From positions 124,001-188,000 of the forward strand of contig NW_021832123.1 of the NCBI RefSeq assembly GCF_006345805.1: a stretch of DNA of 64,000 nucleotides, read 5' to 3'. Below, piece by piece: positions 1 through 64,000 of the stretch. The notes under the pieces were generated by a model that saw only the letters and a program-made list of their open reading frames with translations, was not told where the DNA came from and ran no database searches. A program made the position numbers and the translations under genes. Numbering within the stretch: the stretch's first letter is position 1; each line of letters starts with the position of its first letter. The DNA comes from Octopus sinensis (taxonomy: Eukaryota).

Positions 1-700
1 AGTCCATCTGAGATGAACTTAGTCAACTTCGTAAGATATGTAGAAGTTGAACGGCCTCTTCTGAATCCATTTTGAAAACTGGGTAATTCTAACGAAAGAG
101 TAATTTTGTTGAGAATTAACTTTTCCAGTGTTCACGAGAGTTCAAAAAGAATTGATACAGGACGATAACTCCGTGGATCGTTCAGAGATTTGTCCTTTTT
201 CGGTATCGGGTGTATGAATGATTTTTTTCATAATGACGGAATTTCATTTTTGTTTACCGAGTAATTGAAAACTTGGGTAAGGGCTTCGATTCCCACCGGC
301 CCCAAGTGTTTTAATTCATCAATTGAAATATCGTCAGCACCTCTGATCTTGTATTTTTCATGTATTTAATTACATGAGGGTTTGAAATATTCATTGTATT
401 GATATTTTTTCTTCTTGTGTTTCGGTTCATGTTCCATTTTCAAATACGGTTTGTGGGTTATGCTAACATAAAATTTCATTAGTGTGTCAGGAGTGACACT
501 TGGTGTGTGGTGGCTGGGTATCTTTTTGAGTTTCCGTAAGGTTTTCCATAACGACGATGTTCTTGTGTTTCTGTTTATGTCCATTACAGTTGATTCTCAT
601 TTTTCTCTGTTCATCTTAGTAATCCTGCTGGTTATTTCTTTATGTTCATTTTAGGGGTCTTTTCAGGACCGATCGCGTCATTTTGTGTTATTTAGACAAA
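1..700 (-). mobile_element. Degenerate non-LTR retrotransposon RT fragment (APE-type LINE-like), runs off window start
   Basis: Minus-strand translation gives GADDISIDELKHLG...IHPIPKKDKSLNDPRSYRPVS...LEKLIL...FQNGFRRGRST (RT subdomains 0-2), with stops and frameshifts. Confidence 0.75.
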
Positions 701-905
701 TAAAAAAACAGATGAGCCAACTGCAAAATCACCACACACAAACTAGCCAAAAAACCATGAAATACACAATTAAATAACCAAAAATAAACAACAAAGCGAA
801 AAAATCACGACACTTCACTTTTCTTCATCACAACATATTTATATCGTGAATTCGGACAATATTTGGGACCCCTGGAAAACAGCCTTGCCAGTATCTTCTA
901 ACAAA

Positions 906-2491
906 CTAAAAGATCAATCCCAAACATGCCTGATTGAACAGTTGAACTTGCTGTCTGTTTCGAGAGTAGAACTCGGACCGAACCAACTCCTTCTTCCTTT
1001 CAACCACCTCAGGCAGTCTCTCGTAGATTCTCGCGTTCTGTTCTTTGATCTCAGCCTTCGACATCCGCCTCCGTTTTGGCAGGCTTAATCGACTATTCTG
1101 TTCAATTGATACATTTTGTGTTGTCGATTTGCTCGTTGTTTGGTCGTTTTTTACTTGTTTTTTGAATTGCTTGAGTATTTGCTGTCTCTGTTGGGAATTC
1201 CGGACAAATGAAGCTCGATGTAACTCGCAGGCTTCTTGGAGGGACATTTTAGAACATTCGACTCCATCAACGTGCGGAATTTCCCAACAAAATTGATTCA
1301 TTTCATCTTTTTGTGGTCGGAGATAAAAAATGCTAGAATTGCTACTGATTCGTCTTAGTTTCTCTGAACTACACGACTCATTTTCCGATATTTGATCCAT
1401 CAAATGTATTTCGAAATCTTTAAACATGCTGATTACTCTTAAGCCCCTCTCTATCAGCTCTGGTCGTCGTTTATTTGCATTTATCCACAGGTTCCACAAA
1501 CGAGAGGTTATCGGGGGGAATTCAAAGTCACTTTTTCTGCTATTTAGATTTTCTACTAAATTAATTTTATTAATATTATTAAAATAATTAAAAATGATTA
1601 AAAACCTTCATTATATAGGGAAGTAGTTGAATTTTTATACGAGTTGACTGAATTTTCCTCACTTAAATTTTCGTTGTTTTGGTTTTGTATATATTCTTGA
1701 AAATATATCACAGTATCGTCAGTTCTATTTAAATATTAATAAATTTAATAATATTTATAAATAAAATATTAGTTAATTACTTGTATGTCAGTCGTGAGTC
1801 ATGGGACTCATTTCTTCCCATAATAACCCCCTCCCCCGTCAATTCTTCCCTAATCCTCCAAATTAAATATTAAAAAATACATTCCATTAAAATATTGTTT
1901 ATCTGAGAAACACTCAACCACTTGTTCCACACGACATTGCTTGTTCTATACTATTATACATGTTAATACCTCACTCGGATAAGCAAAGTCATTAAAATCT
2001 TCTTTCAACAGCATTTTGGCCCGTTCTAAGGCACTTGTTTTATGTTCTTTGATACTACTTTCCACAGTTTGGCAGGTTTCTTTGTCAAATTCTTCCTCAA
2101 TCCTGTCCCAATGATTTATTTTTGTCTCATTTATGTGTGCCCCAACATTTTTTTGCAGGCCTTTTTGATCGAAATCAGTGTTAATTAAATAGTGTGTGTT
2201 GTATGTGTACTCAAAGTTGTGATTAGTGACAATATGCTTGTATTTACTATCAAATAGAGCACAAAGTTCGTCTTGAGAACTGAGGTCATTATTTTGGTCG
2301 TTGTCCTTAGTGAGGGGATCGAATAGTTGGGTTATTTCACTTTGAGTGCTCAGTTCGGTCGTCATGTCGGTCACTGATTTCTCAGAATCTGACCAGACGG
2401 AAGTCGAATCTGAGCAATAATTTGTGAGACAGTCATTATTGGTGTGACTGCCCAGGTCAATTAGGTCGGATTGGGTTTGAAACATCAACAC
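906..2491 (-). CDS. ALMS-motif protein (ALMS1/C10orf90/CEP295-like centriolar family), multi-exon, 5' end approximate
   Basis: C-terminal MSLQEACELHRASFVRNSQQR...SKAEIKEQNARIYERLPEVVERKKELVRSEFYSRNRQQVQLF matches the ALMS motif; upstream same-strand ORF 1946-2491 is probably the N-terminal exon(s). Confidence 0.65.
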
Positions 2492-2733
2492 TTGTTGGTA
2501 TCTTAGTGACTTGTTATACTATTTTTTATAAGTCATTTTTTATTAATGAACAAGTAAAGTATTAATTCCAGAATATTCGTAAAACCTATATTTAATGCTT
2601 CTTGAGTTTAATTCAGCTGTTCTAATTACAGGTTTCCGCGACGTTTCTTGAATTATGCCCCTCAATATTATAATTTCAAAATGTTTTGGTTTGTATATTA
2701 AACTTACAAGTATATATTATGTAATGAATACTC

Positions 2734-4200
2734 ATGGACTAGACCGATACTTAGGAGTTCTTGAAGATAAGAACAGTAATGTCCTTAAAAAAGAAATTAT
2801 GGGGAAAAATTATGATGAGGTATCTACTCGGATTAAGAATTTGACGAAAACGGAATTAAACTCTGTGAATTTATTCAAGGCGATAAACGAATTTTCACTA
2901 CTATATTGGATTGATTGATATCGAGCCAGGGGAATTTGAACAAATTGACAAAAATGTCCGCAGAATTCTTATGGAGAGCCATATTCACATGCGACCGGCA
3001 AACAAAGAAAGACTATATTTACCAAGAAATAAACTTGGAAGAGGTCTCGAGTGTGTCAGTAACAAATCTGAACGAATGCTATTCCAATTTGATTATGACT
3101 TGAAGCATAAAGCCGATTACTGCCTAAGAAGAGAGGGAATTCTACGGATCGTTAATTCAAAGAAAACTCATATGGCCACTATCGTAGAATTCATATCCCG
3201 AAAGTACAATATCGAAAATATAAATGAACTGACAATAACGAAATTGGTGGAAATTCAACATGAATATCTAATGAGGCAGAACTATTCTTTTCCAGTGTTT
3301 GAAGGACATTGAAGTTAATGTTAATGAATCTGCAGGGTGGCTAGTTCATGGAAACAACTCTGCAAGAACTGAAGGAATGTGTTGTGTACTACAAGATCAA
3401 AATTTGTTTTTTGATAACGGAGAAAATAAATGCAATCATTGCAACTCAGCAAAGAAGACTGTTGATCACCTTGCTACCAGATGTGGACGAATGCTGAACA
3501 GCTCTTATCTAAGACGGCATAATGAAGTTGTCAAATGTCTACATTTTCATTTATGCCGCCAATACGGGATAAGAAAAACGAAGAAATTAAAAACTTATTC
3601 AGTTCAATCTGTTGTCGCCAATGAAGTTGTGGAAATTCGAGTGGACACAACTATTTCTACGGATACGGCTGTTTCAAACAATAAACCAGATATTTTTGTC
3701 CATGACAAGATGAGGAATACAATTACACTCATTGAAGTTGGGATTACCTCACAAAATTTCCTAAAGCAAGTTGAAGTGGAAAAGTTCCACAAATATGATT
3801 TTTTGGCAAATGAATTAGGGGCGATTCATCGGGCTAAAGTGAAGATAATCCCTTTTGTACTTACTTGGGATGGAATTGTCTCAAGAATCTTCAAAAGTCA
3901 TCTGGATTCTATCGCAGTGGAAGACAGAGTGGCGGCATATATTCAAACACTCGGTTTAAGAAAAACATTGGAGAGTATGCAGGTGGAGACAAGACATGGA
4001 ATATCGGTTTCCGAAGAGGAGCAAGCAGTGATTGAATGTCAACCGAAGGATAATTCTGAATCAGGAATACGAGTGGACGAAGACCTCTATGTACCGACTA
4101 TGATAGTTGGGCATAAGAGACGAAGATCGTTCTAAAAAGAATATAGATGCTTAAAAAATTCCATTATAAATTTTTATTACTCAATAAAATAAAATTTGGT
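2734..4200 (+). mobile_element. 5'-truncated RLE-type (R2/R4/NeSL-like) non-LTR retrotransposon with 12-bp TSD
   Basis: RT C-terminus (YLGVLED, ERLYLPRNKLGRGL), CCHC finger CNHC...HLATRC, RRHN, KPD...IEVG PD-(D/E)xK endonuclease; flanked by taatgaatactc at 2722-2733 and 4201-4212; two frameshifts. Confidence 0.9.
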
Positions 4201-5283
4201 TAATGAATACTCGGTTTTCTATTTAATTTCACTGATGCGAAATATTATTTAACGCTCATTTTGGATTTAAATGCCGAATGTACGCGATAATTCTCATATA
4301 ATAATTCTCATATATGAATTCGTTTACTAAAATAGTCATCAAAAATGAAATCAAGAGAAACAAAAACAATCTTACCACTAAAGACAAGCCTTACATGTGT
4401 AAAGAGCCCATAAAAAGAATCAGCTGCGACAATAAATTGGGTTTGGTAAAGATCCTTCCCCGGGCAACAAGTCCAAAACAACTCAAAAAATGCATAATCA
4501 TAAATTACAATTCGCCACACGACAAAAAATTTTATTTTAAAGATCGAAGACTAATCCAACATCAAACCGATCAACAAATCCCAAAACAATACGGTTTTGC
4601 CAAAATTGAGGTTTCTGCTGTTTTTAATTCTATTTTAGAAATATTTCGAATCTGCAAAAAGCGATGATTACAAATCAAGTCAGTTTGATTTATGAATTTA
4701 TATATTTGACTTTATTTAACTGTCATTCCAATGTGACTAAATATAACACAATTTTGCACATTTTTATTCAAAGAAATATTAATCGGTCATAAGTTCAAAT
4801 CCAATGGGGACACAGTGGGGGGAATTGACATGGCTAATCCCAATTGATGCTTGAATGTTAGTCAATTGAACACGATTGTTGTCTTCGATACATAAATTAA
4901 ACTAAAAATCACGTCTCTGGCTTTCTATCGTCCACGGAAAAATATCCCATACACACTAAAAAGACGCTAATCACATTTGTGGAGAATAGTCATATTTAAA
5001 CATGGCTTATCTATCCATAGTTTGATATTTTTGACAGTTTTTTGAAAGTATTAGGTAGTCTACTGAACCAATTGTTGTTGCGTAACCCGATCTCACATTA
5101 GACTATGAGATCAGCAGCTAACAGAAACAGCAGCGTCTTTTCAGATTGCTGCCATAGGATCTTTCAGATTGCTTTTGGACTTCTAATGAAAAGGCACAAT
5201 CGGCTTTTATTAACTTCCTTGTACAGAATTTTGCTCCTATAACTAACCTAAGATCTTCTCAAAAGACCGTAGAGGCTCTAGAA

Positions 5284-6760
5284 CAGCGTTTCTCAACTTT
5301 TTTTAATGGGGAAAAAAATTTCAGGGACCCCCTAGTATCGATTTTATCTTAATCAAGAATTAAATCAAATCTTATTAATGAAAATTTATGTGATTAAACT
5401 GCCTAATGAGACTTTGTTCTTGCTTAGAGATTAAAATATCAATGTTCGGTTTTGTCTCAGATAGGAGATTCTTGAATTTTGAGATCCTCATCTACATTCA
5501 CAAGAGAAAGGAAGGGATTTACAATCCAATCAGGAACAGAATTTTGTGCAAATAATTTTTAAATTTTTCAACAAAATGTGCAAGATGTTCATCAATAATT
5601 TCCAATAACGAAGACCCTCCTATAGTTTAACACGCTACACGTTATGGAAGAATTATTGTGTTTGCCAGCATTAGCAACAACTAATAAAGGAGTCAATATT
5701 TTTAACACAGTTGTAAATTCAATCACAGAGAAAGAGATAGATATTTCAAAAATAGTATCAATAACCACAGATGGTGCACCCAGTATGATTGGAAAGAATA
5801 ATGGTTTTGTCAGCTTACTTACAAAGCACGTCGGGCATCCAGTTCTTGGTCTTCATTGCATCATTCATCAACAGGTTATTCGTTTTTCTTACAACCTTCA
5901 GGTTTTATGTGCAAAATCTGGATTTGAGCCATTCGAGCACATTACAATCGTTGTCAAAAATAATTAACTTCATATCTGCTCGGTCCTTCAATAAAAGAAA
6001 ATTTCAGACATTATTAAATGAAATAAATTCAGTACATATGGGTTTGTTTATAATCTGCTAAAAGGATTAATTATTTATAACAACGTAAGATGGTTGAACC
6101 GTGGAAAAGTTCTTGAACGATTTGTCCAGTGTTTGGATGAAGTGCAAATATTTTTACAGAGTGAAAAAGTAATTGATAAATATCCACAATAAATGGACCC
6201 TGGATGGATCCTTAAAATAACATTTCTGACAGATTTTACGTGCCATTTAAATGAATTGAACTTGAATTTGCAAGGTGGTAATAAATTATTTGTTGATTTA
6301 AGAAATACTTTGGAAATAATTGAAAATGATCAATTATCAGTTTCACATAAAAAGATCTCACAAAACGAAATACTGAGAATATAAAATTCCATTCCTGATA
6401 AATTTTCCTGTTAAAAAAAATTAGCGATCGCGATAACAACAATTTTTTCATCGACGTATTCCTGCTAATCTCTATTTTAAGAAATGAATTTTGTCAAAGG
6501 AAGCTTGAGAAATCAATTAAATGAAAAATCTAGTTCGACATGTTTACTAATTAAATTAATGGCTACACTTTTTACCTAAATAAATGGCTTTTTTGAAGAA
6601 GATAAATAATTATTTTAGTAAATGATTCCTTAAATGCAATCCGTTTCAGTCGCCTTTGTAAATTTTTAATTTGCTTTTTAAGGTGATAATTTTGCTGAGC
6701 ACACGTAAAATTGTAAATTTCTATTTTTGGCACATCGGCTGAAAATCTTTGCCATCCCTG
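5284..6760 (+). mobile_element. hAT (Buster/Charlie/SPIN-like) transposon remnant(s)
   Basis: TTDGAPSMIG, HCIIHQQ-VLCAK, NVRWL, FLTDFTCHLNELNLNLQG motifs; CAGCGTTTCTCAA end at 5284 and CAGGGATGGC-type end at 6760 (non-matching, so probably two elements); 27-nt intron 5875-5901. Confidence 0.8.
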
Positions 6761-7312
6761 CTACATGAAATAGGTTTTAATTCTTTATCTGAGAGAAATA
6801 CAAACACAGGACTCATTGATGTTATTGAGGACCAAATTAGACGTCAACTTAGAATTGCTGACGAAGAGATGGAATCGTGAATTCTTTTCATTAGATGTGA
6901 GGACCATCAATTTTAGCAAGGGTCCGGAAATATAAAATCGCCGGAGTATTCTTCAGTGAACGACCACTTCCGTTTAGCACATTTTGACCAGAACAAGGAT
7001 GATAGGCAAATAGGAGTTGTGCTCCTCTTTAGATATTTGGCAATCGGCAAAAGGTCTATTTCACATTGTATGTGCCCACTTATTGCTTTAAGATGCATGT
7101 TTTCCTTGATTATAAACTACAATTCGTCACACGACAGCTAAACCAAGTGAGAGCATCAACCAAGCTAAATTTGTTATTTTTTAATTAAAATTGTATCACA
7201 AAATATAAAATATAAAAACAATATAAAATACAATTTTATTTATCGGATTTATTTTAAATAAATATGAACAATTTTTATTGTGGGTACAGTTGATCAACTA
7301 AACAAATCAAAT

Positions 7313-9759
7313 ATGTGCAGTACTGGAATAATGATTGACTTTCTGGAGGATGACATAAAGAAGAGGCTATTCAACACCAAAGGAAACGAAATATTCAACA
7401 AATATTGGAACCTCCTTGAAGAAATGGAACAAGTTCATAAAATTAAATAAATCCCATTTTAGAGCATTCTAAACGAAAAACCCCAATTAATAAAAATCCA
7501 CAAATCAGTCAAAAACCTGATAAACACAGGAAAACGTTTCTAAGCAATTAATTCTCAGTCTACGCCGAGTCCCAACAAGAACTGTCCTCATCCATCGACG
7601 GACTCTTCTCCTCAAAAAGCCCCTCAAAAATGTTCGATTTGTCAAATTCAAGTAAAAATCCGAAATCAGTCCAGAACTCGGTTTTGTCCGTTTGGGAGTC
7701 CTTTTAAGGGAGTTCTCCAAACTCCACCAGTCGATGGTCTTATTTCCACGTGATTTCTAGTTGACCTCGGCCTCTGCTTCACTCCTCCCCCTCATCGACT
7801 CGCTCATTGTGTCCCTCCACAAAATAAAACACGACAAATCAATCGAGCGTTGTTCCAAACTTGTCGAATCAAAACTGTTGGCTCGTCCCCTTATTTTAGA
7901 AACACGTTTCGAGAAGTGCAAGTAAAGAGTGACCAGTCAGGAGTAGCCAGGGTACCCCAAATGTCCAAAAATGTCGAAGGCCAAGAGGGATTTGGAGGAG
8001 TCCCACCGAATGTTGTATTCGAGTATATCCGAAATGACAACACAACTAATAACTGTCAAGATTAGGAGAGAAAATGTGCTTCCGTTGGCTTTTTGTGATT
8101 TTTTTGATCGGAATCGCCGGTGGGGTATTAGGGGGATTATTTGGACAGAATGACGAAAGAACAACTCGATTTATTCGCGGAATTCGACACGTTTATGACA
8201 GAAACGAGGACCAGTTCTCAGAAACTCAAATCCTACTACATGGATGAGAAGGATCGACTGAGGAAGGTGAAGGAGACCCTCCGATGTACTCACGAGGTTG
8301 GTTTGGTGGGTGATTGAAGGGACAAATCTACCAAATGGAGAAGCCGGGAGTGAAGGAGGACATTCCCTACTCCAAGTCGGGGTACCTCTGGAAGAAGTCG
8401 TCGGGATTGACGAGTTGGGGGAAACGGCTGTGTGTGATCAGGGATGGGAGGATGTTGATTTATCACTCCACGGTGGATATTCCGTGATATTCACAGGAGA
8501 GAGACAAGCCGGTGGAATTGGATTTGTTGGTCTGTGATCTCAAAGTTTCCGCGGAAAACAGGCAATTCCGTGTTTACCACGGGGGATGTGAGTGTCTCGG
8601 GTCACGTTTAGCTTCCCGAGTCTATCACTTCAAAGCAAAGACCCCCAGATTGTTGGAGGAGTGGGTTCTGGTCTTCAATAATGCCAAATCCGCGGCACTC
8701 GACAGAGCCTTTCTCAACGAAAATCAGGGGATTGTTGAGTCGAACAGAGTGTGTGCTGACTGTGAGGATGAGGGTGTCCTTTCTGGTCTTATTTGGAGGC
8801 TGTGATTGGATATCAGTCAACTTGGGGGTGTTTTTGTGTCTCAAATGTTGTGGAATCCACCGTGAGTTGGGTGTCCAAGTGTCACGGACTTGTTCCCTCT
8901 CATTGGACGACATCGGGACATGTCACCTCCTGGTGGGCCACCTGAGTGACCGTAGATTATCTCCGTCGTTGGCAATGACGTGTTCAACTCTGTGTACACG
9001 TCTGGGGATGGGGGGTGTGGAATATCCCACACGTCCACAATGTAGGGGTCTTCTTATAGTCTGCAGGGATGAGAGGCGGAGATATATTACGGCCAAGTAT
9101 GTGGAGAGGAAGTTCGTGTTGCCTAGCCATGATGAAAGAACGTGGTTAAAACAACTTGAGTCATATATTTACACTGGCTGTATTCAGGGGCTGTTATCAC
9201 TCCATGCTGAACAGTTCGAGTTGGTGACTTTTTTTGATCAGGTTGGTCACGTAATGAATGAGTAGGAGTCCTCCAAAGTGGAGAATAATTCCCTGGCATT
9301 GGCTATTTCCCGTGGAAACTCTCAGCAGGCATTGGGAATTGTGGACTTTATGGTGCAAAATAGTGGAGTGTATGATTTGTGTGTTTATTGAAAGGGATAT
9401 GCTCGGAGTCAAGTTCTCTGACTGTGAGTCGATATTCCACTATGCAGTACTGAATAAGCACACGAATGCCCTTCAGATATTGCTTAGAGCCTGTCCGCGT
9501 GTGTTTGATAAGTTGGGGTTGTCGTTGTCGGAGGTTGCGGCCAAAATGGAGAATGAGGATGCCATTACATTGGTGAGGGGGTGAATTGATGTGGCAGTTC
9601 AGTGCTGCCAGACAGAGAGATAACACTCTTCTTAATAATCTGATGGGGAATGACTATTCCTTTAACATGTTTTCCATTTCCAAGAATTCTGAGGGGACGG
9701 TTTGAGTTGTGTTTGATAGTGCCAGAATGATGTGTCCAAGATATGGAGTCTTCTCTGAG
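7313..9759 (+). CDS. ArfGAP with BAR-PH-ArfGAP-ankyrin architecture (ASAP/ACAP family), multi-exon, ends approximate
   Basis: PH segment SKSGYLWKKS...WGKR; ArfGAP finger CADC...WISVNLGVFLCLKCCGIHRELGVQVSRTCSLSLD, ERRRYITAKYVERKF; ankyrin-like ESIFHYAVLNKHTNALQILL; several ~23-30 nt introns. Confidence 0.85.
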
Positions 9760-10207
9760 CTAGTTCTCACTATTTATTTGAGACTTATTTTTTATTTTAA
9801 TAATACGTTTGTCTAAGTATTACTTCCATATGAGACTTTTGGTAGTATATTTACTAAATAAGCCTCTTCAACTGAGACATCTCTCCAAAAACGGATCGGC
9901 TATACACATTTCCACTCAGGCCATTAGATCACTCGACACAATAAACTACTAGACTCTCCTTATCGATGAATCAGAATCATTGCTAGGAAAATCCGTGTAC
10001 AGTACACATCACTCAAATGACCTCTTCTCATGTATATAATTCACCAATATGTCTTGTGATTTGGAGTGAGCATTCTACTACCAGATGGTCACTGTTCTAG
10101 AAGTCACGTCAAAAATGTCGGGATATGATACATATTATTTTCCATATAATATAATGAATATAATTGGGTATATTTTTGTGAATTATTTCTAACTAGGGCG
10201 TTCTGTT

Positions 10208-10912
10208 ATGCGTGATCGACAGTCTGCATTCAACTGCAGGCATTGCCACACACCCCTCAGAATACCCCCGAATTACTCAGATCATCTTTTCAAATGCCAC
10301 GAATGTAGCGAAAAAACTGTTTCCGAAACATTAACATCCCAAATAGGCCATTCGTCCTCCCCCGCCAGATCAGAAGTATATTCTCTGCTACTGCAATAAC
10401 ATTTTCCTGGTCGACCAATCAGCCAAAGAGGCCACTTGCACTAGAACTACTTGGTATTGCTTTCTCTGTCTAATCCTGAGTGGAAGTGTCATACTCATCA
10501 GCAGTATCTCCATAAAGGACGAGAAGAAAGCACTTTTGAATACTCGAGTGGCCTGTCCTTACTGTTCTGTGTTCTTCAGAGTCAGTCCTTCCAATATAAT
10601 GTGTAGACCGACAAAACTGAGAGCATGTTCACTCGCTGTCCCTCCTGTCGTAAAATGTATAGTAAAATACTTATTTCTCAGTTCTTCCTTCACAAATGTC
10701 TCTCCACGTATTTTGTGGTGTCTTTGTGCTCTCTTTGCAATCAGTTGTGCAGTGGGGTCACTGTACATGTCCTTCTACCACCAGAACATGGTGTCCATCA
10801 CAGGTAGTGACCCACTAAATGGCCAGTTCTACTCATTCTATACACACTCTCTCTAATCGGAACAGTCCATTTCCTAACTCTGCGAACAAACCACATTTGT
10901 GAGGTCGAATAA
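10208..10912 (+). CDS. TMEM55/PIP4P-like PtdIns(4,5)P2 4-phosphatase, multi-exon, 5' end may lie further upstream
   Basis: Spliced order CRHCH...KCHECSEKT-IRPPPPDQKYILCYCN...ACPYC...TRCPSCRK followed by hydrophobic C-terminal helices mirrors the TMEM55A/B Cys pattern. Confidence 0.65.
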
Positions 10913-10938
10913 TACATTATTTCAATAAATGGCATTCA

Positions 10939-12005
10939 TTAGTCAATTAGTGGCACAATAATCTCCACATAACTCGCAGGGAAATACCCATTCGACCCCC
11001 CTGAACTCCCATAAAACCAATTCTCGTCCACTTTCGATATCAACTGAACACTCTCCCCTGCCACAAACGACAACTCGTCCTCATTCTCTGCCACAAAGTC
11101 ATACAAAGCACGAGCCCACGGACCCTCCGCAGAACTCGAGTCCCTGACCAACTCCTTATCCTTCCTACCCAATAACCCCACAACTCACATATTCTCCAAC
11201 ACCTGACTCAACTCAGTAAAATTGGCCAACGACTCCTGGTGGTACCTCACAAAGGCGTCCACACACGCCCTCAGTTGGGTGATTTGTTCTAACTGGACGT
11301 GCTGTGGAGGACTACCTGGTTTTGGAGGAATGTGGCCATCGAGGCAGAACACACGTCCCGGGTCTGGTCAAACCGGACTTGCAGCTCATCCACCTCCTCC
11401 GACGTGACATCATTCGGGTCTGCTATTCAATCAGGGGCTACTTTTTATGCTCTTTCTTTTCTTACAGTCATATTCCAGTCGTCGGCTGTGCATTTTCTTG
11501 TTGTGGTGCTGAAATACTCACAGAAATGACTAACAGATATTTCCTTCAGTTCTTTGGTCTGGAATTGATTCAGAGGCTCCAAGAACTCTTGGCTGACCGT
11601 CTCCTCGAGCTGTTCTTTGTAGGAGGCCTGCAGTTTCATGGAGTCTCCCAAGGATTGGATGCACAGGGCTGGAATGTGGGGCACATCCAACCGTAATTCG
11701 ACTGGAGACTGAATTTGGATCCGTATTGAATGCAGGTCTCAGAAAGCTGCATTTCCGGATTTGATTTCCCGCTCTTTCCAATAGAAAATAGACTATTTCC
11801 TGAGTTTAGGTGGAGGTAGTTTTCCATTCTTTGGGAAATGTCTTTAATCATGTTGCCGAATAGTTGGCAGTCTTTCTCCATCATTATAAAGCCTTCGTCG
11901 AGTTCTGTTCCTTTTGCTGAACCAATTTTCTCGTTGACGTACTTTTATTAGGGAATATTTGGTTACTTGGTTAGCTTTGTTAAGTTTTCTGTTAAATCCT
12001 TTCAT
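10939..12005 (-). CDS. SH3GL: Endophilin A (N-BAR + SH3)
   Basis: MKGFNRKLNKANQ|YVNEKIGSAKGTELDE N-terminus, FLEPL BAR motif, C-terminal SH3 ARALYDF...DELSF...DENWFYG...GYFPASYV. Confidence 0.88.
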
Positions 12006-12426
12006 GTCACACAAGACGACAAATTTAATTAGTAATTTATTACAATAATGCGCACATTTCGTGCAATTAAACATTCTTTAATTTACTGCATATTTCTCAT
12101 ATCTCTAATTACATCTTCTTAACTAAATCAAAATACGACAAGTAATTAACAACATATATAATCTTCTTTTCGCGGTAATCTCTACTATTTCTACTTTCAC
12201 TCTATTTTTAATAATTAAATCTAATTATAACCCCATTTAAATAAATAATATGTAAAAAAAGCGGCAAAAAATGAGCAAAACGTGCTAACCTACACCACCT
12301 AATTTCGTGTAATTCAAGGAAGCGAATATTGATCAAATAAGCGAATTTGAAGAATTTATGAATAAATTGATTAATTGACTTCCTCAAAAGAAAATATTTT
12401 TAATATTAAATAGTTAATGAAGCACA

Positions 12427-12870
12427 TCAGTCAGGAATACCCAAAGAGGGGTTCTTCAGCCGATCTTCGAGGTCCTCCAGGAAGGTCTGTGTGAGAATTC
12501 AACTGCCAACCTGATATCCTGGCACTCCTGAGACATCCGAAGATTTATTCTAAGCAAATAAAATGACTATATATATACTTTAATCATGTCTAGCATTTGA
12601 AGGCGAGTCTCCAAATCCCACATCTCAGTGACCTCGCACTCAAAGTCCTCGTCTTTGACATCCTGGAATGAGGGGCCACCTCACCTGCCTCATCGACTGG
12701 ACTGCCTCAATAATAAATGTCTCAATGTCTAGTTTATCCTTTATTCCACTGATCGTGTTCTTGTCATATTTCTGGGTAAGAAAACGCTTTTTGTCGACCG
12801 TTCTTTTCCCCTCCGAATTCACCTGCGGGACACTCACTTTGATCTTCTTCTGCGGTCTGTCAGAACTCAT
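12427..12870 (-). CDS. PP1 inhibitor of the PPP1R14 (CPI-17/PHI-1) family
   Basis: LTQKYDKNTISGIKDKLDIETFI resembles VTVKYDRRELQRRLDVEKWI including the phospho-Thr; three micro-introns give a C-terminal FLEDLEDRLK helix. Confidence 0.65.
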
Positions 12871-12965
12871 AGACTACAAAACTTAAATTAACAATCTATT
12901 CCCAATAAAATATTAACTATCTTAAAATCTACCAATAATATAATTAATCACATTTTAAATAAACA

Positions 12966-13607
12966 TTAAATACTCCTCCAAATAGAGGGACCCCTCTTAG
13001 GAGGAGACATGAACTGACTGCGGCCACACTGCTCGTTCCTCTGCCTCAACTGAGTCTCCAAACAAAGCACGTGCGTCCGACTAAACCTGCTGTGAGTACA
13101 CCCAATACTTGGTAGGCGAACGACTAGTCAACTCTAACCTCATATTGGCAGTCTCAATCTCCAAATGAGCCACCCTCTGCTTGAGTAGTTCATTCTCCTG
13201 GCAATATTGGACTATTCATACCTCTCTCAGTAGGCAGACCTGCATGTTCTCCTCCTCACAGTCACTCGTGTTGGTACTCGCCTCCACTGAGTCCGTACTC
13301 TCATCCTGGCTGTCATATGTGGGTTGTACCTCCACGAATATTCGCAGTGTCCTTCGAATACGTGAGCCTGACTTGTATTCGGTCACCGGGGTGGCTCCGA
13401 TCAGGGTATTTGGGGGGTTGGAGTTGTCGATTGGGACTCTACAGACTGCACAGGTCGGGGAGAGTGAGAGCCACTGGTTGAGGCATTCTTTGCAGAACAA
13501 ATGAAAGTTGGAACAGATCACAGGGAGGACAGGCTGGGTGTTATATGATTGGTTACTTGGGAATAGCAGATATTGCATAACTCTGACTGCCCTGTGGACT
13601 TGATCAT
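12966..13607 (-). CDS. OBI1: RING E3 ligase OBI1/RNF219-like (short form), 3' end approximate
   Basis: Spliced MIKSTGQSELCNICYSQ|PVLPVICSNFHLFCKECLNQWLSLSPTCAVCRVPIDNSNPPNTLIG closely follows the RNF219 RING plus the following CRVPI..ENP..IIG motif; 23-nt intron. Confidence 0.72.
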
Positions 13608-13859
13608 ATGATCTATGATTTAGATTGTTTACATTCATACATGACACCACAACGACAACTGGAAATATAATTTTATTTAAAAAACAATTAATTGTTTTAA
13701 TTAAATAATTATTTATTAAATTAGAAATAATAAAACAGATTATACCATTTTAATCTTTTTTATATTCATCAAAACTATTTCTAAAAATTTATATTTCTTT
13801 GGTCAATATTCAAAAAAAGTTATTTAAATAATAAAATATTTAACAAAAAAAATAATCAT

Positions 13860-14859
13860 TTATGTTGGCAACCCCGTCAAAAAATAAAAACTATCAGTTT
13901 GAATCTGAGACTTGATATTTATTCCCCCATGGACGACTATCCCCGCCCTCACATTACCCCCCTCTACTGACACCCCACTATATATAACCTCCCAAAATAG
14001 TGAAACAGCAGCATGCAAAATCCATCCTCGGAGAAGGGGGAATCCCCCTCATTTCCACCTCCCACCAACAATTCATACACGTGTCATAGCAATACAGGTC
14101 ATTAAGGTCACTCCCTGTCGCAGAAATCCCGCCAAAAATGTAGATTCTTCCCTCCCAGGCCACCCCGGAATGCCCCCCTCGTGACACAGGAATGTCTCCC
14201 GTCGCCTCCACTGGTCGACAACTCATTTCTTCGGGTCTCAATCTCACCATTTGGTCAAAGTAGACCCCCCGAGAGAACCCCCCGTGAATATACACATATC
14301 CCCCACTGTAGACCATCACATGGCACTGTCTCGGGGGGAGGGGAAGGGGGAATGCCCGCCAAATCAACTCCGGGGGTTCCAGGACGTAGAGATTAGAGTC
14401 ATTGACAGGACTGGTAGAGAAGTCCCCTCCTCCAAAGATGTAGACAGTGTTGGGGGCGGAGGCACAGGAGTGGGTTGTCCGGGGGGAGGGGGCCTGAGGT
14501 TGGTGGTGGTCCACGGTTGTCCACTGCTGGGTGGTGAGGTCGAGATATTGAAGGGTGTTCACATTTCCGTGTGTGTTGGCACCCCCAAATGTGTAAATTC
14601 GGTTGTTTTGGAGTTGGAATGTGAACAGGGCGAATTCGTATGTTGGAATTATTCCTGAACAGTCCATTGAGTGAGTTTGAATGTGTTTTCCCAGGTCATA
14701 GTAAATCGTCTTGCTCTCCACTGTCTTCAAGGTTGCCCCTGTGATGATGTAAACACGCCCGTTCAAGAAGAGGGCATTGTGGCCGACGAGACCTTCTGAC
14801 TCTTCGTGGGGGACGAGAGGGTACCATGTGTGTGCACTTGCATTGTCAACATCCCACAT
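13860..14859 (-). CDS. RABEPK: Rab9 effector protein with kelch motifs (p40)
   Basis: WYPLVP...VGH, YDLGKH, IYTFGGANTHGNVNTLQYL, PSPRTTH, VYIFGGGD...VNDSNLYV, PPSPRMDFACC; last exon after a micro-intron gives IVVHGGINIKSQIQTD. Confidence 0.82.
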
Positions 14860-14949
14860 CGACGTTGTCGTGACTACTGGAATAAATCAATTTTGACAAT
14901 TCATTGGGTTGAATATGCATTTTATTTTTTCAGTCACAATTAAAAAGAC

Positions 14950-15367
14950 ATAAGGAAACAAATCATTCACAAAATGTTGACACTGTCGAAAGTTTTAGTG
15001 CAAAGAGAACTAAATATTATAAATCTGGAACAGTTGGTTGAATTACGAAATTCGGAGTTTTGCAAGTTGACATTTAATTCGCATTCGATTACGGAATTTC
15101 TGCTATTAGTGAATATCCAATCTTAAGTAGAAATAGACTGGAAGTGATAATTCCCTTATTTATGTGAAATGGCAATGTAAAGAGGAAGACGATATGAGAA
15201 TGGCACTTACCAACATTGTACCAAAAATTAAACAGCTAGTTTCTGAAAAGCAGGATCAAAAATCATACCAACTTTAAATACTATGATTTTTTAATTTGTT
15301 ACTGGTGGTCCCCGAAAAAATTCAACAGACTAAAGTGGTCACGGTCAAAAAAGGTTAAGAAACACTG
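14950..15367 (+). mobile_element. hAT (Buster/ZBED5-like) 3' remnant with right TIR
   Basis: EEDDMRMALTNIVPKIKQLVSEKQDQKS C-terminus; terminal AAGGTTAAGAAACACTG. Confidence 0.65.
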
Positions 15368-15569
15368 GCTTAAATGGTTCAGCTCTTGCTATGAAATTAA
15401 TCAGAGTTGGGAGAACATATTCATAATGTTCAACACAATACTCCAGAGCGAGGTCAGATTTCCCACAACATGCTGGGTCCATTAGATTCGCAAGTAAGTG
15501 GAAAGGTGTTAATGCTTATCAGCTCGAGTTTTCACCTTTCCTAAAATAGCCGTACATTCATAGTCCATA

Positions 15570-15870
15570 TAAGTCTGTTCAAATTCTTTCCAAATTTCTA
15601 CAGCATGACTAATCTTGGTAGAATCATTTTGCATTTTATTTAAAGCGACAACAATTGGTTTAATCATCCGCAAATATTCTTCAGCAAATATTTTGGAAGG
15701 AATATCAATATCTGATTACGAGTGATATGAGAGGATGTCACTGTATATGAAATTGATGTAAGAATAACATTTTTCTTGCAAACATGTGCGCCACTGACGG
15801 CGCTGCTTGCCAAATAAAGAGGATTTTTGGTATATTTAAAAATGTGGGAGGTCGTCTTTTTGTTTTTCTT
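15570..15870 (-). mobile_element. hAT transposase remnant
   Basis: Minus strand AEEYLRMIKPIVVALNKMQNDSTKISHAVEIWKEFE resembles the hAT LKPI..AL..LQ.D....DAV..W segment. Confidence 0.5.
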
Positions 15871-15879
15871 TTCATCATA

Positions 15880-16050
15880 TATTCTGAATTGATGTCAAGA
15901 AGGCTTTCGATTCTGTTGACCACGATTTTTTCTTTTATGTGTTGGAGTGTTCTGGGATACCTGTATGGATCGTTAATTTTGTGAAAAGGTGCCATCTCCC
16001 TATATAAGTATTACATCGGACTTATTAATGTTGAACCTCATGAATTTGAT
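15880..16050 (+). mobile_element. RLE-type retrotransposon RT debris
   Basis: IDVKKAFDSVDHDF...SGIPVWIVNFVK and YYIGLINVEPHEF, similar to the copies at 2734 and 22640. Confidence 0.65.
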
Positions 16051-16671
16051 GGAGGAACTGGTTGCAAACTCTTCTCCTAAAAGGAGGAGAGAGATTCCCA
16101 ATAATCGGGACTGAGAATCTAAATTAAATAGTCTAAGTTAAATTTTGTTTCTTTTAATTAAGTCTGACTGTTCATTGGCAGGAGGCTATTATGCAATTTC
16201 TAGCAAAGTTTGAACTTTACTCTATTAATATTGAATGTAACGAGTTATCACAATTTTCAGAATACAAAATATTTTTAAGGACGAGGATATACAAGTTTAT
16301 ATATCATCTTGAGAATATTTACACTGATTTTAAAACGATCTCGTCAATTCTTGTCTAAATACATCAATTTGCTATTATAAATTCGTGAATCGTGTTCCTT
16401 TGGATGGAATATTAAGATCCCCGATTAAACTACAGACTAACCGGACCAGTTTTATATTGAGTCCTTTATTGACATTTCCATGAACGCGAAATTTATTTTA
16501 TTTAATAAAGAATCTGAAGTTTGATTTTGAAATAAATTATCAGAAGACGTGATATTTAAAATTATTATTTTTATTGTTAAAATATAATTGATTAATTCAA
16601 ATAAATTAAATTAAATTAGAATAAATAAAAATATAAATTTAATTCTCTAAAAGGCAATAAAATATTTTCTA

Positions 16672-17787
16672 ATGCAGTTGAATAATCAAGCTCTTTTGAG
16701 CATAGGCACAAAAGTGCTCAACGAAATTCTCGAATCCCGCCATAAAGCAAATTCTAAAGGGTAACCACCATAAAACTATTTTCCAGGGTAAAACCAGATA
16801 TAATTGATTGCATAGCACATGGTAATATAACCAAATATATTAAATCTAGACTTTTTTGACATTACATATACAATAACTAACCCACAGAACAATCGTCACC
16901 GAATAAAAGTATTTTTATCACTCGATGTAGATCGAAATGACGTTTCCTCTCATGAAAAATCAAAACAAAATAATAAAGCAGCCCCTCATCGATTTTTATA
17001 CTAAAAACGTGTCCTTCAACTCAGGTTTGGTCATCCAGTCTCACCACAGAAAGCACTGCCATCCTCGACTATGACTTGATCGAAGACACTTTGGAGGACA
17101 TGAGGAAGGCTCAATACCTCAAAAGAACCTGCATTCACGCCCTTGTCGATTTCTACATCCAAGGAGCCCATATGTCAGATCCCAGGGAAAGTCTGACTTT
17201 GTCTTTGGGGAGAACGGACAAATTGTATTGGTGGATAACCAGTTTAGATACTTCCAAGTGAATGGAACTATTTTTTGGGCAATATTTGCCATTTCCAGCG
17301 ACGACGCTGCCTATTTCCTATTTCTGCGACAGTTTGCTCAGGAATTTGGGAATATTCGAAAATACAACTCCAAAGCCCCGTCCATCAACTACTACGACGA
17401 GCCTCCACAGGAGCTGAAGGAATTCAACCTTCGGGGGACTCCAAACACGTGTTACATCACAATTAGTATAACTGTCCTTGTGAGTGCTCAGAAGTGGAAG
17501 AACGACACTTTTCAAAGCAGGGTCGAAACGTGATCTCAGATTTGCTGACAATCATGCCAATGCAGTTGTATTACAGTGTGGCCAATTACAATGTATTTGA
17601 ATGTGTTGAGTGTAGATGTTCTTCCTATCTCGCCTGCGTGATCAGAGTGTCTTCTTCATTAAGAGACTTAATAGATTTAAGTATGCCAGACTTCCAGAGA
17701 AAAAGACGACCGGGTTTACGTTTAGATGAATGTAGAGTCACTTCTGTTTATATAAATAGGATTTTTGTTAATTTCTTATACATCTAG
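16672..17787 (+). CDS. ARPC2: Divergent Arp2/3 complex subunit 2 (p34-Arc), multi-exon, 3' end approximate
   Basis: KPDIIDCIAH|DFFDITYTITNPQNNRHRIKVFLSL resembles [63 protein letters not shown]...TCYITI resembles [31 protein letters not shown]...GYITF. Confidence 0.72.
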
Positions 17788-17989
17788 AGTTATTTCCTTC
17801 CCTACCCTCCTTTTAAGAGGTAAATTAAATAAGAATAAAAATCAATTCGGTGGGGAGTGCATAGTAGAGGACAGATGTATTTAACATACACTTAATGCAG
17901 AAAAAAAGTGACCACTTAAAATTAATCCAAAATATCATAGTTTTACGTATTTTTATAAAAAATTCCAAAAGTTAACAATATCAGGGGAT

Positions 17990-18520
17990 GCACTAATCCC
18001 ATGCTTTTCCGTTGTAGGCAGAAGTTTGTACTCCGGGCGCATGCTCTCCGGTGTTTTCTTGATTACGATTGCCTGGACATAAAGTCATTGACTTGTAGGG
18101 AGTTCTGGTAGTGCTTATAGAATTTGGATGTTATTCCATCCCACGTAATAACCAACGGTACGACATTCACTTTTGCATTATGGATTGACCTTAATTCTTT
18201 TGACAAAAGGTCGTATTTATGTAATTTCTCAACTTCCAATGCTTCAAAGATTGTTGAGAAGTAATCCCAATTTCGATCAGCTGGATGTTCCGAACTTTGT
18301 CATAGACAAAAATGTCCGGTTTATTATTATTGACTATAGTATCCGTCTTGATCGTCGTGTCCACACATATTTCGACCACCTTATTAGAGACAGTCGACTG
18401 AACGGAATGGGTCTTTAACTTCCGAGACTGTTTTATCCCATATTTTTGGCAGATGTTAAAATCTTCATCCTTAATTCAATTTTCTGAACTGAAATCCAAC
18501 AATATAGCAGGCACAAATCC
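17990..18520 (-). mobile_element. RLE-type retrotransposon 3' remnant
   Basis: VEICVDTTIKTDTIVNNNKPDIFVYDKVRNIQLIEIGITSQ, same family as 2734-4200. Confidence 0.8.
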
Positions 18521-18539
18521 CGTCTGGTCCGAAGAATGC

Positions 18540-19812
18540 ATGTGTCGGGTCTTCTGTGACATGGGCAACAGTGTCGCTATGGGCAGCCTGTCTTTTACGT
18601 GTTACTACGGCAATTGCAGTTGGCGAGCAACTGCAGCCCATTCAGTTGGGTGTGGGTGTTCCTGGCGGCTGCGAGTCTTCTGTCCATGCCTGTCGTTGTT
18701 TTATTAACGCCTCTACTCGTTCCAATATTCCCCTTGCCTTATTGAAATTGGATGTAATTAATTCTCTTGACCGTAGACATTTGTTGGAAGTCTGTCAAGA
18801 CCGTGTTCCACACTTGCTTCCCTTTATATCGCTTTCGTACTCGCTTCCATCACTTTTAATCGCCGGTGGTTCTTTCATTTCTTCGTCTTGTGGCGTCCAA
18901 CAGGGTGATCCCATTACTGTTCGCTCTTCCCATTACTGTTCACTCCTTTGGGCCCATTACTGTTCGCTCTTGCCGTTACTGTTCACTTTTCGCTCGAAAG
19001 TCCCTTCCGATGTCTTTTCTCAGCGAGACTGGGACAAAATTCTTTGCCGTCGATCTTCAACTGACTTGGAACCACTTCTCGACCAAAACAGACTGGCTTG
19101 TTTCCGTTCCCCCTGTCAGCCATACTCAGGCTCCTGGCTGAATGTACTCCCTTCTCCGCTTTTGGATACTGTCCTCGATATTGATTCACTCCGTTTGGGT
19201 ATCTGTAATCGCCTTGGACTCCCTGTCTGCAGACCTTACCCCTGTCGTTGTGGGGATAAAGTTGACGCCTTTGGGCTACATCCTCTGTCTTGTCGAATGA
19301 GCGCCGGCCGATTTCCTCGGCACACTGAAATTAACAATCTAATTCACAAAGCTCTGGAAAGAGCTGGTTTCCCCTCTATTCTGGAACCGACGGGCCTTGT
19401 TTTTGAAGATGCAAAACGTCCAGACGGCTGTACGCTTTTGAATCCGGGAAGCAGCTCGTTTGGGACGTCACCTGTACCGATTTTTTCGCCAAGGGTGCCT
19501 TGAATGCTACGCTTGTCGACCCGGTTCGTCGGCCGAGAAGGCCGAATTCGCAAAACTAACGAAATATAAGGATTTACTCGATCGATTTTGCTTTTGGACA
19601 ATTGCCGTCGAAACTTCCTGTGTTTTTGGGACCAAGACGCTTGCTCATCTCAAGAAACTTGGCTGCCTGTGCACCTACCGCTCCAGAGATCCGAGAGAAT
19701 TTATATTCCTTATTCAGAGGATGGCTGTTTTACGCTGGAATTGTCTTTCAATCCTGCGAGCCAGTACATAATAGCTAGATTTTTTTTGACGATTTCTCTT
19801 CATTAAAAAAAA
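18540..19812 (+). mobile_element. CRE-clade non-LTR retrotransposon (RT + zinc finger + RLE), internally deleted, poly(A) tail
   Basis: QLGVGVPGGCESSVHA, GVQQGDP, CRCG..D.FGLHPLSC..GRFPRH..IN, EPTGL..DAKRPDG, AVETS.VFG; A-tract at ~19805. Confidence 0.85.
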
Positions 19813-19852
19813 TTACACTTAAAAAAAATTTTAACAGCGTGATTTCCATTGT

Positions 19853-20484
19853 TTGGTTACGTTAGAAATATTAACGAATACAATCGAATTAAGCGAGAAG
19901 TTCAAAATTCAACAGATGCAGGGCAGACCTAATAACCCTAGTAATGAAAATAAATGGGTCTCCATTCTCGAATATTCGGTGTATTGCTACAATACAACGA
20001 TGCATTCATTTTCGAATGAGACCCCATTCAACCGTTATCGAGGAAGAATCGTCAGCAGAAACATCTTTTAATTTCGAAATACATCCGATCGGTGGTGATG
20101 ATCAATACTACAAGAAGATGAATAGGAAAATGGGCGTGCATTGTAGTAAATACAATTATGCTATAGGGGACAAAGTTGTAAATTAATTTTTAGTCTTATT
20201 AAGGTTCGGATTGCAAAGGATTACGGGACGAATCCAGCTTTAATGTTGAATAAATTCGAATCCAAGTATTCCGATACTTGTGAAATACGCGCAATTTTGT
20301 CCAATTCACGCGTAGAGGTATAGGTCGAAATTCATGGTTAGTTCGAATTTTCAAATGGTGAGAAAAAATCGGTGTTGATGTCGCGTTTAAACTAATACTA
20401 TTAAATATCTATTAATTAATTTTTAAAGATATTAGTATTAATTTGTTAAGTAGTTGCCATAGGGGCCTGATTACCCATGTCACA
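19853..20484 (+). mobile_element. Ginger-like integrase transposon 3' remnant with right end
   Basis: GRPNNP, YNTTMHS..ETPF, KMNRKMGVHCSKY..IGDK|VRIAKDYGTNP; ends ...CCATGTCACA followed by tattc. Confidence 0.75.
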
Positions 20485-21202
20485 TATTCTCTCTATTTAT
20501 GAAATTAATAACTGAGTAAAATTTTGTTTCAGACTAAGAAAAAAATCAGAGAGGAAGCGTTTGTATATTAGAAGATGGGTTATCATCAACTCTAGACAGT
20601 CTTGGGCGTTAGGATCAATGATAAAATTAGAAATAAAATCGCAAGACAAAACAATGATGTTACTGGAAAATTACAAAATTTGTTTATGTATTCAGTGCAG
20701 AACAAAGAAAAAAATGCTTCAGCAATATGCTTGAATAAGATTGATGAAGTTTATCTATCTTTATTCATACTTTAATTTAACAAAAAATAAACGTGAAAAA
20801 GAAAAAAAACTCAAAAAAAGATTTTAAAATCAGGTAAATATTGTATAGTTCAATCAAACGCTGATCGTTTTTTTCTTGACGCTTTGATTATATTCGGCGT
20901 TCTCTTCTGATTTTTATTATTAAAACTCATCTTTGACTTTTTATGAACAAAATTCGGGATTGGTCCTCACTTTAGTTGAGATCTTGTAAGTATAGTAATT
21001 GTAACGTGATATTCGACTGCTTTTTGAGAGCAGATTCAAAACAGATCGAAATTTTTATATCAAATAAAATTGTCTATATCTTTTCAAAATTTCAAAATTC
21101 ATTTGAAATTTGTTGCTTATTTCATAAATATTTGGAATCTCGGGCAATAACCTATTTTATTAAATAAAATAAAATATTTTCGATAATACTAAGCAATTTC
21201 GA

Positions 21203-21595
21203 ATGAATCTGCTTACTTTATTGCTGATGCTTACCATCGTAGTCTCACAAGACACAACTCTTTCTTTCTCGTCATCTCCTACTGGTAACAATAATACTTC
21301 AAACAGCATGACTTTGCCGACTACAGTGAGTACTTCAAACAGCAGAATTACACGTTTGCCGACTACACTGAGTACTTCACAAAGCAGAATTAACCGTTTG
21401 CCGACTACAGTGAGTACTTCAAACAGCAGAATTACACGTTTGCCGACTACACTGAGTACTTCAAACAGCATAACAAAACCTTTGCCGACTCTTCACCTCG
21501 AAAATTTCCGAAACACAGAAGCGCGGGTGCGAGCATTCAATAAATACCAGACCATGAAAATGATAGACATTGGGCTTCCACAAAGGGGCATTTGA
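21203..21595 (+). CDS. Secreted Ser/Thr-rich mucin-like small protein with 16-aa repeats
   Basis: Signal peptide MNLLTLLLMLTIVVSQD, then about four LPTT(V/L)STSNSRITR repeats. Confidence 0.65.
   Translation: MNLLTLLLMLTIVVSQDTTLSFSSSPTGNNNTSNSMTLPTTVSTSNSRITRLPTTLSTSQSRINRLPTTVSTSNSRITRLPTTLSTSNSITKPLPTLHLENFRNTEARVRAFNKYQTMKMIDIGLPQRGI
21294..21490 (+). repeat. 48-bp coding tandem repeat, about 4 copies
   Basis: tttgccgactacagtgagtacttcaaacagcagaattacacg unit recurring every 48 bp. Confidence 0.9.
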
Positions 21596-22319
21596 AAACT
21601 CCCAACTCATTAACGTCGCTTACCCACATTAATACACTAATTTATATGCTCACAAACACCCAAACTAGCCATTCGTATAATGCTCACCATTTGATGCATG
21701 TCAGTCAATTGAACGTTTCATTTTAAGATTAACTCAGCAGAAATAGCCTACTTTTGTCCCTCGAATCATAGTTTGAGCCCCCTAGCGATCTCCGTCATAG
21801 ACGACTAGCACAAATAAAGAATAGAAAATAAGGACAAATCATTCAATGAGTGAAATACCAGTAAAGGCGGACCAATCCAAATTTGCTTCAAAGACAGGAC
21901 TAAAGTGAGACAGAACAAAAACTCTGTGGCCGATCAGCAAATGCATTTTCCAGGTACGGTCATCGACACAGCCATAAAACACTCCCACAAGAAAGTCAAC
22001 GACGGGCGCAGTATTTCTCTCGATGGACAACCAGTCAACGTGGTGCATGTTCTACGTAGTGCCGGCGGGTACCTTCAGGCGGAAGAACACTGCACCCACC
22101 TCAGCCAGCTTGTTAAAATCGAACTGAAGCGAGAACCAGCTTAAAAAGAAGCTTGATTGACTTTAAAAAGAAGGAATTTGGACTGTCTGATGAGGACTAC
22201 AATACCCAGCACTCCATTCGGTCATTTCGGCAGAGTCCCACTTTCTCGTCCCGAAGGAAAACTTCCCCCACGCCCACGAAGACCAGTCCGTTTAACACTG
22301 AGAATTCGTACACCTTTCG

Positions 22320-22650
22320 TCACCGAAAACCGGACAAGCTATTTCTGATGATTTTATTAATTTTTTTGAACATAGTTTCAATTTCGATGCTAAGAGTTTT
22401 GGCACTTTTATTAGGGGTGTTATTTGATAGTTCTACTAAAATCAAAATTTTTTCCTCTGTCAATATTTTTTCCTCCAGTTCCCGGATGTTTGTTAATTGA
22501 TCCATTTTTTGAATTTCTGAATCCCATCTGATACAGTTGATTTTGGGACTCCTATACTTACAGAAATCATTCGATAAGTCGTATTATGATTATAAAATGC
22601 AATAATTTGTCCTTTCAGGAAATCTGAAACGTGACTTCTTGTTTGACTAT
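22320..22650 (-). mobile_element. Tc1-like transposase N-terminal HTH remnant
   Basis: HVSDFLKGQIIAFYNHNTTYRMISVSIGVPKSTVSDGIQKFKK followed by ILT.EEK...NPNKSAKTL. Confidence 0.6.
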
Positions 22651-24560
22651 ATATTTTTAGCTTCTTTTCAACGATTTTTAGATCTATAAAAGTTCTTCCT
22701 AGTCGGTTTCTTAAAAAATAAAGTCTATGTTTGTTTCCAGGTTTCATGTGTATTTGGTGGCGTATCAAAACCTTGTGCACATTCTTGTCAATATTCTCAA
22801 ATTCGCATGGTTCGATATCAATGAGCCCGATGTAGTAATTATAAAACGATAATGCATGCTCATTGACAGCATTGAAAAAATTTGCAGAATTTAGCTTCGA
22901 GTCTGCCAGGCTATTAATTATCTCCTCGATTGCATCCGATATTGAGTTCATCGTGTCATTCTTCAAAACTCTGCTATCTTTGTCTTCCAATACTCCAAGG
23001 TAACGATAGTCATAAATCCCGTCAAGCAGCTTAGGTTTGCTACTCAACCCTTCAAGATTAGTTGCAGACTTTTCAGCGTTTTGCCCCAATCCGGCAGTTC
23101 GAAAGAATTGATCAACTTCGGCCACCATCCTTATTACAGTGTCTTTCTTTGGAGCAAACAATTTTAGGTCGTCCATGAACAACAAGTGGTTTGTTGAGTA
23201 TACCCGAGGACTATTGCCAAACTTTTCCACAAGCACATTTGGGAATTTCGCATTCAATATTCTACTCAGGGGGTCCAGTTTGCGGCGATAAAGAATGACC
23301 CTGCAAGATCTCCATTTCACCAATCTCTTTTTGATTAAATTTCAGCTTGATCTTCCATTTCGTGACAATTGCCTTGATAAAATCCACAATCCAATGGGGG
23401 AGGCCGGAGTTACCGAGGATTTGATGATCGACAGAGTCAAAAGCCTTCTTTACATCAATCCAAGCAGAAGGCAAATTATTCCCATTTTGTTGATGGACAC
23501 ATTGGTTGAGCAATGCCTGCTCTTTGGCTCCTTGGCACATTCTTCTCGTCCCCAATTGATTGTCGCTGATCAAATTGTATGCTTCAATGTAGTCCGTCAA
23601 TTTTCTGTTTACACATTTTGTTACAAGTTTATATAGATTTGACATGCAATAATCGGCTTCAGGTACTTAAGTGAGTTTTTTTGGAATAAGATATGTAATC
23701 CCTGTGTAGAACCACTCATCAGGTGTGTACTTTCCATATATGATATCCGCAACTTTCTTACAGAGGTATCGTGAACCGTACTAAACTTTTTCAAGAAAAA
23801 ATTGTATATGCCATTGCATCCACAGGCCCTCCAATTTGGCAGCTGGTTAATGATCTTTTGCAAAATCAGCAATTGTGTCCTCGGCTCCAGTCACCCGGTT
23901 ATCCATGGGCTCATGTTTTACCCAAACACTCTCCCAGAATGAGAGACACTGACTCTGGTCAAACATAAACTGTGTATTCTTCTTTTTCTCAGTCAAAATT
24001 CAGTAAAACTGCCTTCGGTCAAGTTCAAAACACATATTGTCCCTCCGATATTTTTTCCTTGCTTCACGGGTTGCCAATTTTTTTCAACCATTTTTACCTC
24101 ATCCTGGATGCAGGTGACAATTCTGGGTCAATGTATCATATGCTGGTTGGCCAGGATCTCAGCAATGTCATTGAGATTAGCCGGTTGTTTTGCTTTCATA
24201 AATTCCCCAATCGAGACATTTTTGCCAGTCAAAATTTCTTTGTAAGAAGCTGATAGGAAACTTTCCTGGTTGGCGTCCGTAAATCCCGTGGAATTATTTT
24301 TACTTGTCCGATTTGTGAATTAAACTCAATTAAGCACTTTCCAAAAAGAGAAATTTCCGTTTTAGAAGACATTTTTCTGGGTTTCCAAAGACAGATATGA
24401 GTCCCCCTTCACACCACTCCCCACAAGTGACTTCACATTCAATATTGACTTATTTTTCGCCCTTGTTATATGGGTTGTGAGATAAGCAAATTCTTTGGCA
24501 TTGGGCAGTCTCGGGCCACTTCATCTACGTTCTCACTGGCTTTTCTTTTCAATTATTCGT
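22650..24560 (-). mobile_element. RLE-type non-LTR retrotransposon, degenerate RT region
   Basis: WRACGCNGIYNFF, NLYKLVTKCV, NQLGTRRMCQGAKEQAL, WIDVKKAFDSVDH, ILQGHSLSP, NHLLFMDDLKL, YRYLGVLED. Confidence 0.88.
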
Positions 24561-24599
24561 AGGTAGGCCCTCAGGTAACGTTTCGTAAACTCTTCATTA

Positions 24600-24900
24600 C
24601 AAATATATTTAATTCTTTTTAATATTTAATGTACGTTGATGATATGAATATTTTTGCGTCTTCTCTAAATGAAAAGTTTCAACTAAATCTTGTAGATCTA
24701 AACAAGTTTTAATAAATAGATTTCAGCATTCATTGGCAGGTTTTTAAACAATTTATTCTGATTTGCATTTGTCAAAGCACTTTTTTAACCAAGGAATATA
24801 CAACAACTTAAGACCGCTTGTTTCCTTATAAGGACAATACAAATTTTTACAATCGGGTAATGGTTCAGAATTTTGTTTCTTTGAAAATTCAAATTTGATT
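24600..24900 (+). mobile_element. Highly decayed Ginger-like integrase fragment
   Basis: NEKFQLNLVDL...FAFVKAL...KFLQSGNGSEF resembles the NERFQVDLIDL...FLQSDNGTEF of intact copies. Confidence 0.5.
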
Positions 24901-25051
24901 TAAATCTGATTTTTCACAAGCCGCCTTCAAGTGCCATCAGCTGCTTTTTACGAAATAAATTAAAATATATTTACACAATTTATAATCTCAAAAACAAATA
25001 ATTTTACTAAATAAGATTTCCAAAGTTGTGGTTTTTGTATATTTTGTTACA

Positions 25052-25352
25052 ATGTACACAAAACCCAACAGTAAACTATCCTACGAGTACTACTTTCCTG
25101 TCACTTCTGAGGGAAAAACGAGTCCTAAACAACATGGCGGTTCGGAGGAGTCGTTCTAAGGCAAAGGAAGCGGAGAAGGCGCGAAAACTCGAACTGTCAC
25201 AAATCGAGGTTAACCACTCATACAATAAATATAAGAAAAAGTTGGCCAAGGCCACACAGGACTTGGAGAAGGCGATTCTAAAGAGAGGAGTTTTGGAAGA
25301 CTTTTACAACCAACTTATGACCAACATAAATAATTCTCACACTTTTATTTGA
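25052..25352 (+). CDS. Minimal C/EBP-like bZIP transcription factor (~80 aa after splicing)
   Basis: MYTKPNSKLSY-E|EKRVLNNMAVRRSRSKAK basic region (cf. RRERNNIAVRKSRDKAK); 25-nt intron and probable in-frame 27-nt intron. Confidence 0.65.
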
Positions 25353-25452
25353 ATGTTATAAAATTAAAATTACTTAATTATATAAAATTGATTCTTTTAA
25401 TTTATTTTTAAATTTATTAAATAAATAAACTGTTTTGTGTGGCTAACCTCAA

Positions 25453-27899
25453 ATGACCCAAGGCCAGCCTTGTGTGACAGGAATATCCCCCCTCAATGGA
25501 ACACCAGGAACCAAAATAACAATCCGGGGACAAAATTTTGGCCAAAAAGACACAGATCTGGTGTCAGTCTCCATATGTGGAATCGACTGTACCCTCTCCG
25601 CAGAGTGGCTGTCCCCCACCAAAATAACAGCCCGTCCTGGAAACTCCCCAGGAACAGGCGACATAATAATCACCACCAGAAATGGCCTGGTTGGCATTTC
25701 CCACCTCCAATTCACATGTCACGTGCCCGAGAACATTGGTCTGCTGGAGGAGGCAGGCTGCTGGGTAGACGAGGATGAGGCCAATTCCATTTCCATAGAA
25801 GTAGACGTCCTCAAAGTCCTTTCTGACCCACAAATCACTCTCCCTCAAGAAGAATGTAACATAAACAGCCCACTCTTCGACCCAGAGATATATATATCCC
25901 AAATATACTCCTCTGTCCCATTCTATCAACTGGAATCTGGCCTACAAGTCCTGAAAGACTACCTTCAGCCAGGAAACAAAGACCCTTTGGCCTTTTATAA
26001 GAAGAATCTCTCAGTCTACTTCGACAGCTACCGACGACTGGTCAGACTGGCCCAGTCCTTCTCCAAACAGGCCGAATTGAACCCAGAATTCTCCTCAATT
26101 TCGCGCCTACAAGAGTACCACGTGGTTGGTTTAATTTGAAGTGATGTTTCGCGCTCTTTTTCGTCACTTTTATCCCGCCAAAATAAAGTGGAGAAATGTC
26201 GACAGTTGGTGACCCATTTTAATCGATGGAGGAATATTTTCACTCTTCCCTCCATTTTGGATAACCATATAAAGCGCGGGAATTACCAGCAGGCTATTGA
26301 TGAGTTCCACAAGGCGGCTGTTTTTAAGGAGGGAAGGGTCCCCTCTGTGCTACAGCTTATATACTCCCACTCTGAGAAGATGATTGGGAAATTGAAACAC
26401 AATTTGAGGAATTCTTTGCTCAGTGATCCCTCATTGGGGCTGAAAGAACAGAGGTGTGTCCTCCTGACCAATCTAGTCATGCTTTGGCCATTTCTCAGGA
26501 CCCCCAGTTGGTCAGGGAATTACTGTCAGCTCAATTCGGCCTGATTAGAAAGCAGTTGTCTGTGGATTGTGGTGGTTTTAAGTTTGTTGCTAATTTTCTG
26601 ACTGTTTGGACATGTTGAGTTGGACTAGCAGGGAGATGGGGGAGAGGATTACTGAGTTTATTGCTCTCTGTGAGTTCTGCAGATCCCTGGACTTGGATGG
26701 GGGCATTCCAGGTGGGCATTGTGTGCTCAGACTCAGAATTGACAGAGGACCTCACCACTTCTGTGTTAAAACTGTACATAAATACAACCAGAGACCTGGG
26801 AGAGCACATTGGGAAGATAGCTGACCCAAGCCGGCTGCCTAGACTGAGTATTGGCCTTTATATATGCAGAATGTGCCCTGTATGAACACAGACAGAGTGC
26901 TCTACTCCTGTCGAGTGAGAAGGAAGGGCAGAACATAGGCCGACTGTGCCGGACTACCCGATTGGCCTGTTAATTGAATACAACTCAAGTGTAGGTATGA
27001 ATGCACACGTGAATTGTTGTTGTAAAGAAATTGATGGATTATTAATTGAATACAAGTCATGTTTGGAGTGTGTTGATGTGCTGGATAAAGTGGGGGTATT
27101 CCCTGCCAAGTTGTGTGAGGTCATTTGGGTGTTTATTGAGGTATTGGAGAGTGTGGTTTGTAGAGAGTGGAGACTGCTGTGGTCAGTCCTCTCCCTGGCG
27201 AGTCTGATTTCTTTGGCAGTTCATCCACAGTGGTAGAGTGTGATCTAATGGGAGGTCCCTTTCTGTAGGAGAATGTCTGAACTGCTCAGAGTCTACAGTC
27301 ATGGACTAAAGAGGCTAGTAAAGGAGGAGATGTCGTGGGAGGGGTTGTGTGTAGTGCTGGTGGATGTGGACATGATTGTGGACACAACTCTCCCCAGGAT
27401 TGCAGGCATGTTGGATAAACTTAATTTCCCCTCCATTGATGTGCAGATTGGGGAATTTGTGAAGGCCTGCCAGTAAGGGGACTGTCTTGATTGTAGGCGG
27501 AGGGGGAATGTCCTTTTCAGTCGCCTGGTTAGACAGAGGTGGAGTATTAGTGAGAGTGTCCTTGGGATGAGTTCACATGTGCATATTTTAATGGACAAAA
27601 TTATGTCACTGTGTGCTGAGGTGGCACTTGTTTCCTCCTGTCTGACTAAGAGGGCATTGAGACATTTGTGTGATGACTTTTTGAGTCAGTTGTTCGACAA
27701 GGGAGTGGAGAGAGTGCTCAGTCTGGGTGATTTGGTGGCTTTGAGAGAGATTTGTGGTGGACTGTGTGGAGAGGAGTATCGAGGCAAGTTGGACCAGGAA
27801 ATAGCTGGTCGTGGTCCAGTTGACGTTGACTGTCTTCTTGGGGATTTCCGGCAGAGATTTTCCCTGCAGTTGGAGTGTATTGGCCTGTCTATTGCTTAA
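25453..27899 (+). CDS. EXOC2: Exocyst component Sec5, multi-exon
   Basis: N-terminal IPT/TIG domain PCVTGISPLNGTPGTKITIRGQNFG...ICGIDC; FNRWRNIFTLPSIL..HIKRGNYQQAIDEFHKA; C-terminal FRQRFSLQLECI. Confidence 0.9.
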
Positions 27900-27925
27900 T
27901 TGTGGAATATTTAATAAATTTATAA

Positions 27926-28515
<590 letters not shown>

Positions 28516-29630
28516 TCAAACTTGTTTTCTGGTTAAGTAATCATTTTATTTGTTTGTTAGATTGGAAATTATTTTATACTAGCTCGGCAGCTCGCATCGC
28601 TCACCGCGACCTAGCTCCTGCGGAGGGCCTGTTTCATCAAACAACTATAAGTTTATGTAGATGTATAAAACTACCTGGTTTAATGTAACCCTATTCTATC
28701 GCCTGTTGATAAACGATGTTTGTCGTCCGTCCTTCCTTGGCATATATGAATAAATTTTCTCTTCTGCCTACCCTCGAGCATCCCACATACAGCTGTCCAT
28801 GTGAAAAGCACTCACTCTCTAAAAATAACCCAACTACATTTAATGACTGTCCCTGGGCCTTGTTTATTGTCATTGCACACTTTTTTTTTCATTTTTTGTG
28901 TTTATTTTTTTATATTTAATTTTTTCATTTTTCCTTTGTAATTTCCTTTTTTTTCTCTTTTTGTTTTTTACTGGCGGAAATGGGGCAGGGGGAGATGCGG
29001 CAGGCGGAAATGCGGCAGGCAAGAAAGCGACACACAAAAAGCGACACACAAAAAGATTTAATTAATTACCTTATTAAGCTGACCGTTTTTTCTTCAGCTT
29101 CGTTTTTCCTCCTTCGGTTATCTATTTAAAAAATTATTTTTGAATAATAAAAAAGTTTAGGAAAAGAGGATACCGAAAATAAATTCTATCTTTACGAAAA
29201 ACTCAAGTAAATAGTTAATATTTTTACGCAAATTCTTCTGATTGCGCTGTCAATTGGTGGTAAATTGTGTTAATGGTTGTGCTAATGTGGTTTCAACTAT
29301 CAAAGTGTTTTTCAAAATCTGTTAATTGCACACTCTATTCAAGGTCGTGCGTCAATTGGTGGTAAATTGTGTTAATGATTGTGCTAATGTGGTTTCAACT
29401 ATCAAAGTGGTTTTTCAAAATCTGTTAATTGCACATTCTGTCAAAGTCAAATATGATAATAGCTTTAATTTTGATTCATGGTCGAAAATGATATATGCAT
29501 TTAATTTTAAAGAGAAAAACATAGGATGAATTGAATTTCTTTATCGCGAATAATTGGGAGTTCATCATTGTTAATATTCTCGCTGTCGTTTTCATCAAGG
29601 ATATTCTTAATACGTGAGATTTTTGCCTTG

Positions 29631-31001
29631 AAGGTTTTAATGGACCTCATCATGAATGTCGAGGACATTCGCGGTGTTCATTTTAATCAAAATGCAGAAA
29701 ATTTTTTTTTAATTTTTTTGGGGGGGAAGGTTTTAAGGACCTCATCATGTAAGTCGAGGACATCGTAGTTGTTCATTTTAACCAAAATGCAGAAAATTTT
29801 TTTTTAATTTTTTTGGGGGGGAAGGTTTTAAGGACCTCATCATGTAGTCGAGGACATCGTAGTTATTCATTTTAACCAAAATGCAGAAAATTTTTTTTAA
29901 TTTTTTTGGGGGGAAGGTTTTAAGGACCTCATCATGTAAGTCGAGGACATCGTAGTTGTTCATTTTAACCAAAATGCAGAAAATTTTTTTTTAATTTTTT
30001 TGGGGGGAAGGTTTTAAGGACCTCATCATGTAAGTCGAGGACATCGTAGTTGTTCATTTTAACCAAAATGCAGAAAATTTTTTTTAATTTTTTTGGGGGG
30101 GAAGGTTTTAAGGACCTCATCATGTAAGTCGAGGACATCGTAGTTGTTCATTTTAACCAAAATGCAGAAATTTTTTTTTTAATTTTTTTGGGGGGGAAGG
30201 TTTTAAGGACCTCATTATGTAAGTCGAGGACATCGTAGTTGTTCATTTTAACCAAAATGCAGAAAATTTTTTTTTTAATTTTTTTGGGGGGGAAGGTTTT
30301 AAGGACCTCATCATGTAAGTCGAGGACATCGTAGTTATTCATTTTAACCAAAATGCAGAAAATTTTTTTTTTAATTTTTTTGGGGGGAAGGTTTTAAGGA
30401 CCTCATCATGTAAGTCGAGGACATCGTAGTTGTTCATTTTAACCAAAATGCAGAAAATTTTTTTTTTAATTTTTTTTGGGGGGGAAGGTTTTAAGGACCT
30501 CATCATGTAAGTCGAGGACATCGTAGTTGTTCATTTTAACCAAAATGCAGAAAATTTTTTTTTTAATTTTTTTTGGGGGGGAAGGTTTTAAGGACCTCAT
30601 TATGTAAGTCGAGGACATCGTAGTTGTTCATTTTAACCAAAATGCAGAAATTTTTTTTTTTAATTTTTTTGGGGGGGAAGGTTTTAAGGACCTCATCATG
30701 TAAGTCGAGGACATCGTAGTTATTCATTTTAACCAAAATGCAGAAAATTTTTTTTTAATTTTTTTGGGGGGAAGGTTTTAAGGACCTCATCATGTAAGTC
30801 GAGGACATCGTAGTTGTTCATTTTAACCAAAATGCAGAAAATTTTTTTTTTAATTTTTTTTGGGGGGAAGGTTTTAAGGACCTCATCATGTAAGTCGAGG
30901 ACATCGTAGTTGTTCATTTTGACCAAAACGCAGAAAAATTTTTTTTAATTTTTTTGGGGGGAAGGTTTTAAGGACCTCATCATGTAAGTCGAGGACATCG
31001 T
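29631..31001. repeat. ~95-bp tandem repeat, about 14-15 copies, differing mainly in T/G homopolymer length
   Basis: Unit aaggttttaaggacctcatcatgtaagtcgaggacatcgtagttgttcattttaaccaaaatgcagaaaa(t)naa(t)n(g)n. Confidence 0.95.
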
Positions 31002-31024
31002 ATTGCCAATTTGAAGTTGGTGTG

Positions 31025-31081
31025 CACACACAGACAGACAGACAGACACACAGACAGACAGACAGACAGACAGACACACAC
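31025..31081. repeat. (GACA/CA)n microsatellite near the Helitron 5' end
   Basis: cacacacagacagacagacagacaca... Confidence 0.9.
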
Positions 31082-31104
31082 CATACCATTTTATTATTAA
31101 GATA

Positions 31105-32720
31105 TTAAAAAAGGAATTACACATCGATAAAGAAAACGATTTCCTTGCCCCATACAGACCTTCGGGAAGTTAGGCAATAATAAGCGACTCAAAGGTCTAA
31201 TAAAAAGACAAATAGGATGGGGGACAGACTACCCCCTCTCTATGCGCACATCTTGAATGTACTTGCCATTTAGCATTGATTTGATTGACTCAACAAACTT
31301 AACAATCCATCCAGTTAGACCAGACTTTTCCAAAATCTGTATCAGAAAATCGTGATCTACTGAATCAAATGCTTTTTTGACGTTGATCCGTGCAGCATGG
31401 AGTTTGTAGCCATTCGCTTTGTTTAACTCTTTGTTCACTAATGCTTGTTCTTTTGCCCCTTGGCACAATTTCCTTGCTCCCAGTTGATATTCAGAGAGCT
31501 TCTACAAAATCGCCAAGCTTGATATTTACACATTTAGTCATCAGTTTATAGAAAGCCGGCATACATGTTACAAGCAGTAACTTTTTTGGGGACACCGGGT
31601 TTTCACACTTCAGATGTGTCACCCCTGTGTAAAACCAGTCTCCAGGAGTAGTTTCTCCATTTATGACATTAAGCATCTTTTGGAAGATTGACTCATGAAG
31701 TGATGTGAACTTGTACAGGAAAAAAATTAATACACACCATCGCAGTCTGGGGCCTTCCAAATATTTAACGATCTCCTGAAATAAACATTTCGAGACTTGA
31801 CTGTTACGCCTTCTACTCCAGCCATCCTCTTCTCAATCTCCACCATCTGACCACTCAACTGTTTTCCGCCACATATTCTCTCAATATATTCCACACTCTT
31901 CACTATCCACTTGGATAAGGTCTCTTTCCTCCCTTCAATCCTAAAAGGTTTTCCGATTAAGTTCAAATTTGTGATTAGTCGGAATCCTTTTCTTGTATCG
32001 TGCGTAAATAACCTCTTTTAATTAATTTATTTATTATTTATTTATAACCCCCAAGCTTGCACAACATGGCAAGCCCAGCACAAACAGTGACAACTAACTA
32101 ATCAAATGAAGGAGCAAGGAACGAAGGGATTGCTTGTGCCGATCAACATTAGCCTCCAAATCTTCATTACAGCCATCCGTCTCCAAAGAGAGGTGGGGAA
32201 TTTCTGGTATGCCCAGTTCCCATTTGTCAGCCTCCTACCGTAGCTCACCGCACTTCATTTGAATCCGGACGGGTTTTTGTGGAATATTTAATACGGGTTT
32301 TCCGGACCTCTTTTAATCAACATGACTCTTTCATTTATTAAGGAGATTATTCTTGCTTTTTTTCCCGAGTTTTTCTTTTTATATCCAACCAGGGATAATG
32401 CATGGCAAGAGACTTTTCTTCAGTCGTGAGTGATTTTGCAAATAACTTGTTCTCCACTGCTCAATTTTCCCTCAATACTCCAATTAGACTTTTAAACATT
32501 TTTCATACTCAATATTTGATAGCACACTTATACTATTGTCGAAATCTATTCCAGTGGGTTAAGTGGATTCTCATTGATATAGGCCACACGATTAAGACAC
32601 TCCAATAAGGAGAGGCTCAATTTGGAATCTTTTTTGTACAGAGGAAATCCGTCTTGTTAGACTTCTCTGCATAGTTGCTTTTTAAGGGAATATTCCAGGT
32701 TTCTATATTCGGATAGGGTG
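31105..32720 (-). mobile_element. RLE-type retrotransposon remnant (N-terminal region + RT)
   Basis: WKAPDCDGVY, DWFYTGVTHL, CMPAFYKLMTKCV, CQGAKEQAL, NVKKAFDSVDH; many frameshifts. Confidence 0.8.
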
Positions 32721-32883
32721 ATTGTATATTTAAATTTAGAAACAAGTCACAACAGACACAAATAATAAGATTCGTTTCCCTAACATTATATATTTATACG
32801 TTATAAAATAATATTAATAAAACATTTTAATAAAAATATTTATAATAAAATAAAAGCTGACGTATTGAGTTTAGGTGGGATTA

Positions 32884-33618
32884 ATGGTGTTATGTACAAT
32901 GATTGGAAGGATCGGTGACGGACTGCCACTCTGTGCCTCAACACAGGATGACAACGACGTACTCAACCCTTACCAACTAAACTAGACAGACTGTGACATA
33001 ATTGTCTACCAAAACAAGGCAAAACAGCTATTTCGAACTCTGGGACCCCAACATGAACCCAAAATGTTTTCCCTCGTTTCAGGAAAGTTCATTTTCCAGT
33101 AAAATATCTCACTAAATTACCACATAGTTGCCTAATAAATCACAAGGTCTGCCACTGCGTTCTCTGCAGGCCACTTTTCCCCAAAAAAGTGGCCTTTTCG
33201 TACCTCGAGGACATTTCGGAGGAATTCCACCGTAATTACGGAAACATGGTCGAACAGGCCCGCCGGACATACGCGTTCATCGAATTTGGTTGGGTGACCA
33301 TGTTGAGTGGCAGATATATACCTGCAGAAGGTGAAGAGTCGGTTCAGAGGGGGGGAGATGAGACACCTGGCCAATGAATTGAGCGATATTTCGAGTATTT
33401 TGGTGGGGAATATTGAGGATATTCTGGACAGACAGCAGACTTTGCAGAGTAAGGGGAGTTTGAGGAGTTTAGCTCTCGAGAACAGTACTCAGGACATGAG
33501 GAATTATTCTAATTTGTACAAGAATGAGGCCAGTAGGCTGAATCGGTCTTCCTGGACGTGGGCTTTGGTCTTTTTGGTAGCATTTATTTTGATTTTCTTT
33601 TATTTATTTAAATCTTGA
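32884..33618 (+). CDS. SEC22B: Vesicle-trafficking SNARE Sec22 (longin + SNARE + TM), 5 exons
   Basis: MVLCTMIGRIGDGLPLCAS, FSYLEDISEEF, RTYAFIEF|DIYLQK, C-terminal TM; introns 32959-32985, 33289-33313, 33449-33472 and one near 33100. Confidence 0.92.
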
Positions 33619-34149
33619 GAATTATATTTTAAATGGGTTTTCAGAGTATTAGTATTTAAGCATTAATGGCGAAGCTTCTAACTTTAGCTTTTAAACTAAG
33701 CAATCATTCACCATTTTACGGAAATTACATTTTTTAAGAATCAAAGTTCTACTCATTTTTTTTAGAAATCTTTATTCTTTTTTTTTAATTAAGACAACGA
33801 AAATCGTTAAGTCCCAGCGGCAAGGACGCGTTGTGCGTTGCCACAAACAATGGCCAGGCCGATGCGCTGGCGGAACCAGAGGCCCTCTCTCGTGTCCTTG
33901 AGCCTCCTCCCGATGGACTGCCCGAGTTCTACTCATTAATTGTTATTTTCTACTCGGGAAAGGAAACATATTTGAGTATTTTTTATAAAGAGTTACATTG
34001 TGCAATCGTTTTTTGATATTTTTAAACTCTAATTCGCTGTTGACATTTTCAGAAATGACTAAACATTTCCATTCAGAGAATATACTTTTTATTGGATTCA
34101 TGAAAGGAGAGTATGGTGGTGAATATTCAAGTTTAAAATTTGAAATGAC

Positions 34150-34800
34150 TTAAGTTAATACTTTAAGTTTGATCATAATTGAGTTCACGCTTGTTGGTAG
34201 TGAAGAGCGTTGCGGTCGATTTAGAGAATGAGCTGGTTAATGGTAAACCAGGCAGCAATGGAATACAGATGAGATTGTAAGTGGTTGTTGGCCGTTGAAT
34301 AATTGCTATCTCTTGATGCAATGATCTGGAAGCCTTGCGGGATCCCATTTGGTAGATATTGAAAGTGAGATGTGTATCCTCTGACTTCTGTTTGGCCAAA
34401 GCAGCCCGATAAAAAGATTGTTAGCCAACGTTTCAGGATTGTTGGAATAGTCATAGCAATTTTATTACTCAGAACAGGTCTCGAAGTGCGATCAAAAAGA
34501 TTAATGAGATCGACCGATACAATTATAGTTCTTTGAGGAGATTTAAAATTGTTAAATCAGTTTGCGATTATTTGAGTTAAGGTTTTTAATTGTGTTGTCG
34601 TGGAACAGTGTGGACAAAATTTTGCAAATGGAAGAAGAGGATAAATCATTTTCAATACAAATCTTTCAATGATTTTTGAAACAACTGATAAAAGCGAGAT
34701 TGGTCGATATGATGCTAGGTTTTTGGAATCTCTGTTTAGTTTCAGAATGGAAACAATACAGAATTTATTTTAGATCATCGGAATTTGTCAGAGGTTTGGA
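34150..34800 (-). mobile_element. Degenerate APE-type LINE RT fragment
   Basis: YRPISLLSVVSKIIE, IIVSVDL..FD, LKRWLTIFLSG, PNGIPQG motifs. Confidence 0.7.
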
Positions 34801-35301
34801 GTCTTAAAGTTTAAGATATCTGTTAATAGCACTCGGAGTGATATTTATCCGATAAACAGCATGTCTTTTCCACTACGAGGATTGCCTTAAATATCTCCCG
34901 ATTTTCTCAATTGACAAAGTATTCGGCTTATGGAGGATAGTAACTTATTTCTTTGTTAGATTTCCATTAATTGAATGTTAAACAATCAGTTTTTTGATTA
35001 AAATGGATATTTTATTTCCTTTTTGTCCATATATAGCTTTTAAATCAACACCGAATTTACCGAAAAACGTTAATGCTTGTTTAAATGCGGTCTAAAAGCT
35101 AATGTTTAGAGCATTGACATTAATGCTTGATGACTCAACATTAAATGATTTATGCGTCAACACTAATGCTTGCTATTTCGACGTTAAAGCTCGGAAAATG
35201 TTATATTATTAAAAAATTAATTAGTTTTTTTAATTTGTTGGTTAACCTGGAATTATAATAAGTATATTAGTTGACATAAATAATCTTCTTTTTTGTTACT
35301 A

Positions 35302-37551
35302 ATGAGGAAGAGTGTTTTTAAGGACAAAATTCAGCAACCGACTGCCCTTCTACCTCTGGAATTCACGGAATGTGTTCAAGACTTCCCTTCATTCCGTCTC
35401 AAATTACAAGACCACGAAAATTCGTTGAATACCACTTCAAAGGAAATAAAAACAATCAGAAAACACATTCGCTCAGTCATAAAATCCCACCATGGCACAT
35501 TTCTTGCTAAAACCCCAGAAATGAGTGACAACATGTCCATGCTTTCCTCCTGTCTCAAAAACTTAAATATCCGAAGGGCAGGTCAAGTCTCTGAAGAGGA
35601 GTCCGTGATTGGTTGTTTGTGCGGTCATTTTGGCAGCTGACTCATTTGTCGAATATTCCTCGGTTTTTGGTGAAATTGAACGTTTTCGAGCAGATTTGGT
35701 TTTTTGTGTTTAAACACGTGCCAGGTCGTGTCTCTCCTGGAGGACGTCAAACGTTTGGAAGAAAGTCACAAAGCCAAACTGAATCTTCTCGCGGTGTGGT
35801 CGAGTTCACTATTTGTAGGAAAAGAAAAAGAAATATGAAAAGGAATTGGCCAAATGTGATAAAATATCAGAAACATTTGTCCGATCGAGTGTGCAGAGCG
35901 ACGAAGTAGAATCTCCTGTCATGTCTAGTTGATCAGAAATACTCAATTCCAGCGAAATATGCTGCACATTGCTTCGACTGACTTGGTCATGACGATAAAC
36001 CTTCTCCACAACTTTTATAGACTGGGATTCTTCGAGATGGTGAGGTTGTGGGTTATTCCAGATGTACATTGTGTTCTCCCAGTTCAAGAACTTTTACGAA
36101 ATTGGTGTTTTTGTTTCAATATTTCAGTTGCCGAGACGTTTAGTGAAAAGAGCGAATTTTTGACAAAAATGCAGGGCAATCTCCAAACGGTGATTGTTCT
36201 CCGTCACTTTTAGATGACCGTCAACACTCTGAAGGACAACGAGAAGGCACTCGTTCTCATGGACGAGACCATCAAGAACCCCTACAAGATCACCGACGAC
36301 GGAATCTTCTTCGGCTACTTGCACGTGGAGGAAAAAGCTAACAAAAAGAAACTTCAATTCGGTGAGGAAATCTGGTCATTTCAGGCGGAATTAAGAAATA
36401 TTTCTGCACATACATAAAAAAGAGTTGCACTCTGCAGAGGACGGACATTAGCGACAACACGGTAGGCTGAGGGGTCACATTGCAGTGCGAGAGTGTCCTG
36501 GTCGGGAGGTGTCGGCCCAGTACGTCTAATGTGTTTGCATTTGATGTCTTCACTGAGTCCACGTTATTTGTTATTGGAGTATTTTAGAATGGATTACACG
36601 ACCTATATTGTTTTGACTGAGGCGGAGTTCACTAATTGGTGTATTATTCTAGGAATGCCTACCAAAGCCCGTCCTGTCGAGGTAGTTTGTCAAGCTGACA
36701 TTTAGAGCGACTCTTCAGAACAGCAATGTTGTCATTTTTTGTCACTTTCAGATGAAGTTGAGGATCATTCGGTCGTGTTTGTCGAGGAATGTATTCGCAT
36801 TATCGAGGAGTCAGATATTGGTTTGTTATTCCACTAACTTTAGGACTCGATTTCGTCGGTCTTCACCGCATTGAGGGGTCTCGGGATAGACGAATAGCAC
36901 TAGTCGAATTGGGGGCTAGTTTGTGTTTCTTTACTAACACAACCAGACCCCAATACGTTTGACCGATTCAGGAAATTAGTGGAGAGTTGTCAAACCTCTC
37001 AGACCGACATGACCTCCTGTTTAAAAAACTATCTCAGGTCTCTGAGCACGCCACTCATATCCTCGAGTGACCTGTCCAAGATGAAATTGATTCTCGGTTG
37101 TGTTTGGGATCCTGACTTGCTTAGGGAAATGTGCTGAACGTCATTTGCAAGTCAACTTTATGAGGTTAATTTATGAGAAAATGCCTCGAATTCAAAAAGC
37201 TGTGTTAAAGAAGGTTCTTGAGCATCTCAGCAGGTGCTTGTTGAATTTATTGGGAGAGTGTGTTCGAACTGCGAGGTCAATATGATGACCCTCGACAACG
37301 TGGCCATGTGTCTGACCCCTTCTCTGACTCGAATGCAGATGGAGTCCCTCGGCGACATTAACAAAATGACGGCAATCTTTGACTGCATTAAATTCTGCAT
37401 TAATCACTGCAATCAGGTCGTGCATTGTTTTATATGTCAGATATTTGAGAAAATGGACGCGGCTGAGCATAAAACACTTAATCAGCAGGTTTGCTTTCTT
37501 TCCACATTTGTAGTTATCTTCATTCTTGAATACTTACCAAGCGATAATTAA
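35302..37551 (+). CDS. GRAF/oligophrenin family BAR-PH-RhoGAP, multi-exon, 3' end approximate
   Basis: LLPLEFTECVQDFPSFRLKLQDHENSL resembles LPALEFSDCCLDSPHFRETLKSHEAEL; RhoGAP GLHRIEG, LKNYLRSL..PL, NMMTLDNVAMCLTPSL. Confidence 0.85.
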
Positions 37552-38122
37552 GCAATAAATTGGCTTTACTATTGTTATTCTATTTATGATAAGTATTTTG
37601 TTTTCTTATTTCCACAATGGACTTGTCATTTTTAAGTATAGTAATGACAGCAATAGCCAGGAACTGTCAGTGACTATCTTTATGGTCAGCAAGTGTGTTG
37701 TGTCTATTTCTTACATCAACGGACGGCAATATAATTAATAAAATCAGTCTTATAGCATAGCTAACGATAATTAACTTTTCCAATGTTCACGAAATTATCC
37801 ATTTTGAGGCCAAAAGTTTTTCTACGTGAACCATTTAGGAAGCAAACAATGGAAGAATTGCTGTCTTTTTGAAGTTGTGTGGTCAGAAGACGGGATGTCA
37901 TTAAAAAATGTCACAAGGTTATTAAAAAACTTATTTGCGGAGTTTAATTTGATTTGATTTTTTAAATGATATCTTAGAAGGTATTTATTTTGAAGATGAA
38001 TGAAATTAATTTATAAAATAAAATTCTTGTTGAGGTTGTAGTTATACATAAACAAACAATTTGCGGTTTTAAAGAAAAATTATTTATTTATTTCAATTAT
38101 CTTTAAAAAATAGACATTAAAC

Positions 38123-39559
38123 ATGTTGAGAGGAAATTGTGTCAAAACATTATCCAAAGCACTCTCTACACGAGCACCGAGACTAAACCCAATCACTTAT
38201 CTGACAGAAGAGGAAACATTGATACAAAAAAACGGTGAATTCTCCTTAGAGTCTTATCAATACATAGTGGCCACCTTCTCCCGAGAAATCCTTAAGCCCC
38301 GAGTACTGGAAATGGACAAGCAAGGATTCATAGACAGTCAAGTCCTCGAAGAAGGATTCAAAAACGGGGTTTAGTCTCAAATAAACCCAAATCGAGCAGA
38401 TTTTTAGCATAGAAATAAGCGAGGACATGGGTGGCTGTGGAGCCAGTTTTTTTGCCAGTATTTTGGCCATTGAACAAATCTCGATGGTCGATTGCTCGTT
38501 TTCGGTAGTCTGTGATGTCCAAAACACATTAATCATAACATTGCTCAAGAAATATGCCTCCTCCAAACTAAAGGACAAGTATTTCCCACGTCTAGCCAAG
38601 GATACGGTTTGTTGGCCTCGATTTTGAGGGCAGATTGGCTCGTTTTGTCTTTCAGAGACGAATTCTGGGTCTGATGCCTTTTCTCTCCAAACGAAAGCCC
38701 AGGAAACACCGAATGGGGATTTTGTGCTGAATGGAGCAAAAATGTGGATCACAAATGCCTCGATTGCTGGCATGTTTGTGGTATTCGCCACCATAAACCC
38801 AGAATTAGTACTTTTTGTGGGGTCAGTGTAGGGCTATAGGGGGATAAGCTGTTTTCTGGTTGATGGGAACTCGGAAGGCCTTTCTGTGGGTCCCCCAGAG
38901 GATAAGTTAGGTCTAAGGGCCTCTGGGACTTGTCCTGTGTATTTTGATAATGTTTTGGTGCCGAGAGATCACGTGATTGGTGAGTTGGGGAAGGGATATA
39001 AATATGCAATCGACATCCTCAATGAAGGAAGGATCGCGATTGGGGCACAGGTGTAGTCAAGCCCACATTTTAGATGGTTGGACTGGCGGAGGGATGTCTG
39101 GGGATTGCCTTGGAGTATGCCAAGGACAGAAAGCAGTTCAATCAGTCAATTCTTGACTTTCAAGTTTAATAAATTTAATATACGGCAGGCAGTCCAGCAT
39201 TGTATTGCTCAAATGGAGACTCAGATCAGTGCGGGGCGTCTGTTGGTTTACAACACGGCACGGGAACTGATGAATGGTGTGTCTGTGGCCAAGAATGCCG
39301 CAATCACTAAATATTTTACTTCGGAAGTATGTGATTGGCTAATGGGGTAGATGGCTGGTCGAGTTGCATCGCAGTCTGTTGATTTGATGGGAGGAATGGG
39401 GTACATTAAGGACTCTTTGGTCGAAAAATTCTACCGAGATGTGAAAATTGGTGAGTGTCGTGGAATATTGCAGGGACTATATATGAGGGGACGTCTAATA
39501 TTCAGTTGAACACAATTGCAAAGTGCATGCTCGCTGATCGGGGACTCATTTCTTCTTAA
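38123..39559 (+). CDS. ACADSB: Short/branched-chain acyl-CoA dehydrogenase, multi-exon
   Basis: [82 protein letters not shown]|[17 protein letters not shown]. Confidence 0.9.
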
Positions 39560-39810
39560 TTTATTTTTAACCCAACTCATTTAATCCCTTTCACATTTGC
39601 TACCAACGGCGAGTGTCTAGACAAGGAAAAGAGTGGAAAATGTTTGCACTGTTTTGGCCTATTTTATATTCATTAATAATTCAAAGAATAGAACATGAAC
39701 TTTAAAGACCTGAATTTAGTTGAATCATTCATAAAGTCAAGGAATAAACAGAGAAATTGTAACCAAAACTAAATAGAAAACGTATTTGTGAAAGAAGGAC
39801 AAAAATATTA

Positions 39811-40965
39811 TTAAAAATCAGAAATATTTGCAAAAATATGAGTGTGCTTAACAACACTTTGGTCAACGTTCGATCTGTCAGTCAGACAACCACTCCTCAG
39901 TCCACTTTGGTCGAGTGTGTCAGACAAACACTGCATCTGATGGCGTAGAACTACATCCGGGAGGGTAAGCAGAACAGAATCGGAAGTCTCCACTACACTC
40001 CACTAGACCATAATAACTTGTAGATAACATTTAATTTACGAATTGTGGCATTGTTAAATGGAAGGGCGGAAACAATAATTGGTGGATCACTCTCCGCCAA
40101 AATCTGTGCTTCCCCAACATCTCTTCCTCGGAAAGTGACTTGTTCCAACCAGAATTCAACAAACCTGTCCAAATTATGTTTCCCGCGTATGACCAGTGGG
40201 TATGACGTAACAGTCTGAACTCTAAAAGCACGGATTACGTAATAATATAACCCCCTATCCACAATAAGAGGGAAATCACCAATTCCCAATTCAGTGAGCC
40301 AAGTACACGCAGATTGAAAGGCTCTTTCCTTCTCGTCAAGTCCATCATCACTTCCAGTTGTTGTGGAGGCTTGAGTATTGGAGTACTCGATGGCTAAGTA
40401 GTGAGCAACAGTCTACAATTGGCTGTCAGTCTTTCTCGGAAACGTTCGCTCGAAGAACTAACAAAAGCTCTACAAGAAGATCCAAGAAGAGGACATAGAA
40501 GGAGTGAGATATGATTAGATAAAAGAAAGAAAGTGGGGATTGTTGAGAAATGTGTTCGTAGACACTCAGAAGGGATGCCTTCCAGTCTCGGTGAACCACT
40601 GGGATTTGTTGGACTGTGTAGAAGTGACGAATGTGATTTGTTGGGTGGAAAAAGTGGTTTAAATGAGGGTAAAAATAGCATTTTTGAGTATTCAAATGTT
40701 CAGAGAGAACATTTATTATTTTATTGGTTGTTATTTCCTTATCAAAAACAAGGGATACATTACACCGAATGGAATAGTCGTCGTTTGAACATAGAGGGCC
40801 ATTTTTAGACTTTATTTTGTCTTGTTTTTGAGTAGTTTGGTTAGAGAGTGAATCAAGACGTTTTATGATTTCGATTGTGGATGCTGACCTTGGAACGGTT
40901 TGGTCAAATTCTTTTTTTATTTTGACTTTCCGTTGTATATTTTTCCAGGAAGGAGAATAATCCAT
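39811..40965 (-). CDS. DONSON: DONSON (downstream neighbor of SON) homologue, multi-exon
   Basis: DYSIRCNV (cf. DWSIKTRL), YFYPHL, WKASLLSVY...FFY...SFYVLF, TWLTELGI, DPPIIVSALPFNNAT (cf. LPPTLLSPVAFRGAT). Confidence 0.72.
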
Positions 40966-42179
40966 TTTGTAACAAACTGGATTGAATTTTAAACTGATTG
41001 CGAAATGTATTTAATTGCTATAAACAAAATATTGAAAAATATTCACTTTTAAAATTTTCCAACTATTGGAACCTATTTTATCCAGGGCCGAAGATCTCTT
41101 AACACATCCCTTTAACTAAGTTTACTCAGAACAAGAACATGATTGGAACAAACCCAAGTGGCACAATTTAATAGACTAGACATTACCAAGTTAATGTTAA
41201 CCTCAATAATTCCAATTTTGTTCACCATTCGAGTGAATAAAAAGGATGCATAAAAACACTGGGAAGGGCGGAAAAAATTAAATTTCCTTACTGCTCTACC
41301 CCAATCCCCCTAGAAACATTTAAAATATCCAAACCGTGGTTTTTGCTAATAGATAAAAATATAAAGTTCGTCTATTCGAATTGTAACAAAAGAGTAGAGG
41401 ACGGAAATTCTAAGTGAAATTGCCGTTTTTTGGCTCTACTTTTATGAAAAGATTTTGATCACTTGACGCTCTTCTACAATCATTAAATGTGCTTAAGTAC
41501 GTTTTAAATGACTTTTGAGTTAGAAAAGTAAGAATAATATTGAAGAGAGTTAAGAGAGAGTGTAAATTTAAAAATGTCAAAAGCAAATTTAAAAATGGCA
41601 GTAAGATCAAAAAAATAATGAGCATTGTATATTTGCTAATTTTGTCAGCAATTCTCCCAATCCCAAGACTTGGTACTTAAAGATCCAAACAACCAACCAG
41701 CGAAAAATTCGTCTAATATAAAAAGAAAACAGAACAATCTCAACATAATAACCTGTTTTCGGTTCCAAAAAACTAAAGTCACATAAATTAAATTGAAGGA
41801 ATACGATGATCATTTCTGTAATGAATGGCTCAGCATAACCAACAATTGTATTATTGGTAATCTAAACTGAAACGGTCTACTTATTCTTTGTAAGGGGTAT
41901 TTTTAAAACACACTTTACTTTCAAATTTAAACCTGAGCAACGATATTGATTATATAGCTAAGATTCAAATCCCTATTTGTAAGTATTTTGACATTTTGAA
42001 AATTTTATTTTCAGAAAATATAGACCCCAACTGCAACCCTGAAACAGTCGTGTTGTTCGCTGATATTTTTAAATTATTCACAGAAGATTATATAACTCAT
42101 ACTAATATAAGGATTTAGCTCCATCCAAGTAACCTACAACTTGGAAATTTGTTTACCAGTATTTCCTCAACGTTATTTA

Positions 42180-42520
42180 TTATTTATCGAGAAATGCTGT
42201 AATATGGCATGTCAAATCGGGAATTACTCATAATGAAAATGTGAGAAATAATCCATTTTGTGCTTACATAAGAGATAATTGTCTCAAAGTAAAGTTACCC
42301 GAGACCCCTAGACATAGAAAAACAAGCAAAGGTGTATATCTGGTCGGTGTGGTCGGTGAGAACACGCAAGTGATGGAAAATATTGATTTTCTATGCCTTC
42401 CTCTAGAGGGAAGCCTGAAATGGATATCTTCAAAACAGGATTGCAAATAGATTACCAAAAACAAATCTGGCTTCTCTGATTGCTCTAAGACTGGAAAAAA
42501 TCATAGTTAGTTTAATAGAG
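42180..42520. repeat. Unclassified ~340-bp interspersed repeat, copy 1
   Basis: Closely similar to 51681-52000 (gaaatgctgtaatatg...aaagtaaagttacccgagacc...gattaccaaaaacaaatctgg...tttaatagagaaag). Confidence 0.85.
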
Positions 42521-42544
42521 AAAGAGTAATCAATTAAATAAATA

Positions 42545-44329
42545 CAGTAGACTATCCATTTAACGAAAAAAAATTTAACGAAAATATTCATTTTACGAAA
42601 GTCAAAATATTTTTTTACGTTTTTCCTTAGATAAATTCAAAAATAAAATTTTTTTTTTCTTTGTATTAGTGAATATTTAAATATATTTAACGAATATTTA
42701 AATAACGAAAATTAAAATTTTTGATAAAATTTAAAATAATTTTCCTAGCTATTTCTTTGTAGTAAACCATGTGTGCAAGGGTGAACAATATGAAGAAAAA
42801 AAGAAAAACTTATCAAATTCAACAAAAACTGGAAGTTATTGATTTCAAGAAGAATAATCCTGCTGTTACTCAAGAAAATTGGCTCAGCGGTTTAATATGC
42901 CTATTGGAGTGATCAATTCAACGTTGAAGAAAATGCAATTGTATGGATCAAGGCGTCACAACAAAAAAGAATATTACATTTAAAAGTTGTACTGATAGAT
43001 ATATGAACCACTATATGCATGGATCAGAACAAACGTTTCTGTAATCACACCATAACTAATGAAATGGTACGCGAAATGGCACTCAAAATTGCTCAACGAT
43101 TTTATATTGAAAATTTCAAAGCATCTCACCCATGGATTTCACGCTTTAAGGAAGAGTATAAAAATAAAAACACTCACGATTTCTGGAGAAGAACAATTAG
43201 TGGATCCCGTGTTGCTTATAGATTCATATGAACGCTTTGCAGCCATGTTAAAAAAATATGGATCGAAAATTTTTACAACTGCGATGAAACTGCCCTTTTT
43301 TTCAAATGTACTCCAAAAAAAACATTAGTTCCTGACTTCGAATCAAGGGCTTCAGGAAAATTTTCTAAAGAACGAATAACACTGTTATTATGCACAAATA
43401 TGGAAGGAGATAAAGAGCATCCGTTGGTAATCGGAAAATTCAAAAATCCTCATGGTTTTAAAAATATTAATATGAATAATCTTGGGATTCAATATGCAAA
43501 TAGCTTAAATCTTGGATGACCAGTTTAATTTTAAAAACTGGGTTGAACGGTTAAATTCCAAAATGAGTGTGGAAAATAGAAAGATTTTGCTTTTTTTAGA
43601 TAATGCGCCAGTTCACTATTTTGATGGCGAATTCAGTAATATCGAATTGTATTTTCTTCCTCCAAAGACAACATCTAAGATTCAACCAATTGATCAAGGG
43701 ATTGTGCATTCATTTAAATCGTTGTATAAAAAGGAATGACTAGAAATTTGAGTATGGGAACAAATAAGGAACATTGTCAGATGAACTTACCAAATTCAAA
43801 TTAGTGAATGCTCTACCTTTAATTATTGAGGCTTGGAACGAAGTCACAGTGGACACTATCAAAAATTGCTTTAACAAGGCATTAATAATTGGGCGAAGAT
43901 AGATGAAAAAATATTTGAAGAATCCACTGACGAAAAAGGTATTAATTTAAATCACCTTACAATTAAAGATAATAAAAGTGAAATTATGATTGAGTTTCTG
44001 TCTGTGCCCTGTCGTTTGCGAAGAAAACGCGTATCTTGATACATACATGTGAGGAAGAAAATGAGCATGAAGAAATAGATAGCACAAATGACAATCCCAT
44101 TGGTTATGCAGGTGCACTTAAATATTTGGAAAAAATTGAAAAATATTTTTTGCAAGAATCTGGTGAACATATTCACCTAATTACAAATTTGAGAAATATA
44201 TTGGCAAAAATTAAAAAGAAGGAACCTAAAATTACCGATTTCATGACACATTTTTAATTAAACAATTTTTTTCGTTAAATTCATTTAACGAATGCTCAAT
44301 TTTCATTTCGTTAAATGAATAGTCTACTG
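42545..44329 (+). mobile_element. pogo/Tigger DNA transposon, full length with frameshifted transposase
   Basis: TIR CAGTAGACTAT(c/t)CATTTAACGAAA at both ends, TA duplication; CENP-B HTH FKASHPWISRFK, YNCDETALF, KERITLLLC, LLFLDNAPVH, LPPKTTSKIQPIDQG. Confidence 0.93.
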
Positions 44330-44334
44330 TAATT

Positions 44335-47325
44335 AGAAATTTACAATAATTATTTAAAACCTTAAATCTTAAAATGTGTAATATTTTCAATTATACCTCC
44401 TAGAGAAAGTTAGAGTTTTATTTTTTAATAAAAATACGGGGTAACATAACTAACTTAATCAAAATACGATTTCAAACTATAATGTTAGTAAAGATTAAAT
44501 AAATCAAATTATTCTCGGAAATAACAAATGACCAAAATTATTGAATTTTGTCTTGTTATGAGAATGTTTTCTACTTACTGGTGCTACAAAATAACAATTA
44601 AAATAAAACCAAATTCACAAACTGTCAGTTCCAATTCGTTACAGACTTCTTTGGTGTATACATAGCCGTCATCCAGAAAATCGCATTTATCAACAGTCTT
44701 TCCTTCAAACATGTACCTTTCAGTGGAATTCAAATAATCTGAATTATTGCTGCAAAAGTAATGCACCAAATAGAAAATGGAGTTTTTCAAACGTGTCGAT
44801 AACTGCAAGTCGACCTCCCATCTTTTCACAATTATTTCTTGCGTCTGATAAAATTTGTTTCTTTTTTATTTTTTTGTAGCAAATATCTTTGTAGCAATTT
44901 GTTTTTCCTGTGATATAAAAATTGGCATTCACCTGTGTTTTCTGTGTATAGACAGTCCCATAATTTACTATCTAATCTTGAAATGTTTTTTTTGACTGAT
45001 TCTGACAATTTACTGGTGAATAATAATACAATTAACTTACTATTTAGATATTTTAATTAAGTTGACAGGATTCATAAGGCAATCATTCGTGCAATTTCCT
45101 TCAGTGGCTTCCACGTGTCTAAATCCGAGGATATGAAATAATTCGTGAGCAATCGTATTCCCCAAGTTGACTTTTTCTTGCTTCGTCTATCAATTTGTTA
45201 TATTGTGAGACATTAAGCTTTTCGAATATCATAGCTACGGCGTCCCAACTGCACACACTATTCAAAAATGCTATTCCTAATATGTCGCGAGCCGAGCGCG
45301 CGACCGAGCACTAGACGCGACCAATCAAATTTACTCAATGTCAATCAATGTCAAAATAACTTATTTTATTGATTAGATCAAGGACAATTATTATTTCTGA
45401 CTGTTATAACTTCTTAAGTCGTTTGGCATGAACTTTCATTACTGATCCATCACTATTTTCCACATTGACAAAATTGTTAGACAATTTCGCAACAATAGTG
45501 AATGGATCCCCGTATGGATGTTCAAACCTGGTTAATCTCAAGGAAGGATTTGTCCCATAATCTTTTTGAATGCGAACCTTTTAAGTAATTATAAAATAAA
45601 TACAATGTCTCCAATGTTTAATTCATATTTAGACACATGCACTCCCATCTTCCTGTTCATTCTCTTATAATATGGAGAATCCAAGTTAACTTTTGGGAAG
45701 TTGAATTCGAATTCATCTTTAGTTGAATTTAAAACATTTACTGTTAATTTCGGGAGTGTATTGAAGTTCAGCTGCCTCAACATCAGTATTTCCTAAAACA
45801 GTATTGAATCCAGGAATTCCACGATATCTCTCAAAGGGGCTAACGCCTGCAAAAAATTTAAGACAAATAATTCACCTGTAGATGAATGAGGTGTTTGATT
45901 GTACAAAAACACAGTCTTTCTTATGTGTTTTACCCACTCTTTGGTGTCATCCAAACTCATAATTTTTGAAAGGCTCCTTGTGACCGTCTGATTAAATCGT
46001 TCAACAATTCCCTGACTCTGGGGATTGTTTGGTCTTCCATGTATTTGTCGAACACAAAACTCTTCACATACTTTTGTCACATGAGAATTTTTGAATTCTG
46101 TTCCGTTGTCTGATTGGAGAAACTTGCAGGGACCAAAATCCATAAAAATATCATTCAGATTATTCGCCACCTCTACTCCACTTTTATTTTTAGATTCCTT
46201 GTAAACGCATATTTCGAATATACGTCTATTACAGACATTAACCGAAAAAATCATTGTTTTCATTTTTAAATCTACAAAATAAGTTAATTTTATACCGTTT
46301 AAGATCAATTAAATCTACTTGAAATCTTTCATTAGGTAAATCAGCAACAATATGAGTTGAATCATCATATTGTTTTAGTGGAACTGAAAATTTGCAAATA
46401 TTGCATTCTTTAACAACTTGGCGAATGATCTCTCTTCTCAATATAAAAAATCTTCGCCTACATAAGGCTTCCAAAGCATTATGTCCGCAATGATTAGCTT
46501 CATGAATCTCACGTGCAATTAATTTCATCTCTTCTAAGCTCGTGGAAGCAATTACGAGCTTGTGTAGGCCGTTTACATCTTTAAGATATAGTTTCCCCTC
46601 TTTAATTAGGAAATTTTCTGCTTTCTTTTTGAGTCGATACTTCTTATGTTTGGAAAGATCGACCTCCTCATTATTGAGGATAGATCTTAGGAAATTATAT
46701 TCATCTTGATCTTTTACAAACAAACGCTGGCCCGACATAACAAAGTGTAGACAAAATTATGCTAGCGTGGATAATATTTTATCTGGGTGAGTATGGTACG
46801 CCGGCAATTAGACTGACAGGTGGATGACAGGTATGACAGGTGTCAAAGTCGCGTCTAGCGCTCGGTCGCGCGCTCGGCTCGCGACATAATAAATCAAACT
46901 GCCATGTTTCGTATCTATTAATTCATATTATCAGGTCAACGTCAAGAATATGATTGCGTCTACAGTGCTCATCATTTTTATGTAATTGTCCAACAAACAA
47001 AAATTTGTAATGTTGAGATTCTTAAATTCATGAGGAATTATTTGTTTTATTTCGATCGTAGTTCTAATTCGGTCAAAATACTAGCAATATTTTGGATTAC
47101 TGGAAATACCGTCTGCACAACATTGAATACTTTTTGTATTTCTTCGTTTGGATTGTAAGTTTTATTGAATTTTAGCTAAAATTTTAAATCATGTGAATAA
47201 CTGTGAGATTGTCATAAATAACCAAAAGTTCTAATCGTCTATCAAACTGTTTTACTAATATATTTAAATAAATTATTCATACCTTGCATAAATGTAGTCA
47301 TCAAAACTAAAATATTTGGAAACAT
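44335..47325 (-). pseudogene. Duplicated M12B metalloprotease + C-type-lectin gene, copy 1, disrupted by a Ginger insertion and cut at the pogo insertion
   Basis: Nearly identical to 56483-57832; HELFHILGFRH at 45115-45147; Ginger 45283-46886 lies in the exon upstream of the zinc motif. Confidence 0.75.
45283..46886 (-). mobile_element. Ginger2/TDD-like DNA transposon (retroviral-type integrase), full length 1.6 kb
   Basis: ~39-bp TIR TGTCGCGAGCCGAGCGCGCGACCGAGC..; 5-bp TSD TAATA (45278-82, 46887-91) confirmed by the empty site in the paralogue near 57394; HCG...CNIC zinc finger, QVDLID, LQSDNGTEF, NPQSQGIVERFN; four micro-introns and one frameshift. Confidence 0.92.
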
Positions 47326-47361
47326 TATTTTTTAGTACAATAGTGCTATATATACTGAAAA

Positions 47362-47503
47362 TATATTGATTCTTTAAAATAAATATCGTGCACTTTTTAA
47401 ATAAATATGATATTGATTCTTTTAAATAAATATCGTGCACTTTTCAGATAAATATGATATTGATTCTTTAAAATAAATATCGTGCACTTTTCAAATAAAT
47501 ATG
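47362..47503. repeat. ~47-bp tandem repeat, 3 copies, upstream of protease copy 1
   Basis: atattgattctttaaaataaatatcgtgcacttttcaaataaatatg repeated; about 1.4 copies at the paralogous site 57871-57935. Confidence 0.85.
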
Positions 47504-48293
47504 GGTACTTTTGCATTTCATCCTGCACGAAAATAGCCTCTAAATGAATTAATGAAAATTTTTATGAATATTAGATCGAAAATTTAAAAAATTGAACTAT
47601 GCCGATTTTGTAAATTTTATTTTAATTTTTTTTAAATTAGTGGTGTCAAAACAATACCGACAAAATTAAATCTGAGCTATTAACGACCACCTGTCTAAAA
47701 AGACACAGTTGTTGGTTAATAAAGATGCTTATCACCATTCCCTCAGTGAAAAAATTTTTATTACAACAAAAAAGGTCAGCTGGTAGTACGAAGCGTGATA
47801 TTCGGCGGACAAAATTTGACGATGGCATCTATTAGCTCGTCGAAGGAGTTGTCTAAATGGCTCACTTGCCTTCTCCATAAAAATTCTATAAATGTATTAG
47901 GAGTATTTAATACCTGCAAAATATGCACCGTGACGCGCGGTCCCCCTTTGTCTCTTATTGCTCCATTTTGCGCACCCCCACATTCTATATTTTCATATAT
48001 AATTATTATCTGAACCTCTCAAACTCCACATGTACATAAAGCGAATACATGACTGTAAGGTTACTGTCGTGCCTTCGAGCCACGTACCTAAAAATAAAGT
48101 ACTCTCTTATACCGTTTTTAATAGAACTATATGTTCGACACCCATTTTATGGCACACCCATGTTGTATTCTCCTGCTGTTGGAGAAGGGTCATAAAATGT
48201 CTGTTTTGACATTTTTTTCTTTGAGAAAAATTCCAACCTCTTGAAGGAATGCATTAGAGGCTATTTTCGTGCAGAATGAAATGCAAAAGTACT
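47504..48293 (-). mobile_element. Merlin (IS1016/IS1595-like) non-autonomous DNA transposon
   Basis: ~40-bp TIR GGTACTTTTGCATTTCAT(c/t)CTGCACGAAAATAGCCTCTAA; spliced FER|MWGCAKWSNKRQRGTARH..YFA|EFLWRR typical of Merlin C-terminus; introns incl. 47886-47913; no clean TSD seen. Confidence 0.8.
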
Positions 48294-48309
48294 GATATGG
48301 TACTTTTGT

Positions 48310-49240
48310 CCTTTTTGCCTTGGGCGTTAACAGTATCGCTCACTCTGTTCGATCCCCAGTTAACTGGATGACGCAACCATTTGCGGCCCCCGATGCTGTT
48401 TTTGATGACCTTCGTTCTATCTTCCCTTCCCTTTCGGACATCGGCTTATCTATAAATGCCGATAAATCCGAAATCGTGAACATTGCCTTAAATCCGAGTG
48501 ACTTCACTGCTTCAATTTCCACGTGCCGAGGCATTCTTTCAGACGTCCGGATTACGGACAAATCAAATCTTACGATCCTCGGTGCCCCCATGGGGCCTTC
48601 TGCCATCGAATGCTCATTCGCTGGAAAAATTTCCCACCTATCCAAAATGATCGAGAAGCTTAAAATCATCTAGCCTCATGTGGCTCTTTTCCTTCTCCGA
48701 AACCACTTTTCCGTCCCAAAGATCCTTTACACCCTAAGATGTGCACCCTGCTTTCAAAGAGGCGATTTTCTTTCCGACCTTGACAATATCCTCAAGCTCG
48801 GTACGAGCTCTCTTTGCAATCTGGCTTTCGACGATCCAGGCTGGATTCAGGCATCCCTGCCTGTGCGCTGGGGCGGCCTTGGCTTGAGATCCTATTCCGA
48901 TCTTGCCCTCCCCGCATTCCTATCCGCTCACTACGCTTCTCGTACTCTCTCAGACATCGTTCTTAGAAACCTCCCCGAACGGAAATTGTCTGAAGATTAC
49001 TCTGCAGCCGGTGGTCGGTGGGAGGCTCGGTTTGGTTCGAAGCTGCCCAATTCTCAATCTGTACAGCGTCGAAATCTCTTGTCAGGCAATTTTCGAAGGC
49101 CTTCTTCCTGTCTCCAATCAACACCGTGTCGCTTGCCTCCGTGCAGGTCGATGCGAAGGCAGCGGTGTCTGGTTAAAGGCTCTCCCTTCCATCGGGAACC
49201 TGGTGGACAAGGAATGCCTAACTCTATCCAGTTTTTAGTT
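48310..49240 (+). mobile_element. CRE-clade retrotransposon internal fragment
   Basis: PFCLGVNSI, GLSINADKSE, ILGAPMG, LFLLRNHFSVPKILYTLR, QASLPVRWGGLGLR. Confidence 0.8.
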
Positions 49241-49279
49241 TAAAATCATATATAGATCTCAAGTTTAAAACGTAAAAGA

Positions 49280-50570
49280 TTTTTTTTTTTTTTTTTTTAG
49301 ATTTTAAATGTTATATGTAATTAACAAATAGTTATTAACTAACTAAATTCCCGGCATCGTAAATGGAAACACAGTTTCCACGTACTATGGCCAAGGAAAT
49401 CCTTTCGAAAAGCCACTTGGACTCGCGTGGGTCTCCCCGTTTATGGGAGATCATGCGGCCAAGCTTTTTTTAGAAAGGAAAGAGACTTTTCGCCGATGAC
49501 GCCGGAAGTCTCGACGGCGATGGGAGTGAACAGATACCGTTCAGAGAGCTCCTTGTACTTTCCAATCTTCATCTTCTCGGTTTTGCGAGAGACTGAGCCA
49601 GGCTCGACAGCTGAAGAAGGAAGGTTGAGCTCCGAGAAAGTGTCTGAACACGTCGCATCCCATAACAGAGACTTGCCGAACTCAAACGGGAAAGTCGATA
49701 GGCCGTCGGGTCTTTTTCCGTCTCCCCTCGCAAGCCCGACGGGTTCGAGGATTGATGGAATCCCAGCGGCCGTGAGCCCCCTCTGAATAACGTCGTTAAG
49801 TGCTGCATGGCGTGGTGCGCGCCCTGCACTGCGACGACAGGAAAGGGGATGTAGACCAAAACGGTCAATGACAGCACCACAACGACATTTGTGTATTTCG
49901 CAGATTTCCAATCCAAGACGCAATGATAAACCAATTCGTAGGCAATCTTTGTCTAATAGGTTACCGGTGGAAGGGACAGGGAGAGCATCCAGCCAGGCCC
50001 CACTCCCTGTGCAGCAGCCTGCGCGGAGACATGCAAGTCTGTGCTGATCGAAATTTTTGCGTAGATGTACGTCAAGAGCTTCACAAGAAATGGCATCCCA
50101 TTGAGCTTGGATACACGGGTCACTGGGTCTTTTGTTGTACAATGAATCCCACAGGTCCAAAGCGGCCACGTGATCAACTGACATTTTTCGTTCGGGTAGG
50201 TTTCTGAGAACAATGTCAGTGAGGACACGGGATGATGCCGTTGACGAAAGGAAAGCAGGAAGAGCGATAGACACGGGAGAACGGAGTCCAATCCCACCGC
50301 GGCTTACAGGCAGGGTGGATTGAATCCAACCAAGAGGGTCGAAACGTACGTTGCATAGCGACTCTGCTCCGGACTTCAGAATATTTTCAATAACGGAAAG
50401 GAGATTTTGTTCGTGAAAACACGGAGAGCTTCTTAATGTATATAGGAGCTTCGGAGTTGAAAAGTAATTACGGAGAAGAAAGAACCCGACATGAGCGTCG
50501 ATGAGAGAGAGTCTTTGAATAATGCATGACAGAACAGCTGCCTTGTCAATAAGAGTTTGAGACAAACAGT
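49280..50570 (-). mobile_element. 5'-truncated CRE-clade retrotransposon with poly(A) tail, abutting the 3' UTR of a Ginger element
   Basis: 374-aa ORF with CRCG..D..GLHPLSC..GRAPRH..LN, DGKRPDG, LWDATC, IAVETSG; poly(T) on plus strand 49280-49298. Confidence 0.9.
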
Positions 50571-51680
50571 GACAGTGACGTAAATTAAACGTAAAATGAA
50601 ATTTAAAATTAATTATTTTGTAATTTTTTTGATTCTTTTCATGTGAACTATCTTGCTATCTCCATTTGAAAATTCTACATTCACGCGGTTATTTGGTAAG
50701 ATTGATTTGATCGTGGCAGTATTACCATAAGCACTTTCAAATTTTTTCAATGAAAAAGCCGGATTCGTTCCTAAATCTTTATGGATCCTTATCTATACAT
50801 AAAATTTATTTTAGTTACCTTATCTTCAACTGAAAATTAAGATTTTGACACATGAACCCCCATTTTTTATTCATTTTTTGGAAATAGGGGCTATTCAAAT
50901 TTGGGGGTTCAAAATTAAAATCAAAGTCTTCTTGTTTTTCATCACATTTCTCATCTTCATCGAGATTCTCTGCATCCACGTCATCCGGAATTACAGTTAA
51001 TTCCTCTGTATTTCATAAAAGGTGACTTCCCTAAAAATAAAATGGATACCAGTTGATGAATATACAGTAAGGTTATAAAAATAGAAAGCTTCACTTATGT
51101 GATTTGTCCAATTTTTATCCCCTTCACGCTTCATCACTTTTGATAAGGATCTTGTTAAGGTTTGATTAAACCTTTCCACAATTCCTTGGCTTCCGGGGTT
51201 ATTTGGACTGCTGTAGACTTGCATAATCTTGAATCTTTTGCACAATTCATGAATATGTGCATTTTTAAATTCAGTCTCATTGTCAGACTGCAAAATATGG
51301 CAAGGACCAAATTGTAAAAAAAATTGAAGAAGATTTTTGGACACTTCATGTCCACTTTTATTAACAAGATTACGTGTAAACACGAATTTAGAAAAAACGT
51401 CGATGACAACTAATATCCATGCAAATGAATCATTTAAGTGTTTAAATCTACAATAAACAAATGAATTACATTTTTAAGTCAATTAAATCCACCTGAAATC
51501 TTCCATTAGGAATACTTGTAGTTATATGGTTTTCCTCATCATATACCTTCAGAGGAGTTGAAAAAAAAACAAATTTGACATTCTGAAACGACTTTTCTAA
51601 CAACATTTCTTTTAATTGTAAAGAAATTGTCATGGCAGTGCTGTTCTAAAGCATTCTGCCCGCAGTGAGTAATAACATAT
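50571..51680 (-). mobile_element. Ginger-like integrase transposon, truncated
   Basis: HCGQNALEQ, FQVDLIDLK|, WILVVIDVFSKF, LQSDNETEF, NPGSQGIVERFN, KDLGTNP; stop at 50613-50615; micro-introns (e.g. 51031-51049). Confidence 0.85.
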
Positions 51681-52000
51681 TATTTATCTAGAAATGCTGT
51701 AATATGACATGCCAAATGTGGGAAATAATCCATGTTGTGCTTACATAAATTGTCTCAAAGTAAAGTTACCCGAGACCACTAGACATAGAAAAACAAGCAA
51801 AGGTGTATATCTGGTCGGTCGTGCTTCGGAAGATATTGGAGAACAAGCAAGTGAAGGAAAACATTGATTTTCTATGACTTCCTCTAGAAGGAAGCTTGTA
51901 ATGTATATCTTCAAATTAGGATTGCAAATAGATTACCAAAAACAAATCTGGATTCTCTGATCGCTCTAAGACTGGATAAAATCATAGTTTAATAGAGAAA
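51681..52000. repeat. Unclassified interspersed repeat, copy 2
   Basis: Similar to 42180-42520; truncates the Ginger element. Confidence 0.85.
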
Positions 52001-52190
52001 GATTAATAAAAATTTACTACTAATTTCAATGTAGAATTTTATTCTATAATCTTAAAGTGAATACATAAAAACCCCAAATAACGTAAGATATTTTTAATGG
52101 TTATAAATACGCTCAGACAGTGACGTAAATTAATTAAATTTTATTTTTAAATTAAAAAGTCGTCGACTAATCATTCCCATTTATTTCCTC

Positions 52191-53843
52191 ATGCCAATGT
52201 TATATGTATATGATGTACATAACTTTATTACATTAATAGGATACCCCAAAGGAATCCAAATGTATGATTTTGGCTGTTTGTGCGACTATTTTTGGTTGCA
52301 CTCTCCAATTTGGACACGGAATTGCTGTGATTGACGGAATTGAGACTGTAAACTCATTATTTTACTGAATACTCAGTTTATCAGTAACTTGATATTAAAC
52401 GTCTTAAAAAGTCGTTATAAAGTCACTGAAAATAAAATCAAAAACACAGAGAATCTTGTCTATACTGGTATCGCCAGCATATTTGTGATTGGGACTATGT
52501 TCGGGTCATTTTTTGCACCTTTTTTGGCTGAAAAGATTGGAAGGAAGTCAGGACTAATCATAAATAACATTTTTGTTATAATTGGAGCCATTTTACAAGG
52601 ACTCTCTCAGAAAATGAACTCATTTGAAGTCATTTATGTTGGAAGGTTCTTTTCTGGTTTTGGAACCGGTCCTCATTTACTAATTAACCTCTGCAGGAGT
52701 AATCATTCCACTGTCCTTTATATATTTGATGGAAATTTCCACCAGGAAAAACCGAGGGAAATCTGCAGTTGCTAATCAGATTTTTATCTCAGTTGGAATC
52801 TGTTTTGGTCAGCTGATAACTTTTCAACAAATTTTTGGTTGATTGTCAAAACCAATTGTAGGGGTCCCGGCTTTGTGGCCGAATTCGTTTTCCATAGTGA
52901 TCCTTCCAGCCGTCTTATCTGCCTTAGTTTTGTTTTTCTGCCCTGAAAGTCCTCGCTGGCTGTTAATGAAAGGAAGAAAGACCGATGCTTATCATTGTCG
53001 ATTAACCACTTTTTAATTCTAGCTTTGCAAAAATTGAGGAAAAACCCAGACGTTGAAAACGAATTTGCTGAGATCATCAAAGACCAGGTGAACAGCATGT
53101 GTGAACCGCTGAGCATTTATGCTGTTTTAACCAATAAGAACTTGCGTCGACCTCTGAGTATTATTTCAGTTATTTTTTTTGTTCAACAATTCTCCGGAAT
53201 AAATATGGTTACTTGATTTACTTATTATCACAGATTCTTGCATTTTCTAACAAAATATATCGTGATGCTGGTCTAGCTCCTGAAAACATTCACTATGCAA
53301 TTCTTGGGTCAGGAGTAGCTCTCGTTATTTCGTCTAGTCTGGCCGTAAGTTTTGTTTTCAGTATTTCCAGGGAGTTCTCATCGATAGGATTGGACGGAAA
53401 AAACTTTTACTTTATCCTCTGGCCGTTATCATTGCAATGCTAATATTGGTTACTGTTGCTTTGGTCAAAAAAGTTCATGTTATGGCCATTGTGTGCATAT
53501 ATATTTTTATGCTCTGTTTTTCAACAAGTCTTGGGGTTATTCCTCAAACTTTAATGGTCGAATATTTCCAACAAGATTCCCGCTCAGCCGCTTCCTCGAT
53601 TGGAACTTTTGTTTACTCTTTGTCCAATTTTTTAGCGTTTTGGATTTTTAGACCTTTTATAGCAAATGTATATTGTTATATTTATATTTTTAGGACGCGA
53701 TAAAAAACTATGTTTTTGTCATTTTTATTTTTCTATGTTCACTGAGTCTAGTCTACCTGAAAACTGTGTTGGTCGAAACTGCCAACCGAACTTTCGCAGA
53801 AATAAGTCGTGAATTTACCAAAAATCAAGTATCAAAAGTATAA
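52191..53843 (+). CDS. Facilitated glucose transporter (SLC2A/GLUT, MFS sugar porter), multi-exon
   Basis: LQFGHG, SIFVIGTMFGS...KIGRK, VGRFFSGFGTG, YLMEISTRKNRG, PESPRWL, QQFSGIN, DRIGRK, EYFQQDSRSAA, VETANRTFAEI. Confidence 0.9.
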
Positions 53844-54014
53844 TTCACAAACTAACATTTAATAACAAAAATTAATTTTGATTCAAAAATTGAATAATAA
53901 AATATAAAAAACTACTCGGTCTGATTTTAGCCATAATTTAAAACGTTATGGTTAGAAAAGCTAAACCGTAAAATTGTTAATATAAACAGATTTCGAGTAG
54001 AGAATAATATATTA

Positions 54015-55278
54015 TGTCGCGTCCCACACGAGCTACCCATCCCATGGTGGTTACATGTCACCTGTCAATAAATAATAATGCCTGTCATGGTGACTGTCAA
54101 ATTTAATAATTAATTTAATTGCATTAATTTCTAATCAATAATCGTTTCAACAATAAAAATTTATTAAAATAAAGCGTCTACGTTTTTTTAACTTGATTCA
54201 TATTAACTATTTTAGACTTCCCGGAACTTGTTTTAATCTGTTAAATAAAATAATAATAAAATAGACCTCTAGTCGATTGTTTGACAAAATTTGAACAACT
54301 TCAGCAGGTTCTCCATATGGGGATTCAAATCGGTTTAGCCTTAGGGAAGGATTTGTCCCAAAATCCTTTAGAACTCTAACCTAACAATTATTCACTAAAA
54401 TACTCCGCTCCCAATTGAAAAATCGTATTTCGATTGATGAACATTCATTTTTTTATTCATGCGTTTAAAATATGGTGAATTTAAATTAGGTGGAAAAAAA
54501 TTCAATATAAAATCACTAGCATCAAGTTGTCTAGCATATGTTATTCAAAATTTACCTGAAACATCTAAAATATTTTCTACATCCATATCCTCTGATGATA
54601 CATGATAAAAATCATCCAAACACTCACTTTCTTTGAATCGTTCATTTGGTCTTTTGGCAATCACATGGTACTTAGAATCTGAAACCTGCTATATAAGTTT
54701 TTTATTTTATACTTTAAGTGGAATGGAAAACTTGCATATTGAGCACTCTTTGACGACTCGTTCGATAATTTTACGCTTTATTGTAAAATAAGAGTGTAAA
54801 CATTCCTGTTGCAGTTTACGAATTCCAGAATGGCTATTCCGGTGAATAGAATCTGCAATAGTTTGCATCTCACTCTCATTATCCATGCATATAACTAGTT
54901 TGTGCTTTTGAAATCTTTCGTCTTTGAGGTATAAGCATTCATCAATGACAATAAATTTAGTGGATTTTTTAGTTAATTTATATTTTATTTGTCTTGAAGA
55001 TGTCTGTACAGGTTGGCCATTTAAAATATTGACTATAGTATGATATTCTGAGATATTTTTTACAAAACCTATTATTACATATACAGGGGAAAACATTTTA
55101 AAGAGGACATGTTGAAAATTGAATAATAACGCTAAAAATATTAAATATGCCCACACGAGTAACGAATGATTAAACCACATTAATTATGACATCTGACAGC
55201 CAATGACCTCGTAAAAATGATTGATTGACAGGTGACATGTAGCCAGCATGGGATGCGTAACCACCATGGGACGCGTCA
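54015..55278 (-). mobile_element. Ginger-like DNA transposon, internally deleted (integrase core lost)
   Basis: ~55-bp imperfect TIRs (TGTCGCGTCCCA...CATGTCACCTGTCAAT), 5-bp TSD TATTA (54010-14, 55279-83); HRNSHSG...CSIC and KDFGTNPSLRL retained, DDE core missing. Confidence 0.88.
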
Positions 55279-55599
55279 TATTACGATGAATAATCTGACG
55301 TGTATTTAAGGATTATCCAACCGATGTATTAACCAGAACAACGAGTAATGATTCATTTTTAATTAATGCGTCTGCTCTCAGTTAATTCTCCTCTTAGAGC
55401 AAAACCAATTTCTTCGATAGGCATACTCATCCCTCTCACAGGACGGCCTCCTCAGTGGCTGCAGTCGGCAAAGATTTCTGGTATTCTTCGACGGGATTAT
55501 TCTAAACTTATGTTTTTTATAAATTTTTCCAGATAAAAATCTGAGATTTAATACTCAAGATTATGACTTATTGATAAGGATGGTCTTTTAACATTTTTA

Positions 55600-57832
55600 T
55601 CTTACTTTAATTGACTAATCTTACAGAATACAATTCAAATATCATTCTTTAAATTTTAAAATCCGAAGTATCTCAAAATGGCTTATTAATATATTGCAGT
55701 CCTTAATATGGCCACTTCTGGCAGATATAAAGAATTTCGCTAAAAAAGTTTCATTATCGCAAAAAAACTCAAAATAAATATATTGACATTATCAAAGTTT
55801 TTTCTTTTTATGGTTCCGTTGTTTAATTCCTTCAATTTTCTAAAAATAGTTAGATAAATTCAAAAAAACCTCAAGATTGGCTATACATGTTTGCATCGAT
55901 CTCTAAATCAAATAAAGAACACAAAACCACCTTTCTTCTTAGCCCACAATTGAGGACAATGTTCTAAAAGAGTCAACAAATCACACACAACACCTTGATT
56001 TCCTCAATCGGGCGTTTTGTTATCTCAAATATTTTGACCAAATCATCGACGGCATCTCCTTCCGGGACAGTGCAATCCACGGATATTTCTGCCTTGATTA
56101 ACGCCTTGCTGAACTCGTGGTGTTCTTGTGCTGTATAGTCGCCTGTCTTATATTTTATATTGAAAAAATCCTCCAATTCGTGCTTGCTAACCCACGAACT
56201 GAACAAATATCAGAAAGCAGGTCATTTCTTACTATATTCCACTTCCAAAGTAGCGAATTAGGACTTTGTTTTCCGTAGAATTGATAATCTAATTATTGTA
56301 TTTTATGACCAACTTTGACTGGCCAGACTTTGTAAGTAGTGTTGTATAGTATCCTAAAATATTTTGACTCATAAAAAGTTGTGATTTCGGCTATTTAAAT
56401 CAAATTAAACCATTTTATATTGCAGGACATTGTACAATTTCAAATTCGATTTTTATTTGATCAAATTAATTAAATAAATATTTAGAAATTTACAATAATT
56501 ATTTAAAACCTCAAATCTTAAAATGTGTAATATTTTCAATCATACCTCTTAGGACAAGTTAGGGTTTTGTTTTTTAATAAAAATACGATTTCAAACTATA
56601 ATGTTAGTAAAGATTAAATAAATCAAATTATTCTCGGAAATAACAAATGACCAAAATTATTTAATTTTGTCTTGTTATGAGAATTTTTTCTACTTACTGG
56701 TGCTATAAAATAACAATTAAAACAAAACCAAACTCACAAACTGTCAGTTCCAATTCGTTACAGACTTCTTTGGTGTATGCATAGCCGTCCTCCAGAAATT
56801 CGCATTCACCAACAGTGTTTCCTTCAAACATGTACCTTTCAGTGGAATTCAAATAATCTGAATTATTGCTGCAAAAGTAATGCACCAAATAGAAAATAGA
56901 GTTTTTCATACGTGTCGATAACTGCAAGTCGACCTCCCATCTTTTCACAATTATTTCTTGCGTCCGATAAAATTTGTTTCTTTTTTATTATTTTGTAGCA
57001 AATATCTTTGTAGCAATTTGGTTTTCCTGTGATATAAAAATTGGCATTCACCTGTGTTTTCTGTGTATAGACAGTCCCATAATTTACTATCTAATCTTGA
57101 AATGTTTTTCTTGACTGATTCTGACAATTTACTGGTGAATAATACAATTAACTTACTATTTAGTTATTTCAATTAAGTTGACAGGATTCATAAGGCAATC
57201 ATTCGTGCAATTTCCTTCTGTGGCTTCCACGTGTCTAAATCCGAGGATATGAAATAATTCGTGAGCAATCGTATTCCCCAAGTTGACTTTTTCTTGTTTC
57301 GTCTATCAATTTGTTATATTGTGAGACATTAAGCTTTTCGAATGCCATAGCTATTGCATTCCATTTGCACACACTATTAAAAATTGCTATTCCTAATAAA
57401 TCAAACTGCCATGTTTCGTATCTATTAATTCATATTATCAGGTCAACGTCAAGAATATGATTGCGTCTACAGTGCTCATCATTTTTATGTAATTGTCCAA
57501 CAAATAAAAATTTGTAATGTTAAGATTCTTAAATTCATGAGGAATTATTTGTTTTATTTCGATCGTAGTTCTAATTCGGTCAAAATACTAGCAATATTTT
57601 GGATTTCTGGAAATACCGTCTGCACAACATTGAATACTTTTTGTATTTCTTCGTTCGGATTGTAAGCTTTATTGAATTTTAGCTAAAACTTTGAATCATA
57701 TGAATAACTGTGAGATTGTCATAAATAACCAAAAGTTCTAATCGTCTATCAAACTGTTTCACTAATATATTTAAATAAATTATTCATACCTTGCATAAAT
57801 GTAATCATCAAAACTAAAATATTTGGTAACAT
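55600..57832 (-). CDS. Secreted reprolysin-type (M12B) zinc metalloprotease fused to C-type-lectin-like domain(s), copy 2; 3' end uncertain
   Basis: Manual splicing: MLPNILVLMITFMQ...LELLVIYD...DAIIFLT...LLGIAIFNSVC...TIAHELFHILGFRH (57231-57263)...CLMNP Met-turn; then CYKDICYKII...ARNNCEKMGGRLAVIDT...VCEF (CTL); further exons CPKRFEVLNNY...AEITTFYES suggest a second CTL-like unit. Confidence 0.72.
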
Positions 57833-59318
57833 TATTTTTTAAGTACAATAGTACTATATATACTGAAAATATATTGATTCTTTAAAATAAATATCGTGCA
57901 CTTTTCAAATAAATATGATATTGATTCTTTAAAATTTGATACAAATTCGATTAATGTCAACATGAATTAGTAAAATGTTTATATCATTTATAAGTAATAA
58001 AAATAAATCGAGTTTAGAGGTGAGTTTAGAAGTTTATTTAGAAATATCAAACAATGAAAAAAAAATCAAACACTTAAAAATGCATGAAGACAGGTAAAAC
58101 AAGGGAAATAAAGGTGTAGACTGAAAGGTCTTTTTAAACTCTTTCTCATTTGTTTTCGAAATAAAATGAATTAAACATTAATGCAAATATCTTTTATTAA
58201 TATAACTTCGTTGCGTAACACGATGAGATCTTATCTATCTTTAAGCGCCTTGGAACGTGGTATATGAACAACAACAGAGGAAAGTGTAGGCCGAATAAAA
58301 CCATAAGTGAACGTCTTTATTGCCTCTACAGGGCGACTTCTTATAAACATTGACTTTAGAGTAATGTATAAACTCAAAAAACACAAGAATACATTATTTG
58401 TTCAATCTCAGAGCGTTTCATAAGACCCCTTTTGTATAGAACTACTTAAGTTGCGAGTTGCGTGTAATGTTCAAAATTCGTTTGTATTTTGTTTGACAGA
58501 CTGCGATGTTCTATATTAAAAATACTGTTTGGGATAATTTATAGATGATACAAATCCGTCTATAAATAAAAATACATCCTGCTTCTCTAATAGTGACAAG
58601 ACTAATGCAAAATGAATAAGTTTTTTTCCATAACCCCTGAATTGCACATCAGAATGGCAACCCAAGCACAAACAACAAACATAACTAGCTAATCAAATGC
58701 AAAGAGTTATTTGTACCGATCAACATACACCTCCAAATTTTCTTACTTATATAGCAAATAAATTACCAGCTTTTAGTTAGAATAAGTTAATTTTAACCTC
58801 AATCCAATGTTTAAAGAAGTAGGTTCTTAATAAATGACAATGGCCTTATTTTGTACGGTTCGGTAGGGGCTCAAGTTAAGAAATATGACATCAATATCTG
58901 CAATTTAGTTATACATTGCCAAATTGAATGCTTTATCATATTTATATATTTTTTGAAAATGTGAAAGTACTTAACATAAGTTTCTTTAATTTAATCGTTT
59001 TGTTGTTCGTGATTAAAAATTTCCACATTGAAATGATAATAATTTTCCATTTATATTTTTCTTTAAAACTTTGAACTTGAACTATTTTTTAACATCTAAA
59101 TAAAGTTGACTTTGATAGTAATGAATATTTCATTCTCGAAGAGTCCATTAACTTTAGAAGATATAGGTAATATCAAGTTTGTGATTTTAGAAAAATAAAA
59201 TGCAAAATGATAGTCGAATACTTTTAAAAAGCCGACATTCAAATTTACTTTTTTGAAACTGTTTGAAACATGTTTTAAATAATCGAATCACAAGAGAAAA
59301 CATCAAGGAAAAACGTGA

Positions 59319-61069
59319 TCACTCAACTCGACTGAGAGGCGGCACACGACTGACCCGAACAAGTCCTCGGTCAGTCCTCATTTGTGCCTCCTTCCAAACT
59401 ACGCCCAAGTCATCCCCAACTTTCATGTGACTCTTCAATCCATCATACAAATCCTACCAAAATACGTGGAAGCACTTTTTTCTTAGCATTAAGTTGAACT
59501 TGATTTGTCTGAGGAGGAAATCCATCAAAATAAACGACATCCCCCGCCTGTGACTGTTCAGGCACAATCAACGGCTCCACTCTGCCAACATCACCACAAA
59601 CCAAACGTCTCCCTCTCCTCTGATTCATCCCTCCTTCCCTTAGCACACATAATCATCCCCTCAGACATAATCCCCCGCAAATTCGCCGGCTTCAAATTCA
59701 CCAAAAACACAAAATTATTTCCCGACAATTCCTCTTCAGTGCACGAATTCACCAACGAAGAACAAATTGTGAGTATTCGGCCTCCCCCCACGTCTACCCT
59801 CTCCACAAATAACGAATCCGCGTTCTCGTGCTGCCACTTTGATTAAAAAACTAACTTTTTTGACGGAAATAATTTTCCCAACACGGAAATCGCAGACAGT
59901 GGGGTCAGAAACAACGGATTCAACGGTAGGGGTCACCACACGTGCTTTATTATCACCAGGATACGCCGAGGTGACAATCTTCTGCATTTTTGGCGACTCA
60001 AACGCCTTTAGAATTGGGGCAAGAAGATAATTTATTTCCCGTGAAAGTGCAGCCTTGACATCGGCAGGGTGAAGTTTAAGAGACAAAAAGTCCTCCTCAA
60101 CCTGCTCGTAGGACAAGTACTCGACAGTCCCCAATTCAGGAGACTCAACAAAGAAGACTTTGACAGATTTAAAGTCGAGGATTGGAAACACGACCATTTT
60201 AAGAAATGCGAGGACTCCGTTGTCCTCGAGTGACCCCGGCATACAGAAAGCCTTCCTGATTTTATTTTGAACCACTTTGGGTGGGTCAAGAAAGTCAATT
60301 TTAGAATCAATGTCTGAAGCACTCATTTTGCCCCCCGTCAGTCCAGGAACTACAATGAGGGGGAAATAGTGACCCATTGGGTTCATCAAATGAGCTCTCT
60401 TGGCATACCCCAACTGTGGGAGGTACTTTTCCGCGAATGTAAAAATCTTTCTTTGATCGACTCCCCCGAACTGAGCATCCACTTTGAGATATTCTTCATC
60501 GAGTGCCTGAAGACAGGGATAAAGCAATCCCCCAAGGAGAGGATGGTCCACTTGTTTGACCACCTCACTTCCTGCCTTCCTGGCATCGTGTTGAGTCACC
60601 AAAGTGGTCATTTTAAACATATCAATCACATAGTTCCTATTTGTAGTCAAAATTACTCGACCTGTCCAATTGGTAGTCAGTGCCCTTCACAAAAACAAGG
60701 TCGTCGGTGGGGATTCCCAACGAGGACATGACTGCGGATATCACCTCCCGGTAGTAATCCACTCGGTGGTTGACCAGGTCCCAACCGGCCTTCAGGTTAT
60801 CGAGAACAGCGTGGAGATCTGCCAAGAGAATTGTGACTTGGCAGCCCGCTTTGAGGAGTTGTGCTATTTTTACTAGTGGCACAAAATAGCCAATGTGGGG
60901 TTTCCCTGTGGTGGCGGTTCCCCAGTACACTTTGAGAGGGCGATGGGAAATAATTTCTTTTATTTTCTCCTCTCCTAAGACTTCCTAGGAGTCTTTAATG
61001 TGATCTAACCTGCAGTCCTCGTGTTATTAAAGAATATTTCTCATCAACGTTTACAACCACACGTGACAT
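59319..61069 (-). CDS. YARS1: Cytoplasmic tyrosyl-tRNA synthetase with C-terminal EMAP-II-like domain
   Basis: GLQ|EVLG (25-nt intron 60985-61009), [71 protein letters not shown]. Confidence 0.95.
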
Positions 61070-63071
61070 TTAATTAATTAATGCTGTTGACAAAAAAATT
61101 ACAATTTTAAATAAACATTCCCAACTTCATTCTCAAAAAAAATTGAACAAGTCAACAAACAATATATTCTCTCTGTACTAAATTACGCAAGTTTAAAGTG
61201 GGTTTTCTGTCTATCTACATGTTCCACTATAATACTTTGATCAGTATAAAACAAGGCTATGAGCCTGAAATGAACACTCATCGACCATCTGGACTATTAT
61301 GTGACATGGGCTGCGCGATACCTATGGGCCGCGTGATACCTGACGTGACCTTGAAATGTGCAATTATGACATTGATGGGATTAAATTATAAATCTTTTAA
61401 TTAGACCGCGACTCATTCTTATCATTTAATAATTTACTAAATTAGCTAAAGACTCTCTCATTTTGACAAAAAATTATATTTGTAGGAATTTAATTATCAG
61501 AAATTGATTTTTTGGTGGAAAACCTAAATTTCTTGAGTTATTTCTAGCGTGCAAGTATATTTTGCAGCAATGTCCTCGTACAAAGGTTATGTAAAGAATA
61601 GTTTGGAATATCAAATTTTAAAAGATGCTTTACAGGATAAATTTCATGAACATCTTACAAAGCAAAAAAAATATAGACTAGTTAAGAAAATTGAAAATTT
61701 TACTGTAATTAATGAAAGGTATCATACAAATTGTAAATGTATAGATTGTATCTTAAATGTGAGAATTCAGATCACAAGCTAGTGATTTGTCTAGACAATG
61801 AACCCGAAATGGAAATCGTTGCTAAAAGTTTGCATGACTTCTCGCATGGAGGAGTTAACAAAATTGAATATGAATGTCGACAACGATATTTCACAGTTAA
61901 AAATGAGATTATTCGAAAAGTCATTCGAAACTGTGAAATTTGTAAATTTGCGCGACCCTTAAAAGTTTTAACTTTTTTAAATCCTAGATTGGAGATATAA
62001 ATAACCATGTCTTTGCACTTGCCCAAATGAAAGATTTCAGATAGATCTTATAGATCTGAAAAGTTTTTCTACTATAAATAAAAATTTTAAATGGATTTTA
62101 ACGGTCATTGACGTATATAGCAGGTTAGTTTTTTCAACAATTTTTATAGATTTGCATTTGCGAGGCCGCTCTACACTAAGTCCTCAAATGAAGTTTGTGA
62201 AAACCTCAGATCATTATTTTTCTTAAATGGTCCGTGTCAATTTCTTCAGTCCGATAATGGGACTGAATTCAAGAATCGTGAAATGACCAATCTATGTGAG
62301 GAATTCAATATCAAACGAATTCACGGAAGGCCAAACAATCCCCGCTCACAAGGGATTGTCGAACGCTTCAACCAGTCAATTACAAGAAAAATGGCAAAAA
62401 TGATCGACAATGATAATAAAAAGTGCCTGAAAAAATTAGAAAATGCAGTGTACAGTTATAACATTTCTGTCCACTCATCTTCTAATGAGAGCTCTTTTGA
62501 AAGATACCGGGGAATAAGTGGAATAAATACAATATTTTATGGTTGTAATTATAAAATTATTTCTTAGATAATTGAAGTAATGATTTGTTGAGTCCTGATC
62601 AAGTCGATGATGCAAACAATTGTCCGAGTCCAATTGAAAATTCATGTAATTTGAATTTCTATATGTAGATGATTGTAATTATTCGTTTACAAGTCCGAAA
62701 AGATTTCAGTTCGAAATCAACCTCATTGATCCTAATTCTAATTATTACAAAGCGATGAACAGAAAAATGAATGTTTACAATAGTAAGTATGAATTTAGTG
62801 TTGGTGATAAAGTATGCATAAAAATTAATGTTTAGGTTCGAGTTAAAAAAGACTTTGGAACAAATCCTTCGTTGCGACTGGATAAGTTTGAATCTCCATA
62901 TTATCCATCTGCAGAAATTATCAGTATTTTATCAAACAATCGCGTTGAGGTAGTTTAAACATTTAAATTTAATAGATAAAAAATTCGATGAGCGAAATTT
63001 CGATTGTGCCAATGTCCAGACTTAAAAAATAATTAACAAGTTATTATTCTTTGAAGTTTAATATTAATTAC

Positions 63072-63667
63072 GAGTACGGTTTGCATCCCCTCGCTTGCCG
63101 GCGGAGTGCAGGTCGTGCCCCCCGTCACAGTGAACTCAACTCAGTCATACAGAGAGCCCTCGCTTCAGCAGGCATCCCGTCAATCCTTGAACCTGTTGGA
63201 TTGGATAGAGGGGATGGCAAACGCCCTGACGGCATGTCCACCTTCCCCTACGAGCAGGGGAAATCCCTTATTTGGGATTCTACCTGCTCGGACACGTTCT
63301 CGCTGGGAAATCTCGCTCTGTCCGCCGCCAATCCTGGGCACGCTTCCAGGCAGGCCGAGGAGCGAAAGATTCTCAAGTACGGCCACCTCTCCAACTCGCT
63401 GCTCTTTACTCCAATTTCCGTGGAGTCCTCCGGGATCTTCGGTCCCAAGACACTCCGCTTCCTTCGCTCGGTCGACGGATTACAAGGACTAGTCACGATC
63501 CAAGAGAGTTTTCTTGGCTTCTGGAACGTCTGTCGATTGCTGTGATCCGAGGGAACGGCTTCGCCATTCGCGAGGCTGGTCGGGTGTCTCGTGAGGCCTT
63601 TAATTAACTTAGCTATCTTTAATTTCTTTCTTGCTTTCATAACAAAGATTTAATATTAAAAAAAAAA
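63072..63667 (+). mobile_element. 5'-truncated CRE retrotransposon with poly(A) and 11-bp TSD, inside the Ginger 3' UTR
   Basis: GLHPLAC..GRAPRH..LN, DGKRPDG, IWDSTC; atattaattac at 63061-63071 and 63668-63678. Confidence 0.9.
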
Positions 63668-63683
63668 ATATTAATTACAATAT

Positions 63684-63755
63684 CGTGAGGCCTTTAACTA
63701 ACTTAGCTATCTGTAATTTTTGTCTTGTTTTATTTCCAAAAAAAAAAAAAAAAAA
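63684..63755 (+). mobile_element. Second, extremely 5'-truncated CRE insertion (3' end + poly(A)) with 10-bp TSD
   Basis: cgtgaggcctttaactaacttagctatc resembles the 3' end of the adjacent CRE; attacaatat at 63674-63683 and 63756-63765. Confidence 0.8.
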
Positions 63756-64000
63756 ATTACAATATTGACATTAAGTTAAGCTTCAAGGTCACGTCAGGTA
63801 TCACGCGGCCCATAGGTGTAACGCAAACCATGTCACATATTATACTAATCTTCTTAGAACATCCAAATATAAAAAAAACACAATTCCTATTCGTTTCCCG
63901 TAAATCCACTGCTCTAAATGTGCTAAATAAAAAATGGTTGTTCACTGAAGAATACGCCTGAAAAGCAATACTCCTAACTCAAAATTAATGGCCGAACCAA

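What the first reader, a model, noticed from the sequence alone, without database searches (positions are those of the whole stretch)
25453..27899. Gene-scale strand-composition switch: C/A-rich left half, G/T-rich right half
Seen by eye: on the + strand EXOC2 runs from C/A-rich (25450-26100) to strongly G/T-rich (26550-27890). The same left-to-right switch recurs in the ArfGAP (7400-7850 vs 9300-9700), endophilin (10950-11250 vs 11300-11900), RABEPK (13920-14330 vs 14400-14700), SEC22, ACADSB and TyrRS, and resets in the AT-rich spacers. It also biases amino acids (V/G/L/C-rich C-termini). It was not evident in the TEs, GLUT or the protease gene. Inference: a mutational asymmetry polarised from each AT-rich spacer inward, for example extremely dense replication origins, bidirectional spacer-initiated transcription or repair, or gene-sized DNA units. 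The last idea is attractive if this is a dicyemid, for which somatic DNA elimination and amplification have been reported.
Basis: partly seen in the sequence, partly recalled or inferred. Interest (0 to 1): 0.75.

Follow-up and report, generated by a model that had tools for sequence, protein, structure and literature searches.

The report
Gene strand bias flips after promoter
In most genes of this 64-kb stretch from a tiny-intron animal, likely a dicyemid parasite, the coding strand is C/A-rich for the first few hundred bases and G/T-rich afterwards, even in introns and silent codon sites, which likely reflects a strong transcription-linked mutation bias resembling a GC-skew pattern described in fungi.

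Summary
In EXOC2 the G+T share rises from 0.41 to 0.61 (0 of 5000 block shuffles). Across 16 gene models it rises from the first to the last gene fifth at four-fold sites (0.34 to 0.59) and in introns (0.35 to 0.72). That is two to six times the log-odds shift at codon positions 1-2, so proteins do not cause it. It is anchored on transcription units, not on AT-rich spacers. A strong C/A zone ends about 450 nt after the ATG, the 3' rise is weaker, spacer halves show no flip, and two junctions fail to reset. DNA contigs bridge spacers at gene-like depth, against gene-sized DNA. Best reading (inferred): A-to-G and C-to-T biased mutation of the coding strand in gene bodies, reversed onto the template strand near promoters. 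The closest known case is the opposite 5'/3' GC skew of fungi (PMC3315797); here T/A flips too. Verdict: new variant of a known kind, from one window.

The parts
25453..27899 (+). EXOC2 (Sec5) gene, about 743 codons, 9 modelled introns of 22-27 nt; focal example
   Evidence: TIG and Sec5 Pfam hits; RNA-like contigs with gaps of 101, 117, 27, 142 and 73 nt; model; 26440-26612 and 27138-27315 left out as frame-uncertain
25453..26120 (+). EXOC2 5' zone, coding strand C/A-rich
   Evidence: silent and intron G+T 0.29 before the change point 668 nt from the ATG
26121..27899 (+). EXOC2 body and 3' zone, coding strand G/T-rich
   Evidence: silent and intron G+T 0.64; last 300 nt 0.72
27900..27985 (.). 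86-nt spacer; the polarity resets at the centrin start
   Evidence: halves 0.51 and 0.56 G+T; centrin first 300 nt 0.32
27986..28515 (+). centrin gene, weak rise (0.32 to 0.48)
   Evidence: EF-hand hits; 26-nt RNA gap
7313..9758 (+). ArfGAP gene, rise 0.29 to 0.73
   Evidence: ArfGap hit; 3' introns match RNA gap totals; 5' half modelled without RNA
10208..10912 (+). PIP4P/TMEM55 gene; exception, its last 140 nt are C/A-rich
   Evidence: weak Tmemb_55A hit, E 0.001, below the cutoff; 16 of 51 versus 306 of 480 in other genes
10939..12005 (-). endophilin gene, strongest rise (0.25 to 0.84)
   Evidence: SH3 hit; 143 nt of introns matches the RNA gap
12427..12870 (-). PPP1R14-like gene (name recalled); exception, no 5' C/A zone
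   Evidence: 41 of 66 versus 336 of 986 in other genes
12966..13607 (-). RING gene, rise 0.30 to 0.63
   Evidence: zf-RING_2 hit; 3' end of the model uncertain and left out
13954..14859 (-).
   Evidence: Kelch hits
16672..17729 (+). ARPC2-like gene (name recalled), rise 0.40 to 0.63
   Evidence: no Pfam hit for the piece tested
32884..33618 (+). SEC22 gene, rise 0.29 to 0.74
   Evidence: Synaptobrevin hit
38123..39559 (+). acyl-CoA dehydrogenase (ACADSB) gene, rise 0.33 to 0.66
   Evidence: Acyl-CoA_dh_M hit
59319..61069 (-). TyrRS gene, rise 0.35 to 0.75
52191..53843 (+). GLUT gene, negative case (0.49 to 0.51; GC at four-fold sites 0.36)

Best explanation
The coding strand of most modelled genes is C/A-rich for roughly the first 450 bases and G/T-rich afterwards at silent and intron sites, which likely results from a transcription-linked mutation bias that changes A to G and C to T on the coding strand in the gene body and, by inference, on the template strand near the promoter. 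Shown: the skew, its presence at neutral sites, a stronger 5' than 3' zone, a larger G/A than T/C shift, little neighbour dependence, and no skew flip in spacers. Inferred: that composition reflects mutation rates; that the G/T-rich strand is the exposed or less repaired one (deamination chemistry, established knowledge); and that the 5' reversal comes from antisense transcription or antisense R-loops over the promoter-proximal zone, so that the template strand is the exposed one there. The same A-to-G excess would also raise GC in affected genes and, in weakly constrained proteins such as the EXOC2 C-terminus, push residues towards G, V, C, W, F and L.
For: Log-odds shift (first 300 nt versus beyond 450 nt): introns 1.18, two-fold purine 0.98, four-fold 0.90, two-fold pyrimidine 0.67, position 1 0.40, position 2 0.20. 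The 28 introns whose lengths fit RNA gap totals go from G11/C40/T36/A59 to G80/C50/T109/A70. A gene-oriented asymmetric model fits best: AIC 8177 versus 8207 (symmetric) and 8223 (linear in relative position); leave-one-gene-out loss 4107 versus 4125 and 4124. Gene bootstrap: 5' amplitude 1.05 (0.74-1.29), 3' amplitude 0.38 (0.16-0.56), switch 454 nt (374-595); chromosome-strand term -0.04. Mid-gene sites lean G/T on the coding strand (0.54-0.63 by class), like the mammalian A-to-G excess on the non-template strand (PMC2817419). Flanks are near 0.50 beyond 50 nt past the stop. The PIP4P 3' end follows convergent endophilin. GC at four-fold sites correlates with amplitude (rho 0.57, p 0.02, 16 genes).
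Against: No substitution rates were measured; composition alone cannot prove mutation. Nothing here shows antisense transcription or R-loops. Model separation is modest, and a 5' step plus a relative-position term cross-validates equally well (4107). Change points partly scale with gene length (247-440 nt in significant genes under 1 kb, 474-916 nt in the four longest significant ones; TyrRS at 52%), as fork-meeting or two-sided decay would predict. Six of 16 genes are not significant. Only one long minus-strand gene was available. The mid-gene four-fold excess alone is marginal (p 0.053), and intron T may reflect splice signals. Intron GC does not correlate significantly with amplitude (rho 0.39, p 0.15). 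Spacers may hide skew because promoters are under selection.
Confidence: 0.5

Rival explanations
1. Selection on nascent RNA or transcription: a G-poor, C/A-rich 5' transcript avoids structure, R-loops or early termination, or slows early elongation (the CTP idea of PMC3315797), and G/U-rich 3' parts favour termination.
For: The zone is tied to the gene start and has a fairly fixed length; introns are part of nascent RNA; proposed for fungi.
Against: The 5' and 3' four-fold compositions are near mirror images on opposite strands; both transition classes move; the bias overrides amino acids in EXOC2; the PIP4P 3' end follows its neighbour; the CTP idea does not predict the T/A flip (inference).
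Confidence: 0.15
2. Double-strand breaks at promoters and gene ends are resected, and the exposed 3' single-strand tails are deaminated. The strand whose 3' end points at the spacer becomes G/T-rich over a resection-length zone.
For: The polarity matches: the G/T-rich strand is always the one whose 3' end faces the gene boundary; the 450-nt scale is of resection order (recalled); a symmetric fixed-length model beats relative position on AIC (8207 versus 8223).
Against: Upstream flanks are only 0.50-0.54 G+T; spacer halves show no flip; strong 3' G/T occurs where no modelled promoter follows (TyrRS, SEC22, endophilin); no TpC or WA context signal.
Confidence: 0.13
3. An efficient replication origin lies in nearly every spacer, with the yeast polarity (leading strand rich in C and A) and forks meeting inside genes.
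For: The polarity agrees with budding yeast (PMC3459929 passages); change points partly scale with length; a linear relative model captures most of the signal.
Against: Yeast origin GC-skew jumps are about 9%, versus -0.40 to +0.17 at four-fold sites and -0.67 to +0.68 in introns here; it needs origins every 0.5-2.5 kb firing almost always (inference); 5'/3' asymmetry, unskewed spacers and two non-resetting junctions.
Confidence: 0.1
4. Genes exist as gene-sized linear or circular DNA units whose replication from the ends produces the skew.
For: Dicyemids have small circular DNAs and reported rearrangements (PMC6543705 passages).
Against: One DNA contig runs unbroken over 8601-14323 across five intergenic gaps, and contigs bridging the EXOC2 spacers have depths 116 and 120 versus 129 inside the gene. 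Conserved domains on the circles were mitochondrial only. Somatic units would not be inherited, and end-initiated strand displacement predicts the opposite polarity (inference).
Confidence: 0.04
5. Protein composition alone.
For: The EXOC2 C-terminal part is rich in G/V/C/W/F/L (136 of 337 versus 66 of 216).
Against: The shift is largest in introns and silent sites; 42 homologues show no such gradient (p 0.9); TyrRS has the silent gradient without an amino-acid one.
Confidence: 0.01

Closest known systems
Opposite GC skews at 5' and 3' gene ends in unicellular fungi (McLean and Tirosh 2011, PMC3315797; parts 1-3 of 4 read, supplement not read)
   Same: Coding strand C-biased 5' and G-biased 3'; three regimes anchored on start and stop; affects four-fold sites and amino acids; not all genes (33% significant in C. 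albicans); mechanism unresolved.
   Different: In fungi AT skew is flat and A-biased, which the authors used to argue against deamination; here TA skew flips with GC skew (-0.26 to +0.18 at four-fold sites). In fungi degenerate and non-degenerate sites shift alike; here silent and intron sites shift more. Fungal skew is strongest in promoters; here upstream flanks are weakly G-biased. This is an animal, and 10 of 16 genes are individually significant (a different test and a small, partly pre-selected set).
Mammalian transcription-associated A>G/T>C asymmetry (PMC2817419; abstract and first part of Results read)
   Same: G+T lean on the non-template strand in gene bodies, led by the A/G axis; weakened near CpG-island promoters (ratio 1.1 versus 1.5-1.7).
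   Different: In mammals it is roughly constant along introns and does not reverse inside the gene; here the sign flips within about 450 nt.
Replication-origin skews of budding yeast (PMC3459929; passages read)
   Same: C/A-rich strand leading away from an intergenic source; GC and TA skews move together.
   Different: About 9% jumps at sparse origins, seen in intergenic DNA and independent of gene orientation; here far larger, per gene, oriented, and not seen in spacers.

Membership tests
Fungal-type opposite 5'/3' GC skew | Coding strand C>G at the 5' end and G>C at the 3' end | tested here: met
   four-fold -0.40 to +0.17; introns -0.67 to +0.68
Fungal-type opposite 5'/3' GC skew | 5' ramp, central plateau and 3' ramp | tested here: met
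   asymmetric two-zone model best, margin modest
Fungal-type opposite 5'/3' GC skew | AT skew uniform and A-biased along genes | tested here: not met
   TA skew -0.26 to +0.18 at four-fold sites, -0.16 to +0.28 in introns
Fungal-type opposite 5'/3' GC skew | Similar magnitude at degenerate and non-degenerate sites | tested here: not met
   log-odds 0.67-1.18 versus 0.20-0.40
Fungal-type opposite 5'/3' GC skew | C bias strongest in promoter and 5' UTR | tested here: not met
   GC skew +0.06 to +0.30 in six 50-nt bins upstream of 16 start codons; some flanks overlap neighbours and transcription starts are unmapped
Mammalian-type transcription-associated asymmetry | G+T excess on the non-template strand in gene bodies | tested here: met
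   mid-gene 0.54-0.63 by site class; four-fold alone p 0.053
Mammalian-type transcription-associated asymmetry | Same sign along the whole gene | tested here: not met
   first 300 nt 0.34-0.43 by class
Mammalian-type transcription-associated asymmetry | A>G exceeds T>C in polarised substitutions and scales with germline expression | not testable with these tools
   no close relative found; one search lists only 40 of 966 differences
Replication-origin skew, yeast polarity | C/A-rich strand leading away from the origin | tested here: met
   compatible if origins lie in spacers
Replication-origin skew, yeast polarity | Mirror symmetry about the origin whatever the gene orientation, visible in intergenic DNA | tested here: not met
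   5' minus 3' amplitude 0.66 (0.38-1.02); halves of 7 spacers differ by -0.05 to +0.11
Replication-origin skew, yeast polarity | Mapped origins at the jumps | not testable with these tools
   needs nascent-strand or Okazaki data
Gene-sized DNA molecules | DNA ends or circle joints at gene borders; spacers under-represented | tested here: inconclusive
   contigs bridge spacers at gene-like depth, but contigs cannot show ends or minority forms; 20 of 64 kb laid
Dicyemida (source organism) | Animal genes with median intron under 30 nt | tested here: met
   median 25 nt over 93 modelled introns; animal TyrRS hits; shared with myxobolid myxozoans
Dicyemida (source organism) | Phylogenetic grouping with named dicyemid sequences | not testable with these tools
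   no named dicyemid or myxozoan protein among listed hits; indirect only: window GC 37.0% versus 36.7% in D. japonicum and 29.1% in H. salminicola; ALMS-motif and centrin genes, with the absence of centrioles in myxozoans recalled

The most novel reading that the evidence does not exclude
This animal lineage has a per-gene strand-switching mutator: every active promoter is a site where the template strand is laid bare for about 450 nt (programmed breaks with resection, a gene-level replication start, or stable antisense R-loops) in the cells that pass on the genome. It is strong enough to set gene GC content and rewrite unconstrained protein tails, and it would help explain the extreme sequence divergence of these parasites.
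Probability: 0.2. Interest if true: 0.85.

Novelty: new variant of a known kind. Interest (0 to 1): 0.55.

Why it matters
The cause of sign-switching skew along genes has stood open since it was described in fungi. Here it is visible gene by gene, includes T/A, and sits on the G/A and T/C transition axes, so the deamination or repair model that the fungal data argued against becomes directly testable with polymorphism data and strand-specific R-loop or nascent-RNA maps. Position-dependent amino-acid bias (shown for EXOC2) could distort phylogenies of these long-branch parasites, and the skew could serve to locate gene starts, operon-like pairs and newly arrived or silent genes. No report of it in dicyemids or myxozoans came up in the searches made ('skew' has 0 hits in PMC6543705 and PMC6736024), but the library lacks most subscription papers and supplements were not read.

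Tried and rejected
No whole genome is held, so there is no genome-wide test. Searches for a close relative gave none: TyrRS at most 60% identity among the 120 listed of 4957; EXOC2 (of 11 hits looked up, the named ones were louse, leech, ostracod, hagfish, whipworm, beetle and acanthocephalan); Kelch gene 2 hits at 24-30%. Sequencing runs: no RNA holder listed on record; three laid runs behave as spliced RNA by their gaps. The substitution tallies were not used, because multi-copy transposons dominate them. Table 6 (no piles of ends) is uninformative for contigs. Context test on the 10 significant genes only: G/A contrast 0.97-1.73 and T/C 0.66-1.33 log-odds over all neighbours; no polymerase-eta (WA) or APOBEC (TpC) preference; slightly higher for T before G; CpG observed/expected 0.68 versus 0.60 in the 5' and 3' zones, so CpG decay is not the driver. 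A 3'-only model (AIC 8385) and a chromosome-strand baseline were rejected. The exponential fits were poorly converged and are superseded. Literature searches for antisense R-loops or convergent transcription with these terms returned nothing, so that step rests on recall. Earlier scan findings: none. The ALMS-motif gene, the 'protease' gene, the small gene at 25050-25352 and the lectin-like duplicates were not modelled; the ALMS ORF read raw gave 0.54, 0.35, 0.57 by thirds, with no steady rise.

Full report
Observation. The raw switch is real. EXOC2 25450-26100 has G+T 0.41 and 26550-27890 has 0.61; 0 of 5000 block shuffles match it. Sliding windows show the same left-to-right rise in the other named genes. 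Because C/A-then-G/T reads the same on either strand, plus- and minus-strand genes all run from C/A-rich at the 5' end to G/T-rich at the 3' end on their coding strand.

Organism. No genome is held. TyrRS matches animals at up to 60% identity, and no close relative was found. The best DNA holder, X1, shares its species label with runs that hold none of the words, and a second label holds a near-identical form, which suggests a passenger in host samples (inference). The 93 modelled introns have a median of 25 nt. Among animals such introns are known in dicyemids and myxobolid myxozoans (PMC13644364, parts 1-2 of 3 read; PMC6543705 passages). GC of 37.0% and 93 introns in 16 genes resemble D. 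japonicum (36.7%, 6.2 per gene; PMC6736024 passages), and ALMS-motif and centrin genes are present. I put dicyemid at about 75%; this is not a phylogenetic result.

Gene models. Sixteen genes were modelled by a splice-site search, constrained for the genes in 8601-28600 by gap totals in RNA-like contigs X2-X4. Frame-uncertain stretches were left out (for EXOC2, 26440-26612 and 27138-27315; large parts of ARHGAP26 and DONSON). The names DONSON, ARPC2 and PPP1R14 are recalled and had no Pfam hit for the pieces tested; ARHGAP26 is a recalled name for BAR plus RhoGAP hits. Four further candidate genes were not modelled.

Neutral sites. Over 6116 silent and intron sites, G+T by gene fifth is 0.34, 0.39, 0.54, 0.56, 0.59 at four-fold sites and 0.35, 0.52, 0.60, 0.57, 0.72 in introns; GC and TA skews both change sign. 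The log-odds shift is 0.67-1.18 at these sites and 0.20-0.40 at codon positions 1-2. Ten of 16 genes are significant; 14 of 16 rise, four of them by 0.09 or less; ARHGAP26, DONSON, GLUT, PIP4P, PPP1R14 and the gene at 1777-2485 are not significant. The nine others go from 359 of 865 to 662 of 1243 (p 1e-7), so the effect holds out of sample but is weaker. Eleven transposon ORF stretches show no steady rise, and 10 of 11 have four-fold GC of 0.45 or less.

Proteins. Against 42 full-length homologues, EXOC2 has the steepest shift towards G/T-coded residues (rank 1 of 43, rho 0.18, p 3e-6), while the homologues are flat. TyrRS, against 60 of the 120 fetched homologues, shows no significant shift (rank 7 of 61, p 0.16). 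Amino-acid bias is thus a consequence where constraint is weak.

Geometry. A model with a 5' zone and a separate weaker 3' zone fits best (AIC 8177; symmetric 8207; 5' only 8203; linear in relative position 8223; null 8466). Sixty gene bootstraps give 5' amplitude 1.05, 3' amplitude 0.38 and a switch 454 nt (374-595) from the ATG. Against a purely fixed length: per-gene change points grow with gene length, and a 5' step plus a relative term cross-validates equally. Halves of seven spacers show no G/T-to-C/A flip, and flanks are near 0.50. Two junctions break the spacer rule: the last 140 nt of PIP4P are C/A-rich like the facing endophilin end (16 of 51 versus 306 of 480), and PPP1R14 lacks the 5' zone behind a 95-nt AT-rich spacer (41 of 66 versus 336 of 986). 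These were picked out after seeing the data and are single cases.

Mechanism. On the G/T-rich strand, four-fold composition is similar in both zones (A 0.13, C 0.17, G 0.37, T 0.34 on the template strand at 5'; A 0.19, C 0.22, G 0.35, T 0.24 on the coding strand at 3'), with a larger G/A than T/C contrast and little context dependence (10 significant genes only). A-to-G and C-to-T on an exposed or less repaired strand would give this (established chemistry; inference here). In gene bodies the sign equals the mammalian non-template A-to-G excess (PMC2817419). The 5' reversal needs the template strand to be the target; I infer antisense transcription or R-loops over the promoter-proximal zone, a step with no direct evidence here and no paper found. 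Confidence 0.5. Rivals: selection on nascent RNA 0.15; break resection 0.13; dense origins with yeast polarity 0.10 (the polarity fits, but yeast jumps are about 9%; PMC3459929 passages); gene-sized DNA 0.04 (one DNA contig spans 8601-14323, and spacer-bridging contigs have gene-like depth; contigs cannot exclude minority forms).

Comparison and novelty. The closest case is the opposite 5'/3' GC skew of unicellular fungi (PMC3315797). It works like that pattern but fails three of five defining features tested: flat A-biased AT skew, equal effect at non-degenerate sites, and a promoter maximum. For PMC5786239 (passages) and PMC2927911 (abstract and outline), what I saw describes transcription-associated skews in animals without a per-gene flip; I did not read them whole. 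Searches found no report for dicyemids or myxozoans; subscription papers and supplements were not seen. Verdict: a real, strong new variant of a known but unexplained pattern, shown in one window only; interest 0.55.

Noticed in passing
window 26530-26612: RNA gap totals (101 and 73 nt) need a 26-nt EXOC2 intron here, but no GT..AG solution keeps the frame open; the best fit is GT..TG at 26575-26600. A non-canonical splice site or an allele or assembly difference.
   Followed up: partly
window 28133-28158: The centrin intron is GC..AG, 26 nt, matching a 26-nt gap in X3 and X4.
   Followed up: partly
window 12871-12965: The 95-nt spacer between RING and PPP1R14 has 1 C against 16 G on the coding strand and ends in an acceptor-like AG three bases before the ATG; PPP1R14 lacks the 5' C/A zone. 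A candidate shared transcript or trans-splicing; an X2 contig covers 40 nt upstream unspliced.
   Followed up: partly
window 10770-10940: PIP4P and endophilin converge with stop codons 26 nt apart, so their 3' ends probably overlap.
   Followed up: partly
window 29770-30950: A tandem repeat, G/T-rich on the + strand, seen as repeating translations.
   Followed up: no
window 44584-45056 and 56703-57163; also 46922-47158 and 57429-57665: A near-identical duplicated segment with a lectin-like ORF piece (label recalled).
   Followed up: no
window 20077: One X1 contig has a 9-letter telomere-like loose end in a transposon-rich stretch; too short and single to mean anything alone.
   Followed up: no
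window 21204-22500: A secreted-looking gene with Thr/Ser-rich repeats; C/A-rich over most of its length; X1 and X4 show a divergent second form at 21521-21595.
   Followed up: no
window 25453-27899: CpG observed/expected in EXOC2 is 0.23-0.38, far below the pooled genes (0.60-0.68) and transposon stretches (0.69-1.03); possible gene-specific methylation.
   Followed up: no

Follow-up and report, generated by a model that had tools for sequence, protein, structure and literature searches.

The DNA just behind the integrase stop codon of Ginger-A, a small DNA transposon, is a hotspot for insertion of CRE retrotransposons, and this hotspot is real and replicated. It is strong yet holds only a few percent of CRE insertions, and the Ginger-centred and CRE-centred views agree on this. 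It is apparently undescribed in the literature and apparently a new form of TE-into-TE preference. The window (the whole stretch of 64,000 nucleotides analysed here) is gene-dense, with ~36% GC; its features are collected in Table 1. The introns of the Ginger gene are 26 nt long, and in the account of PMC13644364 introns this short are known in animals only from myxobolids and the dicyemid Dicyema. The closest named homolog of the CRE elements carries an octopus label. Judged by sequence, the genome of the window is likely that of a small parasite or cobiont, likely a dicyemid.

A Ginger-A element with two CRE insertions

Without inserts, Ginger-A is 1847 bp long, with 116 bp from the stop to the right end. 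Its intron-split gene encodes an integrase with an H2C2 zinc finger and an rve DDE core (rve match, E 2.6e-7). Pfam matches to the Ginger integrase were rve, rve_3 and Integrase_H2C2, RT was absent nearby, and a PY-like motif lies close to the C-terminus. The element has TGT ends, a 56-bp TIR and an AT-rich 5-bp TSD (TATTA, TAATA or TATGG in different copies). In the description of Ginger2/TDD elements in PMC2836005, the features common to both are TGT..ACA ends, a TIR of 50 to 180 bp, H2C2 plus DDE and an AT-rich target. The 5-bp TSD is that of TDD-4/5 in the same description, whereas metazoan Ginger2 is given there a TSD of 4 bp; unlike metazoan Ginger2 in that source, the Gingers found here are also small (1.6 to 1.95 kb) and have 26-nt introns. 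On the minus strand at 59736-60984 lies a host tyrosyl/tryptophanyl-tRNA synthetase gene (Pfam tRNA-synt_1b, E 2.8e-30), which starts ~300 bp from the left end of Ginger-A.

The original prediction held that two separate CREs had inserted behind the Ginger-A stop, each with its own poly(A) and TSD. This was indeed the case. CRE1 is flanked by a 12-bp TSD (AATATTAATTAC, copies at 63060-63071 and 63667-63678) and CRE2 by an 11-bp TSD (AATTACAATAT, copies at 63673-63683 and 63755-63765). The nicks lie at +27 and +33 from the stop, 6 bp apart, with 5' junctions at ~+38 and ~+44, and CRE2 occupies the most reused nick of Ginger-A. A duplicate of the locus (L061/L236; 99% identical to window positions 60239-64000) is present on the same contig at ~222000-227200, 40 kb downstream. 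The outer flank is shared, and the target there is single and empty, which restores the target of the two insertions; the Ginger-A of the duplicate carries no CRE but different insertions (522 bp near the 5' end and 1585 bp in the body). Since the 3' end of CRE2 recurs in L026, L050, L218 and L229, and thus represents a second subfamily, and since the same-contig duplicate has an empty target, a tandem duplication or misassembly of 63684-63754/5 was excluded.

A third CRE had been placed behind the stop of another Ginger family, and it does lie in the 3' UTR of Ginger-C. The fourth, described as ending next to a Ginger remnant, abuts the integrase coding body of Ginger-D ~560 bp upstream of the stop and is not in a UTR. 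A fifth CRE in the window (33755-33930) was absent from that list; it lies behind the stop of a remnant that we take to be Tc1/IS630-like from a PYSP motif, with no match in the Pfam scan. A further CRE fragment at 48296-49240 (plus strand), without a 3' end, is antisense to the Ginger-C UTR and adjoins it at ~+75; it is outside the counts. Another repeat occurs in two copies that are 92 to 97% identical (44330-47427, split by Ginger-B, and 56479-57935), and a tandem array of ~14 units of 95 to 97 bp occupies 29630-31002.

Table 1. Transposable elements of the window and their parts
Feature	Position	Strand	Remarks
CRE-C copy	~18500..19830	+	end abuts coding body of Ginger-D remnant, not UTR
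Ginger-D 3' remnant	19880..20486	+	UTR empty
Short CRE	33755..33930	-	13-bp TSD; 5-7 bp after stop (33945-33943) of Tc1/IS630-like remnant (presumed)
Ginger-B, complete	45284..46886	-	3' UTR empty, internal negative
CRE-B copy	49280..50570	-	inserted ~10-25 bp after Ginger-C stop; degenerate TSD
Ginger-C remnant	50613..51800	-	stop 50615-50613; rve match E 1.5e-12
Ginger-E, internally deleted	54010..55283	-	3' UTR empty, internal negative
Ginger-A (Ginger2/TDD-like DNA transposon, family A)	61300..63837	+	TGT..ACA ends, 56-bp TIRs, TSD TATTA
Left TIR, Ginger-A	61300..61355	+	TSD at 61295-61299
Integrase stop codon, Ginger-A	63030..63032	+	opens 116-bp 3' region; hotspot is its first 60 bp
CRE1, 5'-truncated CRE-A copy	63070..63668	+	RLE domain, 3' UTR, poly(A)
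CRE2, 71-bp 3' end of second CRE-A subfamily	63684..63754	+	poly(A)
Right TIR, Ginger-A	63782..63837	+	TSD at 63838-63842

The hotspot seen from the Ginger side

Ginger-A copies were collected from 30 loci found by DNA search and 27 more found with a 29-bp anchor placed on the stop. Removal of 7 duplicates of a single locus reduced the set to 50 independent loci. Ten of these carried 12 CRE insertions at +0 to +52 after the stop, or 4.0/kb (L062 twice, L064, L070, L082, L085, L086, L088, L260, L267, L278, L280). This count excludes three other inserts of the zone: one of 57 bp with poly(A) but no match to CRE (L274), a LINE that is not a CRE (L088) and a stretch of poly(T) alone (L085). The body of Ginger-A contained 1 CRE in 43.3 kb of aligned copies (2 with one ambiguous case), and the 5' 200 bp contained 2. 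After subtraction of the window's own two events, 10 events in 2.94 kb after the stop stood against 1 in the 43.3 kb of body (3.4/kb versus 0.023/kb; binomial P 1e-11, or 6e-7 allowing a 3.5x sequence preference). The predicted enrichment behind the Ginger stop was replicated in the 27 held-out copies, where CRE insertions numbered 4 over the first 50 bp past the stop and none over the 400 bp before it (P 4e-4 flat, 0.017 allowing 3.5x). The genomic background was taken from 20 fixed 10-kb stretches (200 kb), in which 14 of 19 raw CRE 3' ends were real by eye. Compared with this background the zone is enriched 36-49-fold, or ~35-50x, a figure somewhat inflated because very short inserts are easier to spot against a reference.

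If CREs inserted uniformly and insertions in the body were lost or missed, selection or ascertainment alone would produce such a pattern. The first 30 Ginger-A loci had been ranked by how well they matched the last 283 bp, a criterion that conceals inserts in that part, and the easier detection of very short inserts also bears in this direction. However, the anchor-derived held-out set gave the same result, hAT-like and other inserts were readily seen in the body, and the UTR rate exceeds a background that includes insertions of all ages. Moreover, internally deleted Ginger-A copies have been mobilised in trans and therefore an intact ORF is not required. We consider this explanation extremely unlikely.

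The inserting CREs belong to at least seven families with 32 to 66% C-terminal identity. The nick near +33 is common to five CREs and the L274 poly(A) insert (six events). Ginger-C had 7 events in 6 of 24 independent loci, all within ~180 bp of the stop, at 0 (three times, antisense), +10-25, +137 (twice, sense) and +175, so that nicks 0 and +137 were reused; the seven include one UTR-only fragment whose assignment was made by eye. Ginger-B and its relatives were much cooler, with 3 of 30 loci hit, two of them in related families and all antisense. Ginger-D loci were inspected by eye and are outside the tallies. Over the three Ginger families 12 insertions were sense and 10 antisense; the shared orientation noted in the original prediction thus holds within the window but not beyond it. 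A weaker cluster is present in the 5' non-coding end of Ginger-A (L069, L213, L278/280, plus a non-CRE poly(A) insert in L236). Outside the right TIR, no CRE ends were found in 20.8 kb within 300 bp, compared with 8 in the 47.8 kb beyond; an open neighbourhood around Ginger insertions was rejected, there being no excess outside the TIR. The preference is independent of CRE family and orientation and confined to the inside of the element.

The same collection yielded three observations on other insertions. Position 490 in the body of Ginger-A carries three different inserts at one TCTAGA site (L083, L085, L089), presumably hAT-like from their end motifs. In L110 and L279, a Ginger-B-like and a Ginger-A element inserted independently at the same TAATG site of a Ginger-C 3' UTR. 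A non-autonomous Ginger-C subfamily (L097-L117) has its interior swapped for a telomere-like array of TTAGGG variants, 50-350 bp long and ~135 bp before the stop.

CRE insertion sites across the genome

In CRE-A and CRE-B, the RT is followed by a CCHC knuckle and an RLE motif (C-C-H-C, RH, E, R/KPD, D). This is a close match, with small departures in spacing, to the SLACS/CRE pattern as outlined in PMC12857005, in which RT precedes a CCHC zinc knuckle and a PD-(D/E)xK endonuclease. Longer homologs carry RVT_1, and one homolog is labelled SLACS (41% identity). The CRE-A 3' pattern gave 126 exact matches, 100 of them listed; 116 instances in 113 loci were examined and clustered into 98 sites, with few residual duplicates. 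These copies have the hallmarks of TPRT: poly(A) in 80 of 98, a called TSD in 38 of 98 and variable 5' ends.

Specificity of CRE for the Ginger 3' UTR, as originally proposed, was not borne out. Besides the window's two, only 2 of the 96 CRE-A sites examined lie just behind a Ginger stop (L056 and L230; the Ginger of L230 was identified by its similarity to that of L253); the other 94 are elsewhere, among them 1 at the 5' end of a Ginger and 1-2 within Ginger bodies. Since Ginger C-termini occur twice in 200 kb, 0.06-0.14 CRE-A sites would be expected behind them, compared with the 2 observed (P 0.002-0.009, or 0.08 if the target is generously set at 0.5% of the genome). A target logo with the candidate core aattac/ttac had been suggested, and a motif was indeed found, but only a weak one: the 38 sites with a called TSD share WA|TTW at the nick, in DNA that is 76-78% AT within 25 bp. 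No target sequence is conserved among the Ginger families, and neither nick nor orientation is fixed: nicks in Ginger-A range from +0 to +52, and both orientations occur over the three Ginger families. A single target sequence is thus not what CRE-A uses, given the 2 of 96 sites in Ginger 3' UTRs and the shortness of the motif.

The 3' tails of CRE-A are highly variable and nested, the pattern that repeated short 3' transduction should leave: the 80 copies with poly(A) have ~55 kinds of tail, and the other 18 of 98 have no poly(A). The tail in L012/L013 contains 22 nt identical to the antisense Ginger-A UTR; most simply, a CRE resident in a Ginger UTR would at some time have been the source of new copies. 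The CRE-A tail in L230 resembles the antisense Ginger-D UTR. In L011, L025, L050, L184, L051, L187 and L215, a CRE had inserted either right at the 3' end of another CRE or immediately beyond it, and in L011 a second copy shares the nick. Another CRE lay within ~100 bp of ~11 of 98 CRE-A copies, versus 0.8% expected; at other loci 3 of 64 were flagged, none of them clean. A CRE count for left flanks was confounded and is excluded here.

Contribution of local sequence

A sequence model (AA|TT and AT-richness) was trained on 32 non-Ginger TSD sites of one family, after 6 Ginger or duplicate sites had been dropped. It gave the zone a 2.7-3.4x preference and 7-10% of element-wide insertions, with unstable coefficients. 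Its top-ranked positions were +0 and +35 after the Ginger-A stop, and the nicks fall at the best AATT motifs. Local motif and AT content as the full cause were rejected, since they explain ~3x only, compared with 35-50x. Enrichment beyond AT content, as had been predicted, is thus present, with the reservation that the modelled ~3x comes from 32 sites of one family. The regional excess over local sequence is ~tenfold.

An extended feature of the DNA beyond the short model, such as flexibility, melting or phasing of A/T tracts, might still account for this excess. The first 60 bp after the Ginger-A stop have an AT content of 82%, and the model places them among the top 3% of background windows; one nick accounts for six events, and the zone contains 2 of the element's 8 TAATTA sites. 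Hot spots of the RLE-type EhLINE are ascribed in PMC1635306 to DNA structure together with the nick motif, the motif by itself being insufficient in that account. On the other hand, the model falls well short of the observed excess and 24 other WAATTW sites of Ginger-A are almost unused. Targeting of cruciforms or palindromes was rejected, the sites being no more palindromic than matched controls (4.59 versus 4.76 +/- 0.23). A pure preference for DNA sequence or shape therefore appears doubtful to us.

Gene ends of other elements

Non-CRE LINEs were found in the same zone as the CREs (L088, L152/153). Because these LINEs and divergent CRE families use the same zone, a property of the target is indicated. 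CREs were also present behind Tc1-, pogo- and hAT-like stops (window 33943, L193, L212, L255, L004). Among loci selected without regard to CRE, a CRE was present at 2 of 10 DNA-transposon ends (one of these found through its CRE) and at 0 of 32 LINE 3' ends. Closeness of CRE sites to gene ends in general showed no clear signal in four tests, some of them insensitive. It was 1 of 112 versus 0.4% in one and 38 of 165 versus 18.5% with a noisy model in another (P 0.08). Open frames of 90 or more codons lay beside 11 of 165 CRE sites and 25 of 330 controls; recognisable TE C-termini were found at 7 of 165 versus 4-6 of 330 (P 0.05-0.14), scored by eye and not blind, with a Pfam scan that covered 90 case frames and excluded controls.

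The difference between DNA-transposon and LINE ends would also be seen if a transposase or host factor inside the TIRs bent, exposed or nicked the DNA or recruited the CRE particle. Such tethering, or an effect of the element's ends, would gather insertions 60-140 bp inside both ends, and indeed the clusters in Ginger-A keep within the element, at 64-116 bp from its right end and ~85-141 bp from its left. In Ginger-C, however, the UTR is 300-440 bp long and the events follow the stop, far from the TIR; furthermore, one and the same partner would have to serve seven divergent CRE families as well as other LINEs. We regard this tethering or end effect as unlikely.

Shared cargo and hitch-hiking

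According to the original prediction, the Ginger 3' UTR is a safe haven from which CREs could hitch-hike on Ginger transposition, and Ginger copies with identical CRE cargo should then be found at different loci. Three groups with shared cargo were found (L064/65/68, L278/280, L092/94/96), but by its flanks each was one locus, so that the same cargo at different loci was seen in 0 of 3 groups, in a test to which a moved single copy is invisible. Internally deleted Ginger-A copies have spread over many loci; thus, cargo-bearing copies could in principle spread too, but none was seen to do so. Evolved targeting of the Ginger 3' UTR by CRE would agree with a strong, replicated hotspot in which the cargo spares ORF and TIRs, and with the antisense Ginger-A sequence in the L012/L013 tail, as from a former source copy in the UTR. 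It is difficult to reconcile with the location of 94 of the 96 CRE-A sites examined elsewhere in the genome, the missing conserved target, the use of both orientations and the 5' truncation of most CRE cargo in Gingers. We judge this explanation very unlikely; a dedicated targeting or hitch-hiking system is, on present evidence, not indicated by the data.

Discussion

RLE retrotransposons are known mainly as site-specific elements of rDNA, spliced leader genes and telomeres. Here, a many-family CRE radiation without sequence specificity has a sharp regional preference nonetheless. We give about an even chance to the explanation that low-specificity, polyadenylated CREs favour the open termination zone at the AT-rich end of a small transposon gene with a promoter. 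CREs would nick at WA|TTW in AT-rich DNA throughout the genome with low specificity; the AT-rich end of the small Ginger gene would be open, nucleosome-poor DNA, in which transcription would terminate after the stop. Accessibility at such gene ends would supply the ~tenfold excess over local sequence, and LINE fragments, being mostly promoterless, would not be open DNA. A further possibility, which appears doubtful to us, is that a tropism for the ends of genes of active DNA transposons is inherited and shared within the CRE lineage, the DNA transposons then offering a renewable landing zone and an occasional source locus; the route of such a tropism could conceivably be the 3'-end processing machinery or the transposase-bound end.

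A literature search found no paper on nested insertion of CRE non-LTR retrotransposons in Ginger (supplements and Repbase were outside its scope), and the main text of the Dicyema genome paper (PMC6736024) contains neither 'Ginger' nor 'transpos'. As presented in PMC1950540 and PMC6719617, Tx1L and Tx2L of Xenopus likewise are non-LTR retrotransposons inside DNA transposons, Tx1D and Tx2D. Tx1L, however, is described there as having a sequence-specific APE endonuclease and one target site, whereas the elements studied here are of the RLE type, comprise seven or more families and use several nicks in both orientations, with ~2% of CRE-A copies in a Ginger UTR. The CRE clade is called 'mostly target-specific' in PMC4640811; unlike CRE1/2, SLACS, MoTeR and FoTeR, the CREs described here have no fixed target, as is evident from 98 site clusters with nothing but the WA|TTW motif. 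They resemble EhLINE/EhSINE of Entamoeba histolytica, which according to PMC1635306 are likewise non-targeted elements of a compact, AT-rich genome with hot spots beyond the nick motif; in that account, unlike here, the hot spots are not tied to the ends of DNA-transposon genes. Tourist elements in Tourist and nested maize families, as covered in PMC6719617, likewise show a preference rather than specificity for other TEs, but these are DNA elements, and the preference reported here is limited to a 60-bp zone after the stop.

As far as the data go, no dedicated parasite-on-parasite system is seen here. Over their short life, one in five Ginger-A copies gained a CRE within 55 bp, and a multicopy zone of 60 bp with dozens of independent events is a natural assay of TPRT site choice beyond the nick motif. 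If the CRE lineage does have an inherited tropism, the hotspot would exemplify targeting of a region rather than of a sequence, intermediate between site-specific and randomly inserting RLE elements.
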